Shown here: positions 1-64,000 of the stretch, one piece after another
Position numbering within the stretch: position 1 is the stretch's first letter
Layout: every line of letters begins with the position of its first letter
Assembly (NCBI GenBank): GCA_048320885.1
Contig: JBLWFJ010000001.1
Coordinates: forward strand, 5,825,697-5,889,696
Length of the DNA stretch: 64,000 nucleotides
DNA from: Nannocystaceae bacterium ST9
GTDB lineage: Bacteria; Myxococcota_A; Polyangia; Nannocystales; Nannocystaceae
Reading direction: 5' to 3'
Notes under the pieces: model-generated
Database searches by the model: none
What the model saw: the letters and a program-made list of their open reading frames with translations, nothing else
What the model was told of the DNA's origin: nothing
Program-made: the position numbers and the translations under genes

Positions 1-1794
1 GAACTCCTCGAGCGCGAACCCGACCGGGTCGAGGCGCGCGTGACAGCCCGAGCAGGCCGGGTCGGACGAGTGCGCGGCCCAGCGCTCGCGCGTGGTCAAG
101 CTGGGATCGAGCGCGGGCGGGGTGACGTCGACGTTGCCGGGCGGGCTGGCCAGCGTGCCGCAGAGCAGCTCGCGGATCACGAACGCGCCGCGGTACACGG
201 GCGAGGTCTGCGAGAACTTCGAGGTCACCGTCAGCACGCCGGGCAAGGTCAGCAGGCCGAGCCGCTCGGGCGGCAGCTCGACGCGGACCAGCTCGTCGCC
301 GGCGACCTCGAGCCCGTAGAGCGCGGCCCCGGTCGCGTCGACCCAGGTGTGGTCGGCCGCGTAGAGGTCGGCGATCGTCGCGTCCTCGTTCCAGGTCAGC
401 TCGGCGAGGAAGCGATCGGCCTCGCGCAGCATCGCGCCGGGCATGGTCGCGGCCACGTAGTCGGGATAGACCGCGGGGTCGCGGGCCAGGCTGACCAACT
501 GTTCGAGCTCGAGCCACTGGCGATAGAAGCGGGCGACCGTCTCGCGTCCGCAGGGCTCGTCGAGCAGGCGCAGGGCCTGGGCGCGGACCTGCTCGGGCGT
601 GTTCAGCTCGCCGGCCGCGGCCGCGCTGCGCAGCTCGGCGTCGGGCGGCTGCTCGCACAGCGAGTACGAGAGCCGGGTGGCCAGCTCCCAGTCGTCGAGC
701 CGATACCAACCCGGTCGAGCGTCGTCGGGCGTGCCGACCTCGACCAGATAGAGGAAGTGCGGGCTGCCGAGCATGGCCTCGAAGAGCATGCGGCTGGCGT
801 CGTGGAAGCTCCCGTCGGCCACGCCCATGTCGTAGACCACGAGCAGGCGATCGTGCTCGTCGGCGGTCAGCGGTCGGCGATAGGCGAGCGGGCCGAACTC
901 GTCGATCAGCGCCTGCGCGCAGGCTCGCCGCTCGGCGGGCGCGTCGACCTCGTCGAGCGGGCCATCGATGGTCAGATCGAACACGTGGATGACCTCGTTG
1001 TTCGACGAGAACTGGAAGCGCAGATCGTGGCCGCCGGCCGCGAAGGTCTGGGTGGTCGTCAGCTCGATCGGGGCCTGGCCGTCGTCGGCGACCGGCCAGC
1101 TGGCGATCTCGACCATGTCGGAGAGCACGCTGATCGTCATCGCCTCGGCGGTCTGGATGCGCAGGGTCAGCGTGTAGCGGCCCTCGGCCGGGACTTCGAA
1201 CAAGTGCGAGACGGCGCCCTCGTCGGGGCTGGCGTAGAGCAGGTAGACCGCGTCCTCGGCCAGCGGATCGCCGATGTTGCAGTTGAGCGGGCAGGCGGCC
1301 CAGTCGGGCTCGGCCAGCAGCGCGACGCCGGCCACCCGCGTGTGGGTCTCGGCGATCGCGGGCGGGAGCAGGTCGTCGCTGCACGCGGCCGCGAGCTCGT
1401 CGAGTCGCTGCTCGGCCAGCAGGGCCTCGTGGATGTCGTCGGCCACGGCCGCGAGCGCGTCGAGGTGAACCGGGCTGATCGTCTGCGCCGCGGCCATGCG
1501 ATCGAACACGAAGGTCCGCTGATCGGGCGGCAGCTGATCGAGCGCCGCGGGCCGGACCCCCGTCAGCGAGTCGAGCGCGTTGCCGAGCTCATGGTTGGAC
1601 ATCCGGCGCACCCGCGGCTGGCTGGCGTCGGGCAGCTCGCCGCCGTCCGTGCCGTCGGTGCCGGTCGCGTCGTCGCTGCCCTCGTCCGCTTCGTCGGCGC
1701 CGGCCTCTTCGCCGCCCGACTTGCAGGCGCTCGTGCTCAGCAGGATCGCCAGCGCGGTCAGGCGCAGCGCAGACTCGTGGTTTGGTGAGCTCAT
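1..1794 (-). CDS. DUF1592/DUF1588-family secreted lipoprotein (Planctomycete/Myxobacterial cytochrome-like family). N-terminus at 1794; C-terminus runs off the window start (partial).
   Basis: Minus-strand reading from ATG (comp 1792-1794) gives MSSPNHESALRLTALAILLSTSAC (lipobox), then ...FYRQWLELEQL..., SPVYRGAFVIRELLCG and CSGCHARLDPVGFALE, which are typical DUF1588/DUF1585 signatures. It is absent from the ORF track, presumably because it is edge-truncated. The track ORF 40..1788(+) is its antisense artefact. Confidence 0.7.
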   Translation of the reverse strand, partial: MSSPNHESALRLTALAILLSTSACKSGGEEAGADEADEGSDDATGTDGTDGGELPDASQPRVRRMSNHELGNALDSLTGVRPAALDQLPPDQRTFVFDRMAAAQTISPVHLDALAAVADDIHEALLAEQRLDELAAACSDDLLPPAIAETHTRVAGVALLAEPDWAACPLNCNIGDPLAEDAVYLLYASPDEGAVSHLFEVPAEGRYTLTLRIQTAEAMTISVLSDMVEIASWPVADDGQAPIELTTTQTFAAGGHDLRFQFSSNNEVIHVFDLTIDGPLDEVDAPAERRACAQALIDEFGPLAYRRPLTADEHDRLLVVYDMGVADGSFHDASRMLFEAMLGSPHFLYLVEVGTPDDARPGWYRLDDWELATRLSYSLCEQPPDAELRSAAAAGELNTPEQVRAQALRLLDEPCGRETVARFYRQWLELEQLVSLARDPAVYPDYVAATMPGAMLREADRFLAELTWNEDATIADLYAADHTWVDATGAALYGLEVAGDELVRVELPPERLGLLTLPGVLTVTSKFSQTSPVYRGAFVIRELLCGTLASPPGNVDVTPPALDPSLTTRERWAAHSSDPACSGCHARLDPVGFALEEF

Positions 1795-1860
1795 GGTCGA
1801 ATCCGGATCAAAAATCCGGCGGGGTGGACGGAGCCGTCGCCCGTACGATCCGCGTCTGCT

Positions 1861-2271
1861 ATGGTCTCGCCGCCCATGAGCACGGAGCGTGTCCACCCTT
1901 ACGTCGAACTCGATGACCCCGAGCGGGTCGAGCGGCTGATGAGCAGCGAAGGTGGGGCCGCGGTGATCGACTTCTGGTCGCCGACCTGCGGGCCCTGCCT
2001 GGCGATGGCCCGCGACTTCGAGCACGTCGCCGGCCAGTTCGATCCCGAGGAGGTCGCGTTCTACAAGGTCGACACCTCGACCCAGGGCCACCTCGCGGCG
2101 CCCTTTCGGATCATGTCGGTGCCGACGATCCTGTTCGTGCTCGACGGTCAGGTGCTCGACGCGGTGGTCGGCAAGATGGACGCGCGCCGGCTCGGCGAGC
2201 GGGCCGAGTGGTTGCTGACCAAGAAGCAGCGCCGGGCCAAGGGCGGGCTGATCGCTCGGCTCTTCGGCTGA
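1861..2271 (+). CDS. trxA: Thioredoxin
   Basis: WSPTCGPC active-site motif; ~136 aa thioredoxin fold length. An alternative start MSTERV lies at 1876. Confidence 0.85.
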   Translation: MVSPPMSTERVHPYVELDDPERVERLMSSEGGAAVIDFWSPTCGPCLAMARDFEHVAGQFDPEEVAFYKVDTSTQGHLAAPFRIMSVPTILFVLDGQVLDAVVGKMDARRLGERAEWLLTKKQRRAKGGLIARLFG

Positions 2272-2278
2272 ATGCCGA

Positions 2279-2902
2279 TCAGGCCGGCTTGGCGCGCCAG
2301 GCGATGTCGATCACGCACAGCCGCGTCCGATCGTCGGCGATCAGAAATTCGGCCTCGACGTCGAGCCAGACGCACGCGCCCTCGATCGCGCCGAGGAAGG
2401 TGGTCTCGACGATCTCCGAGGGGTAGTCGGTGAAGTGATAGCGGACGTGCTGGCCCGGGAGCTGCTCGGCCACGACCCCACCGAAGCTGTCGCAGACCCG
2501 CCAGCCATTGGGGCCCATCAGCAAGACCCGCGCGAAGTTGCGGCCGAGCGTGCCGAACAGCATCCGCCCGACCAGCGTCTCGCCGAGCGCCCCGTACATC
2601 CCGCGACCGACCTCGCGCAGGCCCTCACAGACGCAGTCGGGTCGAAGCAGGCGGGCGACGAACACGATCACGCGCAGGTAGGTCGACCAGGGGATGTTCT
2701 GCAGCAGGCCGGGCCGCTCGGTCGGGACCCCGGCGCCCGCGAGCACCAGCTCGTCGGTCCACTCGTCGAGATCGGGCCTTCGGCGCAGGCGATCGAGCGC
2801 GCCCTTGATGGTCAGCCCCTTGGTCGTCGCGTTCGCCGGTACGCGGGCGAGGATCGCTGGGATGTCGATCTCGCGATCGATCCGGGGGGCGGCGAACTCC
2901 AC
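2279..2902 (-). CDS. Myxococcales paralogous-family protein (TIGR02265/DUF2378-like), paralog 1
   Basis: C-terminal ~205 aa of track ORF 2279..3124(-), ...PWSTYLRVIVFVARLL...GETLVGRMLFGTLGRNFARVLLMGPNGWRVCDSFG...HFTDYPSEIVETTFLGAIEGACVWLDVEAEF. It is ~60% identical to the ORF at 3852..4481. The N-terminal part of the track ORF is low-complexity junk overlapping the real + strand FGE gene. Start assigned to an in-frame GTG (VEFAAPRIDREIDIP), uncertain by about +/-60 nt. Confidence 0.55.
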   Translation of the reverse strand: MEFAAPRIDREIDIPAILARVPANATTKGLTIKGALDRLRRRPDLDEWTDELVLAGAGVPTERPGLLQNIPWSTYLRVIVFVARLLRPDCVCEGLREVGRGMYGALGETLVGRMLFGTLGRNFARVLLMGPNGWRVCDSFGGVVAEQLPGQHVRYHFTDYPSEIVETTFLGAIEGACVWLDVEAEFLIADDRTRLCVIDIAWRAKPA

Positions 2903-2976
2903 CCGGGCAGCGTCCCACCGCGAGTGCTTGGCCGCAACCGGCCTCGCAGGTGGTGCGGGTGGTGTACGATGCGACG

Positions 2977-3843
2977 ATGGCGTCGGCTCGGCGGCCCTGG
3001 TCGTTCGCGTGTGTCGTCGCGTGCTCGTGTGGTGCAGAACCACCGGACTCCACCGAGTGCGACGAGCAAACCGAGATCTGCGTCGAGATCGTCGATGGCA
3101 TGGCCCACGTCCCCGCGGGGCCATTCTGGATGGGGTGCCGGCCAGGGCTCGACTCGTCGCCGGTCGAGGTCGACTGTGAAGGCGACCTGTTGTTGGCGAC
3201 CCCTTTTCGGCAGGTCGATTTGTCCGGCTACTGGATCGACGTCGTCGAGGTCAGCCATGGTGAGTTCGCCAAGTGTCTCGCCGCCGGTGCCTGTGCTCCT
3301 CCGCTCGACGACGACTGGGTGGAGCGACCCCGCGATTGGCCGGTCATGCTCGTCAATTGGACGCATGCCCAGGCGTACTGCGAATGGAAAGGCAAGCGAC
3401 TGCCGACCGAAGCCGAATGGGAGAAGGCGGCTCGCGGCATCGACGGGCGTCGCTATCCATGGGGAGATCGGCACCCCGATTGCGATCTCGCGGTGTTCAA
3501 CATCTCCGACGCCGAGTTTGCGACGGGTGCTTGCCCCGAGATTCCTGGACCGCAGCCGGTCGGCAGTCGGCCAGCAGGTGCGTCGCCCTACGGTGTGCTC
3601 GACATGGCCGGGAACGCGTCCGAGTGGGTCGCCGATTGGTACGCGCCGGGCTACGCCGATCGACCCGCCCGCGATCCGCTCGGACCGAGCCGCGGAACCG
3701 AGAAGGTAATTCGAGGTGGCAACTACGGCTCGTGGGTGGCGAGCGCCGGCGGGTACTCGTTGCGCACGTCGATTCGCAAGGCGAGCTCCCCGACCAGCAC
3801 CACCGTGTTCGCGGACGGATTTCGCTGCGCCAAGGACGAGTGA
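2977..3843 (+). CDS. Formylglycine-generating enzyme (SUMF1/FGE-sulfatase domain) family lipoprotein
   Basis: MASARRPWSFACVVACSCG lipoprotein signal; FGE-family C-terminal region ...WEKAARGIDGRRYPWGD...VIRGGNYGSWVASAGGYSLRTSIRKASSPTSTTVFADGFRCAKDE. An alternative start lies at 2950. Confidence 0.75.
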   Translation: MASARRPWSFACVVACSCGAEPPDSTECDEQTEICVEIVDGMAHVPAGPFWMGCRPGLDSSPVEVDCEGDLLLATPFRQVDLSGYWIDVVEVSHGEFAKCLAAGACAPPLDDDWVERPRDWPVMLVNWTHAQAYCEWKGKRLPTEAEWEKAARGIDGRRYPWGDRHPDCDLAVFNISDAEFATGACPEIPGPQPVGSRPAGASPYGVLDMAGNASEWVADWYAPGYADRPARDPLGPSRGTEKVIRGGNYGSWVASAGGYSLRTSIRKASSPTSTTVFADGFRCAKDE

Positions 3844-3851
3844 GCTGCGGC

Positions 3852-4481
3852 TCACCTCGGGCTGCGCCAGGTCAGGTCGATCACCGTTCGGCGAGCTCCG
3901 GCGCACCCGATCGCGAACTCGGCCTCGACCTCGAGCCAGGTGCACACGCCCTCGAGCGTGCCGACGTAGGCGGTCTCGACGATCTCGGTCGGATAGTCGA
4001 CGAAGTGAAAGCGGACCTGTCGGGCAGACAGCGGCTCGGCCTCGACGGCTCCGAAGTTGTCGCAGATCCGCCAGGCGTTGGGCGCCATCAGCAGGACTCG
4101 CGCGAAGTTGCGGCCGAGCGTGCCGAAGAGCATTCGGCCGACCAGCGTCTCGCCGAACGCCGAGGGCACGGCTCGACCGATCTCGCGCAGGCCTCGACAG
4201 GTGCACTCGGGGTCGAGCAGGCGAGCCACGAACACGCTCACGCGCAGGTAGGTCGACCAGGGCACGGCCTGCAGCGCCGCCGGGCGTGGATGCCCGGCGC
4301 CGACGCGGGCCCACACGCGCTCGTCGGTCCACTCGGCGAGGTCCGGTCGCGCGCGGAGTCGGTCGAGCGCCGCGCTGATCGCCAGGCCTTTGGTCGCCGC
4401 GTGGGCGGGCAGGCGAGCCAAGATCGCGTCGACGTCGATCGAATGATCGAGGCGGGGCGCCGCGAACTCGAGGGGCTCCAC
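3852..4481 (-). CDS. Myxococcales paralogous-family protein (TIGR02265/DUF2378-like), paralog 2
   Basis: C-terminal part of track ORF 3852..6800(-) (...WDAGRVEPLEFAAPRLDHSIDVDAILARLP...PWSTYLRVSVFVARLL...HFVDYPTEIVETAYVGTLEGVCTWLEVEAEF). The rest of that 982-aa ORF is antisense to the S9 peptidase gene. Alternative in-frame GTG starts at 4523, 4532 and 4556. Confidence 0.55.
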   Translation of the reverse strand: MEPLEFAAPRLDHSIDVDAILARLPAHAATKGLAISAALDRLRARPDLAEWTDERVWARVGAGHPRPAALQAVPWSTYLRVSVFVARLLDPECTCRGLREIGRAVPSAFGETLVGRMLFGTLGRNFARVLLMAPNAWRICDNFGAVEAEPLSARQVRFHFVDYPTEIVETAYVGTLEGVCTWLEVEAEFAIGCAGARRTVIDLTWRSPR

Positions 4482-4598
4482 GCGGCCAGCGTCCCATCCC
4501 TGGTCCGGCGCCGCAACCGACACGACGCCCACGCGCCCGCGCGAGCCGAACTTCACGCGAGCGACCCGGCGATCGGCGAGGCTGCTACCCTGGGCGCG

Positions 4599-7205
4599 AT
4601 GTCGCGTCGATCGTCGATCGGGTCGTGGATGTGTCCGCTGGTGCTGGTGCTCGCGTGCGGCCCGACCGAGCTGCCCGCGGAGTGCGAGGGGTCTGGCCCC
4701 ACGCCGAGCCCCACGCCGAACGAGAAGCTCGAGCCGAAGCGCGGCGAGGTCGTCGAGATCGATCCTGGGCTGCGTTATCGGACGCCGCCGGACGACGTGG
4801 TCGCGATCGTCGACGCGCCCCCGACCCCGCGCGTGAGCGTGGCCCCGGGCGGCCGCACGCTCGCGCTCTCGAACTACCCCGCGCAGCCCGAGCTCGCCCT
4901 GCTCGCCGCGCCGATGCTCGGGTTGGCCGGGCAGCGGATCAACCCGAACACCAACGAGGCTCGCCGGACTCGCTTCTATTCCGACATCACGCTGACCGAC
5001 GTGGCCAGCGGCGAGACTCGGCCGGTCGAGGGGCTGCCGGCCGCGCCGAGGCTCTCGGGCATCGACTGGTCGCCCGACGGCAATCAGCTCGCGTTCACCC
5101 ACACGAGCGAAGATCGAGTCGAGCTGTGGACCGCCGACGTGGCCAGCGCGAGGGCGCGGCGGCTGGTCGAGCGTCCGATCGATGCGACCTACACCGGCTT
5201 CATCTGGCTCTCGGGCAGCGAGCGATTGCTCGTCCACCTGGTCCCGGCCCATCGCGGCGAGCCGCCGCACGAGCCCGAGGTCGCCGGGGGTCCGCTCGTC
5301 GAGGTCACGTCGGGGACCGAGGCGACCAACCGGACCTGGCAGGACCTGCTGCGGACGCCGCTCGACGAGGCCCGCTTTCGCCACTACTTCACCCACGAGC
5401 TGGCGATCGTCGATCGCGGCGACGGCAGCACGCGCGTGCTCGCGGCGGCCGGCCAGGGCAAGGGCATCTTCACCTCGGCGAGCAGCTCGCCCGACGGGCG
5501 CTGGTTGCTGGTCGAGCGCGTGACCGAGCCCTTCTCGCGGGCCGTGCCGCTCTCGCAGTTCGGCCATCGCGTCGAGCTGTGGTCGCTGAGCGAGCCCGAC
5601 GCGGCGCCGATCGTGCTCGCCGAGCTGCCCGCGGCCGAGACCGTGCCGATCGAGGGTGTGCCGGTCGGGCCGCGCGAGGTCGTCTGGCAGCCGCTCGAGC
5701 CGGCCACGCTGACCTGGGCCGAGGCGCTCGACGGCGGCGACCCTCGCAAGCCGATCGATCACCGCGATCGCCTGATGCGGATGGTCGTCGACACCCCGAG
5801 CTCGACGACCACGCTCGCGGCCGGCCAGGAATTCGCCCGCACCCAGCACCGCTACACCAGCGTCGAGTGGCTCGAGCTGCCCGGTCGCTACCTGCTGCGC
5901 GAGTACGATCGCGATCGTCGGTGGACGACCGTCCACCTGCGCGACCTCGCCGATCCCAAGGCCGATCGCGTGGTCTTCGATCGCTCGATCCACGACGTCT
6001 ACTCGCACCCGGGCACGCCGGTCTGGCGCACGCTGCCCGACGACAGCATGGTGATCCGAGTCGATGGCGAGGGCGCCGACGCGGCGATCCATCTGTGGGG
6101 ATCCGGGGCCACGCCCAAGGGCGACCGGCCCTTCCTCGATCGGCTCGCGCTGGCCGAGGGAGCCAAGCCCGAGCGCCGCTTCGTCGCGCCCGATCCCGCC
6201 AGCGAGCACGCGTGGGCCGAGTTCACCGCGTTCACCTCGAATCCCGATCAGATCATCGTGCGGCGCGAGGGCGCCGACGATCCGACCGACTGGTTCGTGG
6301 TCACGCTCGGCTCGGGCGAGCTCGGCCGGCCGCTGACTCGGCTGCCGCATCCGCACCCGCAGCTCTCGGGCATCGACAAGCGGCTGCTGACCTACACCCG
6401 CAGCGACGGCGTGCCGCTCTCGGCCACGCTCTTCTTGCCGCCCGGCTACGACGCCGACGCCCCCGATCGCGCCAAGCTGCCGATGATCGTCTGGGCCTAC
6501 CCGCGCGAGTACGTCGACAAGGGCACGGCCGGCCAGGTCCGCGCCGCGCCGACCCGCTTCGATCGGGTCGACAGCACGCCGCTGCTCTTCGTCACCCAGG
6601 GCTACGCCGTGCTGATGGACGCCGCGATGCCGGTCGTCGGCGACCCCGAGACCATGAACGACACGCTGCTCGGGCAATTGGTCGACGCCGCCGCTGCGGC
6701 GATCGACGCGGTCGACCAGCTCGGGGTCGTCGATCGCGATCGGGTCGGGATCGCCGGGCATAGCTACGGCGCGTTCATGACCGCCAACCTGCTCGCCCAC
6801 AGCGATCTGTTTCGGGCCGGCATCGCCCGCTCGGGCGCCTACAACCGCACGCTCACGCCCTTCGGGTTCCAGAGCGAGCGCCGAACCCTGTGGGAGGCGC
6901 CCGACACCTACTCGAAGGTCTCACCGCTCTACGCCGCCGATCGGATCGACGAGCCGATCCTGCTGATCCACGGCGAGATCGACGACAATCCGGGGACCTT
7001 CCCGCTCCAGACCGAGCGCTTGTTCCACGCGCTCAAGGGCGTCGGCGGGACCGCCCGGATGGTGATCCTGCCGCACGAGTCTCACGGCTATCAGGGCCGC
7101 GAGTCGAACCTGCACGTGATGTGGGAGGAGTTCGCGTGGTTCGACGCCCACGTGAAGAACGCGGGACCGCGGGCGGCGAAGCCTAGCCCGGCATCATCGC
7201 CTTGA
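4599..7205 (+). CDS. S9-family serine peptidase (prolyl oligopeptidase/dipeptidyl aminopeptidase-like) lipoprotein with N-terminal beta-propeller
   Basis: MSRRSSIGSWMCPLVLVLACG lipoprotein signal (ATG 4599, in frame with track ORF 3273..7205 whose upstream part is junk). C-terminal alpha/beta hydrolase with GIAGHSYGAF (GxSxG nucleophile) and ...IHGEIDDNPG...HESHGY. Confidence 0.8.
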   Translation: MSRRSSIGSWMCPLVLVLACGPTELPAECEGSGPTPSPTPNEKLEPKRGEVVEIDPGLRYRTPPDDVVAIVDAPPTPRVSVAPGGRTLALSNYPAQPELALLAAPMLGLAGQRINPNTNEARRTRFYSDITLTDVASGETRPVEGLPAAPRLSGIDWSPDGNQLAFTHTSEDRVELWTADVASARARRLVERPIDATYTGFIWLSGSERLLVHLVPAHRGEPPHEPEVAGGPLVEVTSGTEATNRTWQDLLRTPLDEARFRHYFTHELAIVDRGDGSTRVLAAAGQGKGIFTSASSSPDGRWLLVERVTEPFSRAVPLSQFGHRVELWSLSEPDAAPIVLAELPAAETVPIEGVPVGPREVVWQPLEPATLTWAEALDGGDPRKPIDHRDRLMRMVVDTPSSTTTLAAGQEFARTQHRYTSVEWLELPGRYLLREYDRDRRWTTVHLRDLADPKADRVVFDRSIHDVYSHPGTPVWRTLPDDSMVIRVDGEGADAAIHLWGSGATPKGDRPFLDRLALAEGAKPERRFVAPDPASEHAWAEFTAFTSNPDQIIVRREGADDPTDWFVVTLGSGELGRPLTRLPHPHPQLSGIDKRLLTYTRSDGVPLSATLFLPPGYDADAPDRAKLPMIVWAYPREYVDKGTAGQVRAAPTRFDRVDSTPLLFVTQGYAVLMDAAMPVVGDPETMNDTLLGQLVDAAAAAIDAVDQLGVVDRDRVGIAGHSYGAFMTANLLAHSDLFRAGIARSGAYNRTLTPFGFQSERRTLWEAPDTYSKVSPLYAADRIDEPILLIHGEIDDNPGTFPLQTERLFHALKGVGGTARMVILPHESHGYQGRESNLHVMWEEFAWFDAHVKNAGPRAAKPSPASSP

Positions 7206-8109
7206 GCCGGGCGACCTCGTCGGGGTTGTTGATGTCGACCACCGGCGTGTTGTCGTACTGCTCGTAGTACACGGTCGACTCGACCCCCTCGGCCACGCCG
7301 AGCGCCTTGCGGATGCGCGGGAAGAAGGGGATGAAGCCGCGGCACAAGAGCCGCTCGACGGTCATGGCGATCGTCCCGACCAGGCCGCAGATGTAGATCA
7401 CGGCGCGATCGGGGCGGAGCTCGCCGGGGGTCAGGCCCATCGCGCGCTCGGTGTCCTCGAGCCGCTCGGGCTTGAAGAAGTCTTCGACCCGGCCGGTCGC
7501 GCCCTTCCAGTCGGGGGCGGTCTGTGGGCGGCTGATCGTCGGCAGGTAGCGCAGGCCGTGCTCGAGCGCGAGCTGTTCGAGCCGGGCCTTGTAGCCGAGC
7601 TCGCTCGGGTAGCTCGAGCCGTGTAGCAGCGCGTAGTTGTCGAGCCGGGCGTTGGGGTTGGCGGCCAGCTCGGCCTCGACCATCGAGGTGAAGGGCGCGA
7701 GCCCGGTGCCGGCCGCGACCAGCACGCGTAGGCGCTTGTCGTCGGCGCCGATCGTGTCGTCGACGTTGAACTTGCCGACCGCGCGGATCGACATGCTCAT
7801 GCGATCGCCCGGCTTCATCTTCCACAGCAGGTGGGTCAGCGGGTTCTCGCTCTCGGGCTCGTTGACGTAGCGGATGTAGAAGTCGATGGTCTCGCGCTGC
7901 TGCGGCGGCGAGGCGATCGACATCGCCCGGCGGACCGAGCCGAGCTCGGGCACGGCCTCGTTGTTGAGCCCGAGCGTGAGGTACTGGCCGGGGATGAACC
8001 AGCGACCGGACGGGATCGGCTCGTCGGGCGCCACCTTGAACACGGCGAGCACGTCGGTGAGATCGTCGCGAGCTTGCAAGGTGGCGTTGTAGTCGAGCTT
8101 CTTGGCCAT
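7183..8109 (-). CDS. fpr: Ferredoxin-NADP+ reductase (FNR-type flavoprotein)
   Basis: Start MAKKLDYNATLQARDDL at 8109 (internal to track ORF 7183..8277). FAD/NAD binding-domain signatures ...RAMSIASPP... and VLVAAGTGLAPFTSM. The 3' end overlaps the convergent S9 peptidase gene by 23 nt. Confidence 0.75.
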   Translation of the reverse strand: MAKKLDYNATLQARDDLTDVLAVFKVAPDEPIPSGRWFIPGQYLTLGLNNEAVPELGSVRRAMSIASPPQQRETIDFYIRYVNEPESENPLTHLLWKMKPGDRMSMSIRAVGKFNVDDTIGADDKRLRVLVAAGTGLAPFTSMVEAELAANPNARLDNYALLHGSSYPSELGYKARLEQLALEHGLRYLPTISRPQTAPDWKGATGRVEDFFKPERLEDTERAMGLTPGELRPDRAVIYICGLVGTIAMTVERLLCRGFIPFFPRIRKALGVAEGVESTVYYEQYDNTPVVDINNPDEVARLKAMMPG

Positions 8110-8173
8110 CGGTGCGCGAGCATACGCGTGAACGGCGGTGCGGTGAACCAGAAAATCGGGCCCGTGAACGGCC

Positions 8174-9733
8174 ATGGATCGCCAGCAGCCGGCCGAACGC
8201 TGGCGATCGGGGGCAGCGGAGATCAGCCTCGATCGCATGGTCGAGGTCGTCCCCAAGCTCCGGGTCCGCGCGGTCAACCGAGCGGCGATCGTCGCGAGCG
8301 GGGCCTACGTGATCTACTGGATGATCGCCCAGCGACGTACGCGTTGGAACTTCGCGCTCCAGCACGCGGCGTGGCAGGCCGAGCGACTCGGCAAGCCCTT
8401 GCTGGTGTTCGAGCCGCTGCGGATCGGCCACCGCTGGGCCAACGATCGCCTGCATCGCTTCGTGCTCGACGGCATGCAGGACAACGCGGCGCGACTGGCC
8501 GCGGCGGGCGTCCGCTACCTGGCGTGGATCGAGCGAGCGCCCGGCGAGGGTCGAGGCTTGCTCGCCCACCTGGCCGCGCGCGCGTGCCTGGTCGTGACCG
8601 ACGAGTACCCGACCTACTTTCTGCCCAAGATGATCGAGCGGGCCGGCGAGGCGCTGCCGGTTCGGCTCGAGGCGGTCGACGCCAATGGGATCCTGCCCTT
8701 GCAGTGCTCCGAGGCCGCGTTCACGCGCGCCCACGACTTTCGCCGGTTCTTCCAGAAGATCGCCGCGCCGCACCTCGAGGCCCTGCCGATGGCCGATCCG
8801 CTCGCCGGGCTCGCGCTGCCTGTGCTCGCGCGGATGCCCGCCGGTCTGCGCGAGGGCTGGGCGTCGCTCTCGACCCGCGAGCTCGCCGACTCGAACCTGC
8901 AAGCGAAGCTGCCGATCGATCACGAGGTCGGCCCGGCCCCGCTGCGGGGTGGCTCGCTCGCCGGCGAGCGCCGGTTGATCGAGTTTCTCGACGCTCGCCT
9001 CGATCGCTACGCCGAAGGCCGCAACCACCCCGACGACGAAGTCGCGAGCGGGCTCTCGCCCTGGCTGCACTTCGGCCACGTCGGCGTGCACGAGCTGGTC
9101 GCCCGCGTGTTCGCCCGCGAGGGTTGGGACGCGAGCCGGCTGGGCGACGCCAAGGCGCTGCGCGGATCGAGGCAGGGCTTCTGGGGGCTGAGCGCGGGCG
9201 CGGAGGGCTTCCTCGATCAAGCGGTGATCTGGCGCGAGCTCGGGCACCACGACTGCTGGCATCGCCCCGATCACGCGGACTACGACTCGCTGCCGGCCTG
9301 GTCGCGCGCGAGCTTGGCCGCGCACGCCGGCGATCCGCGGCGCTGGGTGTACACGCGCGAGCAACTCGAGCGCGCGCAGACCCACGACGCGATCTGGAAC
9401 GCGGCCCAGCGTCAGCTCGTGGCCGAGGGCCGGATCCACAACTACCTGCGCATGCTCTGGGGCAAGAAGATCCTCGAGTGGAGCGCGAGCCCCCGCGAGG
9501 CGTTCACGACGATGATCGAGCTCAACGATCGCTGGGCGCTCGACGGCCGCGATCCCAACTCGTACAGCGGGATCGGCTGGGTGCTCGGCCGCTACGATCG
9601 CCCCTGGGGGCCCGAGCGGCCGATCTACGGGACGGTCCGCTACATGAGCTCGGACAACACCCGCAAGAAGCTCGAGCTCGACGGCTACATGGCCCGCTGG
9701 GGCGCGGGCGGCCAGGCCTCGCTGGCGCTCTGA
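8174..9733 (+). CDS. phr: Class II cyclobutane pyrimidine dimer photolyase
   Basis: C-terminal FAD-binding region ...IHNYLRMLWGKKILEWS...NSYSGIGWVLGRYDRPWGPERPIYGTVRYMS is characteristic of class II CPD photolyases. An alternative start MVEVVPK lies at 8240. Confidence 0.75.
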   Translation: MDRQQPAERWRSGAAEISLDRMVEVVPKLRVRAVNRAAIVASGAYVIYWMIAQRRTRWNFALQHAAWQAERLGKPLLVFEPLRIGHRWANDRLHRFVLDGMQDNAARLAAAGVRYLAWIERAPGEGRGLLAHLAARACLVVTDEYPTYFLPKMIERAGEALPVRLEAVDANGILPLQCSEAAFTRAHDFRRFFQKIAAPHLEALPMADPLAGLALPVLARMPAGLREGWASLSTRELADSNLQAKLPIDHEVGPAPLRGGSLAGERRLIEFLDARLDRYAEGRNHPDDEVASGLSPWLHFGHVGVHELVARVFAREGWDASRLGDAKALRGSRQGFWGLSAGAEGFLDQAVIWRELGHHDCWHRPDHADYDSLPAWSRASLAAHAGDPRRWVYTREQLERAQTHDAIWNAAQRQLVAEGRIHNYLRMLWGKKILEWSASPREAFTTMIELNDRWALDGRDPNSYSGIGWVLGRYDRPWGPERPIYGTVRYMSSDNTRKKLELDGYMARWGAGGQASLAL

Positions 9734-9791
9734 AAAACCAGAAGGCCCCACGCGGACTCGCGCGGGGCCTTCGTGTCGAATCGACCGAAGC

Positions 9792-11201
9792 TCAGGCTCG
9801 CGAGCGTCGCCGCCGAGCCAACCCGAGCAGCCCGAACAACCCCGCGAGCAGGCCCGCGCCGGTCGGCGTCGGCTCCGTGGTCGCGCAGCCCTTCGCGGTC
9901 GCGCCCGGCTTCTCGTCGCTGCCGCGATAGATCCCGTCGCCACCACCCTCGCCGCCGGAGCCACCGCCCTCGCCGGCCGAGCTGCCGCCACCTTCGTCTC
10001 CGTCGCCGCCGACCGAGCTCGCGCCGCCCTCGTCGTCGCCCTCGCCCCCGTCACCATCGCCGCCGGCGGTGCCGAACTTCTCTTCGCGCTTCTTCTGCTG
10101 GTCGGCCTTGTACTTGATGTAGCTCTCCGGCAGGTCGGGCAGGGTCTGGAGCATCCGCGGGCGGACGTCGGACAGCTTCTTCCACGCGCCCGGGCTCGGG
10201 ACCGCGCCGCCGCCGGCCGGCTTCTGCACGCCGAGGATGTAGAGCGCTCGCCGGTTGCGGACCTCGTCGACGCTGTCGCCGGTCTCGACCGCCAGGCCGC
10301 GCTCGCCCATGCCGGCGTAGTAGATCTCGCACCACGCCCCCTTGTCGAAGAAGTACTTGGCGATCGCCTTGGCCCGATCTTCGGACAGCTTCTGGTTGTC
10401 GCCGCCGTTGCCGACCGTGTCGGTGTAGCCGACGATGTAGAGCTGGGCCGAGAGGTTGCCGTTGACGGCCAGGTTGGCCTTGTCGAGCCCGGCGAGCTCG
10501 TGGACCAGGACCGCGAACGCCTCGGCGACCTTGGGCTCTTCGTCGGGCTTGATGATCGCCTTGCCCGAGTCGAAGTTGACCTCGGTGTGGGGGATGTCGA
10601 CCGCCCAGGGCACCCGCGTGTCGGTGTACGAGAACCCGGTGTCGTCCTCGCCGGTGACCTTGATCATGAACACCTCGCGGTCGGTGTTCCACTTCATCTC
10701 GAAGGTCTGGCCGGCCTCGATCACCTCGTCGGTGATCAGCTTCTCGGTGATCAGGTCGCCGTCGGTGTCGAAGACCTGCAAGGTCCGCGAGCTGATCGTG
10801 AAGGGCGTCTTGTACTTGATGGTCTGGCGATCGACGATGTCGGTGCGATCGCTGAGCAGCTCGAACGCGCCTTTCTTGCCGCCGGCGATCGGCTTTTGGA
10901 CTTCGAAGCTGCCGTTGGTGAACGCCTCGTTGGCCTCGATCTCGATGTCGTACGAGACCTGGCGGTCCTTCTGCTTCCAGGTGATCTTGGTCGGCTTGTT
11001 GGCCTTGATGCTGACGGTTTTGCTCAGCTCGCTGCCGTCCGAGCCGGTGATCTTGACCTTGACTTCGGCGAGCGGCTCGTCGGAGGTCAGCTCGACCCAG
11101 GCGGTGCCGCTCTCGTCGGTCTGGCCGGAGTATTGCCAGCCGAAGCCGCCGAGCATCATGAAGAGGGCGAGCAGCGGGGCGGTGAGGGATGCGATGGCCA
11201 T
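9792..11201 (-). CDS. OmpA/MotB-domain surface protein with Gly/Asp-rich linker and MYXO-CTERM sorting tail
   Basis: N-terminal signal MAIASLTAPLLALFMMLGG. OmpA_C-like peptidoglycan-binding motif YIVGYTDTVGNGGDNQKLSEDRAKAIAKYFFDKG. G/D/E-rich low-complexity linker. C-terminus GCATTEPTPTGAGLLAGLFGLLGLARRRRSRA matches the MYXO-CTERM pattern (Cys, then hydrophobic stretch, then Arg-rich tail). Confidence 0.8.
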   Translation of the reverse strand: MAIASLTAPLLALFMMLGGFGWQYSGQTDESGTAWVELTSDEPLAEVKVKITGSDGSELSKTVSIKANKPTKITWKQKDRQVSYDIEIEANEAFTNGSFEVQKPIAGGKKGAFELLSDRTDIVDRQTIKYKTPFTISSRTLQVFDTDGDLITEKLITDEVIEAGQTFEMKWNTDREVFMIKVTGEDDTGFSYTDTRVPWAVDIPHTEVNFDSGKAIIKPDEEPKVAEAFAVLVHELAGLDKANLAVNGNLSAQLYIVGYTDTVGNGGDNQKLSEDRAKAIAKYFFDKGAWCEIYYAGMGERGLAVETGDSVDEVRNRRALYILGVQKPAGGGAVPSPGAWKKLSDVRPRMLQTLPDLPESYIKYKADQQKKREEKFGTAGGDGDGGEGDDEGGASSVGGDGDEGGGSSAGEGGGSGGEGGGDGIYRGSDEKPGATAKGCATTEPTPTGAGLLAGLFGLLGLARRRRSRA

Positions 11202-11276
11202 CGGGGTCTCCTGGTCGTACGCGCTTGGCGTAGCGGGGCGTCGGGGTCGGGGCGGTCGGGATTGTAGCGAACTCGG

Positions 11277-11642
11277 TCAGGTCTTCGCACGCTGATCGTG
11301 CCGGACCTCGATGATCGTGTGGATTCCGCCCCGAACCAGGAAGTCGCCCTCGACGACCATCCAGCGCGGATCGGTCGCGGCGACCAGATCATCGAGGATC
11401 TGGTTGGTGACCGCCTCGTGGAACGCCCCCTGATCGCGGTAGGTCCACAGGTAGAGCTTGAGCGCCTTGAGCTCGACGCAGCGCTGATCGGGGCAGTAGC
11501 GGATCCGAATGGTCGCGAAGTCCGGCTGGCCCGTGAGCGGGCACAGGCAGGTGAACTCCGGGCACTCGAAGCGGATCTCGAAGTCCCGCTCGGGCCTGGG
11601 GTTGGGGAAGGTCTCGAGCGCTCGGGAAGGCTGGGTCGCCAC
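11277..11642 (-). CDS. queF: NADPH-dependent 7-cyano-7-deazaguanine (preQ0) reductase QueF, type I
   Basis: [24 protein letters not shown]...ELKALKLYL motifs; 121 aa. Confidence 0.85.
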
Positions 11643-11805
11643 CCGAGGCGTGTGCCCGGCGACCGTCGAGTCGTCAAGGGTCCGGCCGGCCCCGCGGCGG
11701 GTTCGCGGCAGGCGATCTGGCCTGAAAAGTCGATTGCATGCCGGAATTCACCGCGTTTGCGCCTTGACCGCTTCATCGAGGCGGACGTAGCGTGATTGCG
11801 CGCCG

Positions 11806-14800
11806 ATGAGCATCTCACCTCCCTCTCCGGTCGATCGCCTGCATCCGGTGCTCTTCGAGCTGTGGCTCCCCAACGGGCCGAACATCACCTGGCAGGTGGT
11901 GCGCCTGCACGGGATCGAGGCCCTCTCGACGCCCTACGAGTTCGTGCTCGATCTGATCACCGACGATCCCTTGGCCAGCTACGAGGAGATGCTCGGGGCT
12001 GACGCCGAGCTGCTGCTCGATCGCAACGGCGTGGTGCGGGTCGTCTACGGGATCATCGACGAGGTCCAGGCGGTGATGTCGGCCGAGTCGCGGGTCGCGA
12101 GCGCGGGGCTGGTCGTGCGCGCGCGGATCGTTCCGGCGTTCAAGCTGCTCGATCAGCAGCTCGACACCCGCTTCTTCGCCGGCCAGACCGTGGTCGAGAT
12201 CGTCCGCGATGTCCTGACCGCCGCGCTCGAGCCCTACCAGCGGACGATCGACGCGAGCGCGAGCGTCAAGGGCACCTACGCCAAGCGCGACTACTGCGTG
12301 CAGTTCCGCGAGACGACCTTCGCGTTCTGCAGCCGGATCCTCGAGGAAGAGGGCATCAGCTACCAGTTCGTCAACGACGACGACGAGCACAAGGAGAAGC
12401 TGGTCCTGATCGACAGCAACGCGGATTACCGCGAGGTCGAGCTGCTGGTCGCCGACGCGATCCCGATCGTGCTCAGCCGGCCCGACGAGCTCGACCGCGA
12501 GTCGATCCAGGCGTTCGACTGGCGAGACGCGCGGACGCCCAACCGCGTGCTGACCCGCGGCTACAACTTCAAGGTCGCGACCACGCCCGACGAGGGCAGC
12601 GCGGAGCGGACCGACCCGCACAACCCCGGCACCCGCGAGCAGTTCCTCGACGACGATCGCCGGCAGATCGTCGACGATCCGATCAACGATCCCGAGGCCC
12701 AGAGCTTCACCGGGGCCGACCTCGCCCAGCGCGTGCCGCTGGCCGAGCGGCTGCTGCAACTGCACACCCAGGAGTCGGCGATCGGCCAGGGCCGGGCCAA
12801 CGCGATCGGGTTCGGGCCCGGCCGGACCTTCACGCTCGGCGAGCACCCGCAGGCCTCGCTCGATCACCACCGCTTCTTGCTGACGCGGGTGGTCCACGAG
12901 GGCGCGATCGGGGGCAGCTCGGGCTCGCCCGAGCGCTCGTACGCCAACCGCTTCGACTGCGTCCCGGTCGAGCACGAGCATCGCCCGGCGCTGCGGACCG
13001 CCAAGCCGCGCGTGTACGGGATCCAGACCGGCGTGGTCGTCGGTCGGGCGCAAGACGAGATCTACACCGATCAATTCGGGCGGATTCGGGTCAAGTTCCA
13101 CCGCGATCGCCACAGCGGCAACGACGAGCAGGCCTCGTGCTGGATCCGCGTCGCCCAGGTCTGGGCCGGCTCGGGGTTCGGCGCGGTCGTGATCCCGCGG
13201 GTCGGCATGGAGGTCGTGGTGTCGTTCGTCGACGGCAACCCCGACTGCCCGCTGGTGACCGGCTGCGTCTACGACAGCCAGAACATGCCGCCCTATCCGC
13301 TGCCGGCGGAGATGACCAAGACCACGTTCAAGACCGCGTCGAGCCCGGGCGGCGAGGGGTTCAACGAGCTGCGCTTCGAGGACGCGCACGGGTCCGAGCA
13401 GGTGTTCATCCATGCCCAGCGGCGGATGGACGTGCGGGTCCGCGGCAGCCTCTACGAGACCTGCGGAGGCAGCCGCGAGGAGCGAGTCGGCTGGGAGCGC
13501 GGCGACGATCAGGGCGGCGACCACAACACGCTGGTCCACAAGGACGTCAACCATCACGTCAAGGAGATCCGCTACACCAAGGTCGAGAAGGAGCAGTACG
13601 AGACGGTCATGCTCGACCTGATCGAGGACTTCCAGACCAAGCACATGGTTCTGGTCGGCGAGGTCAGCCAGCTCAGCGCGCCCAAGGTCGTGGTCGAGGC
13701 CAGCGACAAGATCAGCCACAAGGCCGGGGCGATCCTGGTGACCGGCAGCTCGACGGTCGACATCAAGGGCGGCGGCAAGGTCGCGATCGAGAGCAACAAC
13801 GCGATCGAGATGAAGGTCGGCGGCAGCTTCATCTCGATCACGCCGGGCGGGATCGCGATCCAGGGCGTGTCGGTCCGGATCAACAGCGGCGGCGGGGTCG
13901 GTCCGGCCAGCGAGGGCGAGGCCGCGGTCTCGGTCGAGATGCTCGATCCGCTCGACGCGCTCGGGGCCGACGACGGCCAGATCCATCACGGTGGCGGCGG
14001 GGGTGGGGGAGGCGGCCGGACCCGCACGGGTCGCACGCTCGATCCTCATCACGCGCCGCCGATGCAGCCCCCGCCTCCGCCTCCGCCGGGCCACCCGACG
14101 GTCCAGCCCGACGGGACGCTGCGGCAGTTCCTGACCATCGAGTGGGTCGAGGTCGAGACCTGGTGCAGCGAGCCGGCGACCCTGCGCGGGACCACCCAGG
14201 GCTACACCGACGGCGACACCGAGTCGGCCGACGTCCGCAACACCAGCGACGGCGCGGTCCAGCGCGCGCAGACCCTGACGATCACCAGCAACGCGTACAG
14301 CCAGGCGTTCGACGTGGTCAACCTGCTGCCGCGCCGGGTCGGGGCCAACTTCGAGACCGAGCGGACGCTCGACGCGATCGCGGTCGGCCAGACCACGCCG
14401 ACGGCGATCCGCCTGCGCTTCATCCCGACCCTGACCTCGACCCACTGCACGATCAACAGCTCGCACTTCGACCTCTCGGTGACCAACTACGAGGCGCTGA
14501 TGGGCGGGACGATCAACTACGTGCCGGGGTGGATCCAGTTCATCATTCAGCTCGGCGCGACCGTGCCGGCCGGCACCGGCGGCAACTGTGGGGTCAACTT
14601 CGGGACCCCGACCGCCGGCAGCTTCAGCGGGACCGACTGGCGCTACGCCAAGCGCAGCACGACCACCGGCGGGCTGCTCTACTGGAACGGGACCGCGTGG
14701 ACGGCCGTGCCGGCGACCTGGTCGGATCCGGCCAACGTGCTGCTCTACCCGATCGCGATCTGGATCGAGGGCGGCACCAACCACACGCAGTTCGGGACCA

Positions 14801-15324
14801 CGGCCTGGCCCGAGGCGATCCCGGCCTGGGGCGCGACCGAGACCACGCTCGCGACCACCACGCTGGCGACCTGGACGACCAACATCAACGCGACTTGGAC
14901 TGGCAAGTTCGACCTCAAGCGGGTCGAGTGCCGAAGCACCGACGCGCAGTGCTGCCGCTACAAGACTCGCTGCAGCGTGACCTTCGTGCAGGTCGCGGTG
15001 AAGGGCAGCGGCATCGTGCTCGCGGCCAACAACGCCCGCTCGAACGCCGGCGTCTGGTCGCTCGGCGACACCCGGGCCGGCATGCCGCCGCACGAGTTCG
15101 GCCACCACCTCGGCAACCCCGACGAGTATGCCGGCGGCGTCGGCATCGACGCGAGCGTCAACACCGACGGCGCGACCGCGGGCATCGACCCCAACTCGAT
15201 CATGGGCGCCAACCTGAGCACTGTGAAGCGACGCCACTACAACACGATCTGCAAGCACCTGGCCGCGATGGTCAGCACGCAGTTCGGCCGGACCTACACC
15301 TACAACGCCGTGCCGGTCGTCTGA
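11806..15324 (+). CDS. vgrG: Type VI secretion spike protein VgrG (TssI) with glycine/proline-rich linker and C-terminal HExxH zinc-metallopeptidase-like effector domain (an evolved VgrG)
   Basis: The gp27/gp5 core is unmistakable: RVAQVWAGSGFGAVVIPRVGMEVVVSFVDGNPDCPLVTGCVYDSQNMPPYPLPAEMTKTTFKTASSPGGEGFNELRFEDAHGSEQVFIHAQRRMD. A beta-helix repeat region (ISHKAGAILVTGSSTVDIKGGGKVAIESNNAIEMKVGGSFISITPGGIAIQG) follows, then a G9/P8 linker. The C-terminal ~430 aa extension ends ...GMPPHEFGHHLGNPDEY...IDPNSIMGANL, i.e. HExxHxxGxxD followed by a Met-turn-like SIMG. Confidence 0.9.
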   Translation: MSISPPSPVDRLHPVLFELWLPNGPNITWQVVRLHGIEALSTPYEFVLDLITDDPLASYEEMLGADAELLLDRNGVVRVVYGIIDEVQAVMSAESRVASAGLVVRARIVPAFKLLDQQLDTRFFAGQTVVEIVRDVLTAALEPYQRTIDASASVKGTYAKRDYCVQFRETTFAFCSRILEEEGISYQFVNDDDEHKEKLVLIDSNADYREVELLVADAIPIVLSRPDELDRESIQAFDWRDARTPNRVLTRGYNFKVATTPDEGSAERTDPHNPGTREQFLDDDRRQIVDDPINDPEAQSFTGADLAQRVPLAERLLQLHTQESAIGQGRANAIGFGPGRTFTLGEHPQASLDHHRFLLTRVVHEGAIGGSSGSPERSYANRFDCVPVEHEHRPALRTAKPRVYGIQTGVVVGRAQDEIYTDQFGRIRVKFHRDRHSGNDEQASCWIRVAQVWAGSGFGAVVIPRVGMEVVVSFVDGNPDCPLVTGCVYDSQNMPPYPLPAEMTKTTFKTASSPGGEGFNELRFEDAHGSEQVFIHAQRRMDVRVRGSLYETCGGSREERVGWERGDDQGGDHNTLVHKDVNHHVKEIRYTKVEKEQYETVMLDLIEDFQTKHMVLVGEVSQLSAPKVVVEASDKISHKAGAILVTGSSTVDIKGGGKVAIESNNAIEMKVGGSFISITPGGIAIQGVSVRINSGGGVGPASEGEAAVSVEMLDPLDALGADDGQIHHGGGGGGGGGRTRTGRTLDPHHAPPMQPPPPPPPGHPTVQPDGTLRQFLTIEWVEVETWCSEPATLRGTTQGYTDGDTESADVRNTSDGAVQRAQTLTITSNAYSQAFDVVNLLPRRVGANFETERTLDAIAVGQTTPTAIRLRFIPTLTSTHCTINSSHFDLSVTNYEALMGGTINYVPGWIQFIIQLGATVPAGTGGNCGVNFGTPTAGSFSGTDWRYAKRSTTTGGLLYWNGTAWTAVPATWSDPANVLLYPIAIWIEGGTNHTQFGTTAWPEAIPAWGATETTLATTTLATWTTNINATWTGKFDLKRVECRSTDAQCCRYKTRCSVTFVQVAVKGSGIVLAANNARSNAGVWSLGDTRAGMPPHEFGHHLGNPDEYAGGVGIDASVNTDGATAGIDPNSIMGANLSTVKRRHYNTICKHLAAMVSTQFGRTYTYNAVPVV

Positions 15325-15340
15325 CCCGAGGAATTTTCGA

Positions 15341-16303
15341 ATGAGTGATCCGCAAGACGAAGCCTTTCGGCTCGACTTTCGTGTCCGCGGTGGCGAGCTG
15401 ATGGCCAGCCTGCCCGGACACTTCCAGACCACGATCGAGATCGCCGAGTACGGCACCTGGCTGCGCGTGCGCAGCGACGAGAAGCTCGCGATGCTGGTCT
15501 TGACCCGCCACAACGGCGACCTGGTCGAGCGGCCGGTCGGGCTGTTTCGCATGCGGCTCGACGATCGCCAGCTCGCCGAGCTGCGCGGCGCGGTCGAGTC
15601 GACCGGGTGGACCAAGCTGCCGAGGCCCTCGCGCGGCGACGTCACGGCCAGCCAGCTCTCGATCGACTACCTGCGCGGGGGCTTGCTGATCCGGCGCGAC
15701 TTCAACGCGCGCAGCCGCGAGTTCATCGTCGCGATCTGGCCGCTGATGGAGCAGCTCAACGCGCTGATGGGCACGCTGCTGACTCGGCCGGCCGGGGCGA
15801 TCGCGGTCGCGGTCGCGAGCGAGCCCGATCCCGACGACCCCGGTCGGCGCGTCTCGAAGTTGATCCTCTCGAACCCCGGCAGTTGGCCGGTCGTGCTGAC
15901 CGATCCACGCGTGGCCAAGCCGGCGCACGTCCAGCGCTCGCGCGCGCGGATCCTGGTCGCGCTCGCGCCCAGGGAGACGCCGGGGATGATGGCCGTGCCG
16001 CCGCGCTGGGTGAGCGTCGAGCTGCCTGCGCTGGCCGAGGGCGCGCCCGAGCTCCAGACGTTGCAAGCCGGCGGCAAGCTCGAGATCGCGGTGCCCTGGC
16101 AGGCGCCCGGTCCCGGGGCCTACGTGATGCAGGGCGTGTGGGACGACTACGCCGGACCGATCACGCCGGCCGACGATCATCTGCCGATCATGCCGCTGCG
16201 CGGCGACGACGAGCCGGCGCCGACCGGCGCGGTGTATCCCGTGCGCGGGGCCGCGTTCTCGGTCTACGCTTCGTTCGTGATCGAGCCCCCGAAGCAAAAA
16301 TGA
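15341..16303 (+). CDS. VgrG-island paralogous protein A (no signal peptide); candidate immunity or adaptor protein
   Basis: 320 aa; no recognisable known domain. ~45% identical over ~270 aa to the next ORF (shared blocks WLRVRSDE..LVLTRHNGD.VERPVG.FR, VVLTDPRV, YPVRGAAFS.YASF). Its stop overlaps the next start (ATGA). Confidence 0.6.
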   Translation: MSDPQDEAFRLDFRVRGGELMASLPGHFQTTIEIAEYGTWLRVRSDEKLAMLVLTRHNGDLVERPVGLFRMRLDDRQLAELRGAVESTGWTKLPRPSRGDVTASQLSIDYLRGGLLIRRDFNARSREFIVAIWPLMEQLNALMGTLLTRPAGAIAVAVASEPDPDDPGRRVSKLILSNPGSWPVVLTDPRVAKPAHVQRSRARILVALAPRETPGMMAVPPRWVSVELPALAEGAPELQTLQAGGKLEIAVPWQAPGPGAYVMQGVWDDYAGPITPADDHLPIMPLRGDDEPAPTGAVYPVRGAAFSVYASFVIEPPKQK

Positions 16304-17373
16304 CCGACGCCACCCGACGCGAGTTTCTGCTGGCCGGCCTCGGCGTGGTGGGTGTTTCGATCGGCTGTCGCTCGGAGGAGTCCGAGGCCCCGCCGGGATC
16401 GAGCAAGCGCCGAGCCGAGAGCGAGTCCCCGAGCGATACAGCCGTGAACGATCCAGCCGTGAACGATCCGCCCGCGTCGAACCAACTCGTGCGCTTCCGA
16501 CTCGACTTTCGCTCGGCCGGCGGCCACGTGATGGCCCAGGACGGCACGCAGGCGATCCACGAGTGGACGAGCTGGCTGCGGGTGCGCAGCGACGAGCGAG
16601 TGGCCGAGCTGGTGTTGACCCGGCACAACGGCGACATGGTCGAGCGCCCGGTCGGCCGCTTTCGCCAGACGCTCGACGACGCCGGGCTGCTCGCGCTCCA
16701 GCAGGCGATCGTCGCGACGAAGTGGGCCGAGCTGCCCGAGCCGCAGATCGGCGATCCGACCGCGAACTGGCTGACCTTCGAGTATGTCGCGGGCGAGACG
16801 GTGATCCGTCGCGAGTTCAGCGCGAGCGCCCAGGCGTTCATGACCGCGATCAGTCCCTTGCTGCTGGTGCTCAATGCGGCCATGAGCGCGCCGCTGGCCG
16901 GGCCGCTGGCCGCGATCGCGGTCGTGGCCGAGGCCGCGCGCGCCAAGCCGGGCAAGCCGGTGATCTTGACCATGCGCCTGCGCAACCTCGGGACCGAGCC
17001 GGTGGTGATCACCGATCCTCGCGTGCCGGCGAGCGGCGACGCGGGCCCACGGGCGCGGCTGCTGGTCGCCGCCAAGCCCGGCGAGATGCACATGCCCTCG
17101 TGGACCGCGATCGATCTCGACCCGCTGCCGGCCGGCTCGCCCGAGGTTCGGGTGCTCGAGGCCGGCGGCGAGCTCGAGCTCGCCACGAGCTGGACCCCGA
17201 CGCTGAAGGGCGCCTGCCTGCTGCAAGCGGTCTGGCAGGACTACGCCGGACCGATCCGTGCCGCGCCCGATCAGCTCGGCTTCTTCCCTCTGCCCGAGGC
17301 GGGCCCGAGCGCGGCGGGCCCCTATCCCGTGCGTGGGGCCGCGTTCTCGAGCTACGCGAGCTTCGATGCCTGA
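16300..17373 (+). CDS. VgrG-island paralogous protein B with Tat/lipoprotein-type signal; candidate periplasmic immunity protein
   Basis: ATG at 16300, in frame with the tail of track ORF 15607..17373. N-terminus MTDATRREFLLAGLGVVGVSIGC is a twin-arginine-like signal plus lipobox. A low-complexity linker with AVNDP x2 follows, then the same conserved body as paralog A. Confidence 0.6.
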   Translation: MTDATRREFLLAGLGVVGVSIGCRSEESEAPPGSSKRRAESESPSDTAVNDPAVNDPPASNQLVRFRLDFRSAGGHVMAQDGTQAIHEWTSWLRVRSDERVAELVLTRHNGDMVERPVGRFRQTLDDAGLLALQQAIVATKWAELPEPQIGDPTANWLTFEYVAGETVIRREFSASAQAFMTAISPLLLVLNAAMSAPLAGPLAAIAVVAEAARAKPGKPVILTMRLRNLGTEPVVITDPRVPASGDAGPRARLLVAAKPGEMHMPSWTAIDLDPLPAGSPEVRVLEAGGELELATSWTPTLKGACLLQAVWQDYAGPIRAAPDQLGFFPLPEAGPSAAGPYPVRGAAFSSYASFDA

Positions 17374-17409
17374 TAGGATGCCTGATGGGACGCGTGATAG
17401 GATGATCGC

Positions 17410-17700
17410 GTGAGCTTGGCGGCGAGGGTCACGGACGCGCACACCTGCCCGGCATGGTTTCCGCTGCCGCATGTCGGCGGGGTGATCACCGGGCCCGGGA
17501 TCCCGACCGTGTTGATCGGCAGCATGCCGGCGGCCGTGCAGGGCACGGTCTGCACCTGCGCCTTCGGTCCGCCCAACCCGATCGCGTCGGGCTCGACGAC
17601 CGTGCAGATCGGCAGCATGCCGGCGGCGCGCATGGGCGATCCGACCTCGCACGGCGGCAGCATCGTCGCGGGCTGTCCGACCGTGCTGATCGGTGGTTGA
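17410..17700 (+). CDS. PAAR-domain protein (T6SS spike tip cap), minimal form without toxin extension
   Basis: 96 aa, GTG start. Repeated PAAR motifs ...VLIGSMPAAVQGTVCTC... and ...VQIGSMPAARMGDPTSHGG... Confidence 0.85.
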   Translation: MSLAARVTDAHTCPAWFPLPHVGGVITGPGIPTVLIGSMPAAVQGTVCTCAFGPPNPIASGSTTVQIGSMPAARMGDPTSHGGSIVAGCPTVLIGG

Positions 17701-17703
17701 TCG

Positions 17704-18891
17704 GTGATCGAGCCGAGCGAGCTCGAGCGCCTGCTCGCGCAGGGCCGCGGCGCCGGCTGGCTCGCGGCGCGCGAGCTCGGCGAGCCGGCGATCGAGCTCG
17801 TGCTGCGCTGCGTGATCACGGATCCACGCTGGGATGGCCAGGTCGAGTCGCGCGACGCGTACTACGCCTCGCTCTTGCTCGCCCTTTCCGCGGATCCCCG
17901 GCCGATCGTCGACGCGTTGGTCGGCCGCGATCCCGGAGACGTCGCGCTGGCCCGCAACGTGCTGATCGAGCTGGCCTGGCGTGGCCACGCTGGCGCGCTG
18001 GCGGCCGTGGTCGAGCGCGTGCGTGCGGGCAGCGAGACCGCCGATGATCTGTGGCTGGCCTCCGATCTCGACGGGAGCTTCGCCGCGCGGGTCCACGCGC
18101 TCGCGGGGCGCACGATAGCGACGCATGAAGCCGCGCCCGTGCGCGCGCGCCCGCAGTTGGATCCCGAGCTCGGCATCGCCGAGCTGATCGCGATCGCGAC
18201 CGAGTCGACCGACACGTCGCGTTGGCACGCCGCCCGGCGCTTGGGCGAGCTCGACCAGCTCGACCATGCCGCGCTGATCGACGCCGCCGAGGCATACCTG
18301 CGATCGGAGTGTGGCGTGCCCTCGGGCCAGCGAAACCGACGCGGTGAGCATCTGCGCCGGGTCGGTTGGCTGCGCTACCTCGAGGCGCTCCCGGCCGCGC
18401 GGACGCTCCCGCTCGCCCGCGCGTGGGCCCGCGCCGAGTGGCCGCTGAGCCTCGCGGCCGACAAGCTCTTGGTTCGTCACGCCGAGCCCGAGGATCGCCC
18501 ACTGCTCGAGCAGCTCGGCGGCGAGGCCCTGGCCACGCTCGACCGCTACCGGCTCTGCTCGATGGTCGACGCGCTCGCTCGGCTCGCCGCGCCCGAGTCG
18601 ATCGAATTCCTGATCGCCGTCTACACCACGATCGACTACTCGTACGCCCGCGAGCGAGCCTGCGTCGCCCTGCTCGCGCACGCCGATCATCTCGCGGTCC
18701 GGCCCCTGCTGGTCGAGGCGCTGTGGGACTGCGAGGCCGGCACGCGCGAGGATGCGTGCGGGGCCGTCGATCCGCGCGCGAACGCGGCCCGCCTGCGCGA
18801 GCTCGCCGACGATCCCTGCGAGCGCCCCTCGGTCCGCGAGGCCGCCCGCTCGTGTGGCGCCGAGCCGTGCTGGGGTACAATCTCGCAGTGA
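17704..18891 (+). CDS. HEAT/ARM-like repeat protein of the VgrG-PAAR island; candidate T6SS effector, chaperone or immunity protein
   Basis: GTG start 3 nt after the PAAR stop. 395 aa Ala/Leu/Arg-rich helical repeats (...LLVEALWDCEAGTREDACGAVDPRANAARLRELADDPCERPSVREAARSC...). No catalytic motif recognised. Its stop overlaps the next start (GTGA). Confidence 0.5.
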   Translation: MIEPSELERLLAQGRGAGWLAARELGEPAIELVLRCVITDPRWDGQVESRDAYYASLLLALSADPRPIVDALVGRDPGDVALARNVLIELAWRGHAGALAAVVERVRAGSETADDLWLASDLDGSFAARVHALAGRTIATHEAAPVRARPQLDPELGIAELIAIATESTDTSRWHAARRLGELDQLDHAALIDAAEAYLRSECGVPSGQRNRRGEHLRRVGWLRYLEALPAARTLPLARAWARAEWPLSLAADKLLVRHAEPEDRPLLEQLGGEALATLDRYRLCSMVDALARLAAPESIEFLIAVYTTIDYSYARERACVALLAHADHLAVRPLLVEALWDCEAGTREDACGAVDPRANAARLRELADDPCERPSVREAARSCGAEPCWGTISQ

Positions 18892-20926
18892 GGCACGAGG
18901 CCATCGTCCGCCACATCGAAGCGGCCAGCCCAGAGCAGCTTCGGTTGCTCGCGCGGCTGGCCCTCGAGCTGGCGGGCTACCCGATCCCTCGCACGACCGA
19001 TGGCCCCTACGATGGAGGCATCGATCTGGTGGTCGAGACCGCTGCTGGCCGGGCCTGGCCGATGGCGGTGGCGGTGTCGGTCGAGAAAAACTGGCAGAGC
19101 AAGCTACGCAAGGACGTAGCCAAGGCCCGCCAGGATCCCAGCATCAAGAAGTTCTCTTCATCAGCTCGCGCCGGATCCCCGAGGGCACATTTCGGGCCGT
19201 CCAGCAGGAGCTCGAGGGCAGCTCGGGTCTCTCCGTCGATCGCCTCGATCAACAAGGGATCGCCGATCTCGTGATGGATGGCGAAGGCGCGTTGCCGAGG
19301 TTGCTGGACATTCTCGATCTGCCCACCTCCGACGGCCGAGTGCCCGCGACGCCGGAAGATCGCCGGCGGGATGCCATGTATGCGTATGCCTTTTTCGCGC
19401 CCGAGGTCCACGATTTCCGCAAGGCCATACGGGATCGCAGCCTCATCGTCGCGCTCGCGCAGGCGGGGGGCAGCGCCACCATTGGGGGTCTATGTGTCGA
19501 TGCGGCGCGGCTGCTCGGCATCGACGACAAAGACGCGATGAGCCTCCTGCACGACATCGACCGGCTTCGCCAGGTCGGTCGCATCCAAGGGCCCAATGGC
19601 ACGGTCGTGCTGGCCGCTGAAGAGCGCGAGACGATGGCAGCACTCGCGGCCTTGCGTCGGCGCGAGGAGGCAGCGCTGCGCGACCGACTCGAGGCCCACG
19701 TGGACAGCGCCGGGCTCGAGCCGCGCGAGGATGCGCTCGACGTGCTCTGGCAAGACCTCGGCCCGCTCTTGGCGCGACACATCGGCGCGCCCGAAGCCCT
19801 CGACCACCTTCGCTCGCGCGTGCGACGACTTCGGCGCGAGCTCGAGAGCCATGGCTTGCCCGCGGGTGAGCGCGGCAACCAATTCATCGCCGAAGCCATC
19901 GCGCTGGCGAGCGACTCCGAGCTAGGCAAGTCGTTGGCGACTGGCAGCGTCTATCAGGCGCTCGTGCGGCTCGACCGAAGCGCGCTGCTGCGGGCGCTCG
20001 ATGCTTCGTCGCTGGCGATCGTGGTCGACGCGTCGGTCGCGATACCGATGCTCTGTGCGCTCTTCCACGGAAGCGTGGAGCAGCGCTTCTTTCTCGTCGC
20101 CGAGGAATTTCACCGTCGGTCGCGACACGCAGGTGTCGCGCTGCAATTACCGGATGTCTGGCTGGAAGAGATGGCCTCGCACTTGCTCCGGGCGCCCGAC
20201 TATGAGCCATTCTTGGACGATCTGGATCTGCGTGATTCAGGCAATGCCTATGTTGCCTATTTCGTCGCATCACGGCGGGTCGACTTTGCCGACTACTTGG
20301 CTCAATTTGGATTGACGGAATCGCTCAGGCGTGACGTTCGCCCCGACACTCGACGTTCACTCGAGACCTTCTTGCGTCGTCAGCTCAGCCACTATGGGAT
20401 CGAGGTCGTCGCCACGGGCGGCGTTTCCAAACACCATCTCGAGCGAGCACAGCGAAGCTGGACATGGGCCTGTCACGATCTCGGTATCCTCGATCGCGCG
20501 ACGATCTTGGCCGAGCACGACGTCCGAGTGCTCGCATGGTCGTCTGCGAGTACCGAGCGGGATCCGAGCCGCGCACTCCTGATCGCCACTTGGGATCGCG
20601 CCATTCGTCGCGCGCATCCCGAGACGGACTCAGGTGGCGCGCTCGATCCGCTAGCGATCGGCGAGCTCCTGTCCTTCGTCGCGGGGGATCGTGCGCCCGC
20701 AATGACCGCTCGCTTTGCATCCTCGTGGCTCGGCGAGGCCGAGGCCGAGCGCGGCGCCAGGATCCTCGACGAGCTGGTCCACATCGAGCACGAGCACCTG
20801 TCGGACGCCCAGCTGGTCCGGCAAGCGCGAGCCTTCAAGCAGACCTACGTGCGCGAGCGAGAAGACCAGCCGAGCGCGAAGGCCCTGGGGCGGGCCTGGG
20901 AGACCTTCAAGCGCAAGCCAGCATGA
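18888..20926 (+). pseudogene. Mrr-like PD-(D/E)xK restriction-endonuclease-domain protein with a large C-terminal domain of unknown function; reading frame interrupted by a -1 frameshift near 19140-19150
   Basis: GTG 18888 opens frame 0: VRHEAIVRHIEAASPEQLRLLARLALELAGYPIPRTTDGPYDGGIDLVVETAAGRAWPMAVAVSVEKNWQSKLRKDVAKARQDPSIKK. This is the Mrr_cat-type D..D(GGIDL)..E.K core. The sensible continuation VLFISSRRIPEGTFRAVQQELEGSSGLSVDRLDQQGIADLV... and the remaining ~590 aa are in frame 2 (track ORF 18752..20926). Both frames are open across 18888-19274, so the exact shift site is undetermined. Confidence 0.55.
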
Positions 20927-21032
20927 CTACGGATGGGTGATCGAGCTCGAGCAGCGGCTGGCCGAGCACGTGTGAGGTCTGTCGTCGCGCGCGCCCTCGC
21001 GGGTCCGAGGGGCGTGTCGTAAGTGTCGGCCG

Positions 21033-23342
21033 ATGTTGATCCATCGCTTCGACGAGGTCGCCCGTGCTCGCCCCGACGACGTCGCGCTGGTGTCCTCGCG
21101 CGGCTCGCTGACCTACGCGCAATTGCGTGAGCGCGCGGCCGGCCTGGCTCGCGAGCTGCGGGCGAGGGGAGTCGGCCGCGAGACCCCGGTCGGCGTCGGG
21201 GTGCCGCGCTCGATCGAGTCGATGATCGCGGTGCTCGGCGTGCTGTGGGCCGGCGGGGCCTATGTCCCGATCGACCCGGTCTACCCGCCCGAGCGCCAGC
21301 GATCGATCGCCGCCGACGCCCAGATCGCCGTGCTGGTGATCGCCAGCGAGCTGGCCGGCGCGCCCGCGTGGGCGTCGTCGATCGTCGATCTCTCGCGGCT
21401 TCTCGATTCGACCCCCGGCTCGATCGCCGAGCCAGTCGAGCTGCCCGAGACCGCGCCCGAGGACCTGCTCAACATCCTGTTCACCTCGGGCAGCACCGGC
21501 CGCCCCAAGGGCGTGCTCGGGACCCACGCGGCCATGCTCAATCGGCTCGCGTGGGCCTGGTCGAGCTTCCCCTTCGCCGCCGGCGAGGTGCTCGGTCACC
21601 GCAGCTCGCTCAACTTCGTCGACGCCGGGCCCGAGATGTTCACCGCGCTGCTGCGCGGGGTCCCGACCGCGATCGTGCTGCACGACGAGCAGGCCGACCT
21701 CGGGCGCTTCGTCGCCGCGCTCGAGCAGCATCGCGTCTCGCGGCTGACCGTCGTGCCCTCGATCCTCGCCGCGCTGCTGCGCAGCGTGCCCGAGCTCGCC
21801 GCCCGGCTGGCTGCGCTGCGCCTGTGGATCACCAGCGGCGAAGAGCTCACGCTGCCGCTGCTGCGCCGGTTTCGCGAGGTGTTGCCGGGCGCGACGCTGC
21901 TCAACATCTACGGCTCGACCGAGGTCACCGGCGACGTCACCTGTGCGGTGTTCGAACCCGGCGCGCCGCTGCCGAGCGAGCGCGTGCCGATCGGCAAGCC
22001 GATGGCCGACGCCGAGCTGCTGGTCGTCGATCGCGAGGGCCACGTGCTGCCCGAGGGCGAGACCGGCGAGCTGTTCGCGGCCGGGCCGGTGCTCGCTCGC
22101 GGCTATCACCAGCGCCCGCTCGAGGAGGCGGTTCGCTTTCCTCGTCACCCGACCCGGCCGAGCGAGCGCTGCTTTCGAACCGGCGATCTGGTCCGCCGCG
22201 AGCCCGATGGATCGTTCCTGTTCCTCGGGCGCGTCGACAACCTGGTCAAGATCCTCGGCGTGCGGGTCGAGCTCGAAGAGATCGAGCGTTGCCTGCGAGC
22301 CGCCTGCCCGGCGTTGCGCGACATCGCGGCCGTGCTCGCCGAGGGCGAGCGCCTGGTCGCGTTCGTGACCCCCGAGGACGCCGACGTCGAGGCCCTGCGC
22401 GCGGCGGCGGCTCGACTCTTGCCCGCGGTCATGAACCCGGCCCGCTACCTGCCGATCGCCGCGCTCCCGCTGCTGCCCAACGGCAAGGTCGATCGCGGCG
22501 TGCTGGCGGCCCGCGTTCGGATCACGCCGCGCGACATCCCGGCCGAGCGGCGCCCGCAGACCGCCAGCGAGCGGCGGGTCGCCGCGCTCTGGGCCGGCCT
22601 GCTGCGCCGCGACGACATCGCCCGCGACGACAGCTTCGCCCGGCTCGGCGGCGACTCGCTGACCCTCGCCGAGCTGCTCGCCACGCTCGCCGATCCGCGC
22701 GTCGATCTCGGACTCGCGCGCGACGGCACGCTCGAGCAGATCGGGCTCGCGCTCGACGGCGTGACCACGAGCGAGCGCGCGAACGAGACCGCACTGGCGA
22801 TCACCCTCACGCCGCTCGGCGAGCCGGCGGCCAGCGACGACGAGGTCGTGGCGATGTTCGTCGAGGCCTCGGCCGACCCCGCGCTGTGTGCCAACACCGA
22901 GCTGCCCGGCAACATGGACCGCGAGCGCGCGCGCGACTACTGCCGCAACAGCGACGGCGTGGTCATTCGGCTCGAGGGCGTGCCGGTCGGCGCGGGCCTG
23001 ATCCAGCACCACCCCAACCTCGGCGAGGGTGTCGAGGTCCCGGCCGGCGCGGTCCAGCTCGACGAGTGGCTGCTGCCGCGCTGGCGCGGGCGAGGGATCC
23101 TCGGCGAGGCGGGAGCGTGGCCGCAGCTCTCGGCGTGGATGGCCGAGCGCTTCGACACCGAGGTCAGCGTGGTCTGGGCCGACCATGTCGCGATGCTGAC
23201 GATCCTGCGCGCGCGCGGGTACACCCGGGTCGGTCGGAGCTACTGGAAGAGCAGGCCGGAGGGGGATGGGACCGAGGGGTGGTGCGAGGTGTGGATCTAC
23301 GATCTTCGGCCGCACCGACGTTCGCAGATGATCCTTCGATGA
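21033..23342 (+). CDS. Stand-alone NRPS-like protein: adenylation domain, peptidyl-carrier (thiolation) domain and C-terminal GNAT-type N-acyltransferase-like domain
   Basis: Adenylation core motifs LNILFTSGSTGRPKGV (A3), FRTGDLV (A7), GRVDNLVKILGVRVELEEIE (A8), LPNGKVDR (A10). Carrier motif FARLGGDSLTLAEL. Last ~200 aa GNAT-like (...GVVIRLEGVPVGAGLIQHHP...WRGRGILGEAG...RARGYTRVG). No condensation or thioesterase domain. Confidence 0.75.
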   Translation: MLIHRFDEVARARPDDVALVSSRGSLTYAQLRERAAGLARELRARGVGRETPVGVGVPRSIESMIAVLGVLWAGGAYVPIDPVYPPERQRSIAADAQIAVLVIASELAGAPAWASSIVDLSRLLDSTPGSIAEPVELPETAPEDLLNILFTSGSTGRPKGVLGTHAAMLNRLAWAWSSFPFAAGEVLGHRSSLNFVDAGPEMFTALLRGVPTAIVLHDEQADLGRFVAALEQHRVSRLTVVPSILAALLRSVPELAARLAALRLWITSGEELTLPLLRRFREVLPGATLLNIYGSTEVTGDVTCAVFEPGAPLPSERVPIGKPMADAELLVVDREGHVLPEGETGELFAAGPVLARGYHQRPLEEAVRFPRHPTRPSERCFRTGDLVRREPDGSFLFLGRVDNLVKILGVRVELEEIERCLRAACPALRDIAAVLAEGERLVAFVTPEDADVEALRAAAARLLPAVMNPARYLPIAALPLLPNGKVDRGVLAARVRITPRDIPAERRPQTASERRVAALWAGLLRRDDIARDDSFARLGGDSLTLAELLATLADPRVDLGLARDGTLEQIGLALDGVTTSERANETALAITLTPLGEPAASDDEVVAMFVEASADPALCANTELPGNMDRERARDYCRNSDGVVIRLEGVPVGAGLIQHHPNLGEGVEVPAGAVQLDEWLLPRWRGRGILGEAGAWPQLSAWMAERFDTEVSVVWADHVAMLTILRARGYTRVGRSYWKSRPEGDGTEGWCEVWIYDLRPHRRSQMILR

Positions 23343-23584
23343 TGATCCTTCGCGGGTGATCACTCGTGGATCCTTCGCGGACGATCACTTGTACGGCGAA
23401 CGGGCTATGCGGTCGGAATCATGGCCCCGCTGCCGGGCTCGTCTCAATCCTTCGGAGGCTTCTGCTCGCCCTCCCGGTGCCATGATTCCGCCCGCGCGCC
23501 TTCGAATTCGCCGACGCTGCGCTCCGCCACTCACAGGGGACCGCAGCCTTGCTCGCAGTCCTGTTGGAGAGGTCCAAGGAGGGC

Positions 23585-24208
23585 TCAGCCGCCGTCGATC
23601 ACCTTGAATGCGGATCGGCGCTTCTGGGCGGTCTGTTCGGTGGAGGTGCCCTTGGCGGGCGGGGCTTCGGCGACTGGGGCTTCGGCGACTGGGGCTTCGG
23701 CGACCGGGGCTTCGGCGTCGTCCTCGTCCTCGGGCTCGCTCGCGTCTTCGACGGCGCGGATGCCTTGGGGCGGATCGATCGACTCGGGGCCACGCCGCTT
23801 GTGGCGACGCGAGCCTGGCTTGGCCTTCATGTCGTCGCGGACCTTGGTCAGCGCCGGATCGATCGTGGGCGCTTGCGGGACCCCGAACTCGTGGCGCAGC
23901 GAGGCGGGGATGTTGGTCGCGAACACCTGGCCGCGGCCGGTGGCACGATCGGCGACGACGTAGATGGCGGCCCAGGGGAAGATGCAGCGGGTGACGTAGC
24001 CGCCGAACGAGAGGTCGGCTTCGACGCCGAGCTTGGTGAACGCCAAGTCGAGCGGGTAGCCGGGGTCGAGATCGATGACCAGCCGCTCTTTCCACTTGTC
24101 GCGGACGAAGTCGGGACAGACCGCGTCGGGGTGGGTCACGTCGACGTGCAAGCGGGGGCAGAGGCTCTTCGCTCGGAGCGACTCGATCGCGGCTTGGATC
24201 GGCTTCAT
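23585..24208 (-). CDS. sspB: ClpXP adaptor SspB (stringent starvation protein B family) with AEAPV tandem repeats in the linker
   Basis: PRLHVDVTHPDAVCPDFVRDKWKERLVIDLDPGYPLDLAFTKLGVEADLSFGGYVTRCIFPWAAIYVVADRATGRGQVF aligns with the E. coli SspB substrate-binding domain. Acidic linker; C-terminal ClpX-binding tail RSAFKVIDGG. Track ORF 23385..24095(-) is an out-of-frame artefact. Confidence 0.75.
   Translation of the reverse strand: MKPIQAAIESLRAKSLCPRLHVDVTHPDAVCPDFVRDKWKERLVIDLDPGYPLDLAFTKLGVEADLSFGGYVTRCIFPWAAIYVVADRATGRGQVFATNIPASLRHEFGVPQAPTIDPALTKVRDDMKAKPGSRRHKRRGPESIDPPQGIRAVEDASEPEDEDDAEAPVAEAPVAEAPVAEAPPAKGTSTEQTAQKRRSAFKVIDGG
23661..23716. repeat. 15-bp tandem repeat (GGGGCTTCGGCGACT, ~3.7 copies) inside sspB, encoding (AEAPV)n
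   Basis: Direct reading of 23661-23716. It corresponds to AEAPVAEAPVAEAPVAEAPP in the minus-strand protein. Confidence 0.8.
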
Positions 24209-24341
24209 GGGCGAAGCAGACCCTAGCAGTCTTTTTTCGACGAGTCGCCGAATGCTCGCAACGTGATTTCGACCAATCGAGCGACTCGACTTATGTCGAA
24301 TCTACGTAATGCGCCGTTCAAAGCTACGAACGCAATAGGGA

Positions 24342-24417
24342 GGGCGGAATATGGGAATCGAACCCACCACCTCCTGAACCACAATCAGGCGCTCTAACCA
24401 AATGAGCTAATTCCGCC
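24342..24417 (-). tRNA. tRNA-His (anticodon GTG) with encoded G-1
   Basis: Reverse complement folds as G(-1)+GCGGAAT/ATTCCGC acceptor, D-arm GCTC-ATTTGGTTA-GAGC, anticodon arm CCTGA-TTGTGGT-TCAGG (GUG), T-arm GGTGG? region ...GGGTTCGATTCCC, discriminator C. The extra 5' G pairing with C73 is the tRNA-His hallmark. No CCA is encoded. Confidence 0.85.
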
Positions 24418-24525
24418 GTGAGGGGTGCTCATATAACACGCTCGGCATGGCCACGCCAGCCCGGCCGCGCGACAGACCTCACACACGTCGTTCGCTTGAC
24501 GAGAGGGGCCGCGGGCGGCTAGCCG

Positions 24526-25131
24526 TTGCCCGTGATCTACCCGGGCACCGAACTGCGCCTCGTGGACGAACAGACCGGCTACGGCGTGTTCGCGACTCGC
24601 TTCATCCCCGCCGGCACCGTGGTGTGGATGCACGACGAGCTCGATCAGGTCCTCACGCCCGCGCGCGTGGCCACGTTGCCCGAGGCGCTGCAGCGGCACG
24701 TCGAGCGCTACGCCTACGTCAACGCCGAGGGCAACCGCGTGCTGTGCTGGGATCACGGCCGCTACATGAACCATTCGTGCGAGCCGAGCGCGACGAGCAT
24801 CGGGACCTTGATGGAGATCGCGCGGCGCGACATCCATCCGGGCGATCAGCTGACCTGCGAGTATGGACTCGCGCACGTGATCGAGGGCTTCGAGTGCACC
24901 TGCGGCGCGCCCAACTGCCGAGGCAAGCTGCTGCCGACCGACATGCCCGAGGTCTGGCGCCGCTGGGATCGCGAGGCCGCCGAGGCGTTCGCGCTCGCGT
25001 TGAAGGTCGAGCAGCCGGTGCTCGCGGCCGCGCGCGCGACCGGGTCCGGCGCGTGGATCGTCGAGGCGATCCGCGAGCGACGGGCGATCGAGCTGCCCTC
25101 GTGGTCCGAGGGCGTGCCGGGCGGGGCCTGA
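24526..25131 (+). CDS. SET-domain protein (putative protein-lysine N-methyltransferase)
   Basis: GRYMNHSCEPS (NHSC pseudoknot motif), ...QLTCEYG..., and a post-SET Cys cluster ECTCGAPNCRG. Confidence 0.75.
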   Translation: MPVIYPGTELRLVDEQTGYGVFATRFIPAGTVVWMHDELDQVLTPARVATLPEALQRHVERYAYVNAEGNRVLCWDHGRYMNHSCEPSATSIGTLMEIARRDIHPGDQLTCEYGLAHVIEGFECTCGAPNCRGKLLPTDMPEVWRRWDREAAEAFALALKVEQPVLAAARATGSGAWIVEAIRERRAIELPSWSEGVPGGA

Positions 25132-25144
25132 GTCGCTCGGCCGC

Positions 25145-25726
25145 TCAGCGGCGCAGCGGCGATCGGATCACGAGCAGCGGATCGATCTCGCGATCGTCGA
25201 CGCGGACCTCGAGCGTGAGCGCCGAGCCCTCGACCAGGCCGAGCGCCGTCCCGCGTTGCACGGGCAGCCCGGGGTAGACCAGCGCGCTGCGCAGCGGCCA
25301 ATAGCGGCTGGTCGTTCGGCCGTGCTCGACCTCGATCTCGGTCGTGCCGTCGTCGCGGACCCGGGTCGATCGCACGGTGCCCTCGGCGATCGCGAGCACG
25401 AGCGCGTTCGGGTTGGTCGTGAATTCGAGCCGCGAGCGGGTGAACTCGCCGGAGGGCTCGAGCCGCCAACCGAACCACGCGCGCGGCGAGACGTCCTCGA
25501 GCGGCCAGTCGGCCCAGGCCTGCGGCGCGCTCGAGCTCGCGATCGGATCGAGCGCGCGGGGATCCGCGTCGGGTGTCGTCGGCGAGCCCGAACCCGCCTC
25601 GCCCGAGTCGAGCGCCTCGCCGGGTTCGAGCGCTCGCGATCCCTCGCAGCCGAGCCCGAGCCCGAGCCCGAGCGCCAGCAGCACGGCGAGCGCGACGGCT
25701 ATCCCGGGATCACGCACAGTCCGACG
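25145..25726 (-). CDS. LytM/M23-like lipoprotein with degenerate active site (likely non-catalytic, EnvC/NlpD-like)
   Basis: GTG start gives MRDPGIAVALAVLLALGLGLGLGC (lipobox). C-terminal ...IAEGTVRSTRVRDDGTTEIEVEHGRTTSRYWPLRSALVYPGLPVQRGTALGLVEGSALTLEVRVDDREIDP has the M23 beta-barrel pattern but lacks the HxH zinc ligands. Overlaps the upstream gene by ~28 nt; start is uncertain. Confidence 0.5.
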   Translation of the reverse strand, partial: RRTVRDPGIAVALAVLLALGLGLGLGCEGSRALEPGEALDSGEAGSGSPTTPDADPRALDPIASSSAPQAWADWPLEDVSPRAWFGWRLEPSGEFTRSRLEFTTNPNALVLAIAEGTVRSTRVRDDGTTEIEVEHGRTTSRYWPLRSALVYPGLPVQRGTALGLVEGSALTLEVRVDDREIDPLLVIRSPLRR

Positions 25727-26604
25727 GTCTCGTAGCCGGGCGGCGCGGTGCCGGCGTCGAAGTAGGCCACGCAGGCCTCGGGCGCGAGGCAGGGATCGGC
25801 CTCGCCGAGATCGCAAAACGGCGAGCAGCAGCGCGCCGCCGAGCAGCCGTCGAGCACCTCGGTCGCGGTGCACTGCAGGCCCGGCTTGCAGCTCTGGATC
25901 GTGAAGCACATGTCGCCGTCGTTGCCGAGCCCCTCGTCGTAGCCGGGCAGCGAGCAGACGAAGCCCTGGGTGCCGACACCATAACAGCCCAGCACTCCGT
26001 CGCAATCCTGCACGAGCGGATCGCAGTCGTCCTGGCAGAGCGGCAGCACGCCGTCGTTGAACGACACGCAGGTCGCGTCGGGCAGGCCATCCTCGCCGCA
26101 GTCCTGAGTCCCGGCGTCGCAGAACGCCAGGCACACGCCCTCGCCGGTCGAGCCCGAGGTCTTGGTCATGCAGAACAGGCCGACGTCGCAGTCGTCGTTG
26201 TCGGCGCTGCGCGTGCAGGGATCGCCGATCTGCTTGTCGCCGATCACCGGCACGCACTTGTTGGCGTCGACGCAGCAGTAGCCCTGCTCGACCACGTAGC
26301 CGGTGCACTTCTCGCCCTCGGGGCAGTCTTGCGCGGCCGGGTCACAGGTGTTGGTCGCTCCGCCGTCGGGCAGCTCGACGAAGGGGTTGCCCTCGTCGCT
26401 CGACGAGTCTTCGCCGGCGGACTCGGAGCCGAGGCTGCTCGCGTCGCTCGTGGCGGCGCTCGTGTCGGTGCTCGCGTCACCGAGCTCGTCTTGGCCCTCG
26501 GCCACCTGCTTGTCCCAGCAGCCGAGCAGCGCGAGCGTGGTCGCGAGCGCGAGTCGAACTGGTGATCGGGGCGGGGGATGAGGATCGCTCGTAATCGTGG
26601 TCAT
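25699..26604 (-). CDS. Cysteine-rich secreted lipoprotein with DxCxxGxxC-type repeats
   Basis: ATG 26604 gives MTTITSDPHPPPRSPVRLALATTLALLGCW (lipobox). A D/S/E-rich linker follows, then ~36 Cys in repeated CxxGxxC/DDCD patterns. It is the real C-terminal part of track ORF 25699..28023(-). Confidence 0.65.
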   Translation of the reverse strand: MTTITSDPHPPPRSPVRLALATTLALLGCWDKQVAEGQDELGDASTDTSAATSDASSLGSESAGEDSSSDEGNPFVELPDGGATNTCDPAAQDCPEGEKCTGYVVEQGYCCVDANKCVPVIGDKQIGDPCTRSADNDDCDVGLFCMTKTSGSTGEGVCLAFCDAGTQDCGEDGLPDATCVSFNDGVLPLCQDDCDPLVQDCDGVLGCYGVGTQGFVCSLPGYDEGLGNDGDMCFTIQSCKPGLQCTATEVLDGCSAARCCSPFCDLGEADPCLAPEACVAYFDAGTAPPGYETVGLCVIPG

Positions 26605-26805
26605 GGGGGGCTCCGAGTCGCCTGGCCAATCTACGCGAAACCTCGATGGAATCGTGATGGCGCGGGAGAGTCGCAAACCGGCCAGGTCGATGGCCTCCGG
26701 ACCTCGCCCCGCGACGCGCGAGATCGTCAACCCGTCCGCGTCCGCGCGCGGGGCCCCGCAGCGCCCTTGTGGGCCCACGAGGGGATCGTCTAAGCTTCTC
26801 GCGCC

Positions 26806-28323
26806 TTGAGCAACATCGAGCCCACGCCCTTCGGCGACAAGTATCTGCTCGTCGAGCACATCGCCACCGGCGGTATGGCGGAGGTCTATCGGGCCCAGTA
26901 CACGGGCATCGAAGGGTTCGCCAAGGAGCTGGTCGTCAAGCGGCTGCGCGAAGAGTTCGTCGAGCGGCCCGAGATCGTCCAGATGTTCCTCGACGAGGCT
27001 CGGGTCGCGGCCACGCTGACCCACAACAACGTCGTCCACACCTACGACCTCGGCGAGATCGATGGCGAGTACTTCATCGCCATGGAGCTGCTGATCGGCC
27101 AGGAGCTGGTCGCCGTCCTGCGTCGCGCCGGTGCGACCGGCACGATGGTCCCGCTCGACATCGGCCTCGGCATCGTCATGCAGGCGCTCGAGGGCCTGCA
27201 CTACGCCCACAGCCGCAACGACGAGAACGGCGAGCCGCTCGGGCTGGTCCACCGCGACATCAACCCGACCAACATCCACGTCGGCTACGACGGCCTGTGC
27301 AAGATCGTCGACTTCGGCATCGCGGCCACGCGGGCGTCGGCGGTCGGGCAGCGCGGGCCGGCTCAGTTCGCCGGCAAGCTCTCGTACATGGCGCCCGAGC
27401 AGATCTACGGCGAGCCGCTCGACGGCCGCGCCGACATCTTCGCGGTCGGCGTCATCCTCTACGAGATGTGCCTGGGCAAGCGGCTGTTTCGTGGCCGCGC
27501 CGACGAGGTCCGCGAGCGCATCTTGTCGGGCGACATCCCGGCGCCGACCTTCGTCGACCCCGAGTTTCCGCCCACGCTCGAGGCGATCATCATGCGCGCG
27601 CTCGAGCTCGAGGCCGGTGATCGCTTCCAGAATTGCGATCACATGTATCGCGAGCTCGAGGCCTTCATGCAGGAGGCCGGGCTGGTCGTCACGGCTCGCA
27701 AGATCAGCGGGTTCATGTCCGAGATGTTCGGCGAGGGGGCGCCCGCCGAGCTCAACTACGACGACCAGTACGACGACCTCACCGACGCGGCGCTCGACTT
27801 CGACGCGTTCGACTCGCTCGAAGGTGGCGCCGCCGCGCAAGACCACGACGAGCCCGATTGGGCCCGCCAGCTCGCCGACCCGGGCGCCTCGACCGGCGAG
27901 AAGCGCCGGCGCTCGATGACGCTCGGCAACCTCGAGGAGTTGGTCGCCGACATGAAGCGCGACGGCTCGGTCGAGGACTCGGGCGTCCGCAAGCGCGACC
28001 CCGGCAAGTCGTCGGGCAACCACCCGGTCGTCCAGGCCGCGCCCAAGCCCGAAGACTCGACCGGCAGCCGCAAGCGCGCGCGCCCGCGGGCCGCGGTCGG
28101 CCCGGCGACCGGCCCGGCGGCGACCCGCCCGACCGGCGGCCGCGCGGCGGCCCCCCGCACGACCATCTCCGCCGCCGCGATCGAGACCGGGATGACCGGC
28201 TCGTTCGGGCAGAGCGTGGTCACCGAGCAGACCAAGCGCGGCAACCCGCTGGTGTGGATCGCAGCGATCGTCATCCTCGGCGCGCTGGTCTACTTCGGCT
28301 ACACGATCTTGACGAGCAAGTGA
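26806..28323 (+). CDS. Ser/Thr protein kinase with C-terminal transmembrane anchor
   Basis: Hanks kinase subdomains: GGMAEVYRA (Gly loop), VVKRL (Lys), HRDINPTNI (catalytic loop), DFGIA (DFG), APE. C-terminal TM helix VWIAAIVILGALVYFGYTIL. Confidence 0.85.
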   Translation: MSNIEPTPFGDKYLLVEHIATGGMAEVYRAQYTGIEGFAKELVVKRLREEFVERPEIVQMFLDEARVAATLTHNNVVHTYDLGEIDGEYFIAMELLIGQELVAVLRRAGATGTMVPLDIGLGIVMQALEGLHYAHSRNDENGEPLGLVHRDINPTNIHVGYDGLCKIVDFGIAATRASAVGQRGPAQFAGKLSYMAPEQIYGEPLDGRADIFAVGVILYEMCLGKRLFRGRADEVRERILSGDIPAPTFVDPEFPPTLEAIIMRALELEAGDRFQNCDHMYRELEAFMQEAGLVVTARKISGFMSEMFGEGAPAELNYDDQYDDLTDAALDFDAFDSLEGGAAAQDHDEPDWARQLADPGASTGEKRRRSMTLGNLEELVADMKRDGSVEDSGVRKRDPGKSSGNHPVVQAAPKPEDSTGSRKRARPRAAVGPATGPAATRPTGGRAAAPRTTISAAAIETGMTGSFGQSVVTEQTKRGNPLVWIAAIVILGALVYFGYTILTSK

Positions 28324-28337
28324 GGACAGTCGATCGC

Positions 28338-29033
28338 ATGGCCGCGCAGTCGTCCTGGCACGCTCTCTCCGCGTTCCAAATCTTTGGAGACCACGTCCCG
28401 ATGGACGGCTTCGCGCTGGTCGTCCGCTTGCTGGTCGATCGCGAGGCGGCCGAGCTCGCGCTCGGGGCTCGCGCGCTGTCCCAGCCGCCGCTCGATCCGG
28501 CCTTGGCGGTCTCGACCGTGCGCGCCGGCTTGGGCCTGATCCAGTCGGGCATGATCTCGTTCGTCTACGCCAACCCCGACGAGTGCGTGGCCCTGCTTCG
28601 CCGCGACGTGATCGCCGAGGTCGGGCAGTCGCTGACCGTCCACGATCACCTGGTCTCGGAGTTCGCCGGTCGGCTGGCCCTGCTCGCCGGTCGCCCGCTG
28701 CCGGTCGCCGGCCAGATCTACGAGTTCCCCGACATCGGGGTGGTTCGCAAGGCGCTGCGGACCTGCGTCGAGGAGTTCGAGCAGTCGACCCCGCTGCGCT
28801 CGGCCACCCGACTGGGTGCCCAGCTGCGCGGGCGCGGCCAGCCCTTCCACGCGTCGATGATCGAGACGCTCGAAGAGCAGACCCACCTGCTGCAACAAGC
28901 GGGCATCGACATGGACACGCTGCCCTCCTGGTGGTGGCGCGGCGTCGCGGCCCGGATGCCCACCGTCGGCACCGGCATCGAGCTGTGGTCCGAGTTGCCG
29001 GCGACCGAAGCGTTGCTGGGCTTGATCGCGTGA
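28338..29033 (+). CDS. Hypothetical protein (231 aa), first gene upstream of hemW-hrcA-grpE-dnaK-dnaJ
   Basis: ATG 28338, in frame with the tail of track ORF 27633..29033. No confident domain. Its stop overlaps the hemW GTG (GTGA). Confidence 0.45.
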   Translation: MAAQSSWHALSAFQIFGDHVPMDGFALVVRLLVDREAAELALGARALSQPPLDPALAVSTVRAGLGLIQSGMISFVYANPDECVALLRRDVIAEVGQSLTVHDHLVSEFAGRLALLAGRPLPVAGQIYEFPDIGVVRKALRTCVEEFEQSTPLRSATRLGAQLRGRGQPFHASMIETLEEQTHLLQQAGIDMDTLPSWWWRGVAARMPTVGTGIELWSELPATEALLGLIA

Positions 29034-30220
29034 GCGTGAGCGCGGGCGGGGAGCCGGCCGGGCTCTACGTCCACGTACCTTTCTGCGCGCGCGCGTGCCC
29101 CTACTGCGACTTCGACTTCGAGGTCGCCGGCAGTCGGCTCGCGCCCGCGCTCGAGCGCTGGCAAGCCGGGCTCGCGCGCGAGTTCGAAGCTCGGCGAGGC
29201 CACTTCGAGGGCCGCGAGTTCGACTCGCTCTACCTGGGCGGTGGCACGCCCAGCGCGATCGGTCCGGCGGCGCTCGAGCGGGTGATCGCCTGGCTGCGAT
29301 CGCAGGTGATCGGCGAGCATGCAGCGCTGCGCGAGCTGACGGTCGAGCTCAACCCCGAGCATGTCGACGACGCGCTGGTCGAGGCGCTCGTGCGCGTGGG
29401 GGTCGATCGCGTGTCGCTCGGGATCCAGAGTCTGGCCGGCGCGGGCCTCCAGCAGCTCGGCCGCGCCCACTCGGCGAGCCAGGCCCTGCACGCGCTCGAG
29501 CGAACGATCGCCGCCGGCCTACGAACCAGCGCCGATCTGATCGTCGGCTGGCCCGGCCACCGCGAGGACGATCTGCTCGCCGACCTCGATCGCCTGGTCG
29601 ACGCGGGCGTCGAGCACCTGTCGATCTACGCGCTGACGATCGAGGCCGACACGCCCTGGCACAAGCTCGTGCGCCGCGGCCTGCGAGTCCTGCCCGACGA
29701 CGACGCGCAGGCGCCCCTGTTGATCGCGGCCGAGCGGCGGCTCGGCGAGCGGGGCTTCGTCCACTACGAGGTCGCCAGCCACGCTCGCCCCGGGCGCGAG
29801 GCCTGGCACAACGGCAAGTACTGGCGCTCGGTCGACGTGCTCGCGCTCGGACCTTCGGGCGCCTCGGTCGAGCTGGTCGCGAGCGACCGGGGCCTCGAGG
29901 TCCAGCGTCGTCGCAACCGTCGCGGGCTCGAGCGCTGGCTGGCCGATCCCGGCGAGCCCGAAGAGCCGATCGATCGCCTGGCGGGCGAGGTCGCCGCGGG
30001 CGAGGCACTCTGGCTGGCCCTGCGGCGTCTCGACGGGCTCGCGGTCGAGCCGTGGCTGGCTCGCTTCGGGGTCGGTTTCGGGGTCGACCGCGGCTGGCTG
30101 CGCGCCCGAACCGACAAGCAGGTCCGGCTCGGCAACCTCGAGTGGGTCGGCGCCGCGCTGCTGCGGGTCGCTCCCGGCCGCTGGCTCTGGCACGACGACA
30201 TCGCTGCCGATCTTCTGTGA
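29030..30220 (+). CDS. hemW: Radical SAM heme chaperone HemW (HemN-like, oxygen-independent coproporphyrinogen-III oxidase-like)
   Basis: GTG 29030, in frame with the tail of track ORF 28583..30220. GLYVHVPFCARACPYCDF radical-SAM CxxxCxxC motif, LGGGTPS, HemN C-terminal domain. The hemW-hrcA-grpE-dnaK-dnaJ gene order is conserved in many bacteria. Confidence 0.8.
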   Translation: MSVSAGGEPAGLYVHVPFCARACPYCDFDFEVAGSRLAPALERWQAGLAREFEARRGHFEGREFDSLYLGGGTPSAIGPAALERVIAWLRSQVIGEHAALRELTVELNPEHVDDALVEALVRVGVDRVSLGIQSLAGAGLQQLGRAHSASQALHALERTIAAGLRTSADLIVGWPGHREDDLLADLDRLVDAGVEHLSIYALTIEADTPWHKLVRRGLRVLPDDDAQAPLLIAAERRLGERGFVHYEVASHARPGREAWHNGKYWRSVDVLALGPSGASVELVASDRGLEVQRRRNRRGLERWLADPGEPEEPIDRLAGEVAAGEALWLALRRLDGLAVEPWLARFGVGFGVDRGWLRARTDKQVRLGNLEWVGAALLRVAPGRWLWHDDIAADLL

Positions 30221-30235
30221 GGCGGCCGCGATGCG

Positions 30236-31399
30236 GTGGTAGAAAGTGGCGTGGCCCGAGTCTCGGGGCTTTCTCAGCGGCAGGAGCGCATTTTGATCGG
30301 GCTGTGTCGGCAGCACGCGATCGAAGGCCGACCCGTCGCTTCGGGGACCCTGTGTCGGGCGCTCGGCCTCGACTGCTCGCCGGCCACGATCCGCAGCGAG
30401 CTCGCGGCGCTCGAGCGCTCCGGCTTGGTTCACAAGCCGCACGCCGCGAGCGGGCGGGTGCCGACCAGCGAAGGTTGGCGGATCTACATCGACGCGCTCC
30501 CTCGCCACGCCGCGCGACCCGAGCATCAGCGCCTGCTCGACCTGATCCGCCCGGGCAGCAGCGGCCCCGATCCTCGCCAGGGGCTGCGCTCGACCGCGCG
30601 CGTGCTGTCCGAGCTGGCCGGCTGCGTGGCGATCAACTTCGTCGGCGAGGCCCGCCCCGGCGTGGTTCGAGCGCTCGAGCTGGTGCCCCTGGCCGAGGGT
30701 CGCAGCGGCGGCAAGGACGAAGGCGCGCGCGCGCTCGTGATGCTCGGGCTCGAAGACGGAGCAAGCAGCGTGCGAACGGTCGACATCGATCGCGACGTGC
30801 TCGAGCGCGACCCCCAGCTGCATCGGATCCAGAGCCTGCTGCGCGAGCTGACCTGCGGGCGCAGCCTCGAGCAGGCCCGCGAGCAGCTGCGCGAGTTGCT
30901 CGGCGCGCAGGAGGCCCGCGTCGATCACTACCTCGCCGAGGCCCTGCGGATCGGGCTGCTGCTCTGCGTGGCGTCGTTCGATCCGCTGTGGATGCAGGTC
31001 GCGGGGCAGGGCGCGCTCGCTCGCGACGTCGGGCGCGAAGGAGCGTCGGGTGATCCGACGACCCTGGGCGGGCTGCTCGAGCTGCTCGACGACTACCAGC
31101 GGCTGGCCGAGGTGCTCTGCCAGCTCTTGCCCGAGCCCGACGACGCCCCGCAGGCCGCGGTCCACCTCGATCTGACCGGGACCCGGGCCGAGCTCGCGAG
31201 CGCGCCCGCGTCGGGGTTGCTCGGATCGACCAGCGGCGGGTTGACGCTGGTCGGATGCCGCCTACGTTGGCCGGCGGTGCGCGACCCCAACATGCGGACG
31301 ACCGGCGCCGTGGCGCTGCTCGGCAGCCCGCGGATGGATTGGGAGGCCGTGATTCCTCTGGTAGAGTACGCCGCGCGAGCGATGCTCGCCCGCGGCTGA
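30236..31399 (+). CDS. hrcA: Heat-inducible transcription repressor HrcA
   Basis: N-terminal wHTH (LSQRQERILIGLCRQHAIEGRPVASGTLCRALGLDCSPATIRSELAALERSGLVHKPHAASGRVPTSEGWRIY), length and position upstream of grpE-dnaK-dnaJ. Confidence 0.8.
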   Translation: MVESGVARVSGLSQRQERILIGLCRQHAIEGRPVASGTLCRALGLDCSPATIRSELAALERSGLVHKPHAASGRVPTSEGWRIYIDALPRHAARPEHQRLLDLIRPGSSGPDPRQGLRSTARVLSELAGCVAINFVGEARPGVVRALELVPLAEGRSGGKDEGARALVMLGLEDGASSVRTVDIDRDVLERDPQLHRIQSLLRELTCGRSLEQAREQLRELLGAQEARVDHYLAEALRIGLLLCVASFDPLWMQVAGQGALARDVGREGASGDPTTLGGLLELLDDYQRLAEVLCQLLPEPDDAPQAAVHLDLTGTRAELASAPASGLLGSTSGGLTLVGCRLRWPAVRDPNMRTTGAVALLGSPRMDWEAVIPLVEYAARAMLARG

Positions 31400-31485
31400 G
31401 TCAGCCCGAGTGGGCCCGCCTGGGCCAGCGGTCGCGCGCAGATCGACGATCGATCGGCGAGCAGCATCAGGAGCCCGACGACTTC

Positions 31486-32157
31486 ATGAGCGGAGACCAG
31501 ACCACGAACGACCCCAAGCCCGCCGACGACGTGCTCGCGCAGGCCATGCGCGACGCGGAGCAAGCGGTCGAGCGGGTCCGAGCCGGGCGCGACGGCGAAG
31601 CCGAAGAGTCCGACATCGACATCACCGACGACCCCGACGCGGCCGATCTCGTCGCCGCGCTCGCGGCGGATCTCGCCGCCGCCAAGGCCGACATCGAGGC
31701 CATGCGCGACAAGTGGATGCGCTCGCTGGCCGACCTCGAGAACTTCAAGAAGCGGACCCGCCGAGAGATCGACGAGGCCGTCCATCGGGCGCTCGGCAAC
31801 ATGCTGAGCGACTTCCTGCCGGTCGGCGACAACCTCGAGCGCGCGCTCGCGGCCATGCCGGCCAACACCGAGCCGCAGCTGGCCAAGGGGCTCGAGATGG
31901 TCCGCGGCGAGTTCTTCTCGGCGCTCGGCCGGCACGGGATCAAGCCGATCAACTCGGTCGGCATGGTCTTCGATCCCAACCTCCACGACGCGCTCCAGCA
32001 GGTCGACACCCCCGACTTCGCGCCCGGCGTGGTCGTGATGGAGTACGAGAAGGGCTACCTGCGAGGCGAGCGGCTGCTGCGGGCGGCGCGAGTGATCGTC
32101 GCGGGTCCCGGCTCGACCGGCACGCCGCCCGACTCGAACCCGGGCGAGGCCAACTGA
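31486..32157 (+). CDS. grpE: Nucleotide exchange factor GrpE
   Basis: ATG 31486 ([11 protein letters not shown]), internal to track ORF 31255..32157. ...[19 protein letters not shown]... coiled coil and C-terminal beta domain [23 protein letters not shown]. Confidence 0.85.
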
Positions 32158-32170
32158 TCGGAGCGCGCTG

Positions 32171-33994
<1,824 letters not shown>

Positions 33995-33996
33995 CC

Positions 33997-35094
33997 ATGG
34001 CTCGCCAGGACTACTACGCGATCCTGGGCGTCGGCCGCGACGCCGACGAGGCCGACATCAAGAAGGCCTATCGGCGCGTCGCGCTCGAGAGCCACCCCGA
34101 TCGCTTCCCCGACGACGAAGACGCCCACGAGCGGTTTCGCCAGGCGTCCGAAGCCTACGAGGTGCTCTCGGATCCCGGCAAGCGGGCCCGCTACGACGCG
34201 ACCCGGCTGATCCCCGAGAGCCTCGATCTCACTCGTCCGCCCGACGCCCAGACCGCCCGCGATCTGTTCGGCAACCTGTTCGGCGACGTGTTCGGCAGCC
34301 GTCGACGCGAGCGGCGACAGGGCCGGGACATTCGCTACACGCTCACCGTCGACCTCGCCGACGTCGTGCTCGGCTCGCAGCACACCATCCACTTCGAGGC
34401 CCGCGGCGCCTGCGAGACCTGCAAGGGCAAGGGCGCCGAGCCGGGTGGGCGCGAGCCGGTCGACTGCCCCAATTGCGAGGGCACCGGCGAGGTCAAGACC
34501 GGCGGGATCTTTAGTCGGCGCAGCCGCTGCGGTCGCTGCGACGGGCTCGGGCTGATCCAACGCGACCCCTGCAAGACCTGCCGCGGCCGCGGGGTGCTCA
34601 AGGCCGAGCGCAGCTTCGACGTTCGCCTGCCGCCGGGCACCGAGGCCGGGACCGAGAAGGTCCTGCGTGGCCAGGGCGAGCCGGGCCGCTTCGACGGTGA
34701 GCCAGGCAACCTGCGGATCACCGTGAACGTCCGCCCGCACCCCTGGCTGACCCGCGATCAGCTCAACTTGGTCGCGAGCGTGCCGATCAGCATCACCCGC
34801 GCGGCGCTGGGCGGAAAGGTCCCGGTCCCGACGATCGATGGTTGGGTCGACATGGAGGTCCCGGCCGGGGTCGCGTCGGGGGCCAAGCTTCGCTTGCGCG
34901 GCAAGGGTGTGCCCGACTCTCGAGGCAGCCGCGGCGACCAGATCGTCGAGCTGAGGATCGAGACCCCCAGCGCGCTCGAAGGCACGCGGACCCGCGAATT
35001 GCTGCTGGAGCTCGAGCGTACGAGCGAGCGCGAGCCGGTCTTGCCCAAGCGCCAGGCCGTCTTGGACGCCCAGGCGGCCGCCAAGAAGGCTTGA
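33997..35094 (+). CDS. dnaJ: Molecular chaperone DnaJ (type I: J domain, G/F region, CxxCxGxG zinc fingers, C-terminal domain)
   Basis: ATG 33997, 2 nt after the dnaK stop. DYYAILGV...HPD (HPD motif); four CxxCxG repeats ([32 protein letters not shown]). Confidence 0.9.
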
Positions 35095-35173
35095 TGGGGC
35101 TCAGATTCTTCGACGAGGGTGGCGCCGACGCGGTAGAGTGACCTTCGTCGCGACCGCCTCGAGCGAACGGTCC

Positions 35174-35848
35174 ATGGTCTACATCGACATCCAGCACCGC
35201 GAGGTCACGCTCAAGCTCGTCTACTACGGCCCGGCGCTCAGCGGGAAGACGACCAACCTCCAACAGCTGCACAAGCTGATGGCCGACCACACCGGGTCCG
35301 AGCTGATCACGCTCGACACTCGCGACGACCGCACGCTCTTCTTCGATCTGCTGCCGCTCAATTTCCAGACCGAGGGCGGGTTCACGATCCGGCTCGAGCT
35401 GTTCACGGTCCCCGGCCAGGTCATCCACAACACGACCCGCAAGATCGTGCTGCAAGGCGCCGACGGAGTCGCGTTCATCGCCGACTCGCGGGTCTCGCAG
35501 ACGCGCGGCAACAACGAGTCGTTCTCCAACCTCAAGCAGAACCTGCGCGAGAACGGGCTCGACTACGAGGACATCGCGCTGGTCATCCAGTTCAACAAGC
35601 GCGACCTCGAAGGCATCCGCAGCGAGGCCGAGGTCGACAAGATCGCCCGCAAGGGTCGCGAGCCGGTGTTCAAGGCGGTCGCGATCGAGGGCCAGGGCGT
35701 GGTCGAGACCTTCCGCGGGCTGGCGGCGCTCAGCTGGCGGCGACTCGAGGGCAAGTTCAATTTCGCCGAGCGCTTCGGGGTCCGCCACGAGGACTTCATG
35801 GCCCAGATCGACTCGCTGTTCGGGCCGAGTCGGGGAGGGGCGACATGA
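35174..35848 (+). CDS. MglA-family Ras-like small GTPase
   Basis: LKLVYYGPALSGKTTNLQ (P-loop), RTLFFDLLPL (switch), LFTVPGQV, LVIQFNKRDL (NKxD) track M. xanthus MglA along its length. An alternative upstream start lies at 35138. Its stop overlaps the next gene's start (ATGA at 35845). Confidence 0.8.
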   Translation: MVYIDIQHREVTLKLVYYGPALSGKTTNLQQLHKLMADHTGSELITLDTRDDRTLFFDLLPLNFQTEGGFTIRLELFTVPGQVIHNTTRKIVLQGADGVAFIADSRVSQTRGNNESFSNLKQNLRENGLDYEDIALVIQFNKRDLEGIRSEAEVDKIARKGREPVFKAVAIEGQGVVETFRGLAALSWRRLEGKFNFAERFGVRHEDFMAQIDSLFGPSRGGAT

Positions 35849-37119
35849 CGGCGCCGGCCGCCAACGCCAGCGCGCCCGATCGCCGGCCGCCGCTCGAGCG
35901 GCTGCTGCGGCGCGACGACTTCACCCGCACGCTCACGCCCTTCGTGCACGGCGTGTTCGGGGACATCGACGCGGTCGCGCTCTTCGATCACGGCGGCGTG
36001 GTGTTCTGTCATGTCGGCGACGAGGGCCCGATGGCCCACTGGGATCAGCTCCCGCCCGAGGCCCACGCGGTGTTCCGCGGCAGCGAGCGCGGGTTCGGGC
36101 TCGGCGATCACCAGTTCGCGGTCCGGGCCTGCTTCGCGGGCGCCGATCGAGTCGGCACGGCCGTGTTCTCGCTGCCCGCGGCCAGCCCCGACTGCCCGCG
36201 CCTGGCCGCGATCGCCGACGGCCTGGTCGGCGTGATCGGGGCGCTCTTGCAGGCCGGGTTCGCGACCTGGGTGACCTCGGAGATGCACCTCGCGGCCAGC
36301 GAGAGCAACTTCCGCGCGCTCCAGCAGCGCAACGCCGAGCTCGAGCGGGCGATCGCCCACCTGCGCGAGGTCGATCAGCTCAAGAGCAACTTCCTGGCCA
36401 CGGTCAGCCACGAGCTGCGCACGCCGTTGACCAGCATCATCGGCTTCTCCGAGATGCTCGCGCGCGGCATCGCCGGCCCGCTCAACGAAGAGCAGACCGA
36501 GTACGCCAACACCATCCTCGAGCGCGGCGAAGAGCTGCTCCGGCTGATCACCCAGATCCTCGAGATGTCGAAGATGGAGATGGGCACGATGCGGCTGAAC
36601 CTCGCGCCGGTCGCCCTGAGCGAGATCGTCGAGCGGGCGTTCAGCGCGGCCTCGATCCCGGCCGAGCGCGCGCACGTGTACCTCCGCCACGATCTCGAGC
36701 CCGAGCTCGCGCGGGTGCTCTGCGACGCCGACAAGATCCAGCAGGTCCTGGTCAACCTGATCTCCAACGCGATCAAGTTCAACCGCCCGCAGGGCCACGT
36801 GCTGATCCAGGCCGAGCGCGCGCCGATCCGCCGGCCCTTCGACGAGGACTTCTTCGGCGAGGAGACCTCCGACGCCCTGCGGATCTCGGTCACCGACACC
36901 GGGATCGGCATCCCCGAAGATCAGCTCGTGCGCATCTTCGACGCCTTCTATCAGGTCGACGCCAGCTCGACCCGCGAGCACGGCGGGGCCGGGCTCGGGC
37001 TCTCGATCGTCCGCAAGCTGATCGAGGCCCACGGCGGCGAAGTCTGGGCCGAGAGCATGGTCGGGGTCGGCACGACCTTCCACTTCACGCTCCCGGTCGC
37101 CGAGGCGATGGAAGAGTAG
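35845..37119 (+). CDS. Sensor histidine kinase with N-terminal Roadblock/LC7 (MglB-like)-type domain, HisKA and HATPase_c
   Basis: HisKA H-box FLATVSHELRTPLTSIIGFSEML. N, G1 (DTGIGI) and G2 (GGAGLGLSIV) boxes. N-terminal ~140 aa (...TLTPFVHGVFGDIDAVALFDHGGVVFCHVGDEG...AAIADGLVGVIGALL...) has the alternating pattern of Roadblock/LC7 domains. No TM segment. Confidence 0.7.
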   Translation: MTAPAANASAPDRRPPLERLLRRDDFTRTLTPFVHGVFGDIDAVALFDHGGVVFCHVGDEGPMAHWDQLPPEAHAVFRGSERGFGLGDHQFAVRACFAGADRVGTAVFSLPAASPDCPRLAAIADGLVGVIGALLQAGFATWVTSEMHLAASESNFRALQQRNAELERAIAHLREVDQLKSNFLATVSHELRTPLTSIIGFSEMLARGIAGPLNEEQTEYANTILERGEELLRLITQILEMSKMEMGTMRLNLAPVALSEIVERAFSAASIPAERAHVYLRHDLEPELARVLCDADKIQQVLVNLISNAIKFNRPQGHVLIQAERAPIRRPFDEDFFGEETSDALRISVTDTGIGIPEDQLVRIFDAFYQVDASSTREHGGAGLGLSIVRKLIEAHGGEVWAESMVGVGTTFHFTLPVAEAMEE

Positions 37120-37252
37120 ATCGTCCTCGAGATCCTCGCGGGATCTGCCGAGAATCGCTTCGATCGTGATCGATGTTCGCGGATCGACCCGCAACTTGGC
37201 CTTGGCGCGATCGATCGTTTGGGGCAAGCTCCGCGCGTCCGAGATCGATCGC

Positions 37253-37504
37253 ATGAACCCGCAAGAGCAACTGTCCGAGCTCGAGAAACTGGCTGGCGAA
37301 CTCGAGGTCGAGATCTGCTACGAACCGATGGCGGGGCTGGTCCAGGGCGTGGGCGGCTTGTGCCGGGTCAAGGGCCAGTACCGGATCATCGTCGACCGCA
37401 AGCTCAAGGCGCCCGAGCGCCTGCAGGTGGTCGCCGACGCCCTGCGCCGCTTCGATACCGAGAGCCACTTCGTCTCGCCGCAGGTCCGCAAGCTGCTCGC
37501 GTAG
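37253..37504 (+). CDS. Small hypothetical protein (83 aa from MNPQEQLSELEK; alternative start 37166)
   Basis: Open frame with plausible composition between the kinase gene and the next STPK. No domain recognised. Confidence 0.35.
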   Translation: MNPQEQLSELEKLAGELEVEICYEPMAGLVQGVGGLCRVKGQYRIIVDRKLKAPERLQVVADALRRFDTESHFVSPQVRKLLA

Positions 37505-37521
37505 CGCGAGCGCGTGCGAGC

Positions 37522-37833
37522 TCAGGCGCGCGCGAGCAGGCGCGCGAGGGTCGGATCGTCGGCGAGCAGCTCCCGCAACTGCGCCGTGAGTCGTGCGATC
37601 GATTCGGCGCTGGCCGTGGCCGGTAGCTGCTCGGCGACGACCTCGGCCAGCAACAATTCCTGGGCGGCGACCGAGTCGATGCGGCCGGCCGCGAGCGCCT
37701 CGGCGATCGCCGTGTCGCCGTGGATCGCCGCGCTCGGGCTCGCTGCGGCGCTGGCCGAAGCCGCGTCGACAGCCTCGGAGCCGGTCAGCGCGGCCGTCGG
37801 AAGGCTCGGATCGATGTCGTCGGTTCCGCTCAT
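37522..37833 (-). CDS. Small hypothetical Ala-rich protein (103 aa)
   Basis: ATG at 37833 (MSGTDDIDPSLPTAALTGSEAVDAASA...LLARA), internal to track ORF 37522..37986. Helical, low complexity. Convergent with the preceding gene. Confidence 0.35.
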   Translation of the reverse strand: MSGTDDIDPSLPTAALTGSEAVDAASASAAASPSAAIHGDTAIAEALAAGRIDSVAAQELLLAEVVAEQLPATASAESIARLTAQLRELLADDPTLARLLARA

Positions 37834-37947
37834 GGACCTGCACGCGAATCGCCACGAACCGGAGTTCGCGCCCAGCCGGTGGCCCCGCGAGCATAGCCCA
37901 CTGGGCAGGAGAGCAGGGTCGCTTCGACACACGCGATTTCGGCTTCG

Positions 37948-40900
37948 TTGGAACGTCGACCTTTGGTTGACTTTCGACGCTGCCACGGGTGTGATCGAGC
38001 ACCCCTCGCGCGCCGATTTGCGCGCCTTCCGCTGGAGCGCTCCTTGTTGGACCTTCCCAAGAAACTCGCCCAGTATCAGATCCTCGAACGCATCGCTCTA
38101 GGAGGGATGGCCGAGGTCTACAAGGCCGTCGCTCGTGGCGTCGAGGGGTTCGAGAAGGTCGTCGCGATCAAGCGAATCCTCCCGCACGTCGCCGAGGACG
38201 ACGAGTTCATCACGATGTTCAAGGACGAAGCGCGCATTGCGGCGCAGCTTCAGCACTCGAACATCGCCCAGATCTACGAGCTGCGATCGGAGGGCGAGGC
38301 CTTCTACATCGTGCTCGAGTACGTCGCCGGCAAGGACCTGCGCGCCATCTTCGAACACGCCCGCAACATCCGGCGGCCGATGCCGCTGGCCCAGGCCTGC
38401 TTCGTGATCATGGCGGTCTGCGAGGGCCTCGAGTACGCCCACAACAAGAAGGACCGGCACGGTCGCCCGCTCGGGTTGATCCACCGCGACGTCAGCCCGC
38501 CCAACGTGCTCGTCTCGTTCGAGGGCGAGGTCAAGCTGATCGACTTCGGCGTGGCCAAGGCGGCCGGGCGTGCGTCGCAGACCCAGGCCGGCATTCTCAA
38601 GGGCAAGTTCGGCTACATGTCGCCTGAGCAGGTCCGCGGCGAGACGATCGATCGTCGCAGCGACGTGTTCTCGCTCGGCGCGGTGCTCTGGGAGATCCTC
38701 TGCAACCAGCGGCTCTTTCAGGCCGAGACCGACTTCGCCACGCTCGAGAAGGTCCGCACGGTCAACATCGATCCGCCCAGTCGGATCAACCCGGCGGTGC
38801 CGAGCAAGCTCGAGCAGATCGTCATGCGATCGCTGGCGGCCGATCTCGATCACCGCTACCAGACCGCCGCCGAACTGCACGACGCGCTGCAGGCCTTCAT
38901 GTTCGAGGAGGGTCTGTTCTACAGCCGAAAGAACCTCGCCGAGTGGATGCAAGACCACTTCGCGAAGGACATCGAAGCGGAGAAGGAGAAGGCCCGGCAG
39001 CTCCCCCCGGCCCCTCCGCCTTCGTCGAAACCCAACCCGAAGAACACCATGATGAACCCGGGAAGCCGTCCGCCTCCGCCACCAGCCGGTGGCGCCAAGA
39101 AGCCGCCGCCGCCTCCGACCGCCGCGCCTCCGAAGCCGACGCCGCCCGCACCTTCGGGTGGACCGCCCCGCCAGTCTTCGGTGCCGACGGAGTCCCATCA
39201 GGCCTTGCCGCCGGACGACAAGCGAGGGCCGCCCAAGCCCGGTCGCGCACGCGCGAAGACCATGGTGATGACGAGTTCGAAGGCCGACATCCCCGGCGTC
39301 GGCAAGAAGCCGGCCCCCGGTGGACCGCGGCCCAAGCCGCCCGGCGCGGGCGGTGGCGGTGGTGGCAACTCGGAGTTCGACTGGGACGACGACGAGCTCG
39401 AGACTCGGCTCTTCGAGGGCCAAGAAGGGGACGCGCTCGCGGCCACGCCCGCGCCGGCTCCCTCGGCCGGAGCGCCTCGCCCGGCGCCGATCACCACGCC
39501 GCCGGCCTCGGCTCCCGCGGCCATGCCCGCAGGGCCGCCCGTCGGCGGCGGGCCGCGACCGGGTGGCTTGCCTGCGCCCGGTGGGCTGCCGGCACCCGGC
39601 GGCGCGCCGCGACCCGGCATGCCGATGCCCGGCGGCGCGGGTCCGACCGGCACCATGCCTCCCAACATGGTCAGCGCCGCGGCGGTCCAGGCCGCGATGC
39701 ATCAGCAGCATCAGCAGCCGATGCACCAGCAGCAGCCGATGCATCAGCAGCAGCCGATGCACCAGCAGCAGCCGATGCATCAGCAGCCGATGCATCAGCA
39801 GCAGCCGATGCACCAGCAGCAGCCGATGCACCAGCAGCAGCCGATGCATCAGCAGCAGCCGATGCACCAGCAACAGCCGATGCACCAACAGCCGATGCAT
39901 CAGCCGCCGATGCATCAGCAGCAGCCGATGCACGCGATGGGGCAGGGCATGCCGCAACAAGGCATGCATGCCCCGATGATGAATCAGGGCATGAACCAAG
40001 GCATGCACCAGGTCGCGTCCGCGACCTACGAGCCCGATCCGCCCAAGCGCGCGCCGATCGGGCTGATCCTCGGGCTCGTCGGTCTGCTGATCGCCGCGCT
40101 CGCGGTCGGCGTGTACGTCGTGTTCGTGATGCCGGGCGGCGACGACAAGGCCGCGTCGGCCGGTGACGAGGGTGGCGCGGAGGTGGCCAAGGCCGGCGAG
40201 ACCGGCGGCCTCACGCTCGAGCTCGTCCCGCCCGACGCGGTGGTCAAGCTCGACGGCAAGCTGATCGAAGGCAGCGGCTCGCCGCGAACGATCGCCGATC
40301 TCGCCGCGGGCAAGCACCAGCTCGAGATCAGCAAGGACGGCGCCTTCCTGGCGTTCAGCCAGGAGATCACGATCGCCGCGGGTCAGCCTCTGGCGCTCCC
40401 GGCCGTCAAGCTGCACGCCAAGGACGTCGCGCTGACGATCAAGGTCAGCCCCAAGCAAGCCGCGGTCGCGCTGATCGCCGGCACACCGGACAAGACCACG
40501 GCGATCGGGGCGGGCCTCGACTCGCACCTCGCCCAGGTCGCGCGCGAGGCCGGGGTCGCCTACTCGATCTCGGCCAGCGCCGAGGGCTTCGAGCCGCAGA
40601 CCCTGCCGATCACGTTCACGGGCGACGCCACCCAGGAGATCAGCGTCACGCTGGTCGCCAAGGCCGGTGGCACGGTCGCGGTCGGACCCGATCCGATCCC
40701 GACCAACCCGATCCCGACCAACCCGACCGAACCGATCAAGGAGCCCGAGGTCAAGAAGCCCAAGGACAAGAAGCCGTCCAACAAGCCGAAGAACTCCGAG
40801 CTCAAGATCGGCGTGGCCCCGGGCATGCCGCCGGCCGACGTCTACGTCGACGGTCGCAAGCAGGACAAGAAGACCCCCGTGTTCGTGAAGGTCACCGAGG

Positions 40901-41001
40901 GCTCGCACACGGTCAAGTGGAAGTGGGACGACGGCAAGACCGACACCCAGACGGTCAGCGTCGCCGCCAACGAGTCCAAGCTGCTCAAGGGCAGCAAGTA
41001 G
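37948..41001 (+). CDS. Ser/Thr protein kinase with Pro-rich linker, (QQQPMH)n repeat tract, TM helix and C-terminal PEGA domains
   Basis: Kinase subdomains GGMAEVYKA, VAIKRI, HRDVSPPNV, DFGVAKA, SPEQ. Long P-rich region. 13+ imperfect copies of QQQPMH. TM IGLILGLVGLLIAALAVGVYVVFV. Three PEGA-like beta-sandwich units (...GKHQLEISKDGAFLAFSQEITIAAGQP..., ...SASAEGFEPQTLPITFTGDATQEISVTLV..., ...GSHTVKWKWDDGKTDTQTVSVAANES...). The true start may be an in-frame TTG near 38044. Confidence 0.8.
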   Translation: MERRPLVDFRRCHGCDRAPLARRFARLPLERSLLDLPKKLAQYQILERIALGGMAEVYKAVARGVEGFEKVVAIKRILPHVAEDDEFITMFKDEARIAAQLQHSNIAQIYELRSEGEAFYIVLEYVAGKDLRAIFEHARNIRRPMPLAQACFVIMAVCEGLEYAHNKKDRHGRPLGLIHRDVSPPNVLVSFEGEVKLIDFGVAKAAGRASQTQAGILKGKFGYMSPEQVRGETIDRRSDVFSLGAVLWEILCNQRLFQAETDFATLEKVRTVNIDPPSRINPAVPSKLEQIVMRSLAADLDHRYQTAAELHDALQAFMFEEGLFYSRKNLAEWMQDHFAKDIEAEKEKARQLPPAPPPSSKPNPKNTMMNPGSRPPPPPAGGAKKPPPPPTAAPPKPTPPAPSGGPPRQSSVPTESHQALPPDDKRGPPKPGRARAKTMVMTSSKADIPGVGKKPAPGGPRPKPPGAGGGGGGNSEFDWDDDELETRLFEGQEGDALAATPAPAPSAGAPRPAPITTPPASAPAAMPAGPPVGGGPRPGGLPAPGGLPAPGGAPRPGMPMPGGAGPTGTMPPNMVSAAAVQAAMHQQHQQPMHQQQPMHQQQPMHQQQPMHQQPMHQQQPMHQQQPMHQQQPMHQQQPMHQQQPMHQQPMHQPPMHQQQPMHAMGQGMPQQGMHAPMMNQGMNQGMHQVASATYEPDPPKRAPIGLILGLVGLLIAALAVGVYVVFVMPGGDDKAASAGDEGGAEVAKAGETGGLTLELVPPDAVVKLDGKLIEGSGSPRTIADLAAGKHQLEISKDGAFLAFSQEITIAAGQPLALPAVKLHAKDVALTIKVSPKQAAVALIAGTPDKTTAIGAGLDSHLAQVAREAGVAYSISASAEGFEPQTLPITFTGDATQEISVTLVAKAGGTVAVGPDPIPTNPIPTNPTEPIKEPEVKKPKDKKPSNKPKNSELKIGVAPGMPPADVYVDGRKQDKKTPVFVKVTEGSHTVKWKWDDGKTDTQTVSVAANESKLLKGSK
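39697..39937. repeat. 18-bp tandem repeat CAGCAGCAGCCGATGCA(C/T), ~13 copies, coding (QQQPMH)n inside the kinase gene
   Basis: Seen directly at 39697-39937, with minor C/T and copy-length variants (QQPMH, QPPMH). Confidence 0.9.
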
Positions 41002-41802
41002 CTACTCTTCGCGGACCAACACGTAGAGATCGGGCGCCAGGTAGGGAAACTCTGCCTGGCGCTCGGCTTCGAATTCCTCGCGCAAGCGCTGGATCGACTC
41101 GAGCCCGGCCTCGCCGATCAGGGCCTCGAGCTTGCGCTGGAGCAGGCGGCGGTGGCCTTCGTCCTCGGCTTGCAGGAGCTGGCTCTCGAGGAACTGGATC
41201 GCCAGCTGGTCGGTCGCGTCGTCGGCGACCAGCGTGGCGGCGAGCTGGCGGACCAGCGGCGGGGCCCCGAACGCGGCGGCCCGGCGGATCAGCAGCGCGC
41301 CCTCGGTCTTGGCGGCCTCGCGCTCTTCGGGCGTGTAGCCGGGCAGCATCTGCACGTCGCGGGTCAGCAGCATGCCGATCGCGAAGAGCAGCTCGTGGTC
41401 CTCGGGGAAGAGCTCGAGCCCGCGCCGATAGAGGGTGATCGCTCGGTCGATCATCGCACGCTCGATCGCCTGGCCCGAGTAGACGACGACCACGCCTCCC
41501 CACGCGTAGGGCCGACGAAACCCCGGGGCGAGCGTGTTGATCGCCTCGAGGTACTGCATGATCCACGCGTAGTTGGCCCCGCCCGCCTTGTCGCCCGTGA
41601 AGATCACCGCACGGATCCAGATCAGGTCGGCCAGGGCCTCGCGGTAGCCCAGGCTCATCGGGACCAGCTGCGCCGAAGGGGGCAGGTAGAGCACGTCCTG
41701 GTCGCGCGGGAACTGGGCTCGTCGCTCGTGGACCCGGTCGTGCGTCCACACGGTGGTGGCCGCGAGCACCGGCAAGACCAGGGCGAGCACGAGCTTGCGC
41801 AC
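41002..41802 (-). CDS. Secreted hypothetical protein (266 aa), helical/TPR-like
   Basis: Signal peptide MRKLVLALVLPVLAATTVW. Its stop abuts the convergent kinase gene stop (41001/41002). Confidence 0.5.
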   Translation of the reverse strand: MRKLVLALVLPVLAATTVWTHDRVHERRAQFPRDQDVLYLPPSAQLVPMSLGYREALADLIWIRAVIFTGDKAGGANYAWIMQYLEAINTLAPGFRRPYAWGGVVVVYSGQAIERAMIDRAITLYRRGLELFPEDHELLFAIGMLLTRDVQMLPGYTPEEREAAKTEGALLIRRAAAFGAPPLVRQLAATLVADDATDQLAIQFLESQLLQAEDEGHRRLLQRKLEALIGEAGLESIQRLREEFEAERQAEFPYLAPDLYVLVREE

Positions 41803-42033
41803 CGTTCGAGTCTATCAGCCGTGGTTCGCCGCGGTAAGCACGACGCGGTGACCACGGGAGATCGCGAGCAAGCCGATACCCGCTTCGGTTTTTCGTCGGG
41901 TCGAGGTGGCCGTCTCCGATTTTTCACGAGTTGCGGAATTCTGGAGCGAAACCCGGGGATCCCGCTGGTAGAATCGCTCGGCACCGGGTCTCTCGGTGGC
42001 GCTCCCAAACGTCTTTCTCGAGGTTGCCGCGCA

Positions 42034-43320
42034 ATGCTGACTGCACTCGTCGTCGTTTTTGTCATCGCCTACGCCGCGATCGCGCTCGAACATCCACTCA
42101 AGATCAACAAATCCGCGTCGGCGCTGATCGGGGCCGGGCTGCTGTGGACGATCTACGCGATGTCCATGACCGACACGCACGTGGTCGGCGAGCAGCTCGG
42201 TGAATCGCTGATGGGCACCGCCCAGATCGTGTTCTTCCTGATGGGCGCGATGACCATCGTGGAGGTGGTCGACGCCCACAACGGCTTCGAGGTCATCACC
42301 AAGCGGATCCGAACCCAGAAGCTGTCCTCGCTGATGTGGCTGGTCGGCTTCGTGACCTTCTTCCTCAGCGCGATCCTCGACAACCTCACGACCACGATCG
42401 TGATGATCTCGCTGATGCGCAAGATCCTGGCCAAGCACGACGAGCGGCTGTTCTTCGCCGGCATCATCGTGATCGCGGCCAACTCGGGCGGCGCCTGGAC
42501 GCCGATCGGCGACGTGACCACGACCATGCTGTGGATCGGCGGGCAGATCACCACCGTGAACATCATGAAGTCGGTGATCCTGCCCTCGATCGTCAGCCTG
42601 CTGATCCCGCTGACGATCACCGCCTACATCCTGCGTGGCCGGCCGGTGGTCTCGCCGGAGGCGGTCGCGGGCGAGACCACCCTGCGGACCACCGAGTTCG
42701 AGCGCAACCTGATGTTCTTCATGGGCGTCGGCATCCTGATCGCGGTGCCGGTGTTCAAGACGCTCACCCACCTGCCGCCCTTCGTCGGCATCCTGTTCGG
42801 CCTCGGCATCCTGTGGCTGACCGGCGACCTCGTCCACCGCAAGAAGGAGGACGAGGACAAGCACCACTTCACCTTGGTCCACGCGCTGAGCAAGATCGAC
42901 ATGGGCTCGCTGGTGTTCTTCATCGGCATCCTGCTCGCGGTCGCGACCCTCGAGCACACCCACATCCTGTCCTCGCTGGCCGCGTGGCTCGATCGGACGG
43001 TCGGGCGGCTCGACGTCATCGTGGTGATCATCGGGATGGTCAGCGCGATCGTCGACAACGTCCCGCTGGTCGCCGCGTCCATGGGCATGTACGACCTGGC
43101 GACCTACCCGGCCGACCACTTCCTGTGGGAGTTCCTGGCCTACTGCGCCGGCACGGGCGGCTCGATCCTCATCATCGGCTCGGCCGCCGGCGTCGCGGCG
43201 ATGGGCCTCGAGAAGATCCACTTCTTCTGGTACGTGAAGAAGATCAGCGGCCTGGCGCTGATCGGCTACCTCGCCGGCGCGGGCACCTACCTGGCCCAGT
43301 ACGCGTTGATGCATCCCTAG
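42034..43320 (+). CDS. nhaD: NhaD/ArsB-superfamily Na+/H+ antiporter (NhaD-type)
   Basis: ATG 42034, in frame inside track ORF 41152..43320. ~12 predicted TM helices. ...AILDNLTTTIVMISLM... and ...AIVDNVPLVAASMGMY... duplicated NhaD motifs. Confidence 0.7.
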   Translation: MLTALVVVFVIAYAAIALEHPLKINKSASALIGAGLLWTIYAMSMTDTHVVGEQLGESLMGTAQIVFFLMGAMTIVEVVDAHNGFEVITKRIRTQKLSSLMWLVGFVTFFLSAILDNLTTTIVMISLMRKILAKHDERLFFAGIIVIAANSGGAWTPIGDVTTTMLWIGGQITTVNIMKSVILPSIVSLLIPLTITAYILRGRPVVSPEAVAGETTLRTTEFERNLMFFMGVGILIAVPVFKTLTHLPPFVGILFGLGILWLTGDLVHRKKEDEDKHHFTLVHALSKIDMGSLVFFIGILLAVATLEHTHILSSLAAWLDRTVGRLDVIVVIIGMVSAIVDNVPLVAASMGMYDLATYPADHFLWEFLAYCAGTGGSILIIGSAAGVAAMGLEKIHFFWYVKKISGLALIGYLAGAGTYLAQYALMHP

Positions 43321-43351
43321 CGAGCGCTCGCTCGAGCGAGGCGACATGAAA

Positions 43352-43382
43352 GAAGCCCGCGGTGAGTCTCACCGCGGGCTTC
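43352..43382. terminator. Perfect 14-bp inverted repeat (AAGCCCGCGGTGAG tc CTCACCGCGGGCTT) between convergent nhaD and hybrid-kinase genes; candidate bidirectional terminator
   Basis: Seen directly in sequence; a GC-rich stem with a 2-4 nt loop. A T-tract is weak on both strands (CTTCTTTC on minus). Confidence 0.45.
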
Positions 43383-43405
43383 TCCGCGTCGTCGCGTCGG
43401 CTCGC

Positions 43406-45565
43406 TCAGCCCGCGCGCGGGTGCGGGCCCGAGACGTCGGCGCCCGGGGTGATCGGCACGGGCGTGAAGTCGCGGACGTAGCCGGAGTCGGGCTGCAAGA
43501 GGTCGGTGAGCAGGGCCGAGAACAGCCGGCCGTCCATCGGCTTGCGGACCGAGCGGGTCGGGCCCGCGCTGATCAGCCGCTGGATGGCGGCCTTGGTCGG
43601 CTGGTTGGAGAGCAGGATGACCGGCATCTCCGGGAACAGCTCGCGGACGGTCCGGAACAGCCGGCTGGCGTCGACGGCCTCGATCTCGAGGTCGAGGATC
43701 AGCAGCTCGACCTTGTCGCCCATCTCGGTCAGCAGCGGCGTGGCTGCCTTGGCGTCGCTCGTGCAGATCGGCGAGCACTCGGTCGCCTCGAGCAGCTCCT
43801 CGAACTCGTCGAGCGCGTCTTGATCCTCGGTCAGCACGACCACGACCGGGCCCTTCGACTCGCCGCGCAGGACCGGCCAGGGCTTGTGGGCCTCCTTCTC
43901 CTCGGCGGGCGCGAGCGGCAGGTAGATCGTGAAGGTCGTGCCCTCGCCGAGCACGCTCTCGACGGTGATCCGCCCGTGGTGGCGAGTGACCGTGCCCATG
44001 ACCATCGCCAGGCCCAGGCCGCTGCCGGAGCCGACCGGCTTGGTCGTGAAGAAGGGATCGAAGATCTGGTCGATGTGCTCTTCGTCGATGCCGGTGCCGG
44101 TGTCGGCGACCGTGATCACGGCGCTGCGCTGGATGCCGTCGTCGTTCGAAGCGTCGGAGTCGTCCTCGTCGCCGCGGTGGGGCGGCTGGCTGCTGGTCGA
44201 GAGCCCGATGGTGATCTCGCCGCCCTCGGGCATCGCGTCGCTGGCGTTGTAGACCAGGTTGGTGACCGCCTGCTGGAAGAGCACGCGGTCGACGTCGACC
44301 GAGACGTTGCGGGCCAGCTCGACCTTGAGCCGGACGTTGCCCGGCAGGCTCTTGGACGTGACCGGCAGGATCTGGCTCTGCAGCAGCTGGCGGAGGTTGG
44401 AGCGGACTGGCTGGAAGGTGCCTTGCCGGGTGTAGGTCAGCAGCGCGCCGGTGATCTGTGCGGCCGCGGCCGCCGAGTCGAGGATCCGTTGACCGTAGCG
44501 GCGGCTCTGCTCGGTCGTCGCCGAGCCCTCGGCGATCAGCTCGGCGTGCCCGCGGATCGGCGTGAGGATGTTGTTGAGCTCGTGGGCCAAGCCCGAGGCC
44601 ATCGTGCCGACGGTCTTGAGCTTCTGGGCTTCGAAGAGCTGCTCGCGCGACTGCTCGAGCTCGCTGATCTTGCCTTGCAGCCGCTTTTGCAGCTCTTCGC
44701 GCTGACGCTCGAGCTGGGTGATGCTGGCCTTGACGCTGGCCTCGGCGCCGCGCTGGCGGACCTGCAAGGTCGCCCCGAGCCCGAGCGGGATCGCCATGAA
44801 GGTCATCAGCACCGGGAGGGCGAACTGCCCGTCGGTGCTCATCTGCGAGGCCGCGAGCACGATCTCGCCACCGAAGCCGAGCAGGGCCGCCAGCACGTAG
44901 ACGGCCAGCGCCAAGTTCCAGCGCGGGCGCAGCAGCATCCCGCTCCAGACCAGCACCAGCAGGATCGCCGAGAGCATCAGCGGGCCCGGGATCCTGGTCA
45001 CGTCGGGCAGCATGGTGTTGAGCGCCGAGATCGCGATCGCGGCGGTCCACAGACCGCCGAGCTTGCGCGAGCGCCAGGCGAACGCGGCCCACGACAATCC
45101 CGCGCAGAGGATCAGCGAGATCATCCCGGCCCCGAGCTCGCGAAAGTGGCCGGTCAGCAGCTCGGTCAGCGTGAACGCGGTCGCGCAGATCGCCGCGACC
45201 AAGAAGAGCAGCGAGTCGCCGCGCAGCAGCGCGGCCGCGTCGATCGGGGTCGCGGGCTTCTCCTCGACGATCTCGGCGCTGATCGAGTCGGCCGAGCGGC
45301 TGATCTTCGCGACCGTGCGGCTCTTCGACGCGCCCGCGCGCGAGCCCGAGATCCCCGCTCGCCCGCCGCTCAAGCTCGAGTCCTCGGCCGAGGCGTCGCT
45401 CTCGATCGCGCTCGCGTGCGAGCGACTCCCGGCTCGGTTCGCCGCGTTGCGGATCACACTCGCGCTCGCGCGCTCGTGCACGGTGCTCTTGCTGGCCCCG
45501 CTCGCTCCGGGTCCATCCTTGAGCGGGACCTCGCTTCGGGTTGCCGTCGACTTCCTCTCGACCAT
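43406..45565 (-). CDS. Hybrid sensor histidine kinase / response regulator with polytopic membrane sensor region
   Basis: LKTVGTMASGLAHELNNILTPIRGHAELI (H-box), HATPase_c (DTGTGIDEEHIDQIFDPFFTTKPVGSGSGLGLAMV), C-terminal receiver (VVVVLTEDQDALDEFEELLEATECSPICTSDAKAATPLLTEMGDKVELLILDLEI...). The first ~100 aa are S/A/R-rich, so the true start may be downstream. Confidence 0.75.
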   Translation of the reverse strand: MVERKSTATRSEVPLKDGPGASGASKSTVHERASASVIRNAANRAGSRSHASAIESDASAEDSSLSGGRAGISGSRAGASKSRTVAKISRSADSISAEIVEEKPATPIDAAALLRGDSLLFLVAAICATAFTLTELLTGHFRELGAGMISLILCAGLSWAAFAWRSRKLGGLWTAAIAISALNTMLPDVTRIPGPLMLSAILLVLVWSGMLLRPRWNLALAVYVLAALLGFGGEIVLAASQMSTDGQFALPVLMTFMAIPLGLGATLQVRQRGAEASVKASITQLERQREELQKRLQGKISELEQSREQLFEAQKLKTVGTMASGLAHELNNILTPIRGHAELIAEGSATTEQSRRYGQRILDSAAAAAQITGALLTYTRQGTFQPVRSNLRQLLQSQILPVTSKSLPGNVRLKVELARNVSVDVDRVLFQQAVTNLVYNASDAMPEGGEITIGLSTSSQPPHRGDEDDSDASNDDGIQRSAVITVADTGTGIDEEHIDQIFDPFFTTKPVGSGSGLGLAMVMGTVTRHHGRITVESVLGEGTTFTIYLPLAPAEEKEAHKPWPVLRGESKGPVVVVLTEDQDALDEFEELLEATECSPICTSDAKAATPLLTEMGDKVELLILDLEIEAVDASRLFRTVRELFPEMPVILLSNQPTKAAIQRLISAGPTRSVRKPMDGRLFSALLTDLLQPDSGYVRDFTPVPITPGADVSGPHPRAG

Positions 45566-45701
45566 CGCGGGCAGTCTATCAGCCCGGACTCGCCGCGCGG
45601 CGATTCGCTATGGCCATTCTGCTCGCTGAAATCGCGTGATCCGAACCGAAACATCTTTGTCCGAATTCGCACCGATCACGATCTTTCGGCCAGTGGTGGA
45701 T

Positions 45702-47192
45702 TCAGTCGTCCGCGTCCGCGATCGCAGCACCCTCGAGCTTGGCGCTTCGTCGGTCGGGCACGTCGGGGTCGCCCTTGTGGATCCGAACCAGCGTGCCGGG
45801 GTCGCTGACGTGCTCGTTGGCGATCAACCACCCCGCCGGCAGGGTCGGCGTCGAGCGATCGAAGAGAAACTTGGCGTCGTGCGCGGACAGGTTGATGCAG
45901 CCGTGACTGGTCCGGTAGCCGAAGCGGTCGTGCCAGAACGCGCCGTGCAGCGCGAAGCGGCCGTCGAAGTACATCGTCCACGGCACCGCGTCGACCCAGT
46001 AGGGCTCGGGCTCGCTCGGCAGGCTCGCCATCTTGCCGTAGGCCCGCTTGGTGATGATTCGGTAGAGCCCGGTCGGCGTCGAGTAGCCCGGCTTGCCCGA
46101 GGCGATCAGCGTCGCGAAGATCGCTCGGTCCTCGTGCCAGAGCGTGAGGACCTGCTGCTCGAGATCGACGTCGATCAGCAACTGTCCGGCGAGCACCGGA
46201 TCGGGCGGAGCCCGCGGCCGCCACAGCCGGACGTGCGCGGCGGGGATCCAGCCTTCGGCCTCGCCGGGGACCTGGGCCGGCACGCGGATCCACTCGGCGC
46301 GATCGCTGCCCTTCTGGCGCTCGTCGACGACGAGCAGCTCGGCGTGATACGCGAGCGGCCGCAGCTCGGACTCGGGATCGGGCTGCGCGTACACGCCCGT
46401 CTTGCGGTTGATCACCCAAGCCAGCACGCGATCGTCGGGCACCGGCGCGGCCTCGAGATCGCGACCGGCGAACTCGCTGGGCTCGAAGGTTCGCATCTGG
46501 TCGCCGGGGACCACTCGACCACGCACGTCGATCAGCACGGAGCTGCCTGCGCTGCGGGCTCGCCGAACGAACGCGTAGGTCCCATAGGCGGCCAGCCAAT
46601 CGACCGGATCGGCGCCCGAACGCAGCGCGCTCAGGTGGCGATAGACCGGCAGCTTGGGCGTCGAGAGGTCTTCGTGGCGGACGTGTCGGGCGTAGAGAAA
46701 GGGCAGCAGCTTGTGCTTGGGCAGCGCCGGCAGCAGGTGCGGCTTGGCGTGCTCGTCGAGCTCGGTGTGTTTGCTGCACACCCACGCGGACTCGCCGACC
46801 TGCGCCCAGGGCCGCGAGCAACCATCGTCGTTCACGCCCTCGTGGGTCGCGTAGACGTGGAAGACTTCGCGCATCTCGATCCGCCCGCGCAGCGGCGACG
46901 CGACGTGCGGCTCGCTGAACACCGGCCGCGGCAGGCTGGCGCGATAGATCGCGATCGGCTCGGGCAGGGTCGAGGCCGGCGTGTAGGGCGTGGCCGACAC
47001 GCGCGGGGCGGGGCGCTCGGCGATCGCGGTCGCGACCTCGGCGTGCGTCGCTTCGTGCTCGATCGGATCCGGACGGCCCGCCACCGCGACCTCGGTCGCC
47101 GGCGGGACTCCGGGCGCCGCTCTGGGTGGTTCTTCGGCGGCGGTGCGACAGGCCGTCAGCACCAGGGCGAGGGGCAAGAGGCGCGCGAGCAT
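45702..47192 (-). CDS. L,D-transpeptidase (YkuD/ErfK family) lipoprotein
   Basis: ATG 47192 gives MLARLLPLALVLTAC (lipobox). C-terminal YkuD domain with catalytic ...YRTSHGCINLSAHDAKFLF... The upstream part of track ORF 45702..48074 is antisense to moxR. Confidence 0.8.
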   Translation of the reverse strand: MLARLLPLALVLTACRTAAEEPPRAAPGVPPATEVAVAGRPDPIEHEATHAEVATAIAERPAPRVSATPYTPASTLPEPIAIYRASLPRPVFSEPHVASPLRGRIEMREVFHVYATHEGVNDDGCSRPWAQVGESAWVCSKHTELDEHAKPHLLPALPKHKLLPFLYARHVRHEDLSTPKLPVYRHLSALRSGADPVDWLAAYGTYAFVRRARSAGSSVLIDVRGRVVPGDQMRTFEPSEFAGRDLEAAPVPDDRVLAWVINRKTGVYAQPDPESELRPLAYHAELLVVDERQKGSDRAEWIRVPAQVPGEAEGWIPAAHVRLWRPRAPPDPVLAGQLLIDVDLEQQVLTLWHEDRAIFATLIASGKPGYSTPTGLYRIITKRAYGKMASLPSEPEPYWVDAVPWTMYFDGRFALHGAFWHDRFGYRTSHGCINLSAHDAKFLFDRSTPTLPAGWLIANEHVSDPGTLVRIHKGDPDVPDRRSAKLEGAAIADADD

Positions 47193-47366
47193 CTCGGCGT
47201 CCTTATGCCACAGCTCGGCGAGGGCGTCGTGGAAGCGACCAAAGCCTCGCTCGGCGCGGGCCTTGGCCGAGCGAGCGCAGCGCCGAAGCTCTCGTGCGTG
47301 TCCGACTCGGAGCGGGCTCGCCCCGCGCGTGCTCCAGGAACACCGTCCTGTACAATGCCAGAGCCC

Positions 47367-48197
47367 ATGCAGCGCATCTCCAGCAGTGACCGGTACATCG
47401 TCTCCGACGAGCTCGCCAAGGCCGTCGACGTCGCCATCGCGATTGGCCGTCCGCTGCTGCTCAAGGGTGAGCCGGGGACCGGCAAGACCCTGCTCGCGGT
47501 CGACCTCGCCAAGCAGCTCGGCATGCCGCTGATCCGCTGGCAGGTCAAGTCGACGACCAAGGCGGTCGAGGGCCTCTACCACTACGACACCGTCCGCCGG
47601 CTGCACGACAGCCGCTTCGGCGACGGCAACGTCGCCGACATCGCCAAGTACATCGAGCTCGGTCCGCTCGGGCAAGCCTTCGAAGCCGAGCAGCGGATGG
47701 TCGTGCTGATCGACGAGATCGACAAGGCCGACCTCGAGTTCCCCAATGATCTGCTCCACGAGATCGACGCGATGAGCTTCACGATCCCCGAGACCGGGCG
47801 AGTCGTGACCGCCCGCCAGCGGCCGATCCTGGTGATCACCAGCAACAACGAAAAAGAGCTGCCCGACGCGTTCCTGCGCCGCTGCGTGTTCCATTGGATC
47901 GCGTTCCCCGAGCGCGAGCTGATGGCCCGGATCGTCGCCGTCCACCACCCCGACGTCGAGGACAAGCTGCTGGCCGGCGCGCTCGAGGCCTTCTATCGCC
48001 TGCGCCGGGTCGAGGGCCTGCGCAAGCCGCCGAGCACCAGCGAGCTGATCGACTGGATCGCCGCGCTCCGGCACGGCGCGATCGATCCGGCCAAGCTGCT
48101 CGGCGCCGGGCTGCCCTTCCTCGGCGTGCTGCTCAAGAAGGAGCAGGACGTCGCGACCGCCGAGCGCACGGCCACGCCGGGACGCGGGAGGGCCTGA
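47367..48197 (+). CDS. MoxR-family AAA+ ATPase (CoxD-like)
   Basis: ATG 47367, in frame inside track ORF 45636..48197. Walker A LLLKGEPGTGKTLLA; Walker B VVLIDEIDKAD; ...ITSNNEKELPDAFLRRC... sensor/arginine finger. Directly followed by a VWA gene. Confidence 0.85.
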   Translation: MQRISSSDRYIVSDELAKAVDVAIAIGRPLLLKGEPGTGKTLLAVDLAKQLGMPLIRWQVKSTTKAVEGLYHYDTVRRLHDSRFGDGNVADIAKYIELGPLGQAFEAEQRMVVLIDEIDKADLEFPNDLLHEIDAMSFTIPETGRVVTARQRPILVITSNNEKELPDAFLRRCVFHWIAFPERELMARIVAVHHPDVEDKLLAGALEAFYRLRRVEGLRKPPSTSELIDWIAALRHGAIDPAKLLGAGLPFLGVLLKKEQDVATAERTATPGRGRA

Positions 48198-48199
48198 GC

Positions 48200-49453
48200 A
48201 TGCTGGCCGCGCGCACCCGGACCACCAGCGTCCCGCTCTTCCTCGACTTCTTCTACGAGCTGCGAGCCAACGGGGTCTCGGTCAGCGCCCACAACTGGAT
48301 CGCGCTGCTCGACGCGCTCGCCCAGGGCCTGCACGAAGACAGCCTCGACGGGTTCTATGCGGTCGCGCGCTGCATCCTGGTCGACGACGAGAGCGACTAC
48401 GACGGCTTCGACGTCGCGTTCGGCAAGACCTTCCGCGGCTTGATCGTCGACCTCGAGCACCTCGCCGCCCAGCTCGACGAGTGGCTGCGCGATCCCAAGC
48501 AGCTGCTCGCGCTCGACCCGGCCACCCAGGCGCTGCTGCAGGAGCTCGGGATCGACGAGCTGCGCCGGCAATTGCTCGAGCGGCTCGAGCAGCAGAAGAA
48601 GCGCCACGAGGGCGGCAACCGCTGGGTCGGGACCGGCGGGACCTCGCCCTTCGGCTCGGGCGGCGTCAACCCGGCCGGCGTGCGGCTCGGGCAGGGCGGC
48701 GGCCGCTCGGCGCTGGCCGTCGCCGACGCTCGTCGGTTTCGCGAGCTCCGCAAGGACCTCGTGCTCGACACCCGCCAGATGGGCGTCGCGCTCCGACGCC
48801 TGCGCAAGCTCGACCGCAAGGGCGAGCTGGTCGAGCTCGACATCGACGAGACCGTCGACGCGACCGCCCGCAACTGCGGCGACCTCGAGATCGTCATGCG
48901 GCCGCCTCGCAAGAACGACGTGCGGGTGATGCTGCTGCTCGACGTCGGCGGCAGCATGGATCCGCACGCCGAGCTCTCGAGCCGGCTGTTCTCGGCCGCC
49001 GCCCAGCACGGCGGGTTCAAGGAGTTCAAGTCCTACTACTTCCACAACTGCGTGTACTCGCGGGTCTACGAGGACGCGCAGTTCAGCAAGTCGGTCACGA
49101 TCGACGCGCTGCTGCGCGGCGCGGGGCCCAACTGGTACCTGATCTTCGTCGGCGACGCGTGGATGCACCCCGGCGAATTGATGATGACCAGCTCGAGCTT
49201 CTGGAGCCTCGACAACGCCCCGAGCGGGCTGCGCTGCCTGGCCAAGCTGGCCGACCAGTTCCCGCGCGCGGCCTGGCTCAACCCCGAGCCGGCCCGGCTC
49301 TGGGAGGCGCCGACGATCCACGAGATCCGCAAAATGTTCAGCATGTTCCCGCTGACCCTCGCCGGGCTCGAGGAGATGGTCCGGCACATGCGGCTGCCGG
49401 CGTCTCCGGCCCGCCGCGCGCACATCGGCAAGGTCCTGCGCGAGGGCGAGTGA
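48200..49453 (+). CDS. VWA-domain protein of the CoxE-like family (MoxR partner)
   Basis: ATG 48200 (3 nt after the moxR stop), in frame inside track ORF 47894..49453. MIDAS-like VMLLLDVGGSM within a C-terminal VWA fold. Confidence 0.75.
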   Translation: MLAARTRTTSVPLFLDFFYELRANGVSVSAHNWIALLDALAQGLHEDSLDGFYAVARCILVDDESDYDGFDVAFGKTFRGLIVDLEHLAAQLDEWLRDPKQLLALDPATQALLQELGIDELRRQLLERLEQQKKRHEGGNRWVGTGGTSPFGSGGVNPAGVRLGQGGGRSALAVADARRFRELRKDLVLDTRQMGVALRRLRKLDRKGELVELDIDETVDATARNCGDLEIVMRPPRKNDVRVMLLLDVGGSMDPHAELSSRLFSAAAQHGGFKEFKSYYFHNCVYSRVYEDAQFSKSVTIDALLRGAGPNWYLIFVGDAWMHPGELMMTSSSFWSLDNAPSGLRCLAKLADQFPRAAWLNPEPARLWEAPTIHEIRKMFSMFPLTLAGLEEMVRHMRLPASPARRAHIGKVLREGE

Positions 49454-49486
49454 TCGATTCGCCGATCGCATGAGACAATCCGAGCG

Positions 49487-50359
49487 ATGAGCCCAGCGAC
49501 GCCCGCCGAGCCGACCCCGTCCCTGACCGACTCGCTCTTGCACGCCGAGCCGGCCCCGAGCGAGCGAGCGCCCGGCCGGCGCTGGTCCTATCCGCAGTGG
49601 GCGGCGTTCGTCGTCAGCCTGTTCATCGCCTACCACACGATCGTCTTGCTGGTCTGGAATCTGCCGGCCAAGGGCCTCAACCAGACCTTTCACAAGACCA
49701 CGCTCGATACCCTCAAGGGCTTCGCGTACTTCAACGGCACGCGCAACAGCCAGAGCTGGGCGATGTTCGCCCCCAACCCCAACCGCGACAACACCTTCAT
49801 CAAGGTGTTCGTCGAGGATCAGAACGGCGAGACCTGGGACTTCGGCCAGGACATCTGGGGCAACGAGCGCTACCCCTATCTCTGGTACGACCGGCGCGGC
49901 AAGGTCAACCGCAACCTCAACAACAAGAAGAACAACCAGCAGATCTACGGCGCGTGGGTCTGTCGCGAATGGGAGCGCCTGCACGGCGGCGAGCCGGCCA
50001 AGTCGGTCACCTTCGTGCGTCGCTACACCATGGTTCCCAAGCCCCGGGTGATCATCGAGAACGGTGGCTGGGAGCCCTGGAACGACCAGTACAAGCAGAA
50101 GGCGCAAGAGACGATCACGTGCAAGACCACGCCCGGCGCCCAGCTGCCCAACGAGCTGCGCGAGCGCTACGGTCTGCCGCCGATCGACGAGAAGTTGATC
50201 CGTCCGATCCAGAATCGGACCTGGGTCGACACCCGCGAGGCCGAGCGCAAGAAGGCCGAGCGCGAGGCCAAGCTGGCCGGGCGGGCGCTCGACAAGCCGG
50301 TCGCCAGCGACGACGCCGGCTCTGTCCCGGGCGACGTCGAAGAGCAAGAAGCGTACTGA
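49487..50359 (+). CDS. Single-pass membrane protein of unknown function, tandem paralog 1
   Basis: N-terminal TM WAAFVVSLFIAYHTIVLLVW. Conserved body ...FNGTRNSQSWAMFAPNPNRDNTF...WDFGQDIWGNERYPY...IYGAWVCREWERLHGGEPAKSVTF...ETITCKTT... Lys/Glu-rich tail. Confidence 0.6.
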   Translation: MSPATPAEPTPSLTDSLLHAEPAPSERAPGRRWSYPQWAAFVVSLFIAYHTIVLLVWNLPAKGLNQTFHKTTLDTLKGFAYFNGTRNSQSWAMFAPNPNRDNTFIKVFVEDQNGETWDFGQDIWGNERYPYLWYDRRGKVNRNLNNKKNNQQIYGAWVCREWERLHGGEPAKSVTFVRRYTMVPKPRVIIENGGWEPWNDQYKQKAQETITCKTTPGAQLPNELRERYGLPPIDEKLIRPIQNRTWVDTREAERKKAEREAKLAGRALDKPVASDDAGSVPGDVEEQEAY

Positions 50360-50452
50360 CCGCGAAGCCGGCGTCCTCGCCCGCGAGGCGAGTCGCCGCA
50401 CGCACGACCTGCGCGCGCACCCGAGAGAGCGCGTGGCACAATCGCCAGCGCA

Positions 50453-51295
50453 ATGCCTGCTGCCGACCCTCTGCACGCCTCGCTGTTGCATGCCGAGCCC
50501 GCGCCGAGCGAGCGCGCGCCGACTCGCCGCTGGTCCTATCCGCAGTGGGCCGTGTTCGTGGTCAGCCTGTTCATCGCCTACCACACCGTCATCCTGCTGG
50601 TCTGGAACCTGCCGTCGAAGGGCCTGCCCAAGGACTATCACAAGGCCGTGATGGAGACCCTGAAGGGCTCGACCTACTTCAACGGCACCCGCAACGGCCA
50701 GAGCTGGGCGATGTTCGCCCCCAACCCCAACCGGTCCAACACCTTCATCATGGTCTACGTCGAGGACCAGAACGGCGAGACCTGGAACTTCGGGCAAGAC
50801 ATCTGGGGCGACGCTCGCTACCCCTACCTGTTCTACGATCGCCGCGGCAAGATCAACCGGCGGATCGACGGCAAGAAGAACTATCAGCGGATCTACGGGG
50901 CCTGGGTCTGCCGCGAGTGGGAGCGCCAGCACGGCGGCGAGCCGGCCAAGTCGGTCACCTTCATCAAGCGCTACACGACCGTGCCCAAGCCTCGCCAGGT
51001 GATCGAGAACGGCGGCTGGGATCCCTGGGGCGAGCACTTCAAGCAAAAGGAGCAGGAGACCATCACCTGCAAGACCACGCTCGACGCCCAGCTGCCCAAC
51101 GATCTGCGTGCGCGCTACGGGCTGCCCGAGATCGACGAGTCGCTGATCCGCCGGACCGACAACCGGACCTGGGTCGACGAGCGCGAGGCCGAGCGCAAGA
51201 AGGCCGAGCGCGACGCCAAGCTGGGCATCAAGCCCGCGGGCGATGACTCGCCCAGCCAGGCCGGCGGCAACGTCGAAGAGCAGGACGACTACTGA
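50453..51295 (+). CDS. Single-pass membrane protein of unknown function, tandem paralog 2 (~75-80% identical to 49487..50359)
   Basis: Same architecture and near-identical blocks (SWAMFAPNPNRSNTF, IYGAWVCREWERQHGGEPAKSVTF, ETITCKTT). Confidence 0.6.
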   Translation: MPAADPLHASLLHAEPAPSERAPTRRWSYPQWAVFVVSLFIAYHTVILLVWNLPSKGLPKDYHKAVMETLKGSTYFNGTRNGQSWAMFAPNPNRSNTFIMVYVEDQNGETWNFGQDIWGDARYPYLFYDRRGKINRRIDGKKNYQRIYGAWVCREWERQHGGEPAKSVTFIKRYTTVPKPRQVIENGGWDPWGEHFKQKEQETITCKTTLDAQLPNDLRARYGLPEIDESLIRRTDNRTWVDEREAERKKAERDAKLGIKPAGDDSPSQAGGNVEEQDDY

Positions 51296-51301
51296 GCTCG
51301 G

Positions 51302-52084
51302 TCAGAGCAGGCGGCCGAACATCAGCGTCCAGCCGTCGAGCACGATCAGCACGCCCATGCAGACGGCGAGCGACGAGCCGATCGTATCGCCGATCGTCCA
51401 GGGCCGACCCTCGTCGATCCGCGAGAACACCGGCAGGCTGATCACGAAGTAGCTCGCGTAGAAGAGCGAGCCGATCATCAGCATGCGTCCGCGATCGGGG
51501 TAGCTGAACACGTCGCGCAAGGCCGGGATCGCCATGAAGAAGGTCTCGGCGAACGCGACCGCGTAGGCCAGGCCGGCGATCAGGGCGACGCGCGTCAGCG
51601 GGCCGAGCGACCAGCGAGCCTGCATTCGCCGATAGAGCACGGTCATGACCACGTGGTAGGTCATGAAGTAGGCCTGGGTCAGCGGGTAGAGGAAGAGCGG
51701 GACCTCGTCGCTGCCGCTGCCGACCAGCGCGGCGTCGAGGTTCCAGGTGGTCGGAAACTCGTAGCGCATGCCGAGCACGTCGAAGAAGTACTCGCTGCCG
51801 AAGTAGCTGCCGAACCACACCAAGATCGCGACCCAGAGGTTCATGCGAAACCAGCTGGTCTGCCAGGGTCGGCGATCGCGATCGGCCGCGGCCGGGCGCA
51901 GCCAGGGCACCACGATCAGCGGGAGCGCGGCCGCCAAGCCGAAGGTCATGTAGGCGAGATCGGACCAGCCGCGGTAGAGCCCGGCGAGCATCACCGTGCC
52001 GACCAGCGCCATCCAGACCGGGCTGTAGATCAGCACGAAGCGCTCGGCCGCCGCCTTGCTCGGCTCGGCCGCCAACCAGCTCAC
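51302..52084 (-). CDS. Polytopic membrane protein, tentatively cycloeucalenol cycloisomerase (CPI1)-like
   Basis: GTG 52084 (SWLAAEPSKAAAERFVLIYSPVWMALVG...). The upstream part of track ORF 51302..52654 is junk. ~6-7 TM segments. Conserved-looking blocks WFRMNLWVAILVWFGSYFGSEYFFDVLGMRYEFP and GSLFYASYFVISLPVFSRIDE. The CPI1 assignment rests on recalled similarity and is unverified. The start overlaps the stop of the upstream lipoprotein gene (GTGA). Confidence 0.45.
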   Translation of the reverse strand: MSWLAAEPSKAAAERFVLIYSPVWMALVGTVMLAGLYRGWSDLAYMTFGLAAALPLIVVPWLRPAAADRDRRPWQTSWFRMNLWVAILVWFGSYFGSEYFFDVLGMRYEFPTTWNLDAALVGSGSDEVPLFLYPLTQAYFMTYHVVMTVLYRRMQARWSLGPLTRVALIAGLAYAVAFAETFFMAIPALRDVFSYPDRGRMLMIGSLFYASYFVISLPVFSRIDEGRPWTIGDTIGSSLAVCMGVLIVLDGWTLMFGRLL

Positions 52085-52917
52085 TTCGGTGGCTCCGCGG
52101 GGGCGGGCTGCGGTATCGCGGGGCTCGCCGGGCTCGCGGGGCTCGCCGGGCTCGCGGGCGCGGACGGCTTGCGAGCGGTCGGCAGCAGGCCCTCGCGCGG
52201 GGCGTTCTTCGCCGGCGGGCTGGCCTCGGCGATCAGCTTCAAGACCTCCGGCATCTTCTCGTCCGGGCAGGCGCCGTCGTTCCAGCTGATCTGCCGGACG
52301 TTGTCCCAGCCCGGCAAGAACGCCCAGTGCAGGCCCTCGGCGGCGCTCCACATCGCGCCCTCGAGCCCGGGCACCGGCGTCGACGCGAACTCGGGCTTGT
52401 CGAGCGCCATCCGCAGGCGCTCGTCGTGCTGCTTGGTCGCCTCGGCGACCGAGCTCGGCATCAACCTCGAGCCGCGCATGAACACCGGCTTGGCCCCCGG
52501 CTCGCTCGACGAGAAGAAGTAGCCGCAGCTGTGTTGCAGCGATTCGCCGAGGTAGACCGCGTGGCCACACAGCTCGCGGATCGCCTCGGCGTCGAAGCCG
52601 ACCTCGACGGGGCAGCAGGTCGGCTCGGGCAGCTTGGGCGCGTAGAGTCGACACACCCCGTTGGTCTCGTCGGGCGTGCCGCTGCCCAGCCCGGGCTCGC
52701 CGGGAGCCGGGGCCGGGTTGGGATCGTCGGCGGTGTAGAGGTCGTCGGTGTCGCGAACCACGCGCGGATCGTCGGCCGGCGTGATCGGGACGTTGGCGGG
52801 GGTCGGATCGCCGACCCCGGCATTGGCGACCTCGGGGTGCGGGTCGGGCACCTTGGCCGGACAGCCGAGCAGCGCGAGGGTGGCGGGGACGAGCAGTGAC
52901 AGCGAGGCGCGTCGCAT
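52081..52917 (-). CDS. Secreted lipoprotein with C-terminal (PAS)n repeats
   Basis: MRRASLSLLVPATLALLGCPAK lipobox. Cys-containing domain (CRLYAPKLPEPTCCPVE...). C-terminus SAPASPASPASPASPAIPQPAPAEPPK. Confidence 0.6.
   Translation of the reverse strand: MRRASLSLLVPATLALLGCPAKVPDPHPEVANAGVGDPTPANVPITPADDPRVVRDTDDLYTADDPNPAPAPGEPGLGSGTPDETNGVCRLYAPKLPEPTCCPVEVGFDAEAIRELCGHAVYLGESLQHSCGYFFSSSEPGAKPVFMRGSRLMPSSVAEATKQHDERLRMALDKPEFASTPVPGLEGAMWSAAEGLHWAFLPGWDNVRQISWNDGACPDEKMPEVLKLIAEASPPAKNAPREGLLPTARKPSAPASPASPASPASPAIPQPAPAEPPK
52118..52160. repeat. Short tandem repeat (GGGCTCGCCGGGCTCGCG-type, ~3 copies) encoding PASPASPASPA at the lipoprotein C-terminus
   Basis: Seen directly in sequence. 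Confidence 0.7.
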
Positions 52918-52979
52918 GCGGGAGCTTCTTTACCGTCGACCCGCGTCCGGGTCGAGAGCCGAGTGCGGGCCAACGGCGC

Positions 52980-54233
52980 TCAGGCCCGGCGCTTTCGCTG
53001 CGAACGCGGCCGGCCGAGCAGCAGCGGGATCACGAGCAGGCCGAGCAGGCCGCCGCCCTGCTCGGCCGGCGCGGCGCAGTTGCAGCCGTCGTCGAGCAGG
53101 GCCGGGTCCTCGCCGACCTCGACCACGAACATCACGCTGCCCTCGTTGCCGGCCTCGTCGCGGACCCGGACGTCGAAGGTCCAGGTCCCGACCGGCAGCG
53201 ACTCGACGGTGAAGTCGGCCGCGAACGCGGTCGAGTAGTGCGGCTCGTCGGCGAGGCCCGGCACGACCACCGCGATCTGGTAGTGCTGGGGATCGAGGTC
53301 GTCGTCGATGTCGATGTCGACGTCGAAGGTCGCCGGGGCCTCGTAGTAGATCCCGTCGAAGGGCGCGATCAGGATCGGCTCGGGCGCGTGGTCGTCGACG
53401 TAGGGATCGCCGAAGAGCATGCGGAGCAGCGCGGTGTCGTTCTGGTAGTCCGAGAGCCCGCACAGCTCGAGGTTGATCTCCGGGCAGCTCGGCTCGTCCT
53501 CGGGATCGAACTCGACGTCGCTGACGATCCGCCCGCAGCCCGCGAAGGGGGCGCTGAGCGTGTTGCCGCCCGAGGGGGCCATCAGCGAGCCCTCGAGCCC
53601 GAGGTGATCGAAGCCCCAGGTGTGCGCGGCCTCGTGCAGCGCCGTCGAGGCCCCGCCGTTGATCCAGCTGGCCCGCGACGCGTCCATGAACGCGTAGGCG
53701 ATCTCGTTGGGCAGGTCGTCCCAGCAGTCGCCCGAGGGCGCGCGACCGAGGGCCTCTTCCTTCACCGAGTCGCCGCCGTACACCACCATCGTGTAGGGCT
53801 CGTCGGCGTCCGGTCGACGGCCGGTCACCCGAATCCCGTAGTCGGCGGTCAGCGATCGGATGCCGTCGAGTATCGCGACCCGCTCGGCCAAGCTGCCGCT
53901 CCAGGGATCGAAGCTGGTGTTCTTCTTGAGCCAGTGGCAATTGCGATGGCTGTTCGAGGGGTTGCAGGCCCCGATGTGCACGCCGTCGAAGTTCACGAAC
54001 AAGGTCGTGTTGGAGCCGAGCTTGCGCTCCGAGGGAGGCACCGGCGCGGGTGCGTAGTCGGGCGGCGGGACGGCGTCGCCCTCGTAGCCGATCGGCGCGA
54101 GCTCGAGCTCGGCCTCGGCATCGCCGAGCTGGGTCGCGCGCGTCGGCGCGTCGTCGTCGACCGGCTCGTGCAGGCGGATGGCGAAGGGCTCGCCGAGCTG
54201 CAGCGCGGCCACGAGCACGAGCGAGGCGGGCAT
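52980..54233 (-). CDS. Secreted metzincin-type zinc metalloprotease with MYXO-CTERM sorting tail
   Basis: HEAAHTWGFDH (HExxHxxGxxH). C-terminal GCNCAAPAEQGGGLLGLLVIPLLLGRPRSQRKRRA matches MYXO-CTERM. N-terminal hydrophobic leader. Confidence 0.75.
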   Translation of the reverse strand: MPASLVLVAALQLGEPFAIRLHEPVDDDAPTRATQLGDAEAELELAPIGYEGDAVPPPDYAPAPVPPSERKLGSNTTLFVNFDGVHIGACNPSNSHRNCHWLKKNTSFDPWSGSLAERVAILDGIRSLTADYGIRVTGRRPDADEPYTMVVYGGDSVKEEALGRAPSGDCWDDLPNEIAYAFMDASRASWINGGASTALHEAAHTWGFDHLGLEGSLMAPSGGNTLSAPFAGCGRIVSDVEFDPEDEPSCPEINLELCGLSDYQNDTALLRMLFGDPYVDDHAPEPILIAPFDGIYYEAPATFDVDIDIDDDLDPQHYQIAVVVPGLADEPHYSTAFAADFTVESLPVGTWTFDVRVRDEAGNEGSVMFVVEVGEDPALLDDGCNCAAPAEQGGGLLGLLVIPLLLGRPRSQRKRRA

Positions 54234-54255
54234 TCGACCCGAGGATAGCAGCAGC

Positions 54256-55233
54256 TCAGCGAAGCAGCGCGAGCAGCAAGGTCCGGCACAGTCGGGCGGC
54301 GGCGACCGGCGAGCGCCCGCTCGGATCGAGGGCCGGGGCCAGCTCGACCAGATCGGCGCCGATCAGCCCCCGCGGCGCGCGGGCCAACCGACCCAGCACC
54401 GCCTCGACCCAGCCGAAGCGCAGCCCGTCGGGCTCGGGCGTGCCGGTGCCGGGGATGTCGGCCGGGTCGAGCCCGTCGACGTCGAAGGTCACGTAGATCG
54501 GCGCGCCGCGATCGACGAGCTGATCGATCCGCTCGAGCGCAGGCGCCAGCTCCGGCGCGATCGCGTGCACGCGGGCGTCGCCGCGGGCCTGCTGCCACTC
54601 GCTGCGCAGGCCCGAGCGGATGCCCCACTGATGCAGGCCCTGGCTCGGGCGCATGCGATCGAGCACCCGACCGAGCACCGTCGAGTGGTTGAAGGGCTCG
54701 CCCTCCCAGTGCTCGCGCAGATCCATGTGCGCGTCGATGTGGAGGATCTGCAGATCGACATGGCGCTCGACCATTCGCTCGAGGAAGGGGAACGCGACCA
54801 GGTGATCGCCGCCGACCGCCAGCAGGGGCAGATCGGGCAGCACGTCGAGCTGGCGGCGGAGATTGCGGACCAGTCGCTCGCCCGGCGTCATGCCGTCGAT
54901 CGGCTCGCCCTCTTCGCCGAGCTCGGGCTCGGGCGGCGTGCAGTCGAGGTCGCCGAGGTCGACGTAGCGATGATCGTCGAGGTCGCGATCGAGCTTGGGG
55001 CAGTAGGTCTCGATGCTGTCCGACGCGACCCTCAGCTCGCGCGGCCCGAGTCGGGCGCCGCCGCGATAGGTGACCGCGCCGTCGTAGGGCACGCCGAGCA
55101 GCGCGGCCTTGGCCTGACTCGCGCGCGGATCGTTGGCCGCGAGCGCGCCGAGGAAGCGGACCGGTCGCTCCCAACCATGCTCGAATTGCTCGAAGTGCTC
55201 GACCAGCTTCTCGTCGTCCGGCATGTGGCTCAT
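54256..55233 (-). CDS. Ureohydrolase family (agmatinase/formiminoglutamase/arginase-like)
   Basis: ATG 55233 (MSHMPDDEK), internal to track ORF 54256..55590. Metal-binding motifs ...LAVGGDH..., HIDAHMDL, TFDVDGLDP. Confidence 0.75.
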   Translation of the reverse strand: MSHMPDDEKLVEHFEQFEHGWERPVRFLGALAANDPRASQAKAALLGVPYDGAVTYRGGARLGPRELRVASDSIETYCPKLDRDLDDHRYVDLGDLDCTPPEPELGEEGEPIDGMTPGERLVRNLRRQLDVLPDLPLLAVGGDHLVAFPFLERMVERHVDLQILHIDAHMDLREHWEGEPFNHSTVLGRVLDRMRPSQGLHQWGIRSGLRSEWQQARGDARVHAIAPELAPALERIDQLVDRGAPIYVTFDVDGLDPADIPGTGTPEPDGLRFGWVEAVLGRLARAPRGLIGADLVELAPALDPSGRSPVAAARLCRTLLLALLR

Positions 55234-55288
55234 GATCGCGGCGCTGTTTACCTCGCGCGCGCCGGAGCGTCGAGCCTCGCCGCGGGCG

Positions 55289-56305
55289 TCACGAGAGCGT
55301 GGTCTTGCGGGCCTTGGCGCTGGCGCGCAGCCGCGACTCGCGGACGACGTCGCCGCGCGTGGCCTCGGGATCGATCCCGCGGCCGCGGCACTTGTCGGCG
55401 AAGCGCGGGTCGTCGTCGTCGATCGCCAGGCTGAGCTGGTAGCAGTCGGCCAGGCGAAAGCTGCCCAGGCCCTCGTGGGCGTGGTCGGACAGAGTCTCGA
55501 AGCGCTGCAAGCCCGCGCGCAGGGCCAGCGATCGCGCGCCCGCGAGCTCGGGGATCGCCACGCGAGCGACCTCGTGCTCGCCCTCCACACCGGTCCCGCG
55601 CAGCAGCCCGGGCTCGTGCGCCAGCCAGCTCAGGCCGTGACGCAGCGGCAACAGCACGATCTGCTCGGGCAGGCCGTACTCGCGCAGCACTCGGGCGGGG
55701 CGAAAGGGCGGCTGGATCTCGCCGGGCTCGCGCGGCGCCGCGGTCGAGGTGAGCAGCTCGTCGAAGGGCACGAACTCGATCCCGGCCGGCTCGTGGCGAT
55801 CGTCGAGCGTCACGACCTCGAGCGCGCCGAGGTGGGTGAGCGAGGCGCTGATCGTTCGACCCTGGAAGTCGGAGTAGGGGATGGCGTCGCCCTCCGGCGG
55901 GCCGTCGCCCAACCACGCGAACGCATGGCGGGGGCGGTAGGGCGAGCGGCGAGCGAGCAGCTGCTTGGCGCTCGCCAGCACGCGATCGCGAGCCGCCGCG
56001 TCGGCCTCGCTCGAGTCGCCCGAGGGCCGCTCGCCGGCCGGGGCCAGCAGCGCGCGTCGCAGCCGACCTTCGTCGGCGTCGAGCCAGGCCAGGCAGCGCA
56101 GGTGATGGAGGCGCAGCCGCTCGGCCCAGCTCGGCTCGGCGCGAGTCTCGAGCTCGCGCAGCTCGTCGGGGTTCGACTGCCAGTAGGCCTTCTGCAGGGC
56201 GATCGCTCGGGCGCTGATCGGATCGAGCCCGGCGAGCTGGGGCCCGCGCGAATAGTCGCGGGCCGCGGCCTTGCTGCCGAACAAGCGATCGAAGAGCCGC
56301 CGCAC
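55289..56305 (-). CDS. Hypothetical protein (338 aa)
   Basis: Clean ORF co-directional between HNH and ureohydrolase genes. Arg/Leu-rich helical N-terminus; no motif recognised. Confidence 0.4.
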   Translation of the reverse strand: MRRLFDRLFGSKAAARDYSRGPQLAGLDPISARAIALQKAYWQSNPDELRELETRAEPSWAERLRLHHLRCLAWLDADEGRLRRALLAPAGERPSGDSSEADAAARDRVLASAKQLLARRSPYRPRHAFAWLGDGPPEGDAIPYSDFQGRTISASLTHLGALEVVTLDDRHEPAGIEFVPFDELLTSTAAPREPGEIQPPFRPARVLREYGLPEQIVLLPLRHGLSWLAHEPGLLRGTGVEGEHEVARVAIPELAGARSLALRAGLQRFETLSDHAHEGLGSFRLADCYQLSLAIDDDDPRFADKCRGRGIDPEATRGDVVRESRLRASAKARKTTLS

Positions 56306-56381
56306 GCCTGGACGCTACCAGCAGGCCCGCCAAAGGCGAAGCCCCGCGCTCGGGCGAGCGCGGGGCTTCGGATGGGTGGTT

Positions 56382-56783
56382 TCAGCGATCGGCCAGCCAG
56401 AGCAGCAGCGAGCTGTCGCTCTTGCTGCGGTTGCAAGGACCGCACGCCGGGACCAGGTTCTCGCGTGGACCACCGCCGCGCGAGCGCGGGATCAGGTGGT
56501 CGCGCGTGCGCGATTGCTTGGTCAGTCGGGCGTTGCAGTACACGCACAGGACCGGCTCGACGTTCCAGACGAAGTAGCTGTACTCGCTCGCGAACACGGG
56601 ATCGAGCTGACCCGCGACGGTGTCCTCGATCGTCAGCTGCTTGTGCCGCGCGATCTCGCGGAAGCGGGCGATTCGTCCGCCGCGGCGGCCATCCTTGCGG
56701 ATCTGCCGCTTGTACAGATACCACTGAGCCGTGCCGCGCTCGGGCAGCCCGAACGCGGCGTTGCGTGAGTATGGGTCGGTCAT
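56382..56783 (-). CDS. HNH endonuclease (133 aa) immediately downstream of the tRNA array
   Basis: ATG 56783 (MTDPYSRN...), internal to track ORF 56382..56936. CVYCNARLT...DHLIPRSRGG...NLVPACGPCNRSK is a classical HNH/zinc-ribbon motif. Confidence 0.8.
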   Translation of the reverse strand: MTDPYSRNAAFGLPERGTAQWYLYKRQIRKDGRRGGRIARFREIARHKQLTIEDTVAGQLDPVFASEYSYFVWNVEPVLCVYCNARLTKQSRTRDHLIPRSRGGGPRENLVPACGPCNRSKSDSSLLLWLADR

Positions 56784-56840
56784 CGCATCCTCCCTTCGCC
56801 AATGGCCGAAGGAACTCGTGACGACGCGGATGGATGCGAG

Positions 56841-56912
56841 AGGTGCAGACAGGATTCGAACCTGCATCGACGTGGACTGCAGCCACGCGCCTCGCCCTTC
56901 GGCCACTGCACC
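56841..56912 (-). tRNA. tRNA-Cys (GCA)
   Basis: Reverse complement gives GGTGCAG-TG-...-CGTGG CTGCAGT CCACG-...-GCAGG TTCGAAT CCTGT-CTGCACC-U73. U33, R37, anticodon GCA. No CCA encoded. Confidence 0.8.
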
Positions 56913-56939
56913 AAGAGGACGCGCCTCGCGGCGCATCGA

Positions 56940-57007
56940 CAGGAGGCGAGGGGATCGAACCCTCCCAGTCCGGACTTGGAAACCAGACCCCGCCCAGCGG
57001 GCCCCCT
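56940..57007 (-). pseudogene. tRNA-like element with an intact acceptor stem and T-arm but a non-canonical, shortened body (probable pseudo-tRNA or unusual structured RNA)
   Basis: AGGGGGC pairs with GCCTCCT (one G-U). T-arm GAGGG-TTCGATC-CCCTC, discriminator G. The body between them is only 36 nt, and no anticodon stem-loop can be drawn. Confidence 0.4.
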
Positions 57008-57093
57008 GAAACTCGACATTCTTCTACGTCATCGGTCGACATCGTCGCATGATTGAATCTCGGAGATCGAAGGTGAACTGTCACGGTGAAGAG

Positions 57094-57166
57094 TGGACCG
57101 CGTCGGACTCGAACCGACAGCCTTCCGGGTGCAAACCGGGAGCTCCCCCAATTGAGCTAGCAGCCC
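57094..57166 (-). tRNA. tRNA-Ala (TGC)
   Basis: GGGCTGC-TA-GCTC AATTGGGG GAGC-T-CCCGG TTTGCAC CCGGA-AGGCT-GTCGG TTCGAGT CCGAC-GCGGTCC-A73. Carries the G3:U70 alanine identity pair. Confidence 0.85.
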
Positions 57167-57170
57167 AGAG

Positions 57171-57243
57171 AGTGTGTGATGGGAATCGAACCCACTACCT
57201 CGACATTGGAAGTGTCGCGCTCGTCCAGTCGAGCCTCACACAC
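57171..57243 (-). tRNA. tRNA-Gly (TCC), atypical (GTGTGTG/CACACAC acceptor stem, A8)
   Basis: GTGTGTG-AG-GCTC GACTGGAC GAGC-G-CGACA CTTCCAA TGTCG-AGGTA-GTGGG TTCGATT CCCAT-CACACAC-U73. Canonical anticodon loop (U33, A37), but position 8 is A. Only 4 nt separate it from the tRNA-Ala 5' end. Confidence 0.65.
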
Positions 57244-57276
57244 GAATCGGAAAAATGGCAATGTGAATTCGAAGAG

Positions 57277-57348
57277 AGTGAGTGGCGGGAATCGAACCCG
57301 CGACCTTCGCATTGGCGGCGCGACGCTCTACTACTGAGCTACACTCAC
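57277..57348 (-). tRNA. tRNA-Gly (GCC)-like, non-canonical (C33; D-loop lacks G18-G19)
   Basis: GTGAGTG-TA-GCTC AGTAGTA GAGC-G-TCGCG CCGCCAA TGCGA-AGGTC-GCGGG TTCGATT CCCGC-CACTCAC-U73. Perfect cloverleaf pairing, but the anticodon loop is CCGCCAA (C at 33) and the D-loop is AGTAGTA with no GG. Confidence 0.55.
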
Positions 57349-57364
57349 ATGAATGAATCGAAGA

Positions 57365-57452
57365 CGGAGAGAGGGAGGGTCGAACTCCCAAGGGAACGAG
57401 TCCCGACCGGGTTCAAAGCGGTTGCCGTCGCCAACTGTCGGCATGTCTCTCC
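57365..57452 (-). tRNA. Class II tRNA-Ser (TGA)-like, atypical (3 nt between acceptor and D-stem; C31-C39 mismatch)
   Basis: GGAGAGA-CAT-GCCG ACAGTTGGCGA CGGC-A-ACCGC TTTGAAC CCGGT-CGGGACTCGTTCCCTT (long variable arm, GGGA/TCCC stem)-GGGAG TTCGACC CTCCC-TCTCTCC-G73. Confidence 0.55.
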
Positions 57453-57477
57453 AGAGTATCGGGAATTTGGCGGTGAG

Positions 57478-57565
57478 CGGAGAGGAGGAGGGTCGAACTC
57501 CCAAGGGCACGAGTCCCGGCCGCTTTCGAAGCGGTTACCGTCGCCAGCTGTCGGCTAGCCTCTCC
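57478..57565 (-). tRNA. Class II tRNA-Ser (CGA)-like, atypical (3 nt between acceptor and D-stem)
   Basis: GGAGAGG-CTA-GCCG ACAGCTGGCGA CGGT-A-ACCGC TTCGAAA GCGGC-CGGGACTCGTGCCCTT-GGGAG TTCGACC CTCCT-CCTCTCC-G73. Near-duplicate of the previous gene with a different anticodon. Confidence 0.55.
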
Positions 57566-57713
57566 AAATGTACGAACTGATTGTCGAAAAATCCGCAATG
57601 CTTCGAATCCTCGATATTTTGGACGCCCCCGAGACCACGAGCGAGCGAACGCGAAGCGAGCAGGCCCGGAGGGCTTGCGAGGAGGAGGACCCGTGACGGC
57701 TCCGCCGGCACGG

Positions 57714-57737
57714 GGGAGGGCGGCGGAACGCCCTCCC
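57714..57737. other. 9-bp GC-rich hairpin (GGGAGGGCG gcggaa CGCCCTCCC) inside the tRNA array; candidate processing signal or terminator
   Basis: Seen directly. Flanked by imperfect direct repeats AGCGAGCGAA(C)GCGA(A)GCGAGC at 57639-57661 and 57749-57766. Confidence 0.4.
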
Positions 57738-57763
57738 TAAAGACGAGTAGCGAGCGAAGCGAG

Positions 57764-57848
57764 CGGAATGAAGAGGAATCGAACCTCTGCTGGGCATTGC
57801 CAGTCCTCCGCATTCCAAGCGGGAGCCTTGCCATTCGGCCATCATTCC
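57764..57848 (-). tRNA. tRNA-Ser (GGA), class II
   Basis: GGAATGA-TG-GCC GAATGGCAA GGC-T-CCCGC TTGGAAT GCGGA-GGACTGGCAATGCCCAGC-AGAGG TTCGATT CCTCT-TCATTCC-G73. Has U8, U33, A37. Confidence 0.75.
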
Positions 57849-57870
57849 GAGGATGTCGCGTCGGTTCCGG

Positions 57871-57952
57871 CGGAAGGTGAGGGAATCGAACCCCCGAACG
57901 CAGATGCGTCGCGCCTTAGCAGAGCGCTGCCTTACCACTCGGCCAACCTTCC
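57871..57952 (-). tRNA. tRNA-Ser (GCT), class II, canonical
   Basis: GGAAGGT-TG-GCC GAGTGGTAA GGC-A-GCGCT CTGCTAA GGCGC-GACGCATCTGCGTTC-GGGGG TTCGATT CCCTC-ACCTTCC-G73. Confidence 0.85.
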
Positions 57953-58414
57953 ATTCGTTCGGACAGCGCCTCGAGAGGCGGGTCGGAACCGACGCGAAGG
58001 GGCTACGCGGAGCGCCAGGATCGGCAGGAATGACTCGATCGCCCGGCCGACCATCCCCGACTCGAACAACCCGAACCCTCGGCGGCACCACGAATCGTGA
58101 GCGCGGGGAACAACAGGTCGGTCGCAACGTGGATTTGCAGAGTCGCCATGACGAACACCTCGATACGTCGACAAGATACACGATACATCGGAGCGGTCAA
58201 GCATTGCGACACGATTTTTTCATCGAATGTGGATGCGAACGACGACGAGCGACGACGAGGACGGTAGCCACCGAGGTGGCTGGAGGAGGCGCCGTCAAAC
58301 GGGTTGGCGCGCAGTCGTGAGCCTGCCAACGCCGTTCGGTGCGGCGCTGAGCCCGATCGACCGAAATCACTGGGCTTTTTGCTCGGTCGCGCGCTTGCTC
58401 TGGCGTCTCGGTGC

Positions 58415-59989
58415 ATGACCACGCCGAAGCTCGCCTCGCCCTCGCTCCGTGCTCCGACCCTGCTCGCGCTCGCCTTCGGGCTGGCTGCCTGCAACTCCCA
58501 CCCGATCAAGCCGGTCGAGGTCACGGGCAACTCGGTCCCGCTCGAGGCCCTCCCGCTCGACGTGAATCGCAAGGTCGACGTGCTGCTGGTGCTCGACAAC
58601 TCGGGTTCGATGGGCGAGGAGCAGGCCAACCTCGCGGCCAACTTCGGGCCCTTCATCGAGCGACTCGAGCAGGTCGGGGCCGACTATCGAATCGGCATCG
58701 TCACCACCGATCTCGGCGGACCCAATTGCCCCTCGACGCCCAACGGCGGCGAGCTCCAGGCCAGCTCCTGCCTCGATCGCCCGGCCGACTTCGTGTTCGG
58801 CCAGACCGACGTGTTCGAGGTCGCGTGCAGCGAGCAGTGCTCGCTCGGCGACGCCGATCTGACCTTGCGGCCGACCCAGGTGGCGGGCAGCGACGAAGCG
58901 GCGGTCCGGCCCTGGATCGAGAGCGCCAACGGGGTCAGCAATCTGCCCGAGGGCGTCGATCCACTGACCGCGTTTCAGTGTCTGGCGCCGCAGGGCATCT
59001 CGGGCTGCGGCTGGGAGTCGCCGCTCGAGTCGATCGCCCGAGCGATCGACAACATGAACGACGAGAGCCGGCCCGAGTACGGGTTCTTGCGCGACGACGC
59101 GCTGCTGGCCGTGCTGGTCGTGACCGACGAGGTCGACTGTTCGTACCGGCCCGAGCACGAGGACGCGCTCTTCCTCTCGAACGCGTTTTGGGCCGATGGG
59201 GCCAGCTACGCGACCTCGGCGGTGTGCTGGAACGCGGGCGTGGCCTGCTCGGGCGACCCGCTCGACTGCCAGCCCGCCGACTTCGACGATCTCGGCCAGC
59301 CGACCGACGATCCGAGCGTGGCGGTACTGCATCCGATGTCGCGCTACCTCGATCTCCTGCAGGGGGTCGAGTCCGGCAAGCTCGGCGATCGCGACGTGCT
59401 GGTCTCGCTGATCGCCGGCGTGCCCGAGGGCTACCCCGAGGTCCCGCTGGTGTTCGCAGCCAGCGACGATCCCGACTTTCAGGAGCTGTTCGGGATCGGG
59501 GCCGGCTGCACGAGCGTGATCGGTGGCGTCGAGCAGACCGCGGTCCCGCCGGTCCGCTTGCGGGCCTTGGCCGAGGCGTTCCCGGTCGGCGATCGTGGCA
59601 TCTATTCGGTGTGCAGCGCCGACTACACGCCGGCGATCTCCGACATCGTCGAGGGCCTGACGATCGAGCTGCCGCCGGCCTGCTACGGCGCCTGCGTCCG
59701 CGACCTCGATCTCTCGACCGACGAGCTCGACTACAACTGCCAGGTCAGCCAGGCGATCGGCGAGGACAGCGAGGAGCTGCCCGAGTGCCTCGAGGGCGGC
59801 GAGCTGCCCGAGGGCGCCGACGCCTGCTGGATCCTGAAGTCGGGCGAGCAGGCGGCGCTCGAGTGTCAGGTCGTCGGTCAGAACGTCGAGTTCGAGCTGG
59901 TCCGCCGCTACGGGGTGGCGATCCCCGCGGGCGCGAACGTGGTCGCGGCCTGCGAGGTCTCGACGCTGCCGAGCATCGATTGCCCCTGA
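58415..59989 (+). CDS. Secreted VWA-domain lipoprotein, Cys-rich
   Basis: ATG 58415 (MTTPKLASPSLRAPTLLALAFGLAACNSH, lipobox), in frame inside track ORF 58304..59989. VWA MIDAS motif VDVLLVLDNSGSMGEEQ. ~24 Cys in the C-terminal half. Confidence 0.7.
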   Translation: MTTPKLASPSLRAPTLLALAFGLAACNSHPIKPVEVTGNSVPLEALPLDVNRKVDVLLVLDNSGSMGEEQANLAANFGPFIERLEQVGADYRIGIVTTDLGGPNCPSTPNGGELQASSCLDRPADFVFGQTDVFEVACSEQCSLGDADLTLRPTQVAGSDEAAVRPWIESANGVSNLPEGVDPLTAFQCLAPQGISGCGWESPLESIARAIDNMNDESRPEYGFLRDDALLAVLVVTDEVDCSYRPEHEDALFLSNAFWADGASYATSAVCWNAGVACSGDPLDCQPADFDDLGQPTDDPSVAVLHPMSRYLDLLQGVESGKLGDRDVLVSLIAGVPEGYPEVPLVFAASDDPDFQELFGIGAGCTSVIGGVEQTAVPPVRLRALAEAFPVGDRGIYSVCSADYTPAISDIVEGLTIELPPACYGACVRDLDLSTDELDYNCQVSQAIGEDSEELPECLEGGELPEGADACWILKSGEQAALECQVVGQNVEFELVRRYGVAIPAGANVVAACEVSTLPSIDCP

Positions 59990-60072
59990 GCCGGCGAACG
60001 AGTGATCGACGAGCGCGAGGCGGCTCCGATCGGAGCCGCCTCGTTCACTCGGCGAAGTTCACTCGGCGAAGT

Positions 60073-61629
60073 TCACTCGGCGAACATCGAGTCGACCGGC
60101 ACGACCCGGATCGCGTCGGCCGCGATGCCCAGCGCGTACTCGCCGATCACTCGATCCTCGCTCAGCACCGCGTCGGACTTGGGCGACGCGTAGGTGATGG
60201 TCGTGGGCTCGCTGCTCAGCAGCTGCTCGCGGATCGTCGCGGCTTGGCCGGTGACGATGACGATGTCGAGGTTGGCCGGATCGAAGTGCTCGCGGATCGC
60301 CGCGTTGACCTGGTCGAGCGTGAGCGCGTCGAGCCCGGCGACGAAGCGATCGAGGTGGCTGTGATCGAGCCCGTAGAAGCGATCGTCGATCGCGTAGCCG
60401 AGCCGCTCGTCGGTGGTCTCGGCGAAGTGCAGGGCGTACTTGCGCAGGAATTCGCGGGTCAGCTCGAATTCCTCGGCCGTCATCCCGCGCTCGACCAGCC
60501 CGGCGAGCTCGCGGTGGGCGGCCTTGAGCGCGAACACGGCCTGCTCGTTGGGCAGCGTGCGGATCCAGATCTGAAACAGCTGCGCTCGCCGACCGACGTT
60601 GGTCGGCGGCATCTGCCGCCAGCCGCCGCCCGGGTAGGCCTCGATGTACGAGTAGTCGCCGTAGTTGAGCCCGCGAGCCTCGCGGATGACCTGATAGAGG
60701 TGGCTCGACGAATTGCGGTGCTCGCCCAGCCACGAGTTGGCCAGCCACAGCGCGTGGAAGTCCGGGTCGCCGCGGCGCAGCGCGATCGGGTGGCCGAACG
60801 AGATCGACGCGTCGGCGCCGGGCTTGTCGATCAGCAAGACCTGCTTGCCTTCGAGCTTGCGCGGGGCCGGGGCGGCGATCGGCTGGTTGGGCGCGTGCTC
60901 GAGCAGCTGGGCGCGGGTGGCCTCGAGCGCCGCGAGCGAGTCGTCGGCGTAGCGGCCACCGATCGCGAACACCACCCGATCGGCGGTGTAGTGGGTGCGA
61001 TGAAATTCGCGGACGTCGTCGAGGGTGATCGCCGAGAGCCCGGCGACGGTGCCGACCGGCGGGTGGGCGTAGCGAGTGCCGGCGAACACGAAGCCCTCGA
61101 GCCCGGCCTTGCCGAGCTCCTCGTCGGACGAGTAGCGCAGCGTGGTCTCGAGGAAGCTCTTGCCCTCGCTGCGCAGGCGCTCGAAGTCGCGGGCGTCGAA
61201 CGCCGGGGCGGTCCACTGCTGGACCAGCAGGGCCTGGTAGGCGGCCGCGGTGTCGACGTGGCTGCGGCCGGTGAACACGGTCATCTCGCGATCGACCGAG
61301 ACCCGCCAGCTCGCGGCCATCGGGTAGAGCAGCTCGACGATCCGCTGCCAGGGGTTGGAGGTCGTCCCGCCCTCGGCGAGCATGCGCGCGGTCAACCAGG
61401 CCAAGCCCTCCTTGCCGGGCGGGTCGTCCTGGCTGCCGACGCGGAACCACGCCGCGTAGCTGATGCTGGGATCTTCGGGGACCGCGAGCTCGATGCTCGA
61501 GTTGTCGAGCGGGGCCGCGGGCTCGAGCTTGGCCGGCGGCTCGCGCTTGCCGGTGTCGGGCTCGACGGTCGGGCCGACTTGGCAGGCGAAGAGCGCGAGC
61601 GCGGAGATTCCGAGCAGTCGAAGTCGCAT
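60073..61629 (-). CDS. M16 (pitrilysin/insulinase) family protein, non-catalytic subunit (HxxEH zinc motif absent)
   Basis: Signal MRLRLLGISALALFAC. M16 fold, but the motif position reads GLAWLTARMLAEGG instead of HxxEH. Its start is 1 nt after the upstream M16 gene's stop. Confidence 0.7.
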   Translation of the reverse strand: MRLRLLGISALALFACQVGPTVEPDTGKREPPAKLEPAAPLDNSSIELAVPEDPSISYAAWFRVGSQDDPPGKEGLAWLTARMLAEGGTTSNPWQRIVELLYPMAASWRVSVDREMTVFTGRSHVDTAAAYQALLVQQWTAPAFDARDFERLRSEGKSFLETTLRYSSDEELGKAGLEGFVFAGTRYAHPPVGTVAGLSAITLDDVREFHRTHYTADRVVFAIGGRYADDSLAALEATRAQLLEHAPNQPIAAPAPRKLEGKQVLLIDKPGADASISFGHPIALRRGDPDFHALWLANSWLGEHRNSSSHLYQVIREARGLNYGDYSYIEAYPGGGWRQMPPTNVGRRAQLFQIWIRTLPNEQAVFALKAAHRELAGLVERGMTAEEFELTREFLRKYALHFAETTDERLGYAIDDRFYGLDHSHLDRFVAGLDALTLDQVNAAIREHFDPANLDIVIVTGQAATIREQLLSSEPTTITYASPKSDAVLSEDRVIGEYALGIAADAIRVVPVDSMFAE

Positions 61630-61630
61630 G

Positions 61631-63142
61631 TCAGCCTGCCTTCCCTTCGGTCTTGGTCTTCACCGCGGGCTTGGATTGCGGTTTGGGTTTGGACTTGCCG
61701 ACGTCGATCGGCTCGCCGGGCGCCTCGCCGGGCTTGGCCTCGCGGACCAGCACGAGCGTCCGCTGCTGGTCGCGCAGCCACTCGCGCGCGGCGTCGCGGA
61801 CGTCCTCGGGCGTGATCTGGCCGAGCGTGGCGTAGAGCGTCTCGACGGCCTCGAGATCGCCGGCGACCCCGACGATGTCGGCCGCGCTCTCGGCCACCGA
61901 GCGCGGGGTGTCGAGCCCGAGCAAGAAGCGATACTTCATGTGCGACTTGACGGCGTCGAGCCGCTCGGCGCTGATCATGGTCTCGCGGAATTGCTCGACG
62001 GTCTGGTCGATCCGGGCGCCGACGGCCTCGATCGCGGCGGCGTCCTTGATGACCGCGTGGATCATGAAGAGCCCGGGATCGCGGGAATCGGAGGCGCCCG
62101 CGTCGATGCTCTCGACCAGCTGCTCGTCGAGCACCAGCGCGCGGTGGATGTCGCTGGTCTCGCCGAACGCGAGCTCGGCCAGCGCCATCGAGGCGACGAA
62201 CTGTCGATCGCCGGGGGCGAACGCGCCGGCCTTGTACCCGATCAGCAGCTGCGGCTTGGTCTTGCCCTCGTAGGGCACCTCGATCCGCCGCTCGGCCTTC
62301 TGCTTGGGCTCGGCGCGGACCTTGGGCGGCTTGTAGCCGGGCTTCCAGGCCGCGTAGTGCTGCTCGATCAGCGCGAACGTGGCCTCGGGCTCGACGTCGC
62401 CCGCGACGATGATCACGCAATTGTCGGGGCGATAGTAGCGATTGAAGAACTCGCGCGAATACTCGTACTTGGTCGGCATCGCCTTGATGTCCTCGACCAG
62501 GCCCATCGCGGTGTGGCCGTAGGTGTGGACGTCGTAGGCGGCCTCGCGCACGGCCTCGTAGGCGACGAAGAAGGGGCTCGAGCGGTTCTTGCGATATTCG
62601 CCATAGACCGCGCCGGCCTCGGTCTCGAACCCCTCCTTGTCGTAATCGAGGTTCATGAAGCGATCGGCCTCGAGCTCGACGACGGTGGCCAGGTCGTCGC
62701 GGGCGATGTCGAATTGATAGACGGTGACGTCGGTCGAGGTATAGGCGTTGGTGTCGGCGCCCAGCCGGGTGACGATCTCGTTGTAGAGGTCGGCGGGGTA
62801 CTTCTTGGTCCCGCGGAACATCATGTGCTCGAAGAAGTGGGCGAACCCGGTCGAGCCCTTCTCGTACTCGTCGCGGGCGCCGGTCCGCACGACCGTGCGA
62901 TAGGCGACCAGGCCGGGGCTCGGGGTCGGGATGACCACGACCTTCAAGCCGTTGGCCAGGGTCTTTTGCGTCCAGGGATAGGGGAAGACCTTGGCCGGTG
63001 CGGCGAGCCGCTTGCCTTCGCCCTTGCCCGGCAGATCGTCCGGCAGGCGATCGGCGGCCGGCGCAGTCTCGAGGTTGCCCGCGGACGCGGGCGTGGCCAG
63101 CAGGAGCGCGAGCAGAGGCACGATGGCGAGGCGACGTGGCAT
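61631..63142 (-). CDS. M16 family zinc metallopeptidase, catalytic subunit
   Basis: Signal MPRRLAIVPLLALLLATPASAG. Inverted zinc-binding motif GFAHFFEHMMFRGT (HxxEH), downstream E in ...EAGAVYGEYR... Lys/Pro-rich C-terminal tail. Confidence 0.8.
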   Translation of the reverse strand: MPRRLAIVPLLALLLATPASAGNLETAPAADRLPDDLPGKGEGKRLAAPAKVFPYPWTQKTLANGLKVVVIPTPSPGLVAYRTVVRTGARDEYEKGSTGFAHFFEHMMFRGTKKYPADLYNEIVTRLGADTNAYTSTDVTVYQFDIARDDLATVVELEADRFMNLDYDKEGFETEAGAVYGEYRKNRSSPFFVAYEAVREAAYDVHTYGHTAMGLVEDIKAMPTKYEYSREFFNRYYRPDNCVIIVAGDVEPEATFALIEQHYAAWKPGYKPPKVRAEPKQKAERRIEVPYEGKTKPQLLIGYKAGAFAPGDRQFVASMALAELAFGETSDIHRALVLDEQLVESIDAGASDSRDPGLFMIHAVIKDAAAIEAVGARIDQTVEQFRETMISAERLDAVKSHMKYRFLLGLDTPRSVAESAADIVGVAGDLEAVETLYATLGQITPEDVRDAAREWLRDQQRTLVLVREAKPGEAPGEPIDVGKSKPKPQSKPAVKTKTEGKAG

Positions 63143-63189
63143 CGCGCGGATGATGCCACGCGAGCCCTCCTGCCAGCCTGGCCTCGCGC

Positions 63190-64000
63190 TCAGTGTTCGG
63201 GCCGGCGAAACTCACGGCCGGCCCACCACAGGCGCTCGTCCGAGCCCTCGCCGCGGACCTCGATCACCGTGCCCTGGCCGCGCTCGAGCCCGGCGATCCG
63301 GGCGTGGCGATCGTCGCGGGGCAGCAGGACCTCGACCAGCGGCGTCGGTGGGCTGTCGAGCAAGAACAGGTACTGCAAGACCAGGTAGCCGTCGACGATC
63401 GCCAGCTCGGGCTGGCGGACGATGTCGACCTCGCCGGGCCGCTCGACCAGCGACCACGCGCCGAGCCGGGCGATCCAAGCCGGAGGGATCGGTGGTGGAT
63501 CGGGCAGGCGCACGCCGGTTCGCCGCACGCGATCGCGGCGGACGCTGGTCAGCAGCTCGAGGCCCTCGACGCGGGCGAACCCGAACTCGCCGTTGGCGTT
63601 GCCGGGGATGCGCGCGCGATCGGGGCCGAGCGGCTCGAGCTCGGTCTTGCCGAAGCGCGCGCGCAGCCAGACCTCGCCCTCGCTCAGGTCGAGGTTGGTC
63701 AGCCCGTACGAGGTCACGTAGTGGCCGGCGTGGCGGATCAGGAAGGTGTCGAGCGTCGCTTCGTCGCCGAGGTTCTCGGCGAGCACCGGTGGTTCGGGTG
63801 GCTCGAGCTCGTGCTTCTCGAGCAGCGCGCAGACCAGGGTCTCGACCGCGATCGTGTCGAGCGCCTTGCCGGCGGTCAGCGAGTTGCTGGCGACCGCGAC
63901 CGCGAGCCCATGATCGGGCAGCACGATCAGCCGGCTGTGCTGGTAGTAGGTCAGCCCGGCGTGCCAGGCCACGCGCCCGACCCAGTCGAGGCTGGCGTGA
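63190..64000 (-). CDS. Hypothetical protein, C-terminal part (possibly serine-hydrolase/beta-lactamase-related); ORF stays open to the window end
   Basis: Track ORF 63190..63972(-) starts at an internal Met, and the frame remains open upstream to position 64000. ...AWHAGLTYYQHSRLIVLPDHGLAVAVASNSLT... resembles the tail of beta-lactamase-fold hydrolases, but no catalytic motif lies within the window. Confidence 0.3.
   Translation of the reverse strand, partial: HASLDWVGRVAWHAGLTYYQHSRLIVLPDHGLAVAVASNSLTAGKALDTIAVETLVCALLEKHELEPPEPPVLAENLGDEATLDTFLIRHAGHYVTSYGLTNLDLSEGEVWLRARFGKTELEPLGPDRARIPGNANGEFGFARVEGLELLTSVRRDRVRRTGVRLPDPPPIPPAWIARLGAWSLVERPGEVDIVRQPELAIVDGYLVLQYLFLLDSPPTPLVEVLLPRDDRHARIAGLERGQGTVIEVRGEGSDERLWWAGREFRRPEH

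Follow-up and report, generated by a model that had tools for sequence, protein, structure and literature searches.

What does a VgrG spike protein that ends in a zinc-peptidase motif deliver, and how would the producing cell be protected from it? These questions are raised by a locus in a 64-kb window (the whole stretch of DNA that was analysed, 64,000 nucleotides) of Nannocystaceae bacterium ST9, a source that bears out the myxobacterial host named in a preliminary description of the DNA. The genes of the locus probably form an auxiliary type VI secretion system (T6SS) effector operon, made up of a vgrG-toxin gene, a signal-less immunity paralog (g2), a Tat/lipoprotein paralog (g3), a PAAR gene and a HEAT-like accessory gene (g5) (Table 1).

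Table 1. Coordinates of the genes, domains and motifs of the VgrG-PAAR island, numbered from the first position of the window
Feature	Position	Strand	Basis or remark
vgrG-toxin gene, 1172 aa (MFV8753690.1)	11806..15324	+	ORF and translation, GC3 frame, TIGR03361, exact NCBI match
VgrG core domains	11917..13617	+	Pfam
Linker: Gly9, RTRTGR basic stretch, HHAPPMQ, Pro7	13990..14088	+	
Module domain 1 (module residues 1-150), beta-sandwich, invariant Cys20 = VgrG C787	14107..14556	+	
Module domain 2 (module residues ~165-238), small beta domain	14599..14820	+	Secondary structure of the model
Catalytic domain (module residues 239-405, VgrG 1006-1172), divergent metzincin-like fold	14821..15321	+	
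Predicted zinc-binding motif HEFGHHLGNPDEY: H1096, E1097, H1100, G1103, D1106, E1107, Y1108	15091..15129	+	
SIMG, candidate Met-turn, residues 1131-1134	15196..15207	+	M1133 and G1134 invariant
g2, partner, 320 aa, without signal peptide; probable cytoplasmic immunity/neutralising paralog	15341..16303	+	
g3, partner, 357 aa, probable lipoprotein; probable periplasmic immunity protein	16300..17373	+	
PAAR protein, minimal, 96 aa, spike tip cap	17410..17700	+	PF05488, E 4.9e-22
g5, 395 aa, HEAT-repeat-like	17704..18891	+	Weak HEAT_2 match

An evolved VgrG with a three-domain extension

The first gene has a GC3 of ~0.95 in its coding frame (11806-15324), and the domain matches of its product, which exceed curated thresholds, identify it as a genuine VgrG/TssI spike protein. 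Residues 38-366 match Phage_GPD (gp27-like, PF05954; E 4.6e-53, 180.8 bits), residues 420-489 match the gp5 OB fold Phage_base_V (PF04717; E 2.2e-13, 50.8 bits), and residues 506-604 match the gp5 C-terminal trimerisation domain Gp5_trimer_C (PF22178; E 1.8e-20, 73.6 bits). The protein also scores 444 bits with TIGR03361 (cut-off 186) and 303 bits with TIGR01646 (cut-off 122), such that the gp27/gp5 core given in the preliminary description is confirmed by both Pfam and TIGR03361. Past this core, a linker leads into a tail that measures 435 aa beyond the Gly run, in agreement with the ~430-aa extension first proposed, and 411 aa beyond the Pro run. The linker itself had been read as G9/P8; the nine glycines are found at residues 729-737, but only seven consecutive prolines are counted, at residues 755-761. 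Its Gly/Arg/Pro layout is kept in all of the 15 other VgrG fusions examined, and this conserved stretch is likely a recombination junction for swaps of toxin domains on VgrGs.

The C-terminal module comprises 405 aa and is modelled at a pLDDT of 95.7, a value reached in both structure models. While the preliminary description saw a single peptidase domain, the extension models as three domains, two beta-sandwiches followed by a catalytic domain of ~170 aa, in which helix A, a beta-sheet, the active-site helix, the candidate Met-turn and a C-terminal helix succeed one another. Four cysteines of the module, C787, C1042, C1049 and C1050, are invariant across the 67 full-length homologues, which fits with the active module being extracytoplasmic. 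With an extension past gp5 that is modelled as folded and carries effector-like features, the protein is an evolved VgrG, and toxicity is predicted for it.

The catalytic domain is metzincin-like

The metzincin motif HExxHxxGxx(H/D) is present in the module as HEFGHHLGNPD (VgrG residues 1096-1106), of which HEFGH covers residues 1096-1100 (window positions 15091-15105), and M1133 sits, in sequence order, after the predicted third ligand and ahead of the C-terminal helix. In alignments of 67 and of 83 homologues, which are 33-59% identical to the window's module, the module residues H329, E330, H333, D339, E340, Y341, M366 and G367 are invariant, while G1103 is at least 90% conserved. Because H, E, H, D, E and Y, together with the Met of SIMG, do not vary across 67-83 homologues, the HExxH is not a chance occurrence. 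The metzincin-like HExxHxxGxxD of the preliminary description is upheld, with its Met-turn as a candidate. The catalytic domain further has the N-terminal helix and beta-sheet, the active-site helix and the C-terminal helix of the metzincin fold, and these ~170 C-terminal aa are modelled as a metzincin-like fold of divergent type, in which HExxHxxGxPDEY is intact and the Met conserved.

Peptidase-family profiles and structure comparison had been suggested as checks in the preliminary description. The profiles give sub-threshold matches to InhA/M6 and snapalysin/M7 that align only across the ~25-residue motif region and do not reach the curated M6/M7 thresholds (PF05547, 15.3 bits versus 22; TIGR03296, 16 versus 110.8), and Foldseek returned no significant match for the catalytic domain in the PDB. 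Weak Peptidase_M6 matches occur in 46 of the 67 family members and weak M7 matches in 10 of the 67; a truncated, VgrG-fused relative (P0106) just clears the M6 threshold. Compared with PDB sequences, both as a single sequence and as a profile, the module gave sub-threshold motif matches only, and no model in Pfam or NCBIfam covers the module family. The weak structural matches of the catalytic domain, and the fact that two of the three domains are Ig-like beta-sandwiches, would suit a binding or adhesin domain without catalysis, or an enzyme that has lost its activity and keeps the HExxH as a relic. This reading is scarcely credible, however, as all expected metzincin catalytic residues are invariant in 83 homologues with catalytic-domain identity down to ~42%, a conservation that is not expected of a relic.

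A module that moves between delivery formats

The module family comprises ~114 clusters at 50% identity (E<1e-30). Loci were retrieved from Myxococcota, Acidobacteriota, Planctomycetota, Nitrospirota and Verrucomicrobiota, which are environmental phyla, and the module is thus specific neither to myxobacteria nor to VgrG, contrary to its initial framing as a myxobacterial, VgrG-borne domain. It is fused to VgrG at 15 other genome loci, with the full fusion confirmed by Pfam in four proteins (P0099, P0102, P0114 and P0117), and joined to a Tox-PAAR-like domain in another (P0074, E 1e-38), while standalone module genes, whose products are without signal peptides, adjoin genes for DUF4123 adaptors. 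Identity is 66% in the module and 37% in the VgrG core for locus L005, against 43% in the module and 53% in the core for locus L008; these discordant identities imply that the module is swapped between VgrGs. By sequence comparison, the cassette is swappable: it occurs on unrelated VgrGs, joined to a PAAR-like domain or alone near DUF4123 adaptors. With VgrG fusions, PAAR-like fusions and adaptor-dependent cargo, all three T6SS delivery routes are represented in the family. Standalone relatives also bear PG_binding_1, PG_binding_3, OmpA and LysM domains. The MMP prodomain shares the PG_binding_1 fold, according to the Pfam description, and such fusions are for this reason weak evidence for a peptidoglycan substrate.

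Two paralogous partners follow the toxin

The paralogs that the preliminary description placed after vgrG are real, and they are a main part of the system. The products of g2 and g3 are 48% identical (E 1e-76), and the ATG of g3 overlaps the stop codon of g2 (ATGA). The N-terminus of g3 combines a Tat-like TRREFLL motif with a Cys that follows SIG; it is conserved in L001b, L003b and L004, while the NCBI annotation of g3 is shorter (304 aa), with the signal left out. An ORF at 16563-17405 was set aside, since its product is rich in Arg, Ala and Gly and its frame is wrong by GC3; it is an off-frame artefact, and the true gene is 16300-17373. For g2, an upstream start that would add a signal peptide was looked for and none was found. 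The partner family has no match in Pfam, NCBIfam or PADLOC, nor in the PDB by profile search, and a database-wide profile search returned unannotated hypothetical proteins only. Downstream of the module, 31 of 36 full-length loci have a member of this ~300-aa family, which follows directly in most and across a gap of 0.4-1 kb in seven; arrays are formed in some loci, with four paralogs per toxin in L027 and L045 and three in tandem after the toxin in L046. Most partners, including those in other phyla, have a lipobox or signal peptide. A signal-less partner is the sole copy in VgrG-fused L008, L011, L021, L022, L024, L029, L030 and L031, partners of Enhygromyxa/Plesiocystis-type loci have no signal peptide, and signal-less and lipoprotein paralogs are both kept in the window, L001, L003 and L044. 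On these patterns, the g2/g3 family members are probable immunity proteins and the best candidates for that role.

The partners could also be chaperones, adaptors or co-effectors for folding or loading of the protease, whose substrates would in that case be prey or eukaryotic proteins met in myxobacterial predation, leaving self-protection unneeded. In line with this, g2 is without an export signal and directly follows vgrG, a common position for adaptors, and the partners resemble no known immunity family. However, immunity genes, and not chaperones, typically form arrays of three to four diverged paralogs beside one toxin gene, separate DUF4123 adaptors are present in array loci, many partners are lipoproteins and hence lie outside the cytoplasm where loading occurs, and the toxin-partner pair is also found in non-predatory phyla, all of which makes such a role quite improbable.

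For the immunity reading, the signal-less state of g2 and of the Enhygromyxa/Plesiocystis-type partners is a poor fit to a purely periplasmic toxin-immunity pair. The toxin might instead act in the target cytoplasm, or on the two sides of the inner membrane alike if its substrate, such as peptidoglycan precursor peptides, is present in both compartments; the signal-less partner would then be the primary immunity protein and the lipoprotein copy a secondary adaptation. Both the eight VgrG-fused loci in which the signal-less partner stands alone and the four in which it is kept beside a lipoprotein paralog speak for this possibility. We nevertheless hold it to be rather unlikely, given that most partners in other phyla have a lipobox or signal peptide, that the four invariant cysteines suggest disulfides, which the cytoplasm does not form, that relatives carry peptidoglycan- and envelope-binding fusions, and that the toxicity of VgrG2b, the metallopeptidase VgrG already characterised, is confined to the periplasm (PMC6899460). 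A bolder proposal, which we deem unlikely, is that module and partner constitute a new, phylum-spanning T6SS toxin-immunity family, in which a metzincin-fold peptidase has its substrate on both sides of the inner membrane and immunity is consequently needed in two compartments, as cytoplasmic and Tat-exported lipoprotein paralogs. To our knowledge, a two-compartment immunity pairing of this kind has not been described for T6SS effectors; if true, it would define a two-compartment toxin, acting for example on peptidoglycan stem peptides in both precursors and the mature wall. The coexistence of cytoplasmic and lipoprotein immunity-like paralogs offers a direct route to the question of which compartment the toxin would act in.

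Context of the island

The PAAR gene scores 78.4 bits with PF05488 (threshold 27), is named a PAAR domain-containing protein by NCBI and starts 2086 nt past the vgrG stop on the same strand, as the preliminary description had it in its 96-aa PAAR 2 kb downstream. Homologues of g5 number 27, some of them from Actinobacteria; the gene follows PAAR in L043 and L044 and is missing in L001, a distribution by which g5 is a variable accessory of the island, and the end coordinate 18891 is the end of g5. No core T6SS genes are present among the ~45 ORFs scanned with Pfam in the 64-kb window, which is part of a 6.98-Mb ST9 contig, in keeping with the earlier remark that membrane and baseplate genes are lacking, and the reading as an auxiliary vgrG-PAAR island with a peptidase covalently attached to an evolved VgrG withstood every test run. 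Recent acquisition of the island was considered and rejected, since its GC content is in line with that of the flanks and the OmpA-QueF ... AMP-binding synteny is shared with L001, L043 and L044. A promoter and terminator scan of 11200-21200 was uninformative, with counts equal to the shuffled expectation.

Proposed mechanism

In the auxiliary effector operon that we favour, the VgrG trimer would carry the protease in three copies, each lying back along the spike by way of the flexible linker, with PAAR capping the spike tip. Upon firing, the protease would be delivered into a neighbouring Gram-negative cell, where, by analogy with VgrG2b and Tpe1, both toxic in the periplasm, it may cleave a substrate of the cell envelope as a zinc endopeptidase, the candidates being peptidoglycan peptides and envelope proteins or lipoproteins; peptidoglycan stems or periplasmic proteins are plausible targets. 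Anchored in the periplasm, g3 would block toxin arriving from sister cells, while g2 would neutralise the spike-tethered enzyme in the producer cytoplasm prior to firing, or toxin that reaches the cytoplasm. The confidently modelled ~170-aa catalytic domain is usable for biochemistry.

Comparison with known systems

VgrG-3 of V. cholerae, one of the evolved VgrGs with cell-wall-degrading domains, carries a lysozyme-like glycoside hydrolase and not a peptidase. The present system resembles it in having a VgrG-fused enzyme that acts in the periplasm (here a prediction), an adjacent immunity gene (here a probable one) and relatives with peptidoglycan-binding domains. The N-terminal domain of the Bacteroides fragilis T6SS effector BtaeB (PDB 9jdh, 9jg8) is also counted among the closest known systems, and snapalysin (MEROPS M7) and immune inhibitor A/InhA (M6) are metzincins with Asp as third zinc ligand, as predicted for the module. 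The preliminary description, however, overstated the case in calling a zinc peptidase on a myxobacterial VgrG a little-characterised toxin class, as the closest precedent, P. aeruginosa VgrG2b-PA0261, and A. baylyi Tpe1-Tpi1 are zinc metallopeptidase toxins already characterised together with the immunity genes beside them (Wood et al. 2019, PMC6899460). The C-terminal domain of VgrG2b belongs to the thermolysin-like gluzincins and takes its third zinc ligand, a Glu (E983), from a later helix; it is toxic only in the periplasm and showed no peptidoglycan hydrolase activity (PMC6899460). Like VgrG2b, the present protein is an evolved VgrG encoded apart from a core T6SS cluster, with a C-terminal HExxH metallopeptidase and a cognate gene directly downstream that encodes an exported protein, in some species a lipoprotein, and, like Tpe1, its toxin family also occurs as a non-VgrG effector. 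In contrast to VgrG2b, its predicted third ligand is an Asp within HExxHxxGxxD and it has a candidate Met-turn, which makes it metzincin-like and not gluzincin; the module has two extra beta-sandwich domains, the operon has two partner paralogs, and the partner family is ~300 aa long and has no annotated relatives. Searches of all PDB chains with the single sequence and with a profile (E<=10) listed no VgrG protein and thus no match to VgrG2b, and the literature on VgrG with metzincins and on myxobacterial evolved VgrG metalloproteases yielded no earlier description of the module family. What is new, then, is the protease family, which is metzincin-like and not gluzincin, is covered by no Pfam model and brings along its own family of partners. 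The metallopeptidase toxins known on VgrGs belong to a single family, the gluzincin VgrG2b/Tpe1, and this locus points to a second, unrelated family that comes with an unannotated immunity-like family of its own.

Organization of the spike island

Five genes running in the same direction are tightly packed between 11806 and 18891 on the forward strand (see the table). Because the ~70% G+C content of the window fills raw ORF lists with artefacts, reading frames were settled by third-position GC (GC3); a 280-aa ORF at 16563-17405 was rejected as an off-frame artefact. Identical proteins are held by NCBI under Nannocystaceae bacterium ST9, where the VgrG is labelled only "Vgr family protein" and its neighbours are labelled hypothetical. 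The first gene encodes a genuine VgrG, and the textbook gp27/gp5 core that the preliminary description saw in the 1172-aa ORF is unambiguous, with matches to Phage_GPD (4.6e-53), Phage_base_V (2.2e-13) and Gp5_trimer_C (1.8e-20) in Pfam, and to TIGR03361 at 444 bits (cut-off 186). The downstream 96-aa protein on the same strand is likewise a PAAR protein (PF05488, 4.9e-22). Across the 64 kb, Pfam scans of ~45 further ORFs recovered no T6SS core component, as had been claimed, and identified housekeeping genes, including those for QueF, an OmpA-family protein, DnaK, HrcA, kinases and M16 peptidases.

Features of the spike island and predicted domains of the toxin module
Feature	Position	Strand	Description
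vgrG	11806-15324	+	1172 aa; spike and toxin module
linker	13990-14088	+	G9 (residues 729-737), RTRTGR, HHAPPMQ, P7 (755-761)
g2	15341-16303	+	320 aa; 16-nt gap from vgrG
g3	16300-17373	+	357 aa; g2 stop overlapped by g3 ATG (ATGA)
PAAR gene	17410-17700	+	96 aa; tip cap
g5	17704-18891	+	395 aa; 3-nt gap from PAAR gene
beta-sandwich domain	module residues ~1-150		AlphaFold2 model
small beta domain	module residues ~165-238		AlphaFold2 model
alpha/beta catalytic domain	module residues ~239-405		AlphaFold2 model

The limits of the island were examined in relatives. Locus L001 has the same flanks as the window, with OmpA-like and QueF genes upstream and an AMP-binding gene directly after PAAR, while the order in L043 and L044 is PAAR, g5 homologue, AMP-binding gene. 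As g5 is missing in L001 and present in the other two, the conserved unit is vgrG-partner(s)-PAAR, and g5 is, by this gene-order comparison, a variable accessory of the island. Its HEAT-repeat-like product has homologues in Actinobacteria, which are not known to have a T6SS; it could act as an adaptor or an immunity protein, or be a passenger unconnected with the island. The stretch 18888-20926 (+), which separates g5 from the AMP-binding gene, reads as one gene split by a 1-nt frameshift near 19149-19151 (aagaag/gttctc), with GC3 below that of neighbouring genes. The upstream frame, starting at GTG 18888 and overlapping the g5 stop (GTGA), carries an Mrr-like 'DGGIDLV...EK' nuclease motif, and the downstream frame (19151-20926) a helical region and a PIN-like 'IVVDASVAIP' stretch; the conceptually repaired protein matches Pfam Mrr_cat only at E 0.04. 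This stretch was found in none of the 40 genome loci surveyed and is absent at that position in L001, L043 and L044. Elsewhere lie an isolated HNH endonuclease ORF at 56385-57023 (-) (PF14279, E 1.4e-8), the sole ORF passing the GC3 filter in a 2-kb stretch, and an 859-aa protein with a C-terminal YkuD L,D-transpeptidase domain at 45705-48281 (-), neither linked to the spike island.

A divergent metzincin-like module

No Pfam, NCBIfam or PDB sequence search scored the module (VgrG residues 768-1172) above threshold, the sole signal being a ~25-residue match to the Peptidase_M6/InhA zinc motif (E ~0.01, 15 bits, cut-off 22). It nevertheless belongs to a sizeable family: a database search returned 93 clear homologues (E 1e-231 to 1e-44), and an exhaustive profile search 114 clusters (50% identity) at E<1e-30 and 600 at E<1e-3. 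In an alignment of 67 sequences, 33-54% identical to the window (module numbering + 767 = VgrG numbering), H329, E330, H333, D339, E340, Y341, D354, G355, M366, G367, K374, R376 and H377 are invariant, as are four cysteines (C20, C275, C282 and C283). In VgrG numbering, the motifs of the proposed metzincin-like arrangement lie at residues 1096-1100 (HEFGH) and 1131-1134 (SIMG, the candidate Met-turn). The AlphaFold2 model from this alignment is very confident (pLDDT 95.7, pTM 0.92), and its catalytic domain runs from a long helix through beta-strands, the active-site helix with HEFGH and the conserved-Met loop to a C-terminal helix.

A profile search of PDB sequences gave motif-level matches only, to InhA (M6) and snapalysin (M7), the two metzincin families with Asp in HExxHxxGxPD(E/H)Y; weak M6 matches occur in 46 of the 67 members and weak M7 matches in 10. 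We therefore place the module in a divergent, unnamed, metzincin-like family that has Asp as predicted third ligand and lies outside M6 and M7. The catalytic-core region by itself (profile positions ~300-380) is found in the very large proteins P0195 (5534 aa), P0213 (2443 aa) and P0220 (2071 aa) and in proteins of Chloroflexia, Eremiobacterota and Kapaibacteria (L037-L040), with several copies in some of them, which suggests that the core is also used outside T6SS contexts.

Delivery formats of the cassette

One genome per species was scanned, giving 40 loci, and window proteins were compared by tblastn. The module is fused to a VgrG core in L001-L008, L011, L021, L022, L024 and L029-L031, from Nannocystaceae, Enhygromyxa and Plesiocystis and also Nitrospirales, Phycisphaerales and a proteobacterial MAG; Pfam confirmed VgrG-sized representatives. 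Relative to the window, core identity is 37% for L005 and 53% for L008, against module identities of 66% and 43%, respectively. This discordance indicates swapping, with the module a likely mobile toxin cassette. The junction itself is kept in fusions of four phyla despite low core identity, all 16 fusions sharing the layout NSGGG...ADDG, poly-Gly, basic stretch, (H/R)xAPPxxPPPP; of the G9/P8 linker first described, G9 holds and the proline run is P7. Evolved VgrGs in general may use this junction for recombination or flexibility, or possibly for processing.

Forms without VgrG fusion occur in Bryobacterales, Solibacteraceae, Acidoferrum, Verrucomicrobiaceae, Chthoniobacterales, Ignavibacteria, Myxococcaceae, Polyangiaceae and others, with a separate vgrG gene nearby in three loci (L012-L014). 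These forms have no signal peptide, and each carries one of several additions, among them N-terminal PG_binding_1, PG_binding_3, OmpA or LysM domains and Gly-zipper domains (20 of the 67 members). One non-VgrG form bears a Tox-PAAR-like domain (E 1e-38), and DUF4123 T6SS adaptor genes adjoin standalone cassettes. Together with the VgrG fusions, these arrangements imply that the family may exploit every known T6SS loading route. Related genomes have a second, diverged VgrG-metzincin-partner locus: in L043 it lies 3 kb past the first (14392-18979), and L030 and L031, whose modules are 32-34% identical to the window, share their MAGs with L001 and L002. Such strains would therefore carry two versions of one weapon that do not cross-react.

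A candidate immunity family

The paralogs g2 and g3 are 48% identical and represent a partner family (alignment A3, 32 sequences) with no match in Pfam, NCBIfam, PADLOC or PDB. Of 36 full-length loci, 31 have a homologue downstream of the module irrespective of delivery format, directly after it in most and at a gap of 0.4-1 kb in seven; metagenomic contigs have the same arrangement. L027/L045 combines a single toxin gene with four partner paralogs (78-100% identity) among DUF4123 genes and transposases, and three tandem paralogs follow the toxin in L046. Immunity genes typically form arrays of this kind, and in genomic terms the partner family behaves like an immunity family. In L045 and L046, the alternation of 3-4 paralogs with DUF4123 adaptor genes and several transposases (rve, DDE_Tnp_ISAZ013, ISL3 and Y2_Tnp) suggests an immunity/adaptor island undergoing active rearrangement.

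Signal or lipobox sequences are present on most partners. The g3 N-terminus, MTDATRREFLLAGLGVVGVSIGC, combines a Tat-like motif with a lipobox-like Cys behind it, and its protein sequence is conserved in L001, L003 and L004; the 304-aa NCBI version (P0263) starts downstream of it, so the public start codon is probably wrong and hides the export signal. Export signals are absent from g2, from its L001 and L003 orthologues and from the partners that occur singly in Enhygromyxa/Plesiocystis-type loci. A cytoplasmic and lipoprotein pair of paralogs, as these predicted locations suggest, is unusual.

Proposed mechanism and relation to known systems

The covalently attached module has an apparently intact, invariant metzincin-type site, its pairing with the partner family is recurrent, and the island supplies a PAAR cap. 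We infer that the spike trimer would carry three protease copies on a flexible linker and inject them into neighbouring Gram-negative cells, where they would cut an envelope substrate. Lipoprotein g3 would guard the periplasm of sister cells, while g2 would neutralise the enzyme in the producer cytoplasm, or toxin reaching the cytoplasm. The peptidoglycan-binding fusions and invariant cysteines point to a putative substrate in the envelope, but the MMP prodomain has the PG_binding_1 fold too. In addition, VgrG2b, the one characterised VgrG metallopeptidase, did not hydrolyse peptidoglycan and may have lipoproteins as its substrate (PMC6899460).

The observation of an orphan T6SS spike island is confirmed and its interpretation supported, although its novelty is below that claimed: a zinc-peptidase VgrG has precedent, and metallopeptidase-bearing evolved VgrGs are already known. 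What is new is the unnamed metzincin-like family and its candidate immunity family; searches of the literature turned up no account of the module family or of any metzincin borne by a VgrG. Among known systems, P. aeruginosa VgrG2b-PA0261 and A. baylyi Tpe1-Tpi1 come closest: an evolved VgrG outside the core cluster bears an HExxH zinc peptidase whose toxicity is periplasmic, and the adjoining immunity protein is exported (PMC6899460). The VgrG2b C-terminal domain belongs to the thermolysin-like gluzincins and uses Glu983 as its third ligand (PMC6899460), whereas that of ST9 is metzincin-like. When all PDB chains were searched with the module, by single sequence and by profile (E<=10), the matches listed included no VgrG protein. 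By analogy, the ST9 module would work like VgrG2b, yet it does not belong to the VgrG2b family.

Follow-up and report, generated by a model that had tools for sequence, protein, structure and literature searches.

The sequence analyzed in this study, referred to as the window, is a 64,000-nt stretch of the genome of Nannocystaceae bacterium ST9 (GCA_048320885.1, contig JBLWFJ010000001.1, positions 5,825,697-5,889,696 of the forward strand). It contains the gene of an evolved VgrG, followed by two paralogous genes (termed A and B here) and by genes for a PAAR protein and a 395-aa protein. The features of this region, in window coordinates, are as follows.

11806..13905, + strand: VgrG spike core (gp27/gp5-like) of the 1172-aa evolved VgrG (Phage_GPD 4.6e-53, Gp5_trimer_C 1.8e-20, Phage_base_V 2.2e-13, TIGR03361 4.9e-133)
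14146..15324, + strand: C-terminal toxin module of VgrG (aa 781-1172), metzincin-like zinc peptidase by signature
15341..16303, + strand: paralogue A, 320 aa, without signal peptide (predicted cytosolic)
16300..17373, + strand: paralogue B, 357 aa, predicted Tat-exported lipoprotein
16300..16368, + strand: predicted signal peptide of B, comprising the twin-arginine motif TRREFLL (RR, 16315-16320) and the lipobox VSIGC (codon of Cys23, 16366-16368), from motif scan and conservation
16369..16494, + strand: low-complexity linker of B, between the putative lipid anchor and the folded domains
16495..17370, + strand: folded region of B, homologous to A
17410..17700, + strand: PAAR spike-tip protein, 96 aa (PAAR_motif 4.9e-22)
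17704..18891, + strand: 395-aa cytosolic protein with a weak HEAT-like match (HEAT_2, E 0.019, which fails the cut-off)

The positions and lengths of the two adjacent open reading frames, the linker in the second, and their placement between an effector-bearing VgrG and a PAAR gene all agree with the preliminary description of this DNA. The upstream gene encodes a real VgrG, as the TIGR03361 match shows, and its C-terminal part begins after a Gly/Pro-rich linker. This module of roughly 390 aa contains the HExxHxxGxxD zinc-binding motif of metzincins as HEFGHHLGNPD (residues 1096-1106, nt 15091-15123) together with a Met-turn, SIMG, and its residues H316, E317, H320, D326, and M353 are invariant across 53 sequences. 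By this signature, the C terminus of VgrG is a metzincin-like zinc peptidase. Free-standing homologues of the module lack signal peptides and are fused to PG_binding_1, PG_binding_3, LysM, or OmpA; judged by these cell-wall-binding fusions, which are circumstantial, the toxin looks periplasm-directed. Relatedness of the module to the C-terminal metallopeptidase of VgrG2b was tested by sequence and fold and was not found.

None of the eighteen window genes scanned (about 3.3-41 kb) is a T6SS core gene, and the locus is therefore regarded as an orphan vgrG island. A PAAR gene after the family gene or genes is kept in L001, L003, L006, L007, L010, L019, L021, and L028, and the 395-aa protein after PAAR is kept only in two sister loci, L001 (59% identity) and L003 (56% identity), being absent from L010, L006, and L007. 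No additional copy of the A/B family was found within the 64-kb window. Antisense open reading frames of 341, 332, and 808 aa over A and B, which have no homologues and show the wrong GC3 pattern, were discarded as high-GC artefacts.

Sequence of A and B and their linkage to the toxin module

By sequence, A and B are paralogues, with 48% identity over 306 aa (BLASTP, E 1e-76), close to the approximately 45% noted previously. The start ATG of A has GAGGAA just upstream, and that of B overlaps the stop codon of A (ATGA). Neither protein has a recognizable known domain, as had been noted: no match was obtained in Pfam or NCBIfam at E<=1 save one chance match to UTRA, none was obtained among PDB sequences, and 31 family members scanned singly gave no consistent domain match. 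The adaptor families DUF4123, DUF1795, DUF2169, and DUF2875 did not match A or B at E<=1, nor any of the 31 members at E<=10. A Pfam match to Emfourin, a metalloprotease inhibitor, was found for 1 of the 31 members (E 0.009) and was judged to be chance because no other member shows one, even at E<=10.

A consists of an N-terminal Mago-like α/β domain (approximately aa 1-146) and a C-terminal β-sandwich (approximately aa 150-314), and A and B represent an uncharacterized two-domain protein family. All 17 family-invariant residues are kept in both A and B, and the family alignment contains no conserved catalytic-looking His/Cys constellation. Its conserved elements include DPR (188-190), WxDYxGP (267-273), and VRGA (301-304). 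Acinetobacter CpaA-CpaB (6o38), the AsaP1 propeptide (2x3a/2x3b), and Bacillus subtilis BsuPI (3isy) are among the structures matched by the toxin or partner models, and the inhibitor-like structural matches stand among many generic Ig/FN3 matches of similar score. Foldseek matches to MHC class I-like structures (TM about 0.16) were set aside, as they reflect a loose resemblance of a sheet-plus-helices platform plus an Ig domain only.

Related loci were searched with an alignment of a 14-sequence subset of the 31 family sequences. A profile search retrieved about 200 representative sequences after clustering at 50% identity, from several phyla. In about 24 of the 25 informative loci, a family gene lies directly after the toxin module, or two genes after it in two operon types, so that the predicted co-occurrence with the HExxH module is observed. 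This linkage spans Myxococcota, Acidobacteriota, and other lineages, and every VgrG found directly upstream of a family member has the same C-terminal module and motif. The module itself occurs in three formats: fused to VgrG; in a PAAR-adjacent cargo protein with LysM, OmpA, and PG_binding_1 domains (L030, family match E 2.8e-47); and in a Gly-zipper cargo protein whose operons already hold DUF1795/DcrB and DUF4123 adaptors (L015, L016-18). Since the family accompanies the module in all three, it tracks the toxin and not the spike, and the conserved adjacency to a toxin across genomes that marks effector-immunity pairs is present in each architecture. Orphan copies are common for immunity genes, and one orphan family copy was found here (L004).

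Export signals and gene starts

The N terminus of B reads MTDATRREFLLAGLGVVGVSIGC followed by RSEE. Tat-dependent lipoproteins carry an S/T-R-R-x-F-L-K motif, a hydrophobic stretch, and a lipobox whose last residue is Cys; by these motif rules, TRREFLL...VSIGC in B agrees with the lipobox pattern and with the Tat consensus (T-R-R-x-F-L), and a conserved CRSE comes after the lipobox Cys. The signal, which is called from motif rules and conservation, is common to the orthologues P0025, P0029, and P0134 and the L010 copy, and a twin-arginine plus lipobox N terminus is kept in about 20 relatives of B. The RR motif and the Cys are present in 15 of the 16 exported-type N termini scanned, with RSE then in most, and more distant relatives have Sec or lipoprotein signals. 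The predicted export signal of B is therefore conserved, and the twin-arginine-like and lipobox signal of the earlier reading stands.

In the NCBI annotation (P0027), B is a protein of 304 aa starting at GTG 16459. The linker of B contains no Met and includes a 15-bp tandem duplication at 16441-16470 (AVNDP twice); because the annotated GTG lies inside the second copy, this choice of start is arbitrary. The RR-plus-lipobox segment stays in-frame across clades that are just 40-70% identical, including those where gene callers overlooked it, as they did with several export signals in relatives. As the signal is in-frame in orthologues and paralogous clades, the 357-aa reading of B is preferred, and the 304-aa call is probably too short.

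B and most of its relatives carry export signals, and A and two clades are predicted to be cytosolic. A cytosolic copy is paired with a Tat-lipoprotein copy in six loci (the window, L003, L008, L010, L019, and L020). Some clade-5 loci (L005, L013, and L025) combine a cytosolic copy with another lipoprotein of 192 aa, which shows no detectable relation to the family by hmmsearch --max and is absent from the window. Four loci (L001 at its first VgrG, L007, L024, and L029) have a cytosolic copy with no exported partner nearby; in these, either the immunity gene lies at another site or the cytosolic form is enough. That immunity genes are often duplicated, as the preliminary description has it, covers only part of the picture: the two copies are not redundant in view of their systematic difference in predicted localization.

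In all single-copy exported genes, a Met lies 7-10 residues downstream of the lipobox Cys, preceded in five of seven cases by GAGGA/AGGAG/GAGG 6-10 nt upstream, and gene callers often place the start at this internal Met. In contrast, the first 26-55 residues after the Cys are devoid of Met in the paired exported copies, and B of the window has no such Met; this contrast of 10 versus 9 comes from two or three clades, so that the observations are not independent. In single-copy relatives, both forms may be made from two start codons; one need would then appear to be served either by one gene with two starts or by two genes, in parallel with Enterobacter Tli. The cytosolic form looks like a conserved need, judging from these gene arrangements, although the internal Met could be a mere conserved linker residue.

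Possible roles of the two copies

We consider it probable that the A/B family is the dedicated binding partner of the toxin, most likely its inhibitor, with B as periplasmic immunity protein and A as a cytosolic binder before firing. B would be exported through its twin-arginine signal, be lipid-anchored through the lipobox, and face the periplasm, where it would neutralize toxin modules injected by sister cells, as in canonical T6SS immunity. A, the signal-less paralogue translated right after VgrG, would bind the newly made module in the cytoplasm of the producer and hold it in a latent and/or stable state up to the firing of the spike. The binding of the family to the toxin, inhibition of the peptidase, periplasmic toxin action, and the role of the cytosolic copy are what we infer from comparison of the sequences. 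The idea of immunity in two compartments, put forward in the preliminary description, is supported by the toxin linkage, by the conserved export signal, and by a toxin that looks periplasm-directed; as for A, the comparative evidence fits either protection of the cytoplasm or Tli-like stabilization or activation of the toxin.

The reading nearest to this one makes B the sole immunity protein and A a foldase, activator, or loading chaperone of the toxin module that neutralizes nothing. A would then act like a trans-acting propeptide, or like the cytosolic form of Tli, by which Tle is "paradoxically" activated. We regard this as unlikely: with 48% identity to B and every invariant residue retained, A would more simply be expected to bind in the same way and hence to inhibit. 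It is very unlikely that A and B form a new class of T6SS adaptors that loads or stabilizes the spike, which had been raised as an alternative. Genes between vgrG and PAAR do occupy a usual adaptor site; however, the four adaptor families match none of the 31 members, the family also stands beside non-VgrG toxin cargo with its own DUF1795 and DUF4123 genes, and most members are predicted to be periplasmic proteins or exported lipoproteins and hence out of reach of spike assembly in the cytoplasm.

There is hardly any likelihood, too, that the signal of B is unused and the 304-aa start is right, the pair then being a tandem duplication of an immunity gene whose cytoplasmic product counters a toxin acting in the cytoplasm. 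Beyond the NCBI start, this would draw on the clade-1 and clade-5 relatives, which are clearly cytosolic; against it stand the in-frame conservation of the signal across divergent clades, the overlap of the B ATG with the A stop codon, the position of the GTG within a tandem duplication, and the toxin relatives with cell-wall-binding domains. Least probable of all is a function with no relation to the toxin, such as that of an enzyme or structural protein hitch-hiking in these islands. No domain was matched, and neither the Mago-like nor the Ig-like fold is specific, but adjacency to the toxin module recurs in nearly all informative loci, in several lineages and three gene architectures, and nothing in the alignment resembles a conserved catalytic center of His or Cys.

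Returning to the family as probable inhibitor and binding partner of the toxin, the gene arrangements suggest that toxins of this type require partner proteins on either side of the inner membrane. A further proposal, which we put forward tentatively and hold to be possible rather than probable, is that metzincin-like periplasmic toxins need a partner in the cytoplasm of the producer as a trans-acting "propeptide" that folds them and keeps them latent. This need would have been met three times in one family: by a two-start gene, by duplication into cytosol-only and lipoprotein-only genes as in the window, and by a cytosolic copy with an unrelated lipoprotein. If a partner is indeed needed in both compartments, the single observation on Tle/Tli would become a general rule that can be read from genomes.

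The analysis defines an unannotated T6SS toxin/partner family; in several public annotations, it also corrects starts of genes whose export signals had been concealed. The family provides a natural experiment on a recent and surprising proposal, namely that toxin deployment is a second, cytoplasmic job of immunity proteins. In the window, the two jobs are apparently split between two genes, and each could therefore be deleted separately, which is much cleaner than mutation of start codons in a single gene.

Comparison with known systems

The Tpe-Tpi systems (the VgrG2b C-terminal domain/PA0261 of Pseudomonas aeruginosa and Tpe1-Tpi1 of Acinetobacter baylyi) are metallopeptidase effector-immunity pairs in which Tpe, a periplasm-acting zinc metallopeptidase, is neutralized by complex formation with the cognate protein encoded next to it; Tpi reaches the periplasm as a soluble, inner-membrane, or lipoprotein form depending on the species (PMC6899460). 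The locus described here likewise has a predicted zinc metallopeptidase fused to the C terminus of VgrG with an adjacent partner gene, but A and B do not have the conserved cysteines described for Tpi (PMC6899460).

The adaptors DUF4123 (Tap/Tec), DUF1795 (Eag), DUF2169, and DUF2875 (Tla3) are small, cytoplasmic, effector-specific proteins encoded beside vgrG or PAAR genes (PMC6560169). A may similarly hold its effector before firing, whereas the A/B family has no sequence match to them, is mostly exported by prediction, and shares operons with DUF1795 and DUF4123. A shared DUF2875 of Tli3 and Tla3 was considered as a precedent and dropped, as the paper gave no support for it. CpaA-CpaB (6o38; PMC4713064), the AsaP1 propeptide, and BsuPI provide a different comparison, that with dedicated chaperones or inhibitors of secreted zinc endopeptidases; each is a protease-specific protein by which a peptidase is held latent or folded up to its release.

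In Enterobacter cloacae, Tli is made as a periplasmic lipoprotein, which neutralizes incoming toxin in the periplasm, and, via internal start codons, as a cytosolic form, and both are needed (bioRxiv 10.1101/2023.03.28.534661; PMC10294624). Tle is a phospholipase, and the Tle and Tli protein families are unrelated to the toxin module and to A/B; in the window, moreover, the two forms would come from two separate, diverged genes with 48% identity, and the exported form has a Tat-type signal. On the other hand, the proposed immunity in two compartments and the conserved internal Met of single-copy A/B relatives resemble the Tle-Tli system.

The vgrG island and the paralogous pair

ORFs A (ACNOYE_24310 of Nannocystaceae bacterium ST9, 100% identity) and B lie in the following gene order. 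The organism is a marine-type myxobacterium, and the G+C content of the window is 70%.

Genes of the vgrG island in the window
9792-11201, minus strand, OmpA-like protein with a MYXO-CTERM tail
11277-11642, minus strand, QueF
11806-15324, plus strand, VgrG
15341-16303, plus strand, A
16300-17373, plus strand, B
17410-17700, plus strand, PAAR
17704-18891, plus strand, 395-aa protein
18.9-21.0 kb, extra DNA of about 2.1 kb
21033-23342, plus strand, NRPS-like adenylation/carrier protein

None of the eighteen window genes scanned (spanning about 3.3 to 41 kb) is a T6SS core gene, and the locus is therefore an orphan vgrG island. The OmpA-domain protein combines an Ig-like region at its N terminus and an acidic Gly-rich tract with a MYXO-CTERM sorting signal at its C terminus, the match of which (20.0 bits) is exactly at the cut-off; it and QueF are syntenic upstream of vgrG in L001, one of the compared loci. 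Tandem islands of the window type occur in L023 (1694-2746), where the family gene is directly followed by a second VgrG, and in L001 (15675-19130), where the second VgrG, 4.7 kb downstream, is accompanied by an exported family copy of its own. The 395-aa protein, which is predicted to be cytosolic and follows PAAR after a 3-nt gap, also follows PAAR in L001 and L003 (56-59% identity), is absent from L010, L006, and L007, and has a sub-threshold HEAT_2 hit as its sole match. The region 18888-20926 (plus strand), flanked by the 395-aa and NRPS-like genes, has no counterpart in the syntenic L001, L003, and L010 and looks like a single gene that a frameshift near 19.1-19.2 kb has disrupted. Its N-terminal piece shows a weak match to the Mrr_cat restriction endonuclease (E 0.006) and a D...ExK motif, and the 613-aa remainder has no family match; because its GC3 is below that of the neighboring genes, it may be an acquired, decaying defense-type gene, or else a sequencing error.

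A (320 aa) and B (357 aa) share 48% identity over 306 residues (E 1e-76). No consistent Pfam or NCBIfam match was found for A, B, or any of 31 relatives scanned singly, and neither the two sequences nor the family profile matched any PDB sequence. A starts 16 nt past the vgrG stop codon, preceded by GAGGAA, and no in-frame start exists farther upstream; the ATG of B overlaps the stop codon of A as ATGA. The 36-nt spacer between the B stop and the PAAR start contains the direct repeat tgataggatg twice (17371-17404), possibly by chance.

In its longer reading, the N terminus of B (MTDATRREFLLAGLGVVGVSIGC followed by RSEE) has, by motif rules, a textbook twin-arginine motif and then a lipobox. 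The NCBI version of B (P0027) has 304 aa and starts from GTG at 16459; this start choice is arbitrary because the codon falls within the second unit of a 15-bp tandem duplication in the linker (16441-16470; gccgtgaacgatcca and gccgtgaacgatccg, encoding AVNDP twice), which is perfect but for one position. The same signal layout is found in the orthologues P0025, P0029, P0134, and the L010 copy, as well as in more distant clades. Upstream extension of five relatives with annotated starts lacking a signal (P0013, P0017, P0022, P0015, and P0018) recovered a conserved in-frame RR-plus-lipobox sequence in all five. The predicted export signal of B is thus real, as judged by conservation, and the tandem pair with one Tat/lipobox copy given in the preliminary description is confirmed by the 48% identity and by the signal kept in-frame in relatives. 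Public starts lie downstream of the conserved signal in P0013, P0015, P0017, P0018, P0019, P0020, P0022, P0027, and P0030 (such annotations occur at L001, L002, L004, L006, L008, and L022), so that databases show exported proteins as cytosolic.

The VgrG toxin module and its linkage to the family

Residues 781-1172 of VgrG, after a Gly/Pro-rich linker, form a toxin module with 94 database homologues. In an alignment of 53 of these 94, H-E-x-x-H-x-x-G-x-x-D is invariant together with a Met in SIMG; from its sequence, the motif is a metzincin signature with Asp as the third ligand, as in snapalysin, and the best PDB sequence matches of the module profile are to snapalysin, exactly at the motif (E about 0.03). 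PG_binding_1, PG_binding_3, LysM, OmpA, or glycine-zipper domains are present in many free-standing homologues that nonetheless start without a signal peptide, as would be expected of delivered toxins with a site of action in the periplasm or the cell wall. It is from these fusions and from the signals of the partners that we infer the site of toxin action.

Loci were gathered by exact-protein look-up, genome scan, and metagenome scan and were annotated with family and toxin-module profiles. In the loci collected, all VgrGs directly upstream of a family member carry the same module and motif, with 37-92% identity to the window module. The linkage extends beyond VgrG: in L030, the gene after PAAR encodes the module fused to LysM, OmpA, and PG_binding_1 domains and is followed by a family member (E 2.8e-47) that carries a Sec signal, and in L015 and L016-18 (Bryobacteraceae and related contigs) the order is small ORF, Gly-zipper module, DcrB/DUF1795, family member, and DUF4123. 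Altogether, of 25 informative loci, about 24 show the linkage; the copy in L004, a locus labelled as from a gammaproteobacterial MAG, is an orphan that has a Tat signal and lacks the Cys. The family profile found 202 members at E<=1e-3 among 1.84 billion representatives, many of the distant ones with signal peptides or lipoboxes, so the family is much wider than the 39 close matches obtained before. In one metagenome representative, P0179 (745 aa), a single ORF comprises a C-terminal part of VgrG, in which the toxin module is truncated, and a clade-5 member; the fusion probably reflects a deletion, a frameshift, or mis-assembly.

The preliminary description had offered either a two-compartment immunity pair or a new adaptor family for loading the spike. 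The family appears from these loci to go with the toxin rather than with the spike; known adaptor families occur alongside it, and its members are mostly exported. An adaptor role is therefore disfavored, A and B matching none of the Tla3 (DUF2875), DUF4123, DUF1795, and DUF2169 adaptors (PMC6560169), and a cognate inhibitor or immunity role is likely. Seventeen residues, including DPR (188-190), W-x-D-Y-x-G-P (267-273), and V-R-G-A (301-304), are invariant in cytosolic and exported members alike, which argues for a shared type of ligand for A and B.

Localization, start codons, and the proposed roles of A and B

Predicted localization sorts by clade.

Predicted localization of family members by clade
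Clade 1 (A, P0002-12): cytosolic
B clade (B and its orthologues): Tat-lipoprotein
Clades 3 and 4 (P0013-23, L021-23): Tat-lipoprotein
Clade 5 (P0032-39, with a 27-aa insert): cytosolic

At six loci (the window, L003, L008, L010, L019, and L020), the cytosolic copy comes first and a Tat-lipoprotein copy second; at four (L001 at its first VgrG, L007, L024, and L029), only a cytosolic copy is in view. Some clade-5 loci combine the cytosolic copy with a different lipoprotein: in L025 it holds part of the C-domain of the family, and on two Enhygromyxa contigs it is a 192-aa protein unrelated to the family. Directly after the clade-5 gene, L005 (11017-11595) and L013 (7050-7622) encode a conserved lipoprotein of about 190 aa with a signal, a lipobox, and six Cys; this Enhygromyxa protein has no Pfam or NCBIfam match and no relation to A/B, and is a candidate alternative periplasmic immunity protein.

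Lone Tat-lipoprotein copies occur at L001 (second VgrG), L002, L006, L021, L022, and L023. These copies and other members of their clades all have a Met 7-10 residues past the lipobox Cys (10/10), whereas no Met occurs for 26-55 residues in copies with a cytosolic paralogue as partner or elsewhere in the B clade (9/9), a contrast that spans only two or three clades and is suggestive, not statistical. Gene callers placed the start at this Met in 6 of the 10. In 5 of 7 DNA contexts, GAGGA, AGGAG, or GAGG precedes the Met by 6-10 nt. An internal Met of this kind also occurs, at +25, in a more distantly related Sec-lipoprotein member, and the whole linker of window B is free of Met. In a rough neighbor-joining tree, clade 1 and the B clade are sisters nested beside the clades with the internal Met. 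Together, the Met pattern and the tree are suggestive of subfunctionalization, in which two start codons of an ancestral gene would have given rise to both forms, and duplication would then have left one gene for the cytosolic form alone and one for the lipoprotein alone.

The two-compartment idea is the better of the two proposals and is backed by comparative genomics. We consider it somewhat probable from the sequences that B is the periplasmic immunity protein and A a cytosolic toxin partner; our confidence in the part on B is higher than this, and that in the precise function of A, which may inhibit, stabilize, or activate the toxin, is lower. A/B and the module are a new, unannotated effector/partner family with a specific, testable twist.

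Comparison with known effector-immunity pairs

The logic of the pair is like that of Tpe-Tpi, in which Pseudomonas aeruginosa VgrG2b, the carrier of a metallopeptidase acting in the periplasm, is neutralized by periplasmic PA0261, which has lipoproteins or membrane proteins as its relatives (PMC6899460); however, the window module is not detectably related to that system, and A/B, which lack the conserved cysteines described for Tpi, are probably not related to it either. The closest functional precedent is Tle-Tli of Enterobacter cloacae, in which incoming Tle is neutralized in the periplasm by the lipoprotein Tli, and cytosolic Tli, produced from internal start codons, is required to deploy active Tle (bioRxiv 10.1101/2023.03.28.534661; PMC10294624). 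The two forms of Tli come from one gene, whereas in the window the two forms of the partner are seemingly hard-wired as two genes.

Follow-up and report, generated by a model that had tools for sequence, protein, structure and literature searches.

A frameshifted putative Mrr-fold/PIN nuclease gene inserted into the end of a HEAT/ARM-repeat gene in Nannocystaceae bacterium ST9

Organization of the locus

The region 17704-20926 of the window (the whole 64-kb stretch of the Nannocystaceae bacterium ST9 contig that was analysed) lies between a PAAR gene and an AMP-binding/PP-binding gene, called AMP-ligase here. It holds ORF A, which encodes a helical-repeat protein, and gene B, which is broken by a frameshift. 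Comparison with relatives shows these to be two unrelated genes made adjacent by insertion. The features outside the frameshift itself are as follows:

17410-17700, plus strand: PAAR gene, flanking (PF05488, E 4.9e-22)
17704-18891, plus strand: ORF A (GenBank ACNOYE_24325), coding, a 395-aa all-alpha HEAT/ARM-repeat protein with a GTG start
18850-20955 (boundaries +/- 6 nt), plus strand: inserted single-gene cassette of about 2.1 kb, with empty sites in relatives L013 and L014
18850-18891, plus strand: new C-terminal tail of ORF A, SCGAEPCWGTISQ followed by the stop, encoded by the 5' end of the cassette (homolog comparison)
18853-18881, plus strand: candidate promoter of gene B's own, a lead only (TGTGGC, 17 nt, TACAAT; the -10 hexamer lies 6 nt before the GTG)
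20958-20975, plus strand: stranded ancestral 3' end of ORF A, CTG GCC GAG CAC GTG TGA (LAEHV and stop), recognised from the tails of relatives
20976-21032, plus strand: conserved intergenic DNA upstream of the AMP-ligase gene, adjoining the ORF A stop in relatives
21033-23342, plus strand: AMP-ligase gene, flanking, the ancestral downstream neighbour of ORF A (PF00501, E 3.7e-75)

A preliminary description of this DNA had placed a 395-aa HEAT/ARM-like ORF immediately after the PAAR gene, and both the position and the length hold: the gap between the two genes is 4 nt, and codon-position GC content (GC3 0.89) indicates a coding sequence. The fold assignment is supported by structure comparison and weakly by Pfam. 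The predicted structure (AF2; pLDDT 90.8, pTM 0.87) has 24 helices that form a solenoid of tandem antiparallel helix pairs, with best Foldseek matches to alphaRep (HEAT-derived), beta-catenin ARM and CpcE/F at probabilities of 0.95-1.0. HEAT_2 (PF13646) gave E 0.019 and 15.7 bits on the window protein, against a cut-off of 27.7, and matched 9 of 17 homologs, the best at E 2.3e-6. In all, 27 ORF A homologs were found. In relatives ORF A is a conserved gene directly after PAAR or QueF and the last gene of a conserved syntenic block; the order reads OmpA, QueF, (VgrG, g320, g352, PAAR), ORF A, AMP-ligase. ORF A evolves faster than its neighbours, with identity among relatives of 56-59% versus 72-92%. 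The PAAR gene of the window is 92% and 72% identical to those of L013 and L014, respectively, and its AMP-ligase gene is 73% identical to both orthologs. The nearest tRNA gene, for His, is at 24342-24416 on the minus strand, away from the insertion. An Rfam search of 17300-21300 returned no match, frameshift elements included.

Insertion of a single-gene cassette into ORF A

Alignment with relatives identifies gene B as a single-gene insertion of about 2.1 kb into the last 8 or so codons of ORF A. L013 and L014 share the order VgrG-g320-(g352)-PAAR-ORF A-AMP-ligase with the window at 56-92% protein identity and have no gene B; at these empty sites the ORF A stop is followed by 57 nt and then the AMP-ligase ATG. 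ORF A of ST9 departs from the homolog consensus (...VRxAARxAL...) right after VREAAR and runs on into a new tail of 13 residues; residues 388-395 are disordered in the model. In L013 and L014, ORF A ends in ...ALAGPGV and ...ALADEGV followed by the stop, and the stranded LAEHV with its stop, found beyond gene B, matches these ends. The adjoining DNA is also conserved: 20970-21017 aligned to L013 in a 48-nt blastn match at 87.5% identity, 20969-20987 is identical to L014 over 19 nt, and the 18-mer GTGTGAGGTCTGTCGTCG at 20970-20987 occurs once in the window. We read gene B as an insertion because the ancestral tail of ORF A, its stop and its intergenic DNA all lie downstream of gene B, and because syntenic relatives are devoid of it. 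The opposite history, in which the relatives deleted gene B, was rejected since the window holds the new ORF A tail as well as the stranded ancestral tail and stop.

Within the cassette, gene B is preceded by about 38 nt that belong to the cassette itself and followed by about 30 nt of 3' DNA. Between gene-B copies in different contexts, homology covers the coding sequence plus about 40-50 nt upstream and ends at the stop codon. No recombinase, transposase, integrase or attC-like site marks the cassette, whose flanks are ORF A and the AMP-ligase gene, and a repeat search of its ends gave chance-level matches only, with no terminal inverted repeats or target-site duplication. Scanning metagenome contigs with the junction 18-mer produced 13 matches, all of them unrelated chance hits, and no further empty or filled site or second ST9 allele. 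A scan of genome contigs gave three loci only, in a Nannocystaceae MAG, an uncultured proteobacterium and Algoriphagus, and gene B was found at the ORF A site in no genome other than ST9. The cluster representative P0239, considered as a close-relative contig, was rejected as an unrelated 42-aa peptide.

By landing in the 3' end of ORF A, the cassette supplied the new ORF A tail, with a stop overlapping the GTG of gene B, and displaced the old tail together with its stop and the intergenic DNA to a place 2.1 kb downstream. The GTGA junction (GTG at 18888, TGA at 18889-18891), described earlier as translational coupling, is present as an overlap; as meaningful coupling it is not upheld, since an overlap made by insertion of gene B into ORF A's last codons is a by-product. 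The GTG at 18888 is the true start of gene B, since the ortholog proteins share this first residue (M[KRQ]HE...). The window and five of eight ortholog loci have a TAnnnT hexamer 6-10 nt ahead of the start, and the candidate promoter would give a leaderless or very short-leader mRNA. A consensus scan of 17300-21300 yielded 0 promoters and one chance-level terminator.

A single-base frameshift in gene B

The reading frame of gene B is divided as follows:

18888-19151, plus strand: 5' part of gene B, frame 0, residues 1-88, core of the Mrr/FokI/MspJI-fold domain (Mrr_cat E 0.006)
19151-19152, plus strand: frameshift site AAG/TTC, with one G missing (AAG GTT); orthologs read K-K-V
19152-19274, plus strand: out-of-frame tail of the truncated N-terminal product (GenBank ACNOYE_24330, 128 aa)
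19152-20926, plus strand: 3' part of gene B, frame 2, residues 89-679, from the end of the nuclease-fold domain onward

The preliminary description had reported a -1 frame switch at 19140-19150, with both frames open across the junction, leading into about 590 aa of unassigned domain. All of this was borne out in substance: the phase changes from 0 to 2 at 19151/19152 (a codon-position HMM puts the switch at 19154), frame 0 is open to 19272 and frame 2 from 18611, and the downstream part has 591 aa and no Pfam match. Owing to the missing G, the gene appears in GenBank as two hypothetical proteins, of 128 aa and 550 aa, the second of which (ACNOYE_24335) covers only 19274-20926 of the 3' part. 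The annotation is corrected accordingly, ACNOYE_24330 and ACNOYE_24335 being halves of one gene.

Adding one G (AAG/GTT) restores a 679-aa protein that aligns to its orthologs end to end, and the repaired protein QDPSIKKVLFISSRRIPEG is gap-free at the junction against P0002 QDPRIKKVLYISSRRIPEG. Most of the 63 homologs are unbroken proteins of 676-707 aa that cover 99-100% of the repaired query. Orthologs with two separate genes at this point had been named as the finding that would overturn the frameshift; about 60 orthologs instead have one continuous gene. The window copy carries 2 private changes at otherwise invariant columns and no further stops or shifts, a tally comparable to the 1-4 private changes of fourteen intact orthologs and far from the 40 of P0063, the most divergent.

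With no other decay visible, the lesion comes down to a knockout of recent date or an error in base calling, and we consider it probable that gene B of ST9 was freshly inactivated. Of the three options raised before, a genuinely inactivated defence-type gene is the best fit to a single-base deletion, about 60 intact orthologs and distant relatives that are mobile cargo. The other outcome, a sequencing or assembly indel that dropped one G from a gene intact in the living strain, is a serious alternative to which we give a smaller but substantial share of belief. The gene otherwise looks fully functional and keeps all family-invariant residues, as such an error would leave it, and the 6.98-Mb contig suggests a long-read assembly. 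However, the codon-position HMM finds no other unexplained frame switch in the 64 kb, which means that indels are not a general problem of this assembly, and the missing base belongs to a GG dinucleotide and not to a long homopolymer of the kind where such errors are typical, although an error may occur there too. A literature search on strain ST9 found no sequencing paper.

It is improbable that the frameshift is real and has left a working remnant, namely a 550-aa winged-helix and PIN product still made from the ATG at 19274 and acting alone. The TGA that ends the 128-aa ORF (19272-19274) overlaps this ATG (19274-19276), and such a TGATG arrangement might permit termination-reinitiation; the ATG encodes a naturally conserved residue, Met130, PGAP calls the 550-aa ORF, and the entire PIN domain is intact with its acidic residues. 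In all orthologs, however, Met130 is just one of the internal residues, which makes chance the simplest account of the overlap, and the N-terminal domain is present in most of the best 150 profile matches, the shorter of which look like fragments. Programmed -1 ribosomal frameshifting to the full-length protein was rejected as having next to no chance of being correct: the direction and the AAG AAG location would suit it, and Lys codons can be slippery in some bacteria, but C AAG AAG T is not an X XXY YYZ heptamer, the site shows no conservation, and about 60 orthologs need no shift, reading AAG or AAA GTx straight through.

Domains and active sites of gene B

Proteins of the gene B family (about 680 aa) combine an N-terminal Mrr/FokI/MspJI-fold domain, winged-helix modules and a C-terminal PIN-like nuclease domain. 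In the window, the 3' part of the gene runs from the end of the nuclease fold through winged helices (about 19400-19615), a helical linker and the PIN-like domain (about 20000-20685) to a helical C-terminus.

The N-terminal domain has the alpha-beta-beta-beta-alpha-beta topology of restriction-endonuclease-like folds and carries D38, D42, D46, E66, K72 and D76. The nearest known domains are those of the Mrr/FokI/MspJI/AspBHI type IV/IIS nucleases (Mrr_cat, PF04471), at scores below the 21-bit Pfam cut-off (17.2 for the N-terminal fragment, 14.5 for the repaired protein); 11 of 16 orthologs match at E <= 0.1, the best at E 2.3e-4. The canonical D...(D/E/Q)-x-K motif is absent from gene B, the +2 position being Ser/Thr64 and not Lys. 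The family instead has D46...Q62-x-S/T64-x-E66...K72, in which D46 and K72 are invariant, position 66 is E or Q, and Q62 occurs in 97 of 110 members, with Ala in the Nannocystaceae clade including the window copy. Because the (D/E/Q)xK lysine is missing, catalysis by this domain is doubtful; a non-canonical active site is possible. Gene B differs from the Mrr class in having its invariant lysine, K72, on the next helix, in the N-terminal position of the domain and its fusion to winged-helix and PIN modules, and in being without an SRA-like or other modified-base reader and without a methyltransferase partner.

The C-terminal domain has a PIN fold, although Pfam PIN models gave no match to gene B at E <= 1, and a sequence-profile search of the PDB with gene B returned nothing relevant. 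Its four acidic residues are strongly conserved in 110 diverse members (D381 in 94%, E428 in 99%, D545 in 100%, D570 in 98%), and all four are kept in the window copy. Whereas VapC PIN toxins are proteins of about 130 aa, the PIN domain of gene B spans about 230 residues with long helical insertions and sits within a 680-aa protein; and unlike in VapBC systems, no VapB-like antitoxin or other conserved neighbour stands beside gene B in about 11 distinct contexts.

Relation to the T6SS genes

The location of gene B behind VgrG, PAAR and a helical-repeat gene had led to the proposal that it is a (decaying) nuclease effector of the VgrG/PAAR spike, with ORF A as its GTGA-coupled HEAT immunity protein. 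We regard this as very unlikely, and gene B should not be counted as a T6SS effector, nor ORF A as its immunity protein. Physical proximity to PAAR and VgrG and the GTGA overlap speak for the pairing, as does the faster evolution of ORF A relative to its neighbours, which is often seen in immunity and effector genes. The resemblance to T6SS cargo pairs is one of position only, however. L013 and L014 have no gene B in the orthologous slot, and its insertion into ORF A is demonstrable. The linkage is unique to ST9 and was made by the insertion, and the upstream region of gene B travels with gene B. The ortholog loci examined are without T6SS genes. In a tblastn survey of 23 loci (18 with gene B, in about 11 distinct contexts, and 5 with ORF A, 4 of them distinct; VgrG and PAAR sought within +/- 10 kb), no gene-B locus contained ORF A, PAAR or VgrG and no ORF-A locus contained gene B. 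ORF A also has homologs in Actinobacteria and in loci free of T6SS genes (L015, L021). Trafficking domains, among them PAAR, MIX and Rhs, are absent from gene B, and no conserved immunity gene was found beside it, ORF A homologs never adjoining gene-B homologs. The upstream ORF of the closest gene-B ortholog (L009) was considered as an ORF A homolog and rejected as unrelated.

Distribution and possible role of the gene B family

We assign a probability of roughly 75% to the overall explanation of this locus as an insertion that joined unrelated genes, one of them a frameshifted Mrr-fold/winged-helix/PIN nuclease gene with a role in defence or between mobile elements. The frameshift is in itself ordinary. 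What the locus brings to light is an uncharacterised nuclease family with an unusual combination of domains, namely an Mrr/MspJI fold whose motif is non-canonical, winged helices, and a PIN domain with a conserved active site. The family is fairly widespread in metagenomes, with 522 clusters at 50% identity. In base composition it stands out as foreign: GC3 of the window gene B is 0.77-0.84 versus 0.89-0.95 for its neighbours, and across loci the corresponding values are 0.68-0.84 and 0.85-0.97, with gene B lower in 6 of 7 loci.

Distant gene-B relatives (23-26% identity) are carried on several kinds of mobile element. Their settings are the border of a P2-like prophage, in an islet of 40% GC; a Zot inovirus; a Tn5053-like transposon of a Chromobacterium phage-plasmid, where the gene follows TniA-TniB-TniQ-resolvase; and, in Algoriphagus, an ICE-like region, where it lies between a Toprim primase and RadC. 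Together with its solitary position in most loci and its lower GC3, this makes the family resemble the single-gene anti-phage nucleases of prophages, transposons and ICEs. In contrast, the Nannocystaceae copies are among ordinary chromosomal genes and not in defence islands, and the libraries searched gave no match to a catalogued system: PADLOC v2.0.0 (5027 models) did not recognise the window protein or 6 diverse family members at E <= 0.1-1, and neither PHROGs nor NCBIfam matched gene B or diverse relatives, for which Pfam gave Mrr_cat only, below its cut-off. A literature search on Mrr-like plus PIN defence proteins returned three general comparative-genomics papers, none of which names the gene B family in its title or abstract.

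From this genomic context, the family is most likely a horizontally mobile stand-alone nuclease with a role in defence or in competition between mobile elements. The N-terminal domain and winged helices would recognise nucleic acid, and the PIN site, the most conserved feature, would cleave it. More tentatively, and on balance unlikely in our judgement, the family may be an undescribed single-protein genome-conflict system, either a stand-alone anti-phage or anti-plasmid nuclease or, more radically, a selfish nuclease gene that furthers its own spread as a minimal, recombinase-less promoter-plus-ORF cassette. Should an intact member prove to be a defence or selfish nuclease, a new single-gene system would be added to those known.

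With free-standing homing endonucleases and recombinase-less selfish genes, gene B shares its occurrence alone in varied places, its short upstream region and the lack of a transposase or integrase and of terminal repeats; it differs from homing endonucleases in that its insertion sites vary, with no common target, and in having no homing-endonuclease family motif. Self-mobilisation of gene B would be pure speculation. If the family is selfish, the ST9 locus would preserve one such event, in which the cassette entered a host gene at its 3' end and was afterwards inactivated. In ST9 the entry into a chromosome of a bare cassette, made up of a candidate promoter and an ORF, can be seen from well-defined "empty" and "filled" sites.

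A probable mobile nuclease gene inserted near the end of a HEAT-repeat gene

The most probable account of this region, with a probability of about 0.75 for its structural part, is that a HEAT-repeat gene (ORF A) was interrupted near its 3' end by a horizontally mobile cassette with a single gene. The cassette would encode an uncharacterised nuclease with Mrr-fold, winged-helix and PIN domains (gene B), which now carries a one-base deletion, reflecting a recent knockout or else an error of assembly. The G+C content of the window is ~70%, and the genes from VgrG to ORF A, all on the plus strand, were called with a simple frame HMM and from GC content by codon position.

Genes of the VgrG-PAAR cluster and the cassette
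11806-15324, plus strand: VgrG
15341-16303, plus strand: g320, 320 aa
~16300-17373, plus strand: g352, ~352 aa, paralog of g320
17410-17700, plus strand: PAAR
17704-18891, plus strand: ORF A, 395 aa, HEAT/ARM-like
18888-20926, plus strand: gene B, frameshifted nuclease gene

Two syntenic relatives, L013 and L014, share with the window a block comprising OmpA, QueF, VgrG, g320, (g352), PAAR, ORF A and an AMP-ligase, with flanking proteins 66-92% identical to those of the window (g352 falls outside this range in L013, where it matches its paralog g320 at 44%). In both relatives the ORF A stop is followed by 57 nt and then the AMP-ligase ATG, and gene B is absent. In the window, the sequence 3' of the gene B stop (20924-20926) reads ...CTGGCCGAGCACGTGTGA GGTCTGTCGTCGCGC..., which matches the L013 and L014 ORF A genes in their last codons (…LA…V, then stop), stop codon and intergenic region; an 18-mer across this stranded stop has a single occurrence in the window (20970-20987). 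At the left junction, ORF A matches its homologs up to ...SVREAAR (18849) and then departs from them: its last 13 residues before the stop, SCGAEPCWGTISQ, form a unique tail that is disordered. The stranded tail and the divergence at 18849 show that the cassette (~18850-20955) landed in the last ~8 codons of ORF A, and that gene B was inserted into ORF A and is not its partner. No recombinase, terminal repeat or target-site duplication was found at the ST9 cassette.

The ORF A TGA (18889-18891) does overlap the GTG at 18888, as the preliminary description had it, but the translational coupling read from that GTGA is only apparent, a by-product of insertion: ORF A now ends, by chance, at the first in-frame stop of the insert, the TGA within gene B's own GTGA. 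The start of the closest ortholog, in a different context, carries the same (A/G)TGA.

Gene B had also been proposed as a type VI secretion (T6SS) effector, possibly decaying, with ORF A as its immunity protein. This is unsupported, given the empty L013 and L014 sites and the lack of co-occurrence: tblastn over all 23 fetched loci placed neither ORF A nor PAAR nor VgrG in any gene B locus, and gene B in none of the ORF A loci. The link is further weakened by ORF A homologs that lack any T6SS gene (L015, 8001-9146, and L021, 3652-4821, have neither VgrG nor PAAR) and by ORF A homologs in Actinobacteria. With the T6SS connection gone and the frameshift an ordinary one, the interest lies in the uncharacterised gene B family and the clean pair of empty and filled sites.

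The intergenic region at 20976-21032 (GGTCTGTCGTCG...CGTGTYGTARGT...), upstream of the AMP-binding/PP-binding gene, is unusually conserved with its counterparts (L013 9165-9221, L014 6442-6498) although proteins of these genomes are only 56-73% identical, which suggests a putative regulatory element; Rfam gave no match in this region.

A one-base lesion in gene B

The observations made from sequence in the preliminary description were confirmed, including a frameshift with both frames open at the junction, which was borne out by codon-position GC, the frame HMM and open-frame spans. Its position, put at 19140-19150, moved a few bases: coding potential switches from frame 0 to frame 2 at 19151/19152, with frame 0 open to 19272 and frame 2 open from 18611. 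Frame 0 from the GTG at 18888, which coincides with the start of orthologs, reads VRHEAIVRHIE...YDGGIDLVVE...SVEKNW...SIKK. Re-using G19151, equivalent to one inserted G (AAG/GTT), gives a 679-aa protein with 63 homologs, most of them uninterrupted, 676-707 aa long and 44-79% identical at 99-100% query coverage (figures that leave out the window's own truncated 550-aa product, P0001, named ACNOYE_24335 and 100% identical); the most distant, P0063, is 37% identical. The repaired alignment is gap-free at the junction (window QDPSIKKVLFISSRRIPEG, P0002 QDPRIKKVLYISSRRIPEG), where ortholog DNA runs in a single frame (atc aag aaa gtg ctc).

The window copy has no further stop or shift, keeps all family-invariant residues, and carries 2 private substitutions at otherwise invariant columns, compared with 1-4 in fourteen intact orthologs and 40 in the divergent P0063. 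Gene B thus appears to be an otherwise intact gene with a one-base deletion, and its intact remainder implies that the lesion is either very recent, the likelier reading, or a base-calling error, which retains a substantial share of the probability. The codon-position HMM found no other unexplained frame switch over the 64 kb. A programmed -1 shift is very unlikely, as C AAG AAG is no slippery heptamer and no ortholog requires a shift.

GenBank lists three separate hypothetical proteins here: ACNOYE_24325 (ORF A), ACNOYE_24330 (128 aa, comprising the N-fragment of gene B and a tail that is out of frame) and ACNOYE_24335 (550 aa, from ATG 19274). The last two, halves of one frameshifted gene, bear no pseudogene or frameshift flag. 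The TGA of the 128-aa product overlaps the ATG of the 550-aa ORF (TGATG, 19272-19276), and termination-reinitiation there could in principle yield a winged-helix and PIN protein without the N-domain.

Signs of foreign origin and mobility in gene B

GC3 of gene B is 0.68-0.84 in six of seven loci, against 0.85-0.97 in immediate neighbours. A local G+C low of 0.60 at 20000-20499, in the PIN-coding part, is the minimum of the 8-28 kb region and is consistent with foreign origin. Orthologs at 50-79% identity have wholly different neighbours (kinases, FadB/thiolase, peptidases, ceramidase), and between copies in different contexts (window and L009; L010 and L011) homology covers the CDS and ~40-50 nt upstream, ending at the stop codon. 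Within that upstream stretch a TAnnnT hexamer lies 6-10 nt before the start in five of eight ortholog loci (in the window TACAAT, then 6 nt), which suggests that the cassette may bring its own candidate promoter with a very short or absent leader; this remains a lead because a consensus promoter scan called none for the cassette.

Mobile elements carry the more distant relatives (22-29% identity) as cargo.

Distant gene B relatives
L020: at a P2-like prophage edge, in an islet of 40% GC (prophage 63% GC)
L019: in a Zot-encoding inovirus
L018: between a Toprim primase and RadC, Algoriphagus
L023, 1431-7941: behind TniA-TniB-TniQ-resolvase, Chromobacterium phage-plasmid

The L023 homolog (646 aa, annotated hypothetical) is on a 49-kb, phage-plasmid-like Chromobacterium violaceum plasmid (NZ_CP069443.1), where the Tn5053/Tn402-like transposon is inserted beside phage tail genes. 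Two further contigs, L005 and L006, carry an identical gene B protein (P0037) and the same upstream genes and lose synteny ~700 nt downstream (from ~12755), past a shared 104-aa ORF, apparently placing gene B at a breakpoint or variable region in that lineage.

The gene B protein family

The sole Pfam match to gene B was Mrr_cat, below threshold, and NCBIfam, PADLOC and PHROGs gave none. The C-terminal PIN fold scored 9.8 against both VapC15 and VapC2, and 9 or more against many other VapCs. Searched with a profile, 1.84 billion representative proteins gave 522 clusters at E <= 1e-3, of which 206 reach E <= 1e-30; the best 150 matches are mostly ~700 aa and matched full-length. Conservation over 110 diverse members (median identity to the window protein 28%) was highest at the PIN acidic residues D381, E428, D545 and D570, each at least 94%, and at D38, D42, D46, W69, K72 and D76 of the N-domain. 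In place of the expected (D/E/Q)xK motif stands a non-canonical one, Q62-x-S/T64-x-E/Q66, followed eight residues on by an invariant Lys; in the Nannocystaceae clade Q62 is replaced by Ala. The PIN site is presumably the catalytic centre, and the N-domain may cut or only bind nucleic acid. A defence or selfish-nuclease role, based on architecture and mobile-element association, is a tentative proposal.

ORF A and the spike cluster

ORF A is a real gene (GC3 0.89, 27 homologs), and its description as HEAT/ARM-like was right, because its predicted model (pLDDT 90.8) is an all-alpha solenoid of 24 helices, its closest structures are HEAT-derived alphaRep proteins, beta-catenin ARM repeats and CpcE/F, and HEAT_2 is matched by 9 of 17 homologs (the window copy is below threshold). 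It is packed tightly behind PAAR in three genomes. Its identity to the L013 and L014 copies, 56-59%, is much lower than that of its syntenic neighbours (VgrG 84-87%, PAAR 72-92%, g320 73-74%, AMP-ligase 73%), which marks it as a fast-evolving gene, as expected under conflict-type selection. Packing and divergence are compatible with a T6SS-related role not involving gene B. In L015 no gene separates QueF from the ORF A homolog, which makes the VgrG-PAAR cassette itself look inserted or deleted between the two.

The stretch downstream, 30236-35091, contains a hrcA-grpE-dnaK-dnaJ heat-shock operon and genes for Ser/Thr kinases. Such ordinary chromosomal surroundings make the VgrG-PAAR cluster an orphan spike island, outside any T6SS core locus within this window. 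The tandem paralogs g320 and g352, between VgrG and PAAR, had no match in Pfam or NCBIfam and are possible effectors or adaptors associated with the spike. In L013 there is only g320, to which window g352 is 44% identical, and in L014 both genes are present. L013 also has, a few kb downstream, a second VgrG.
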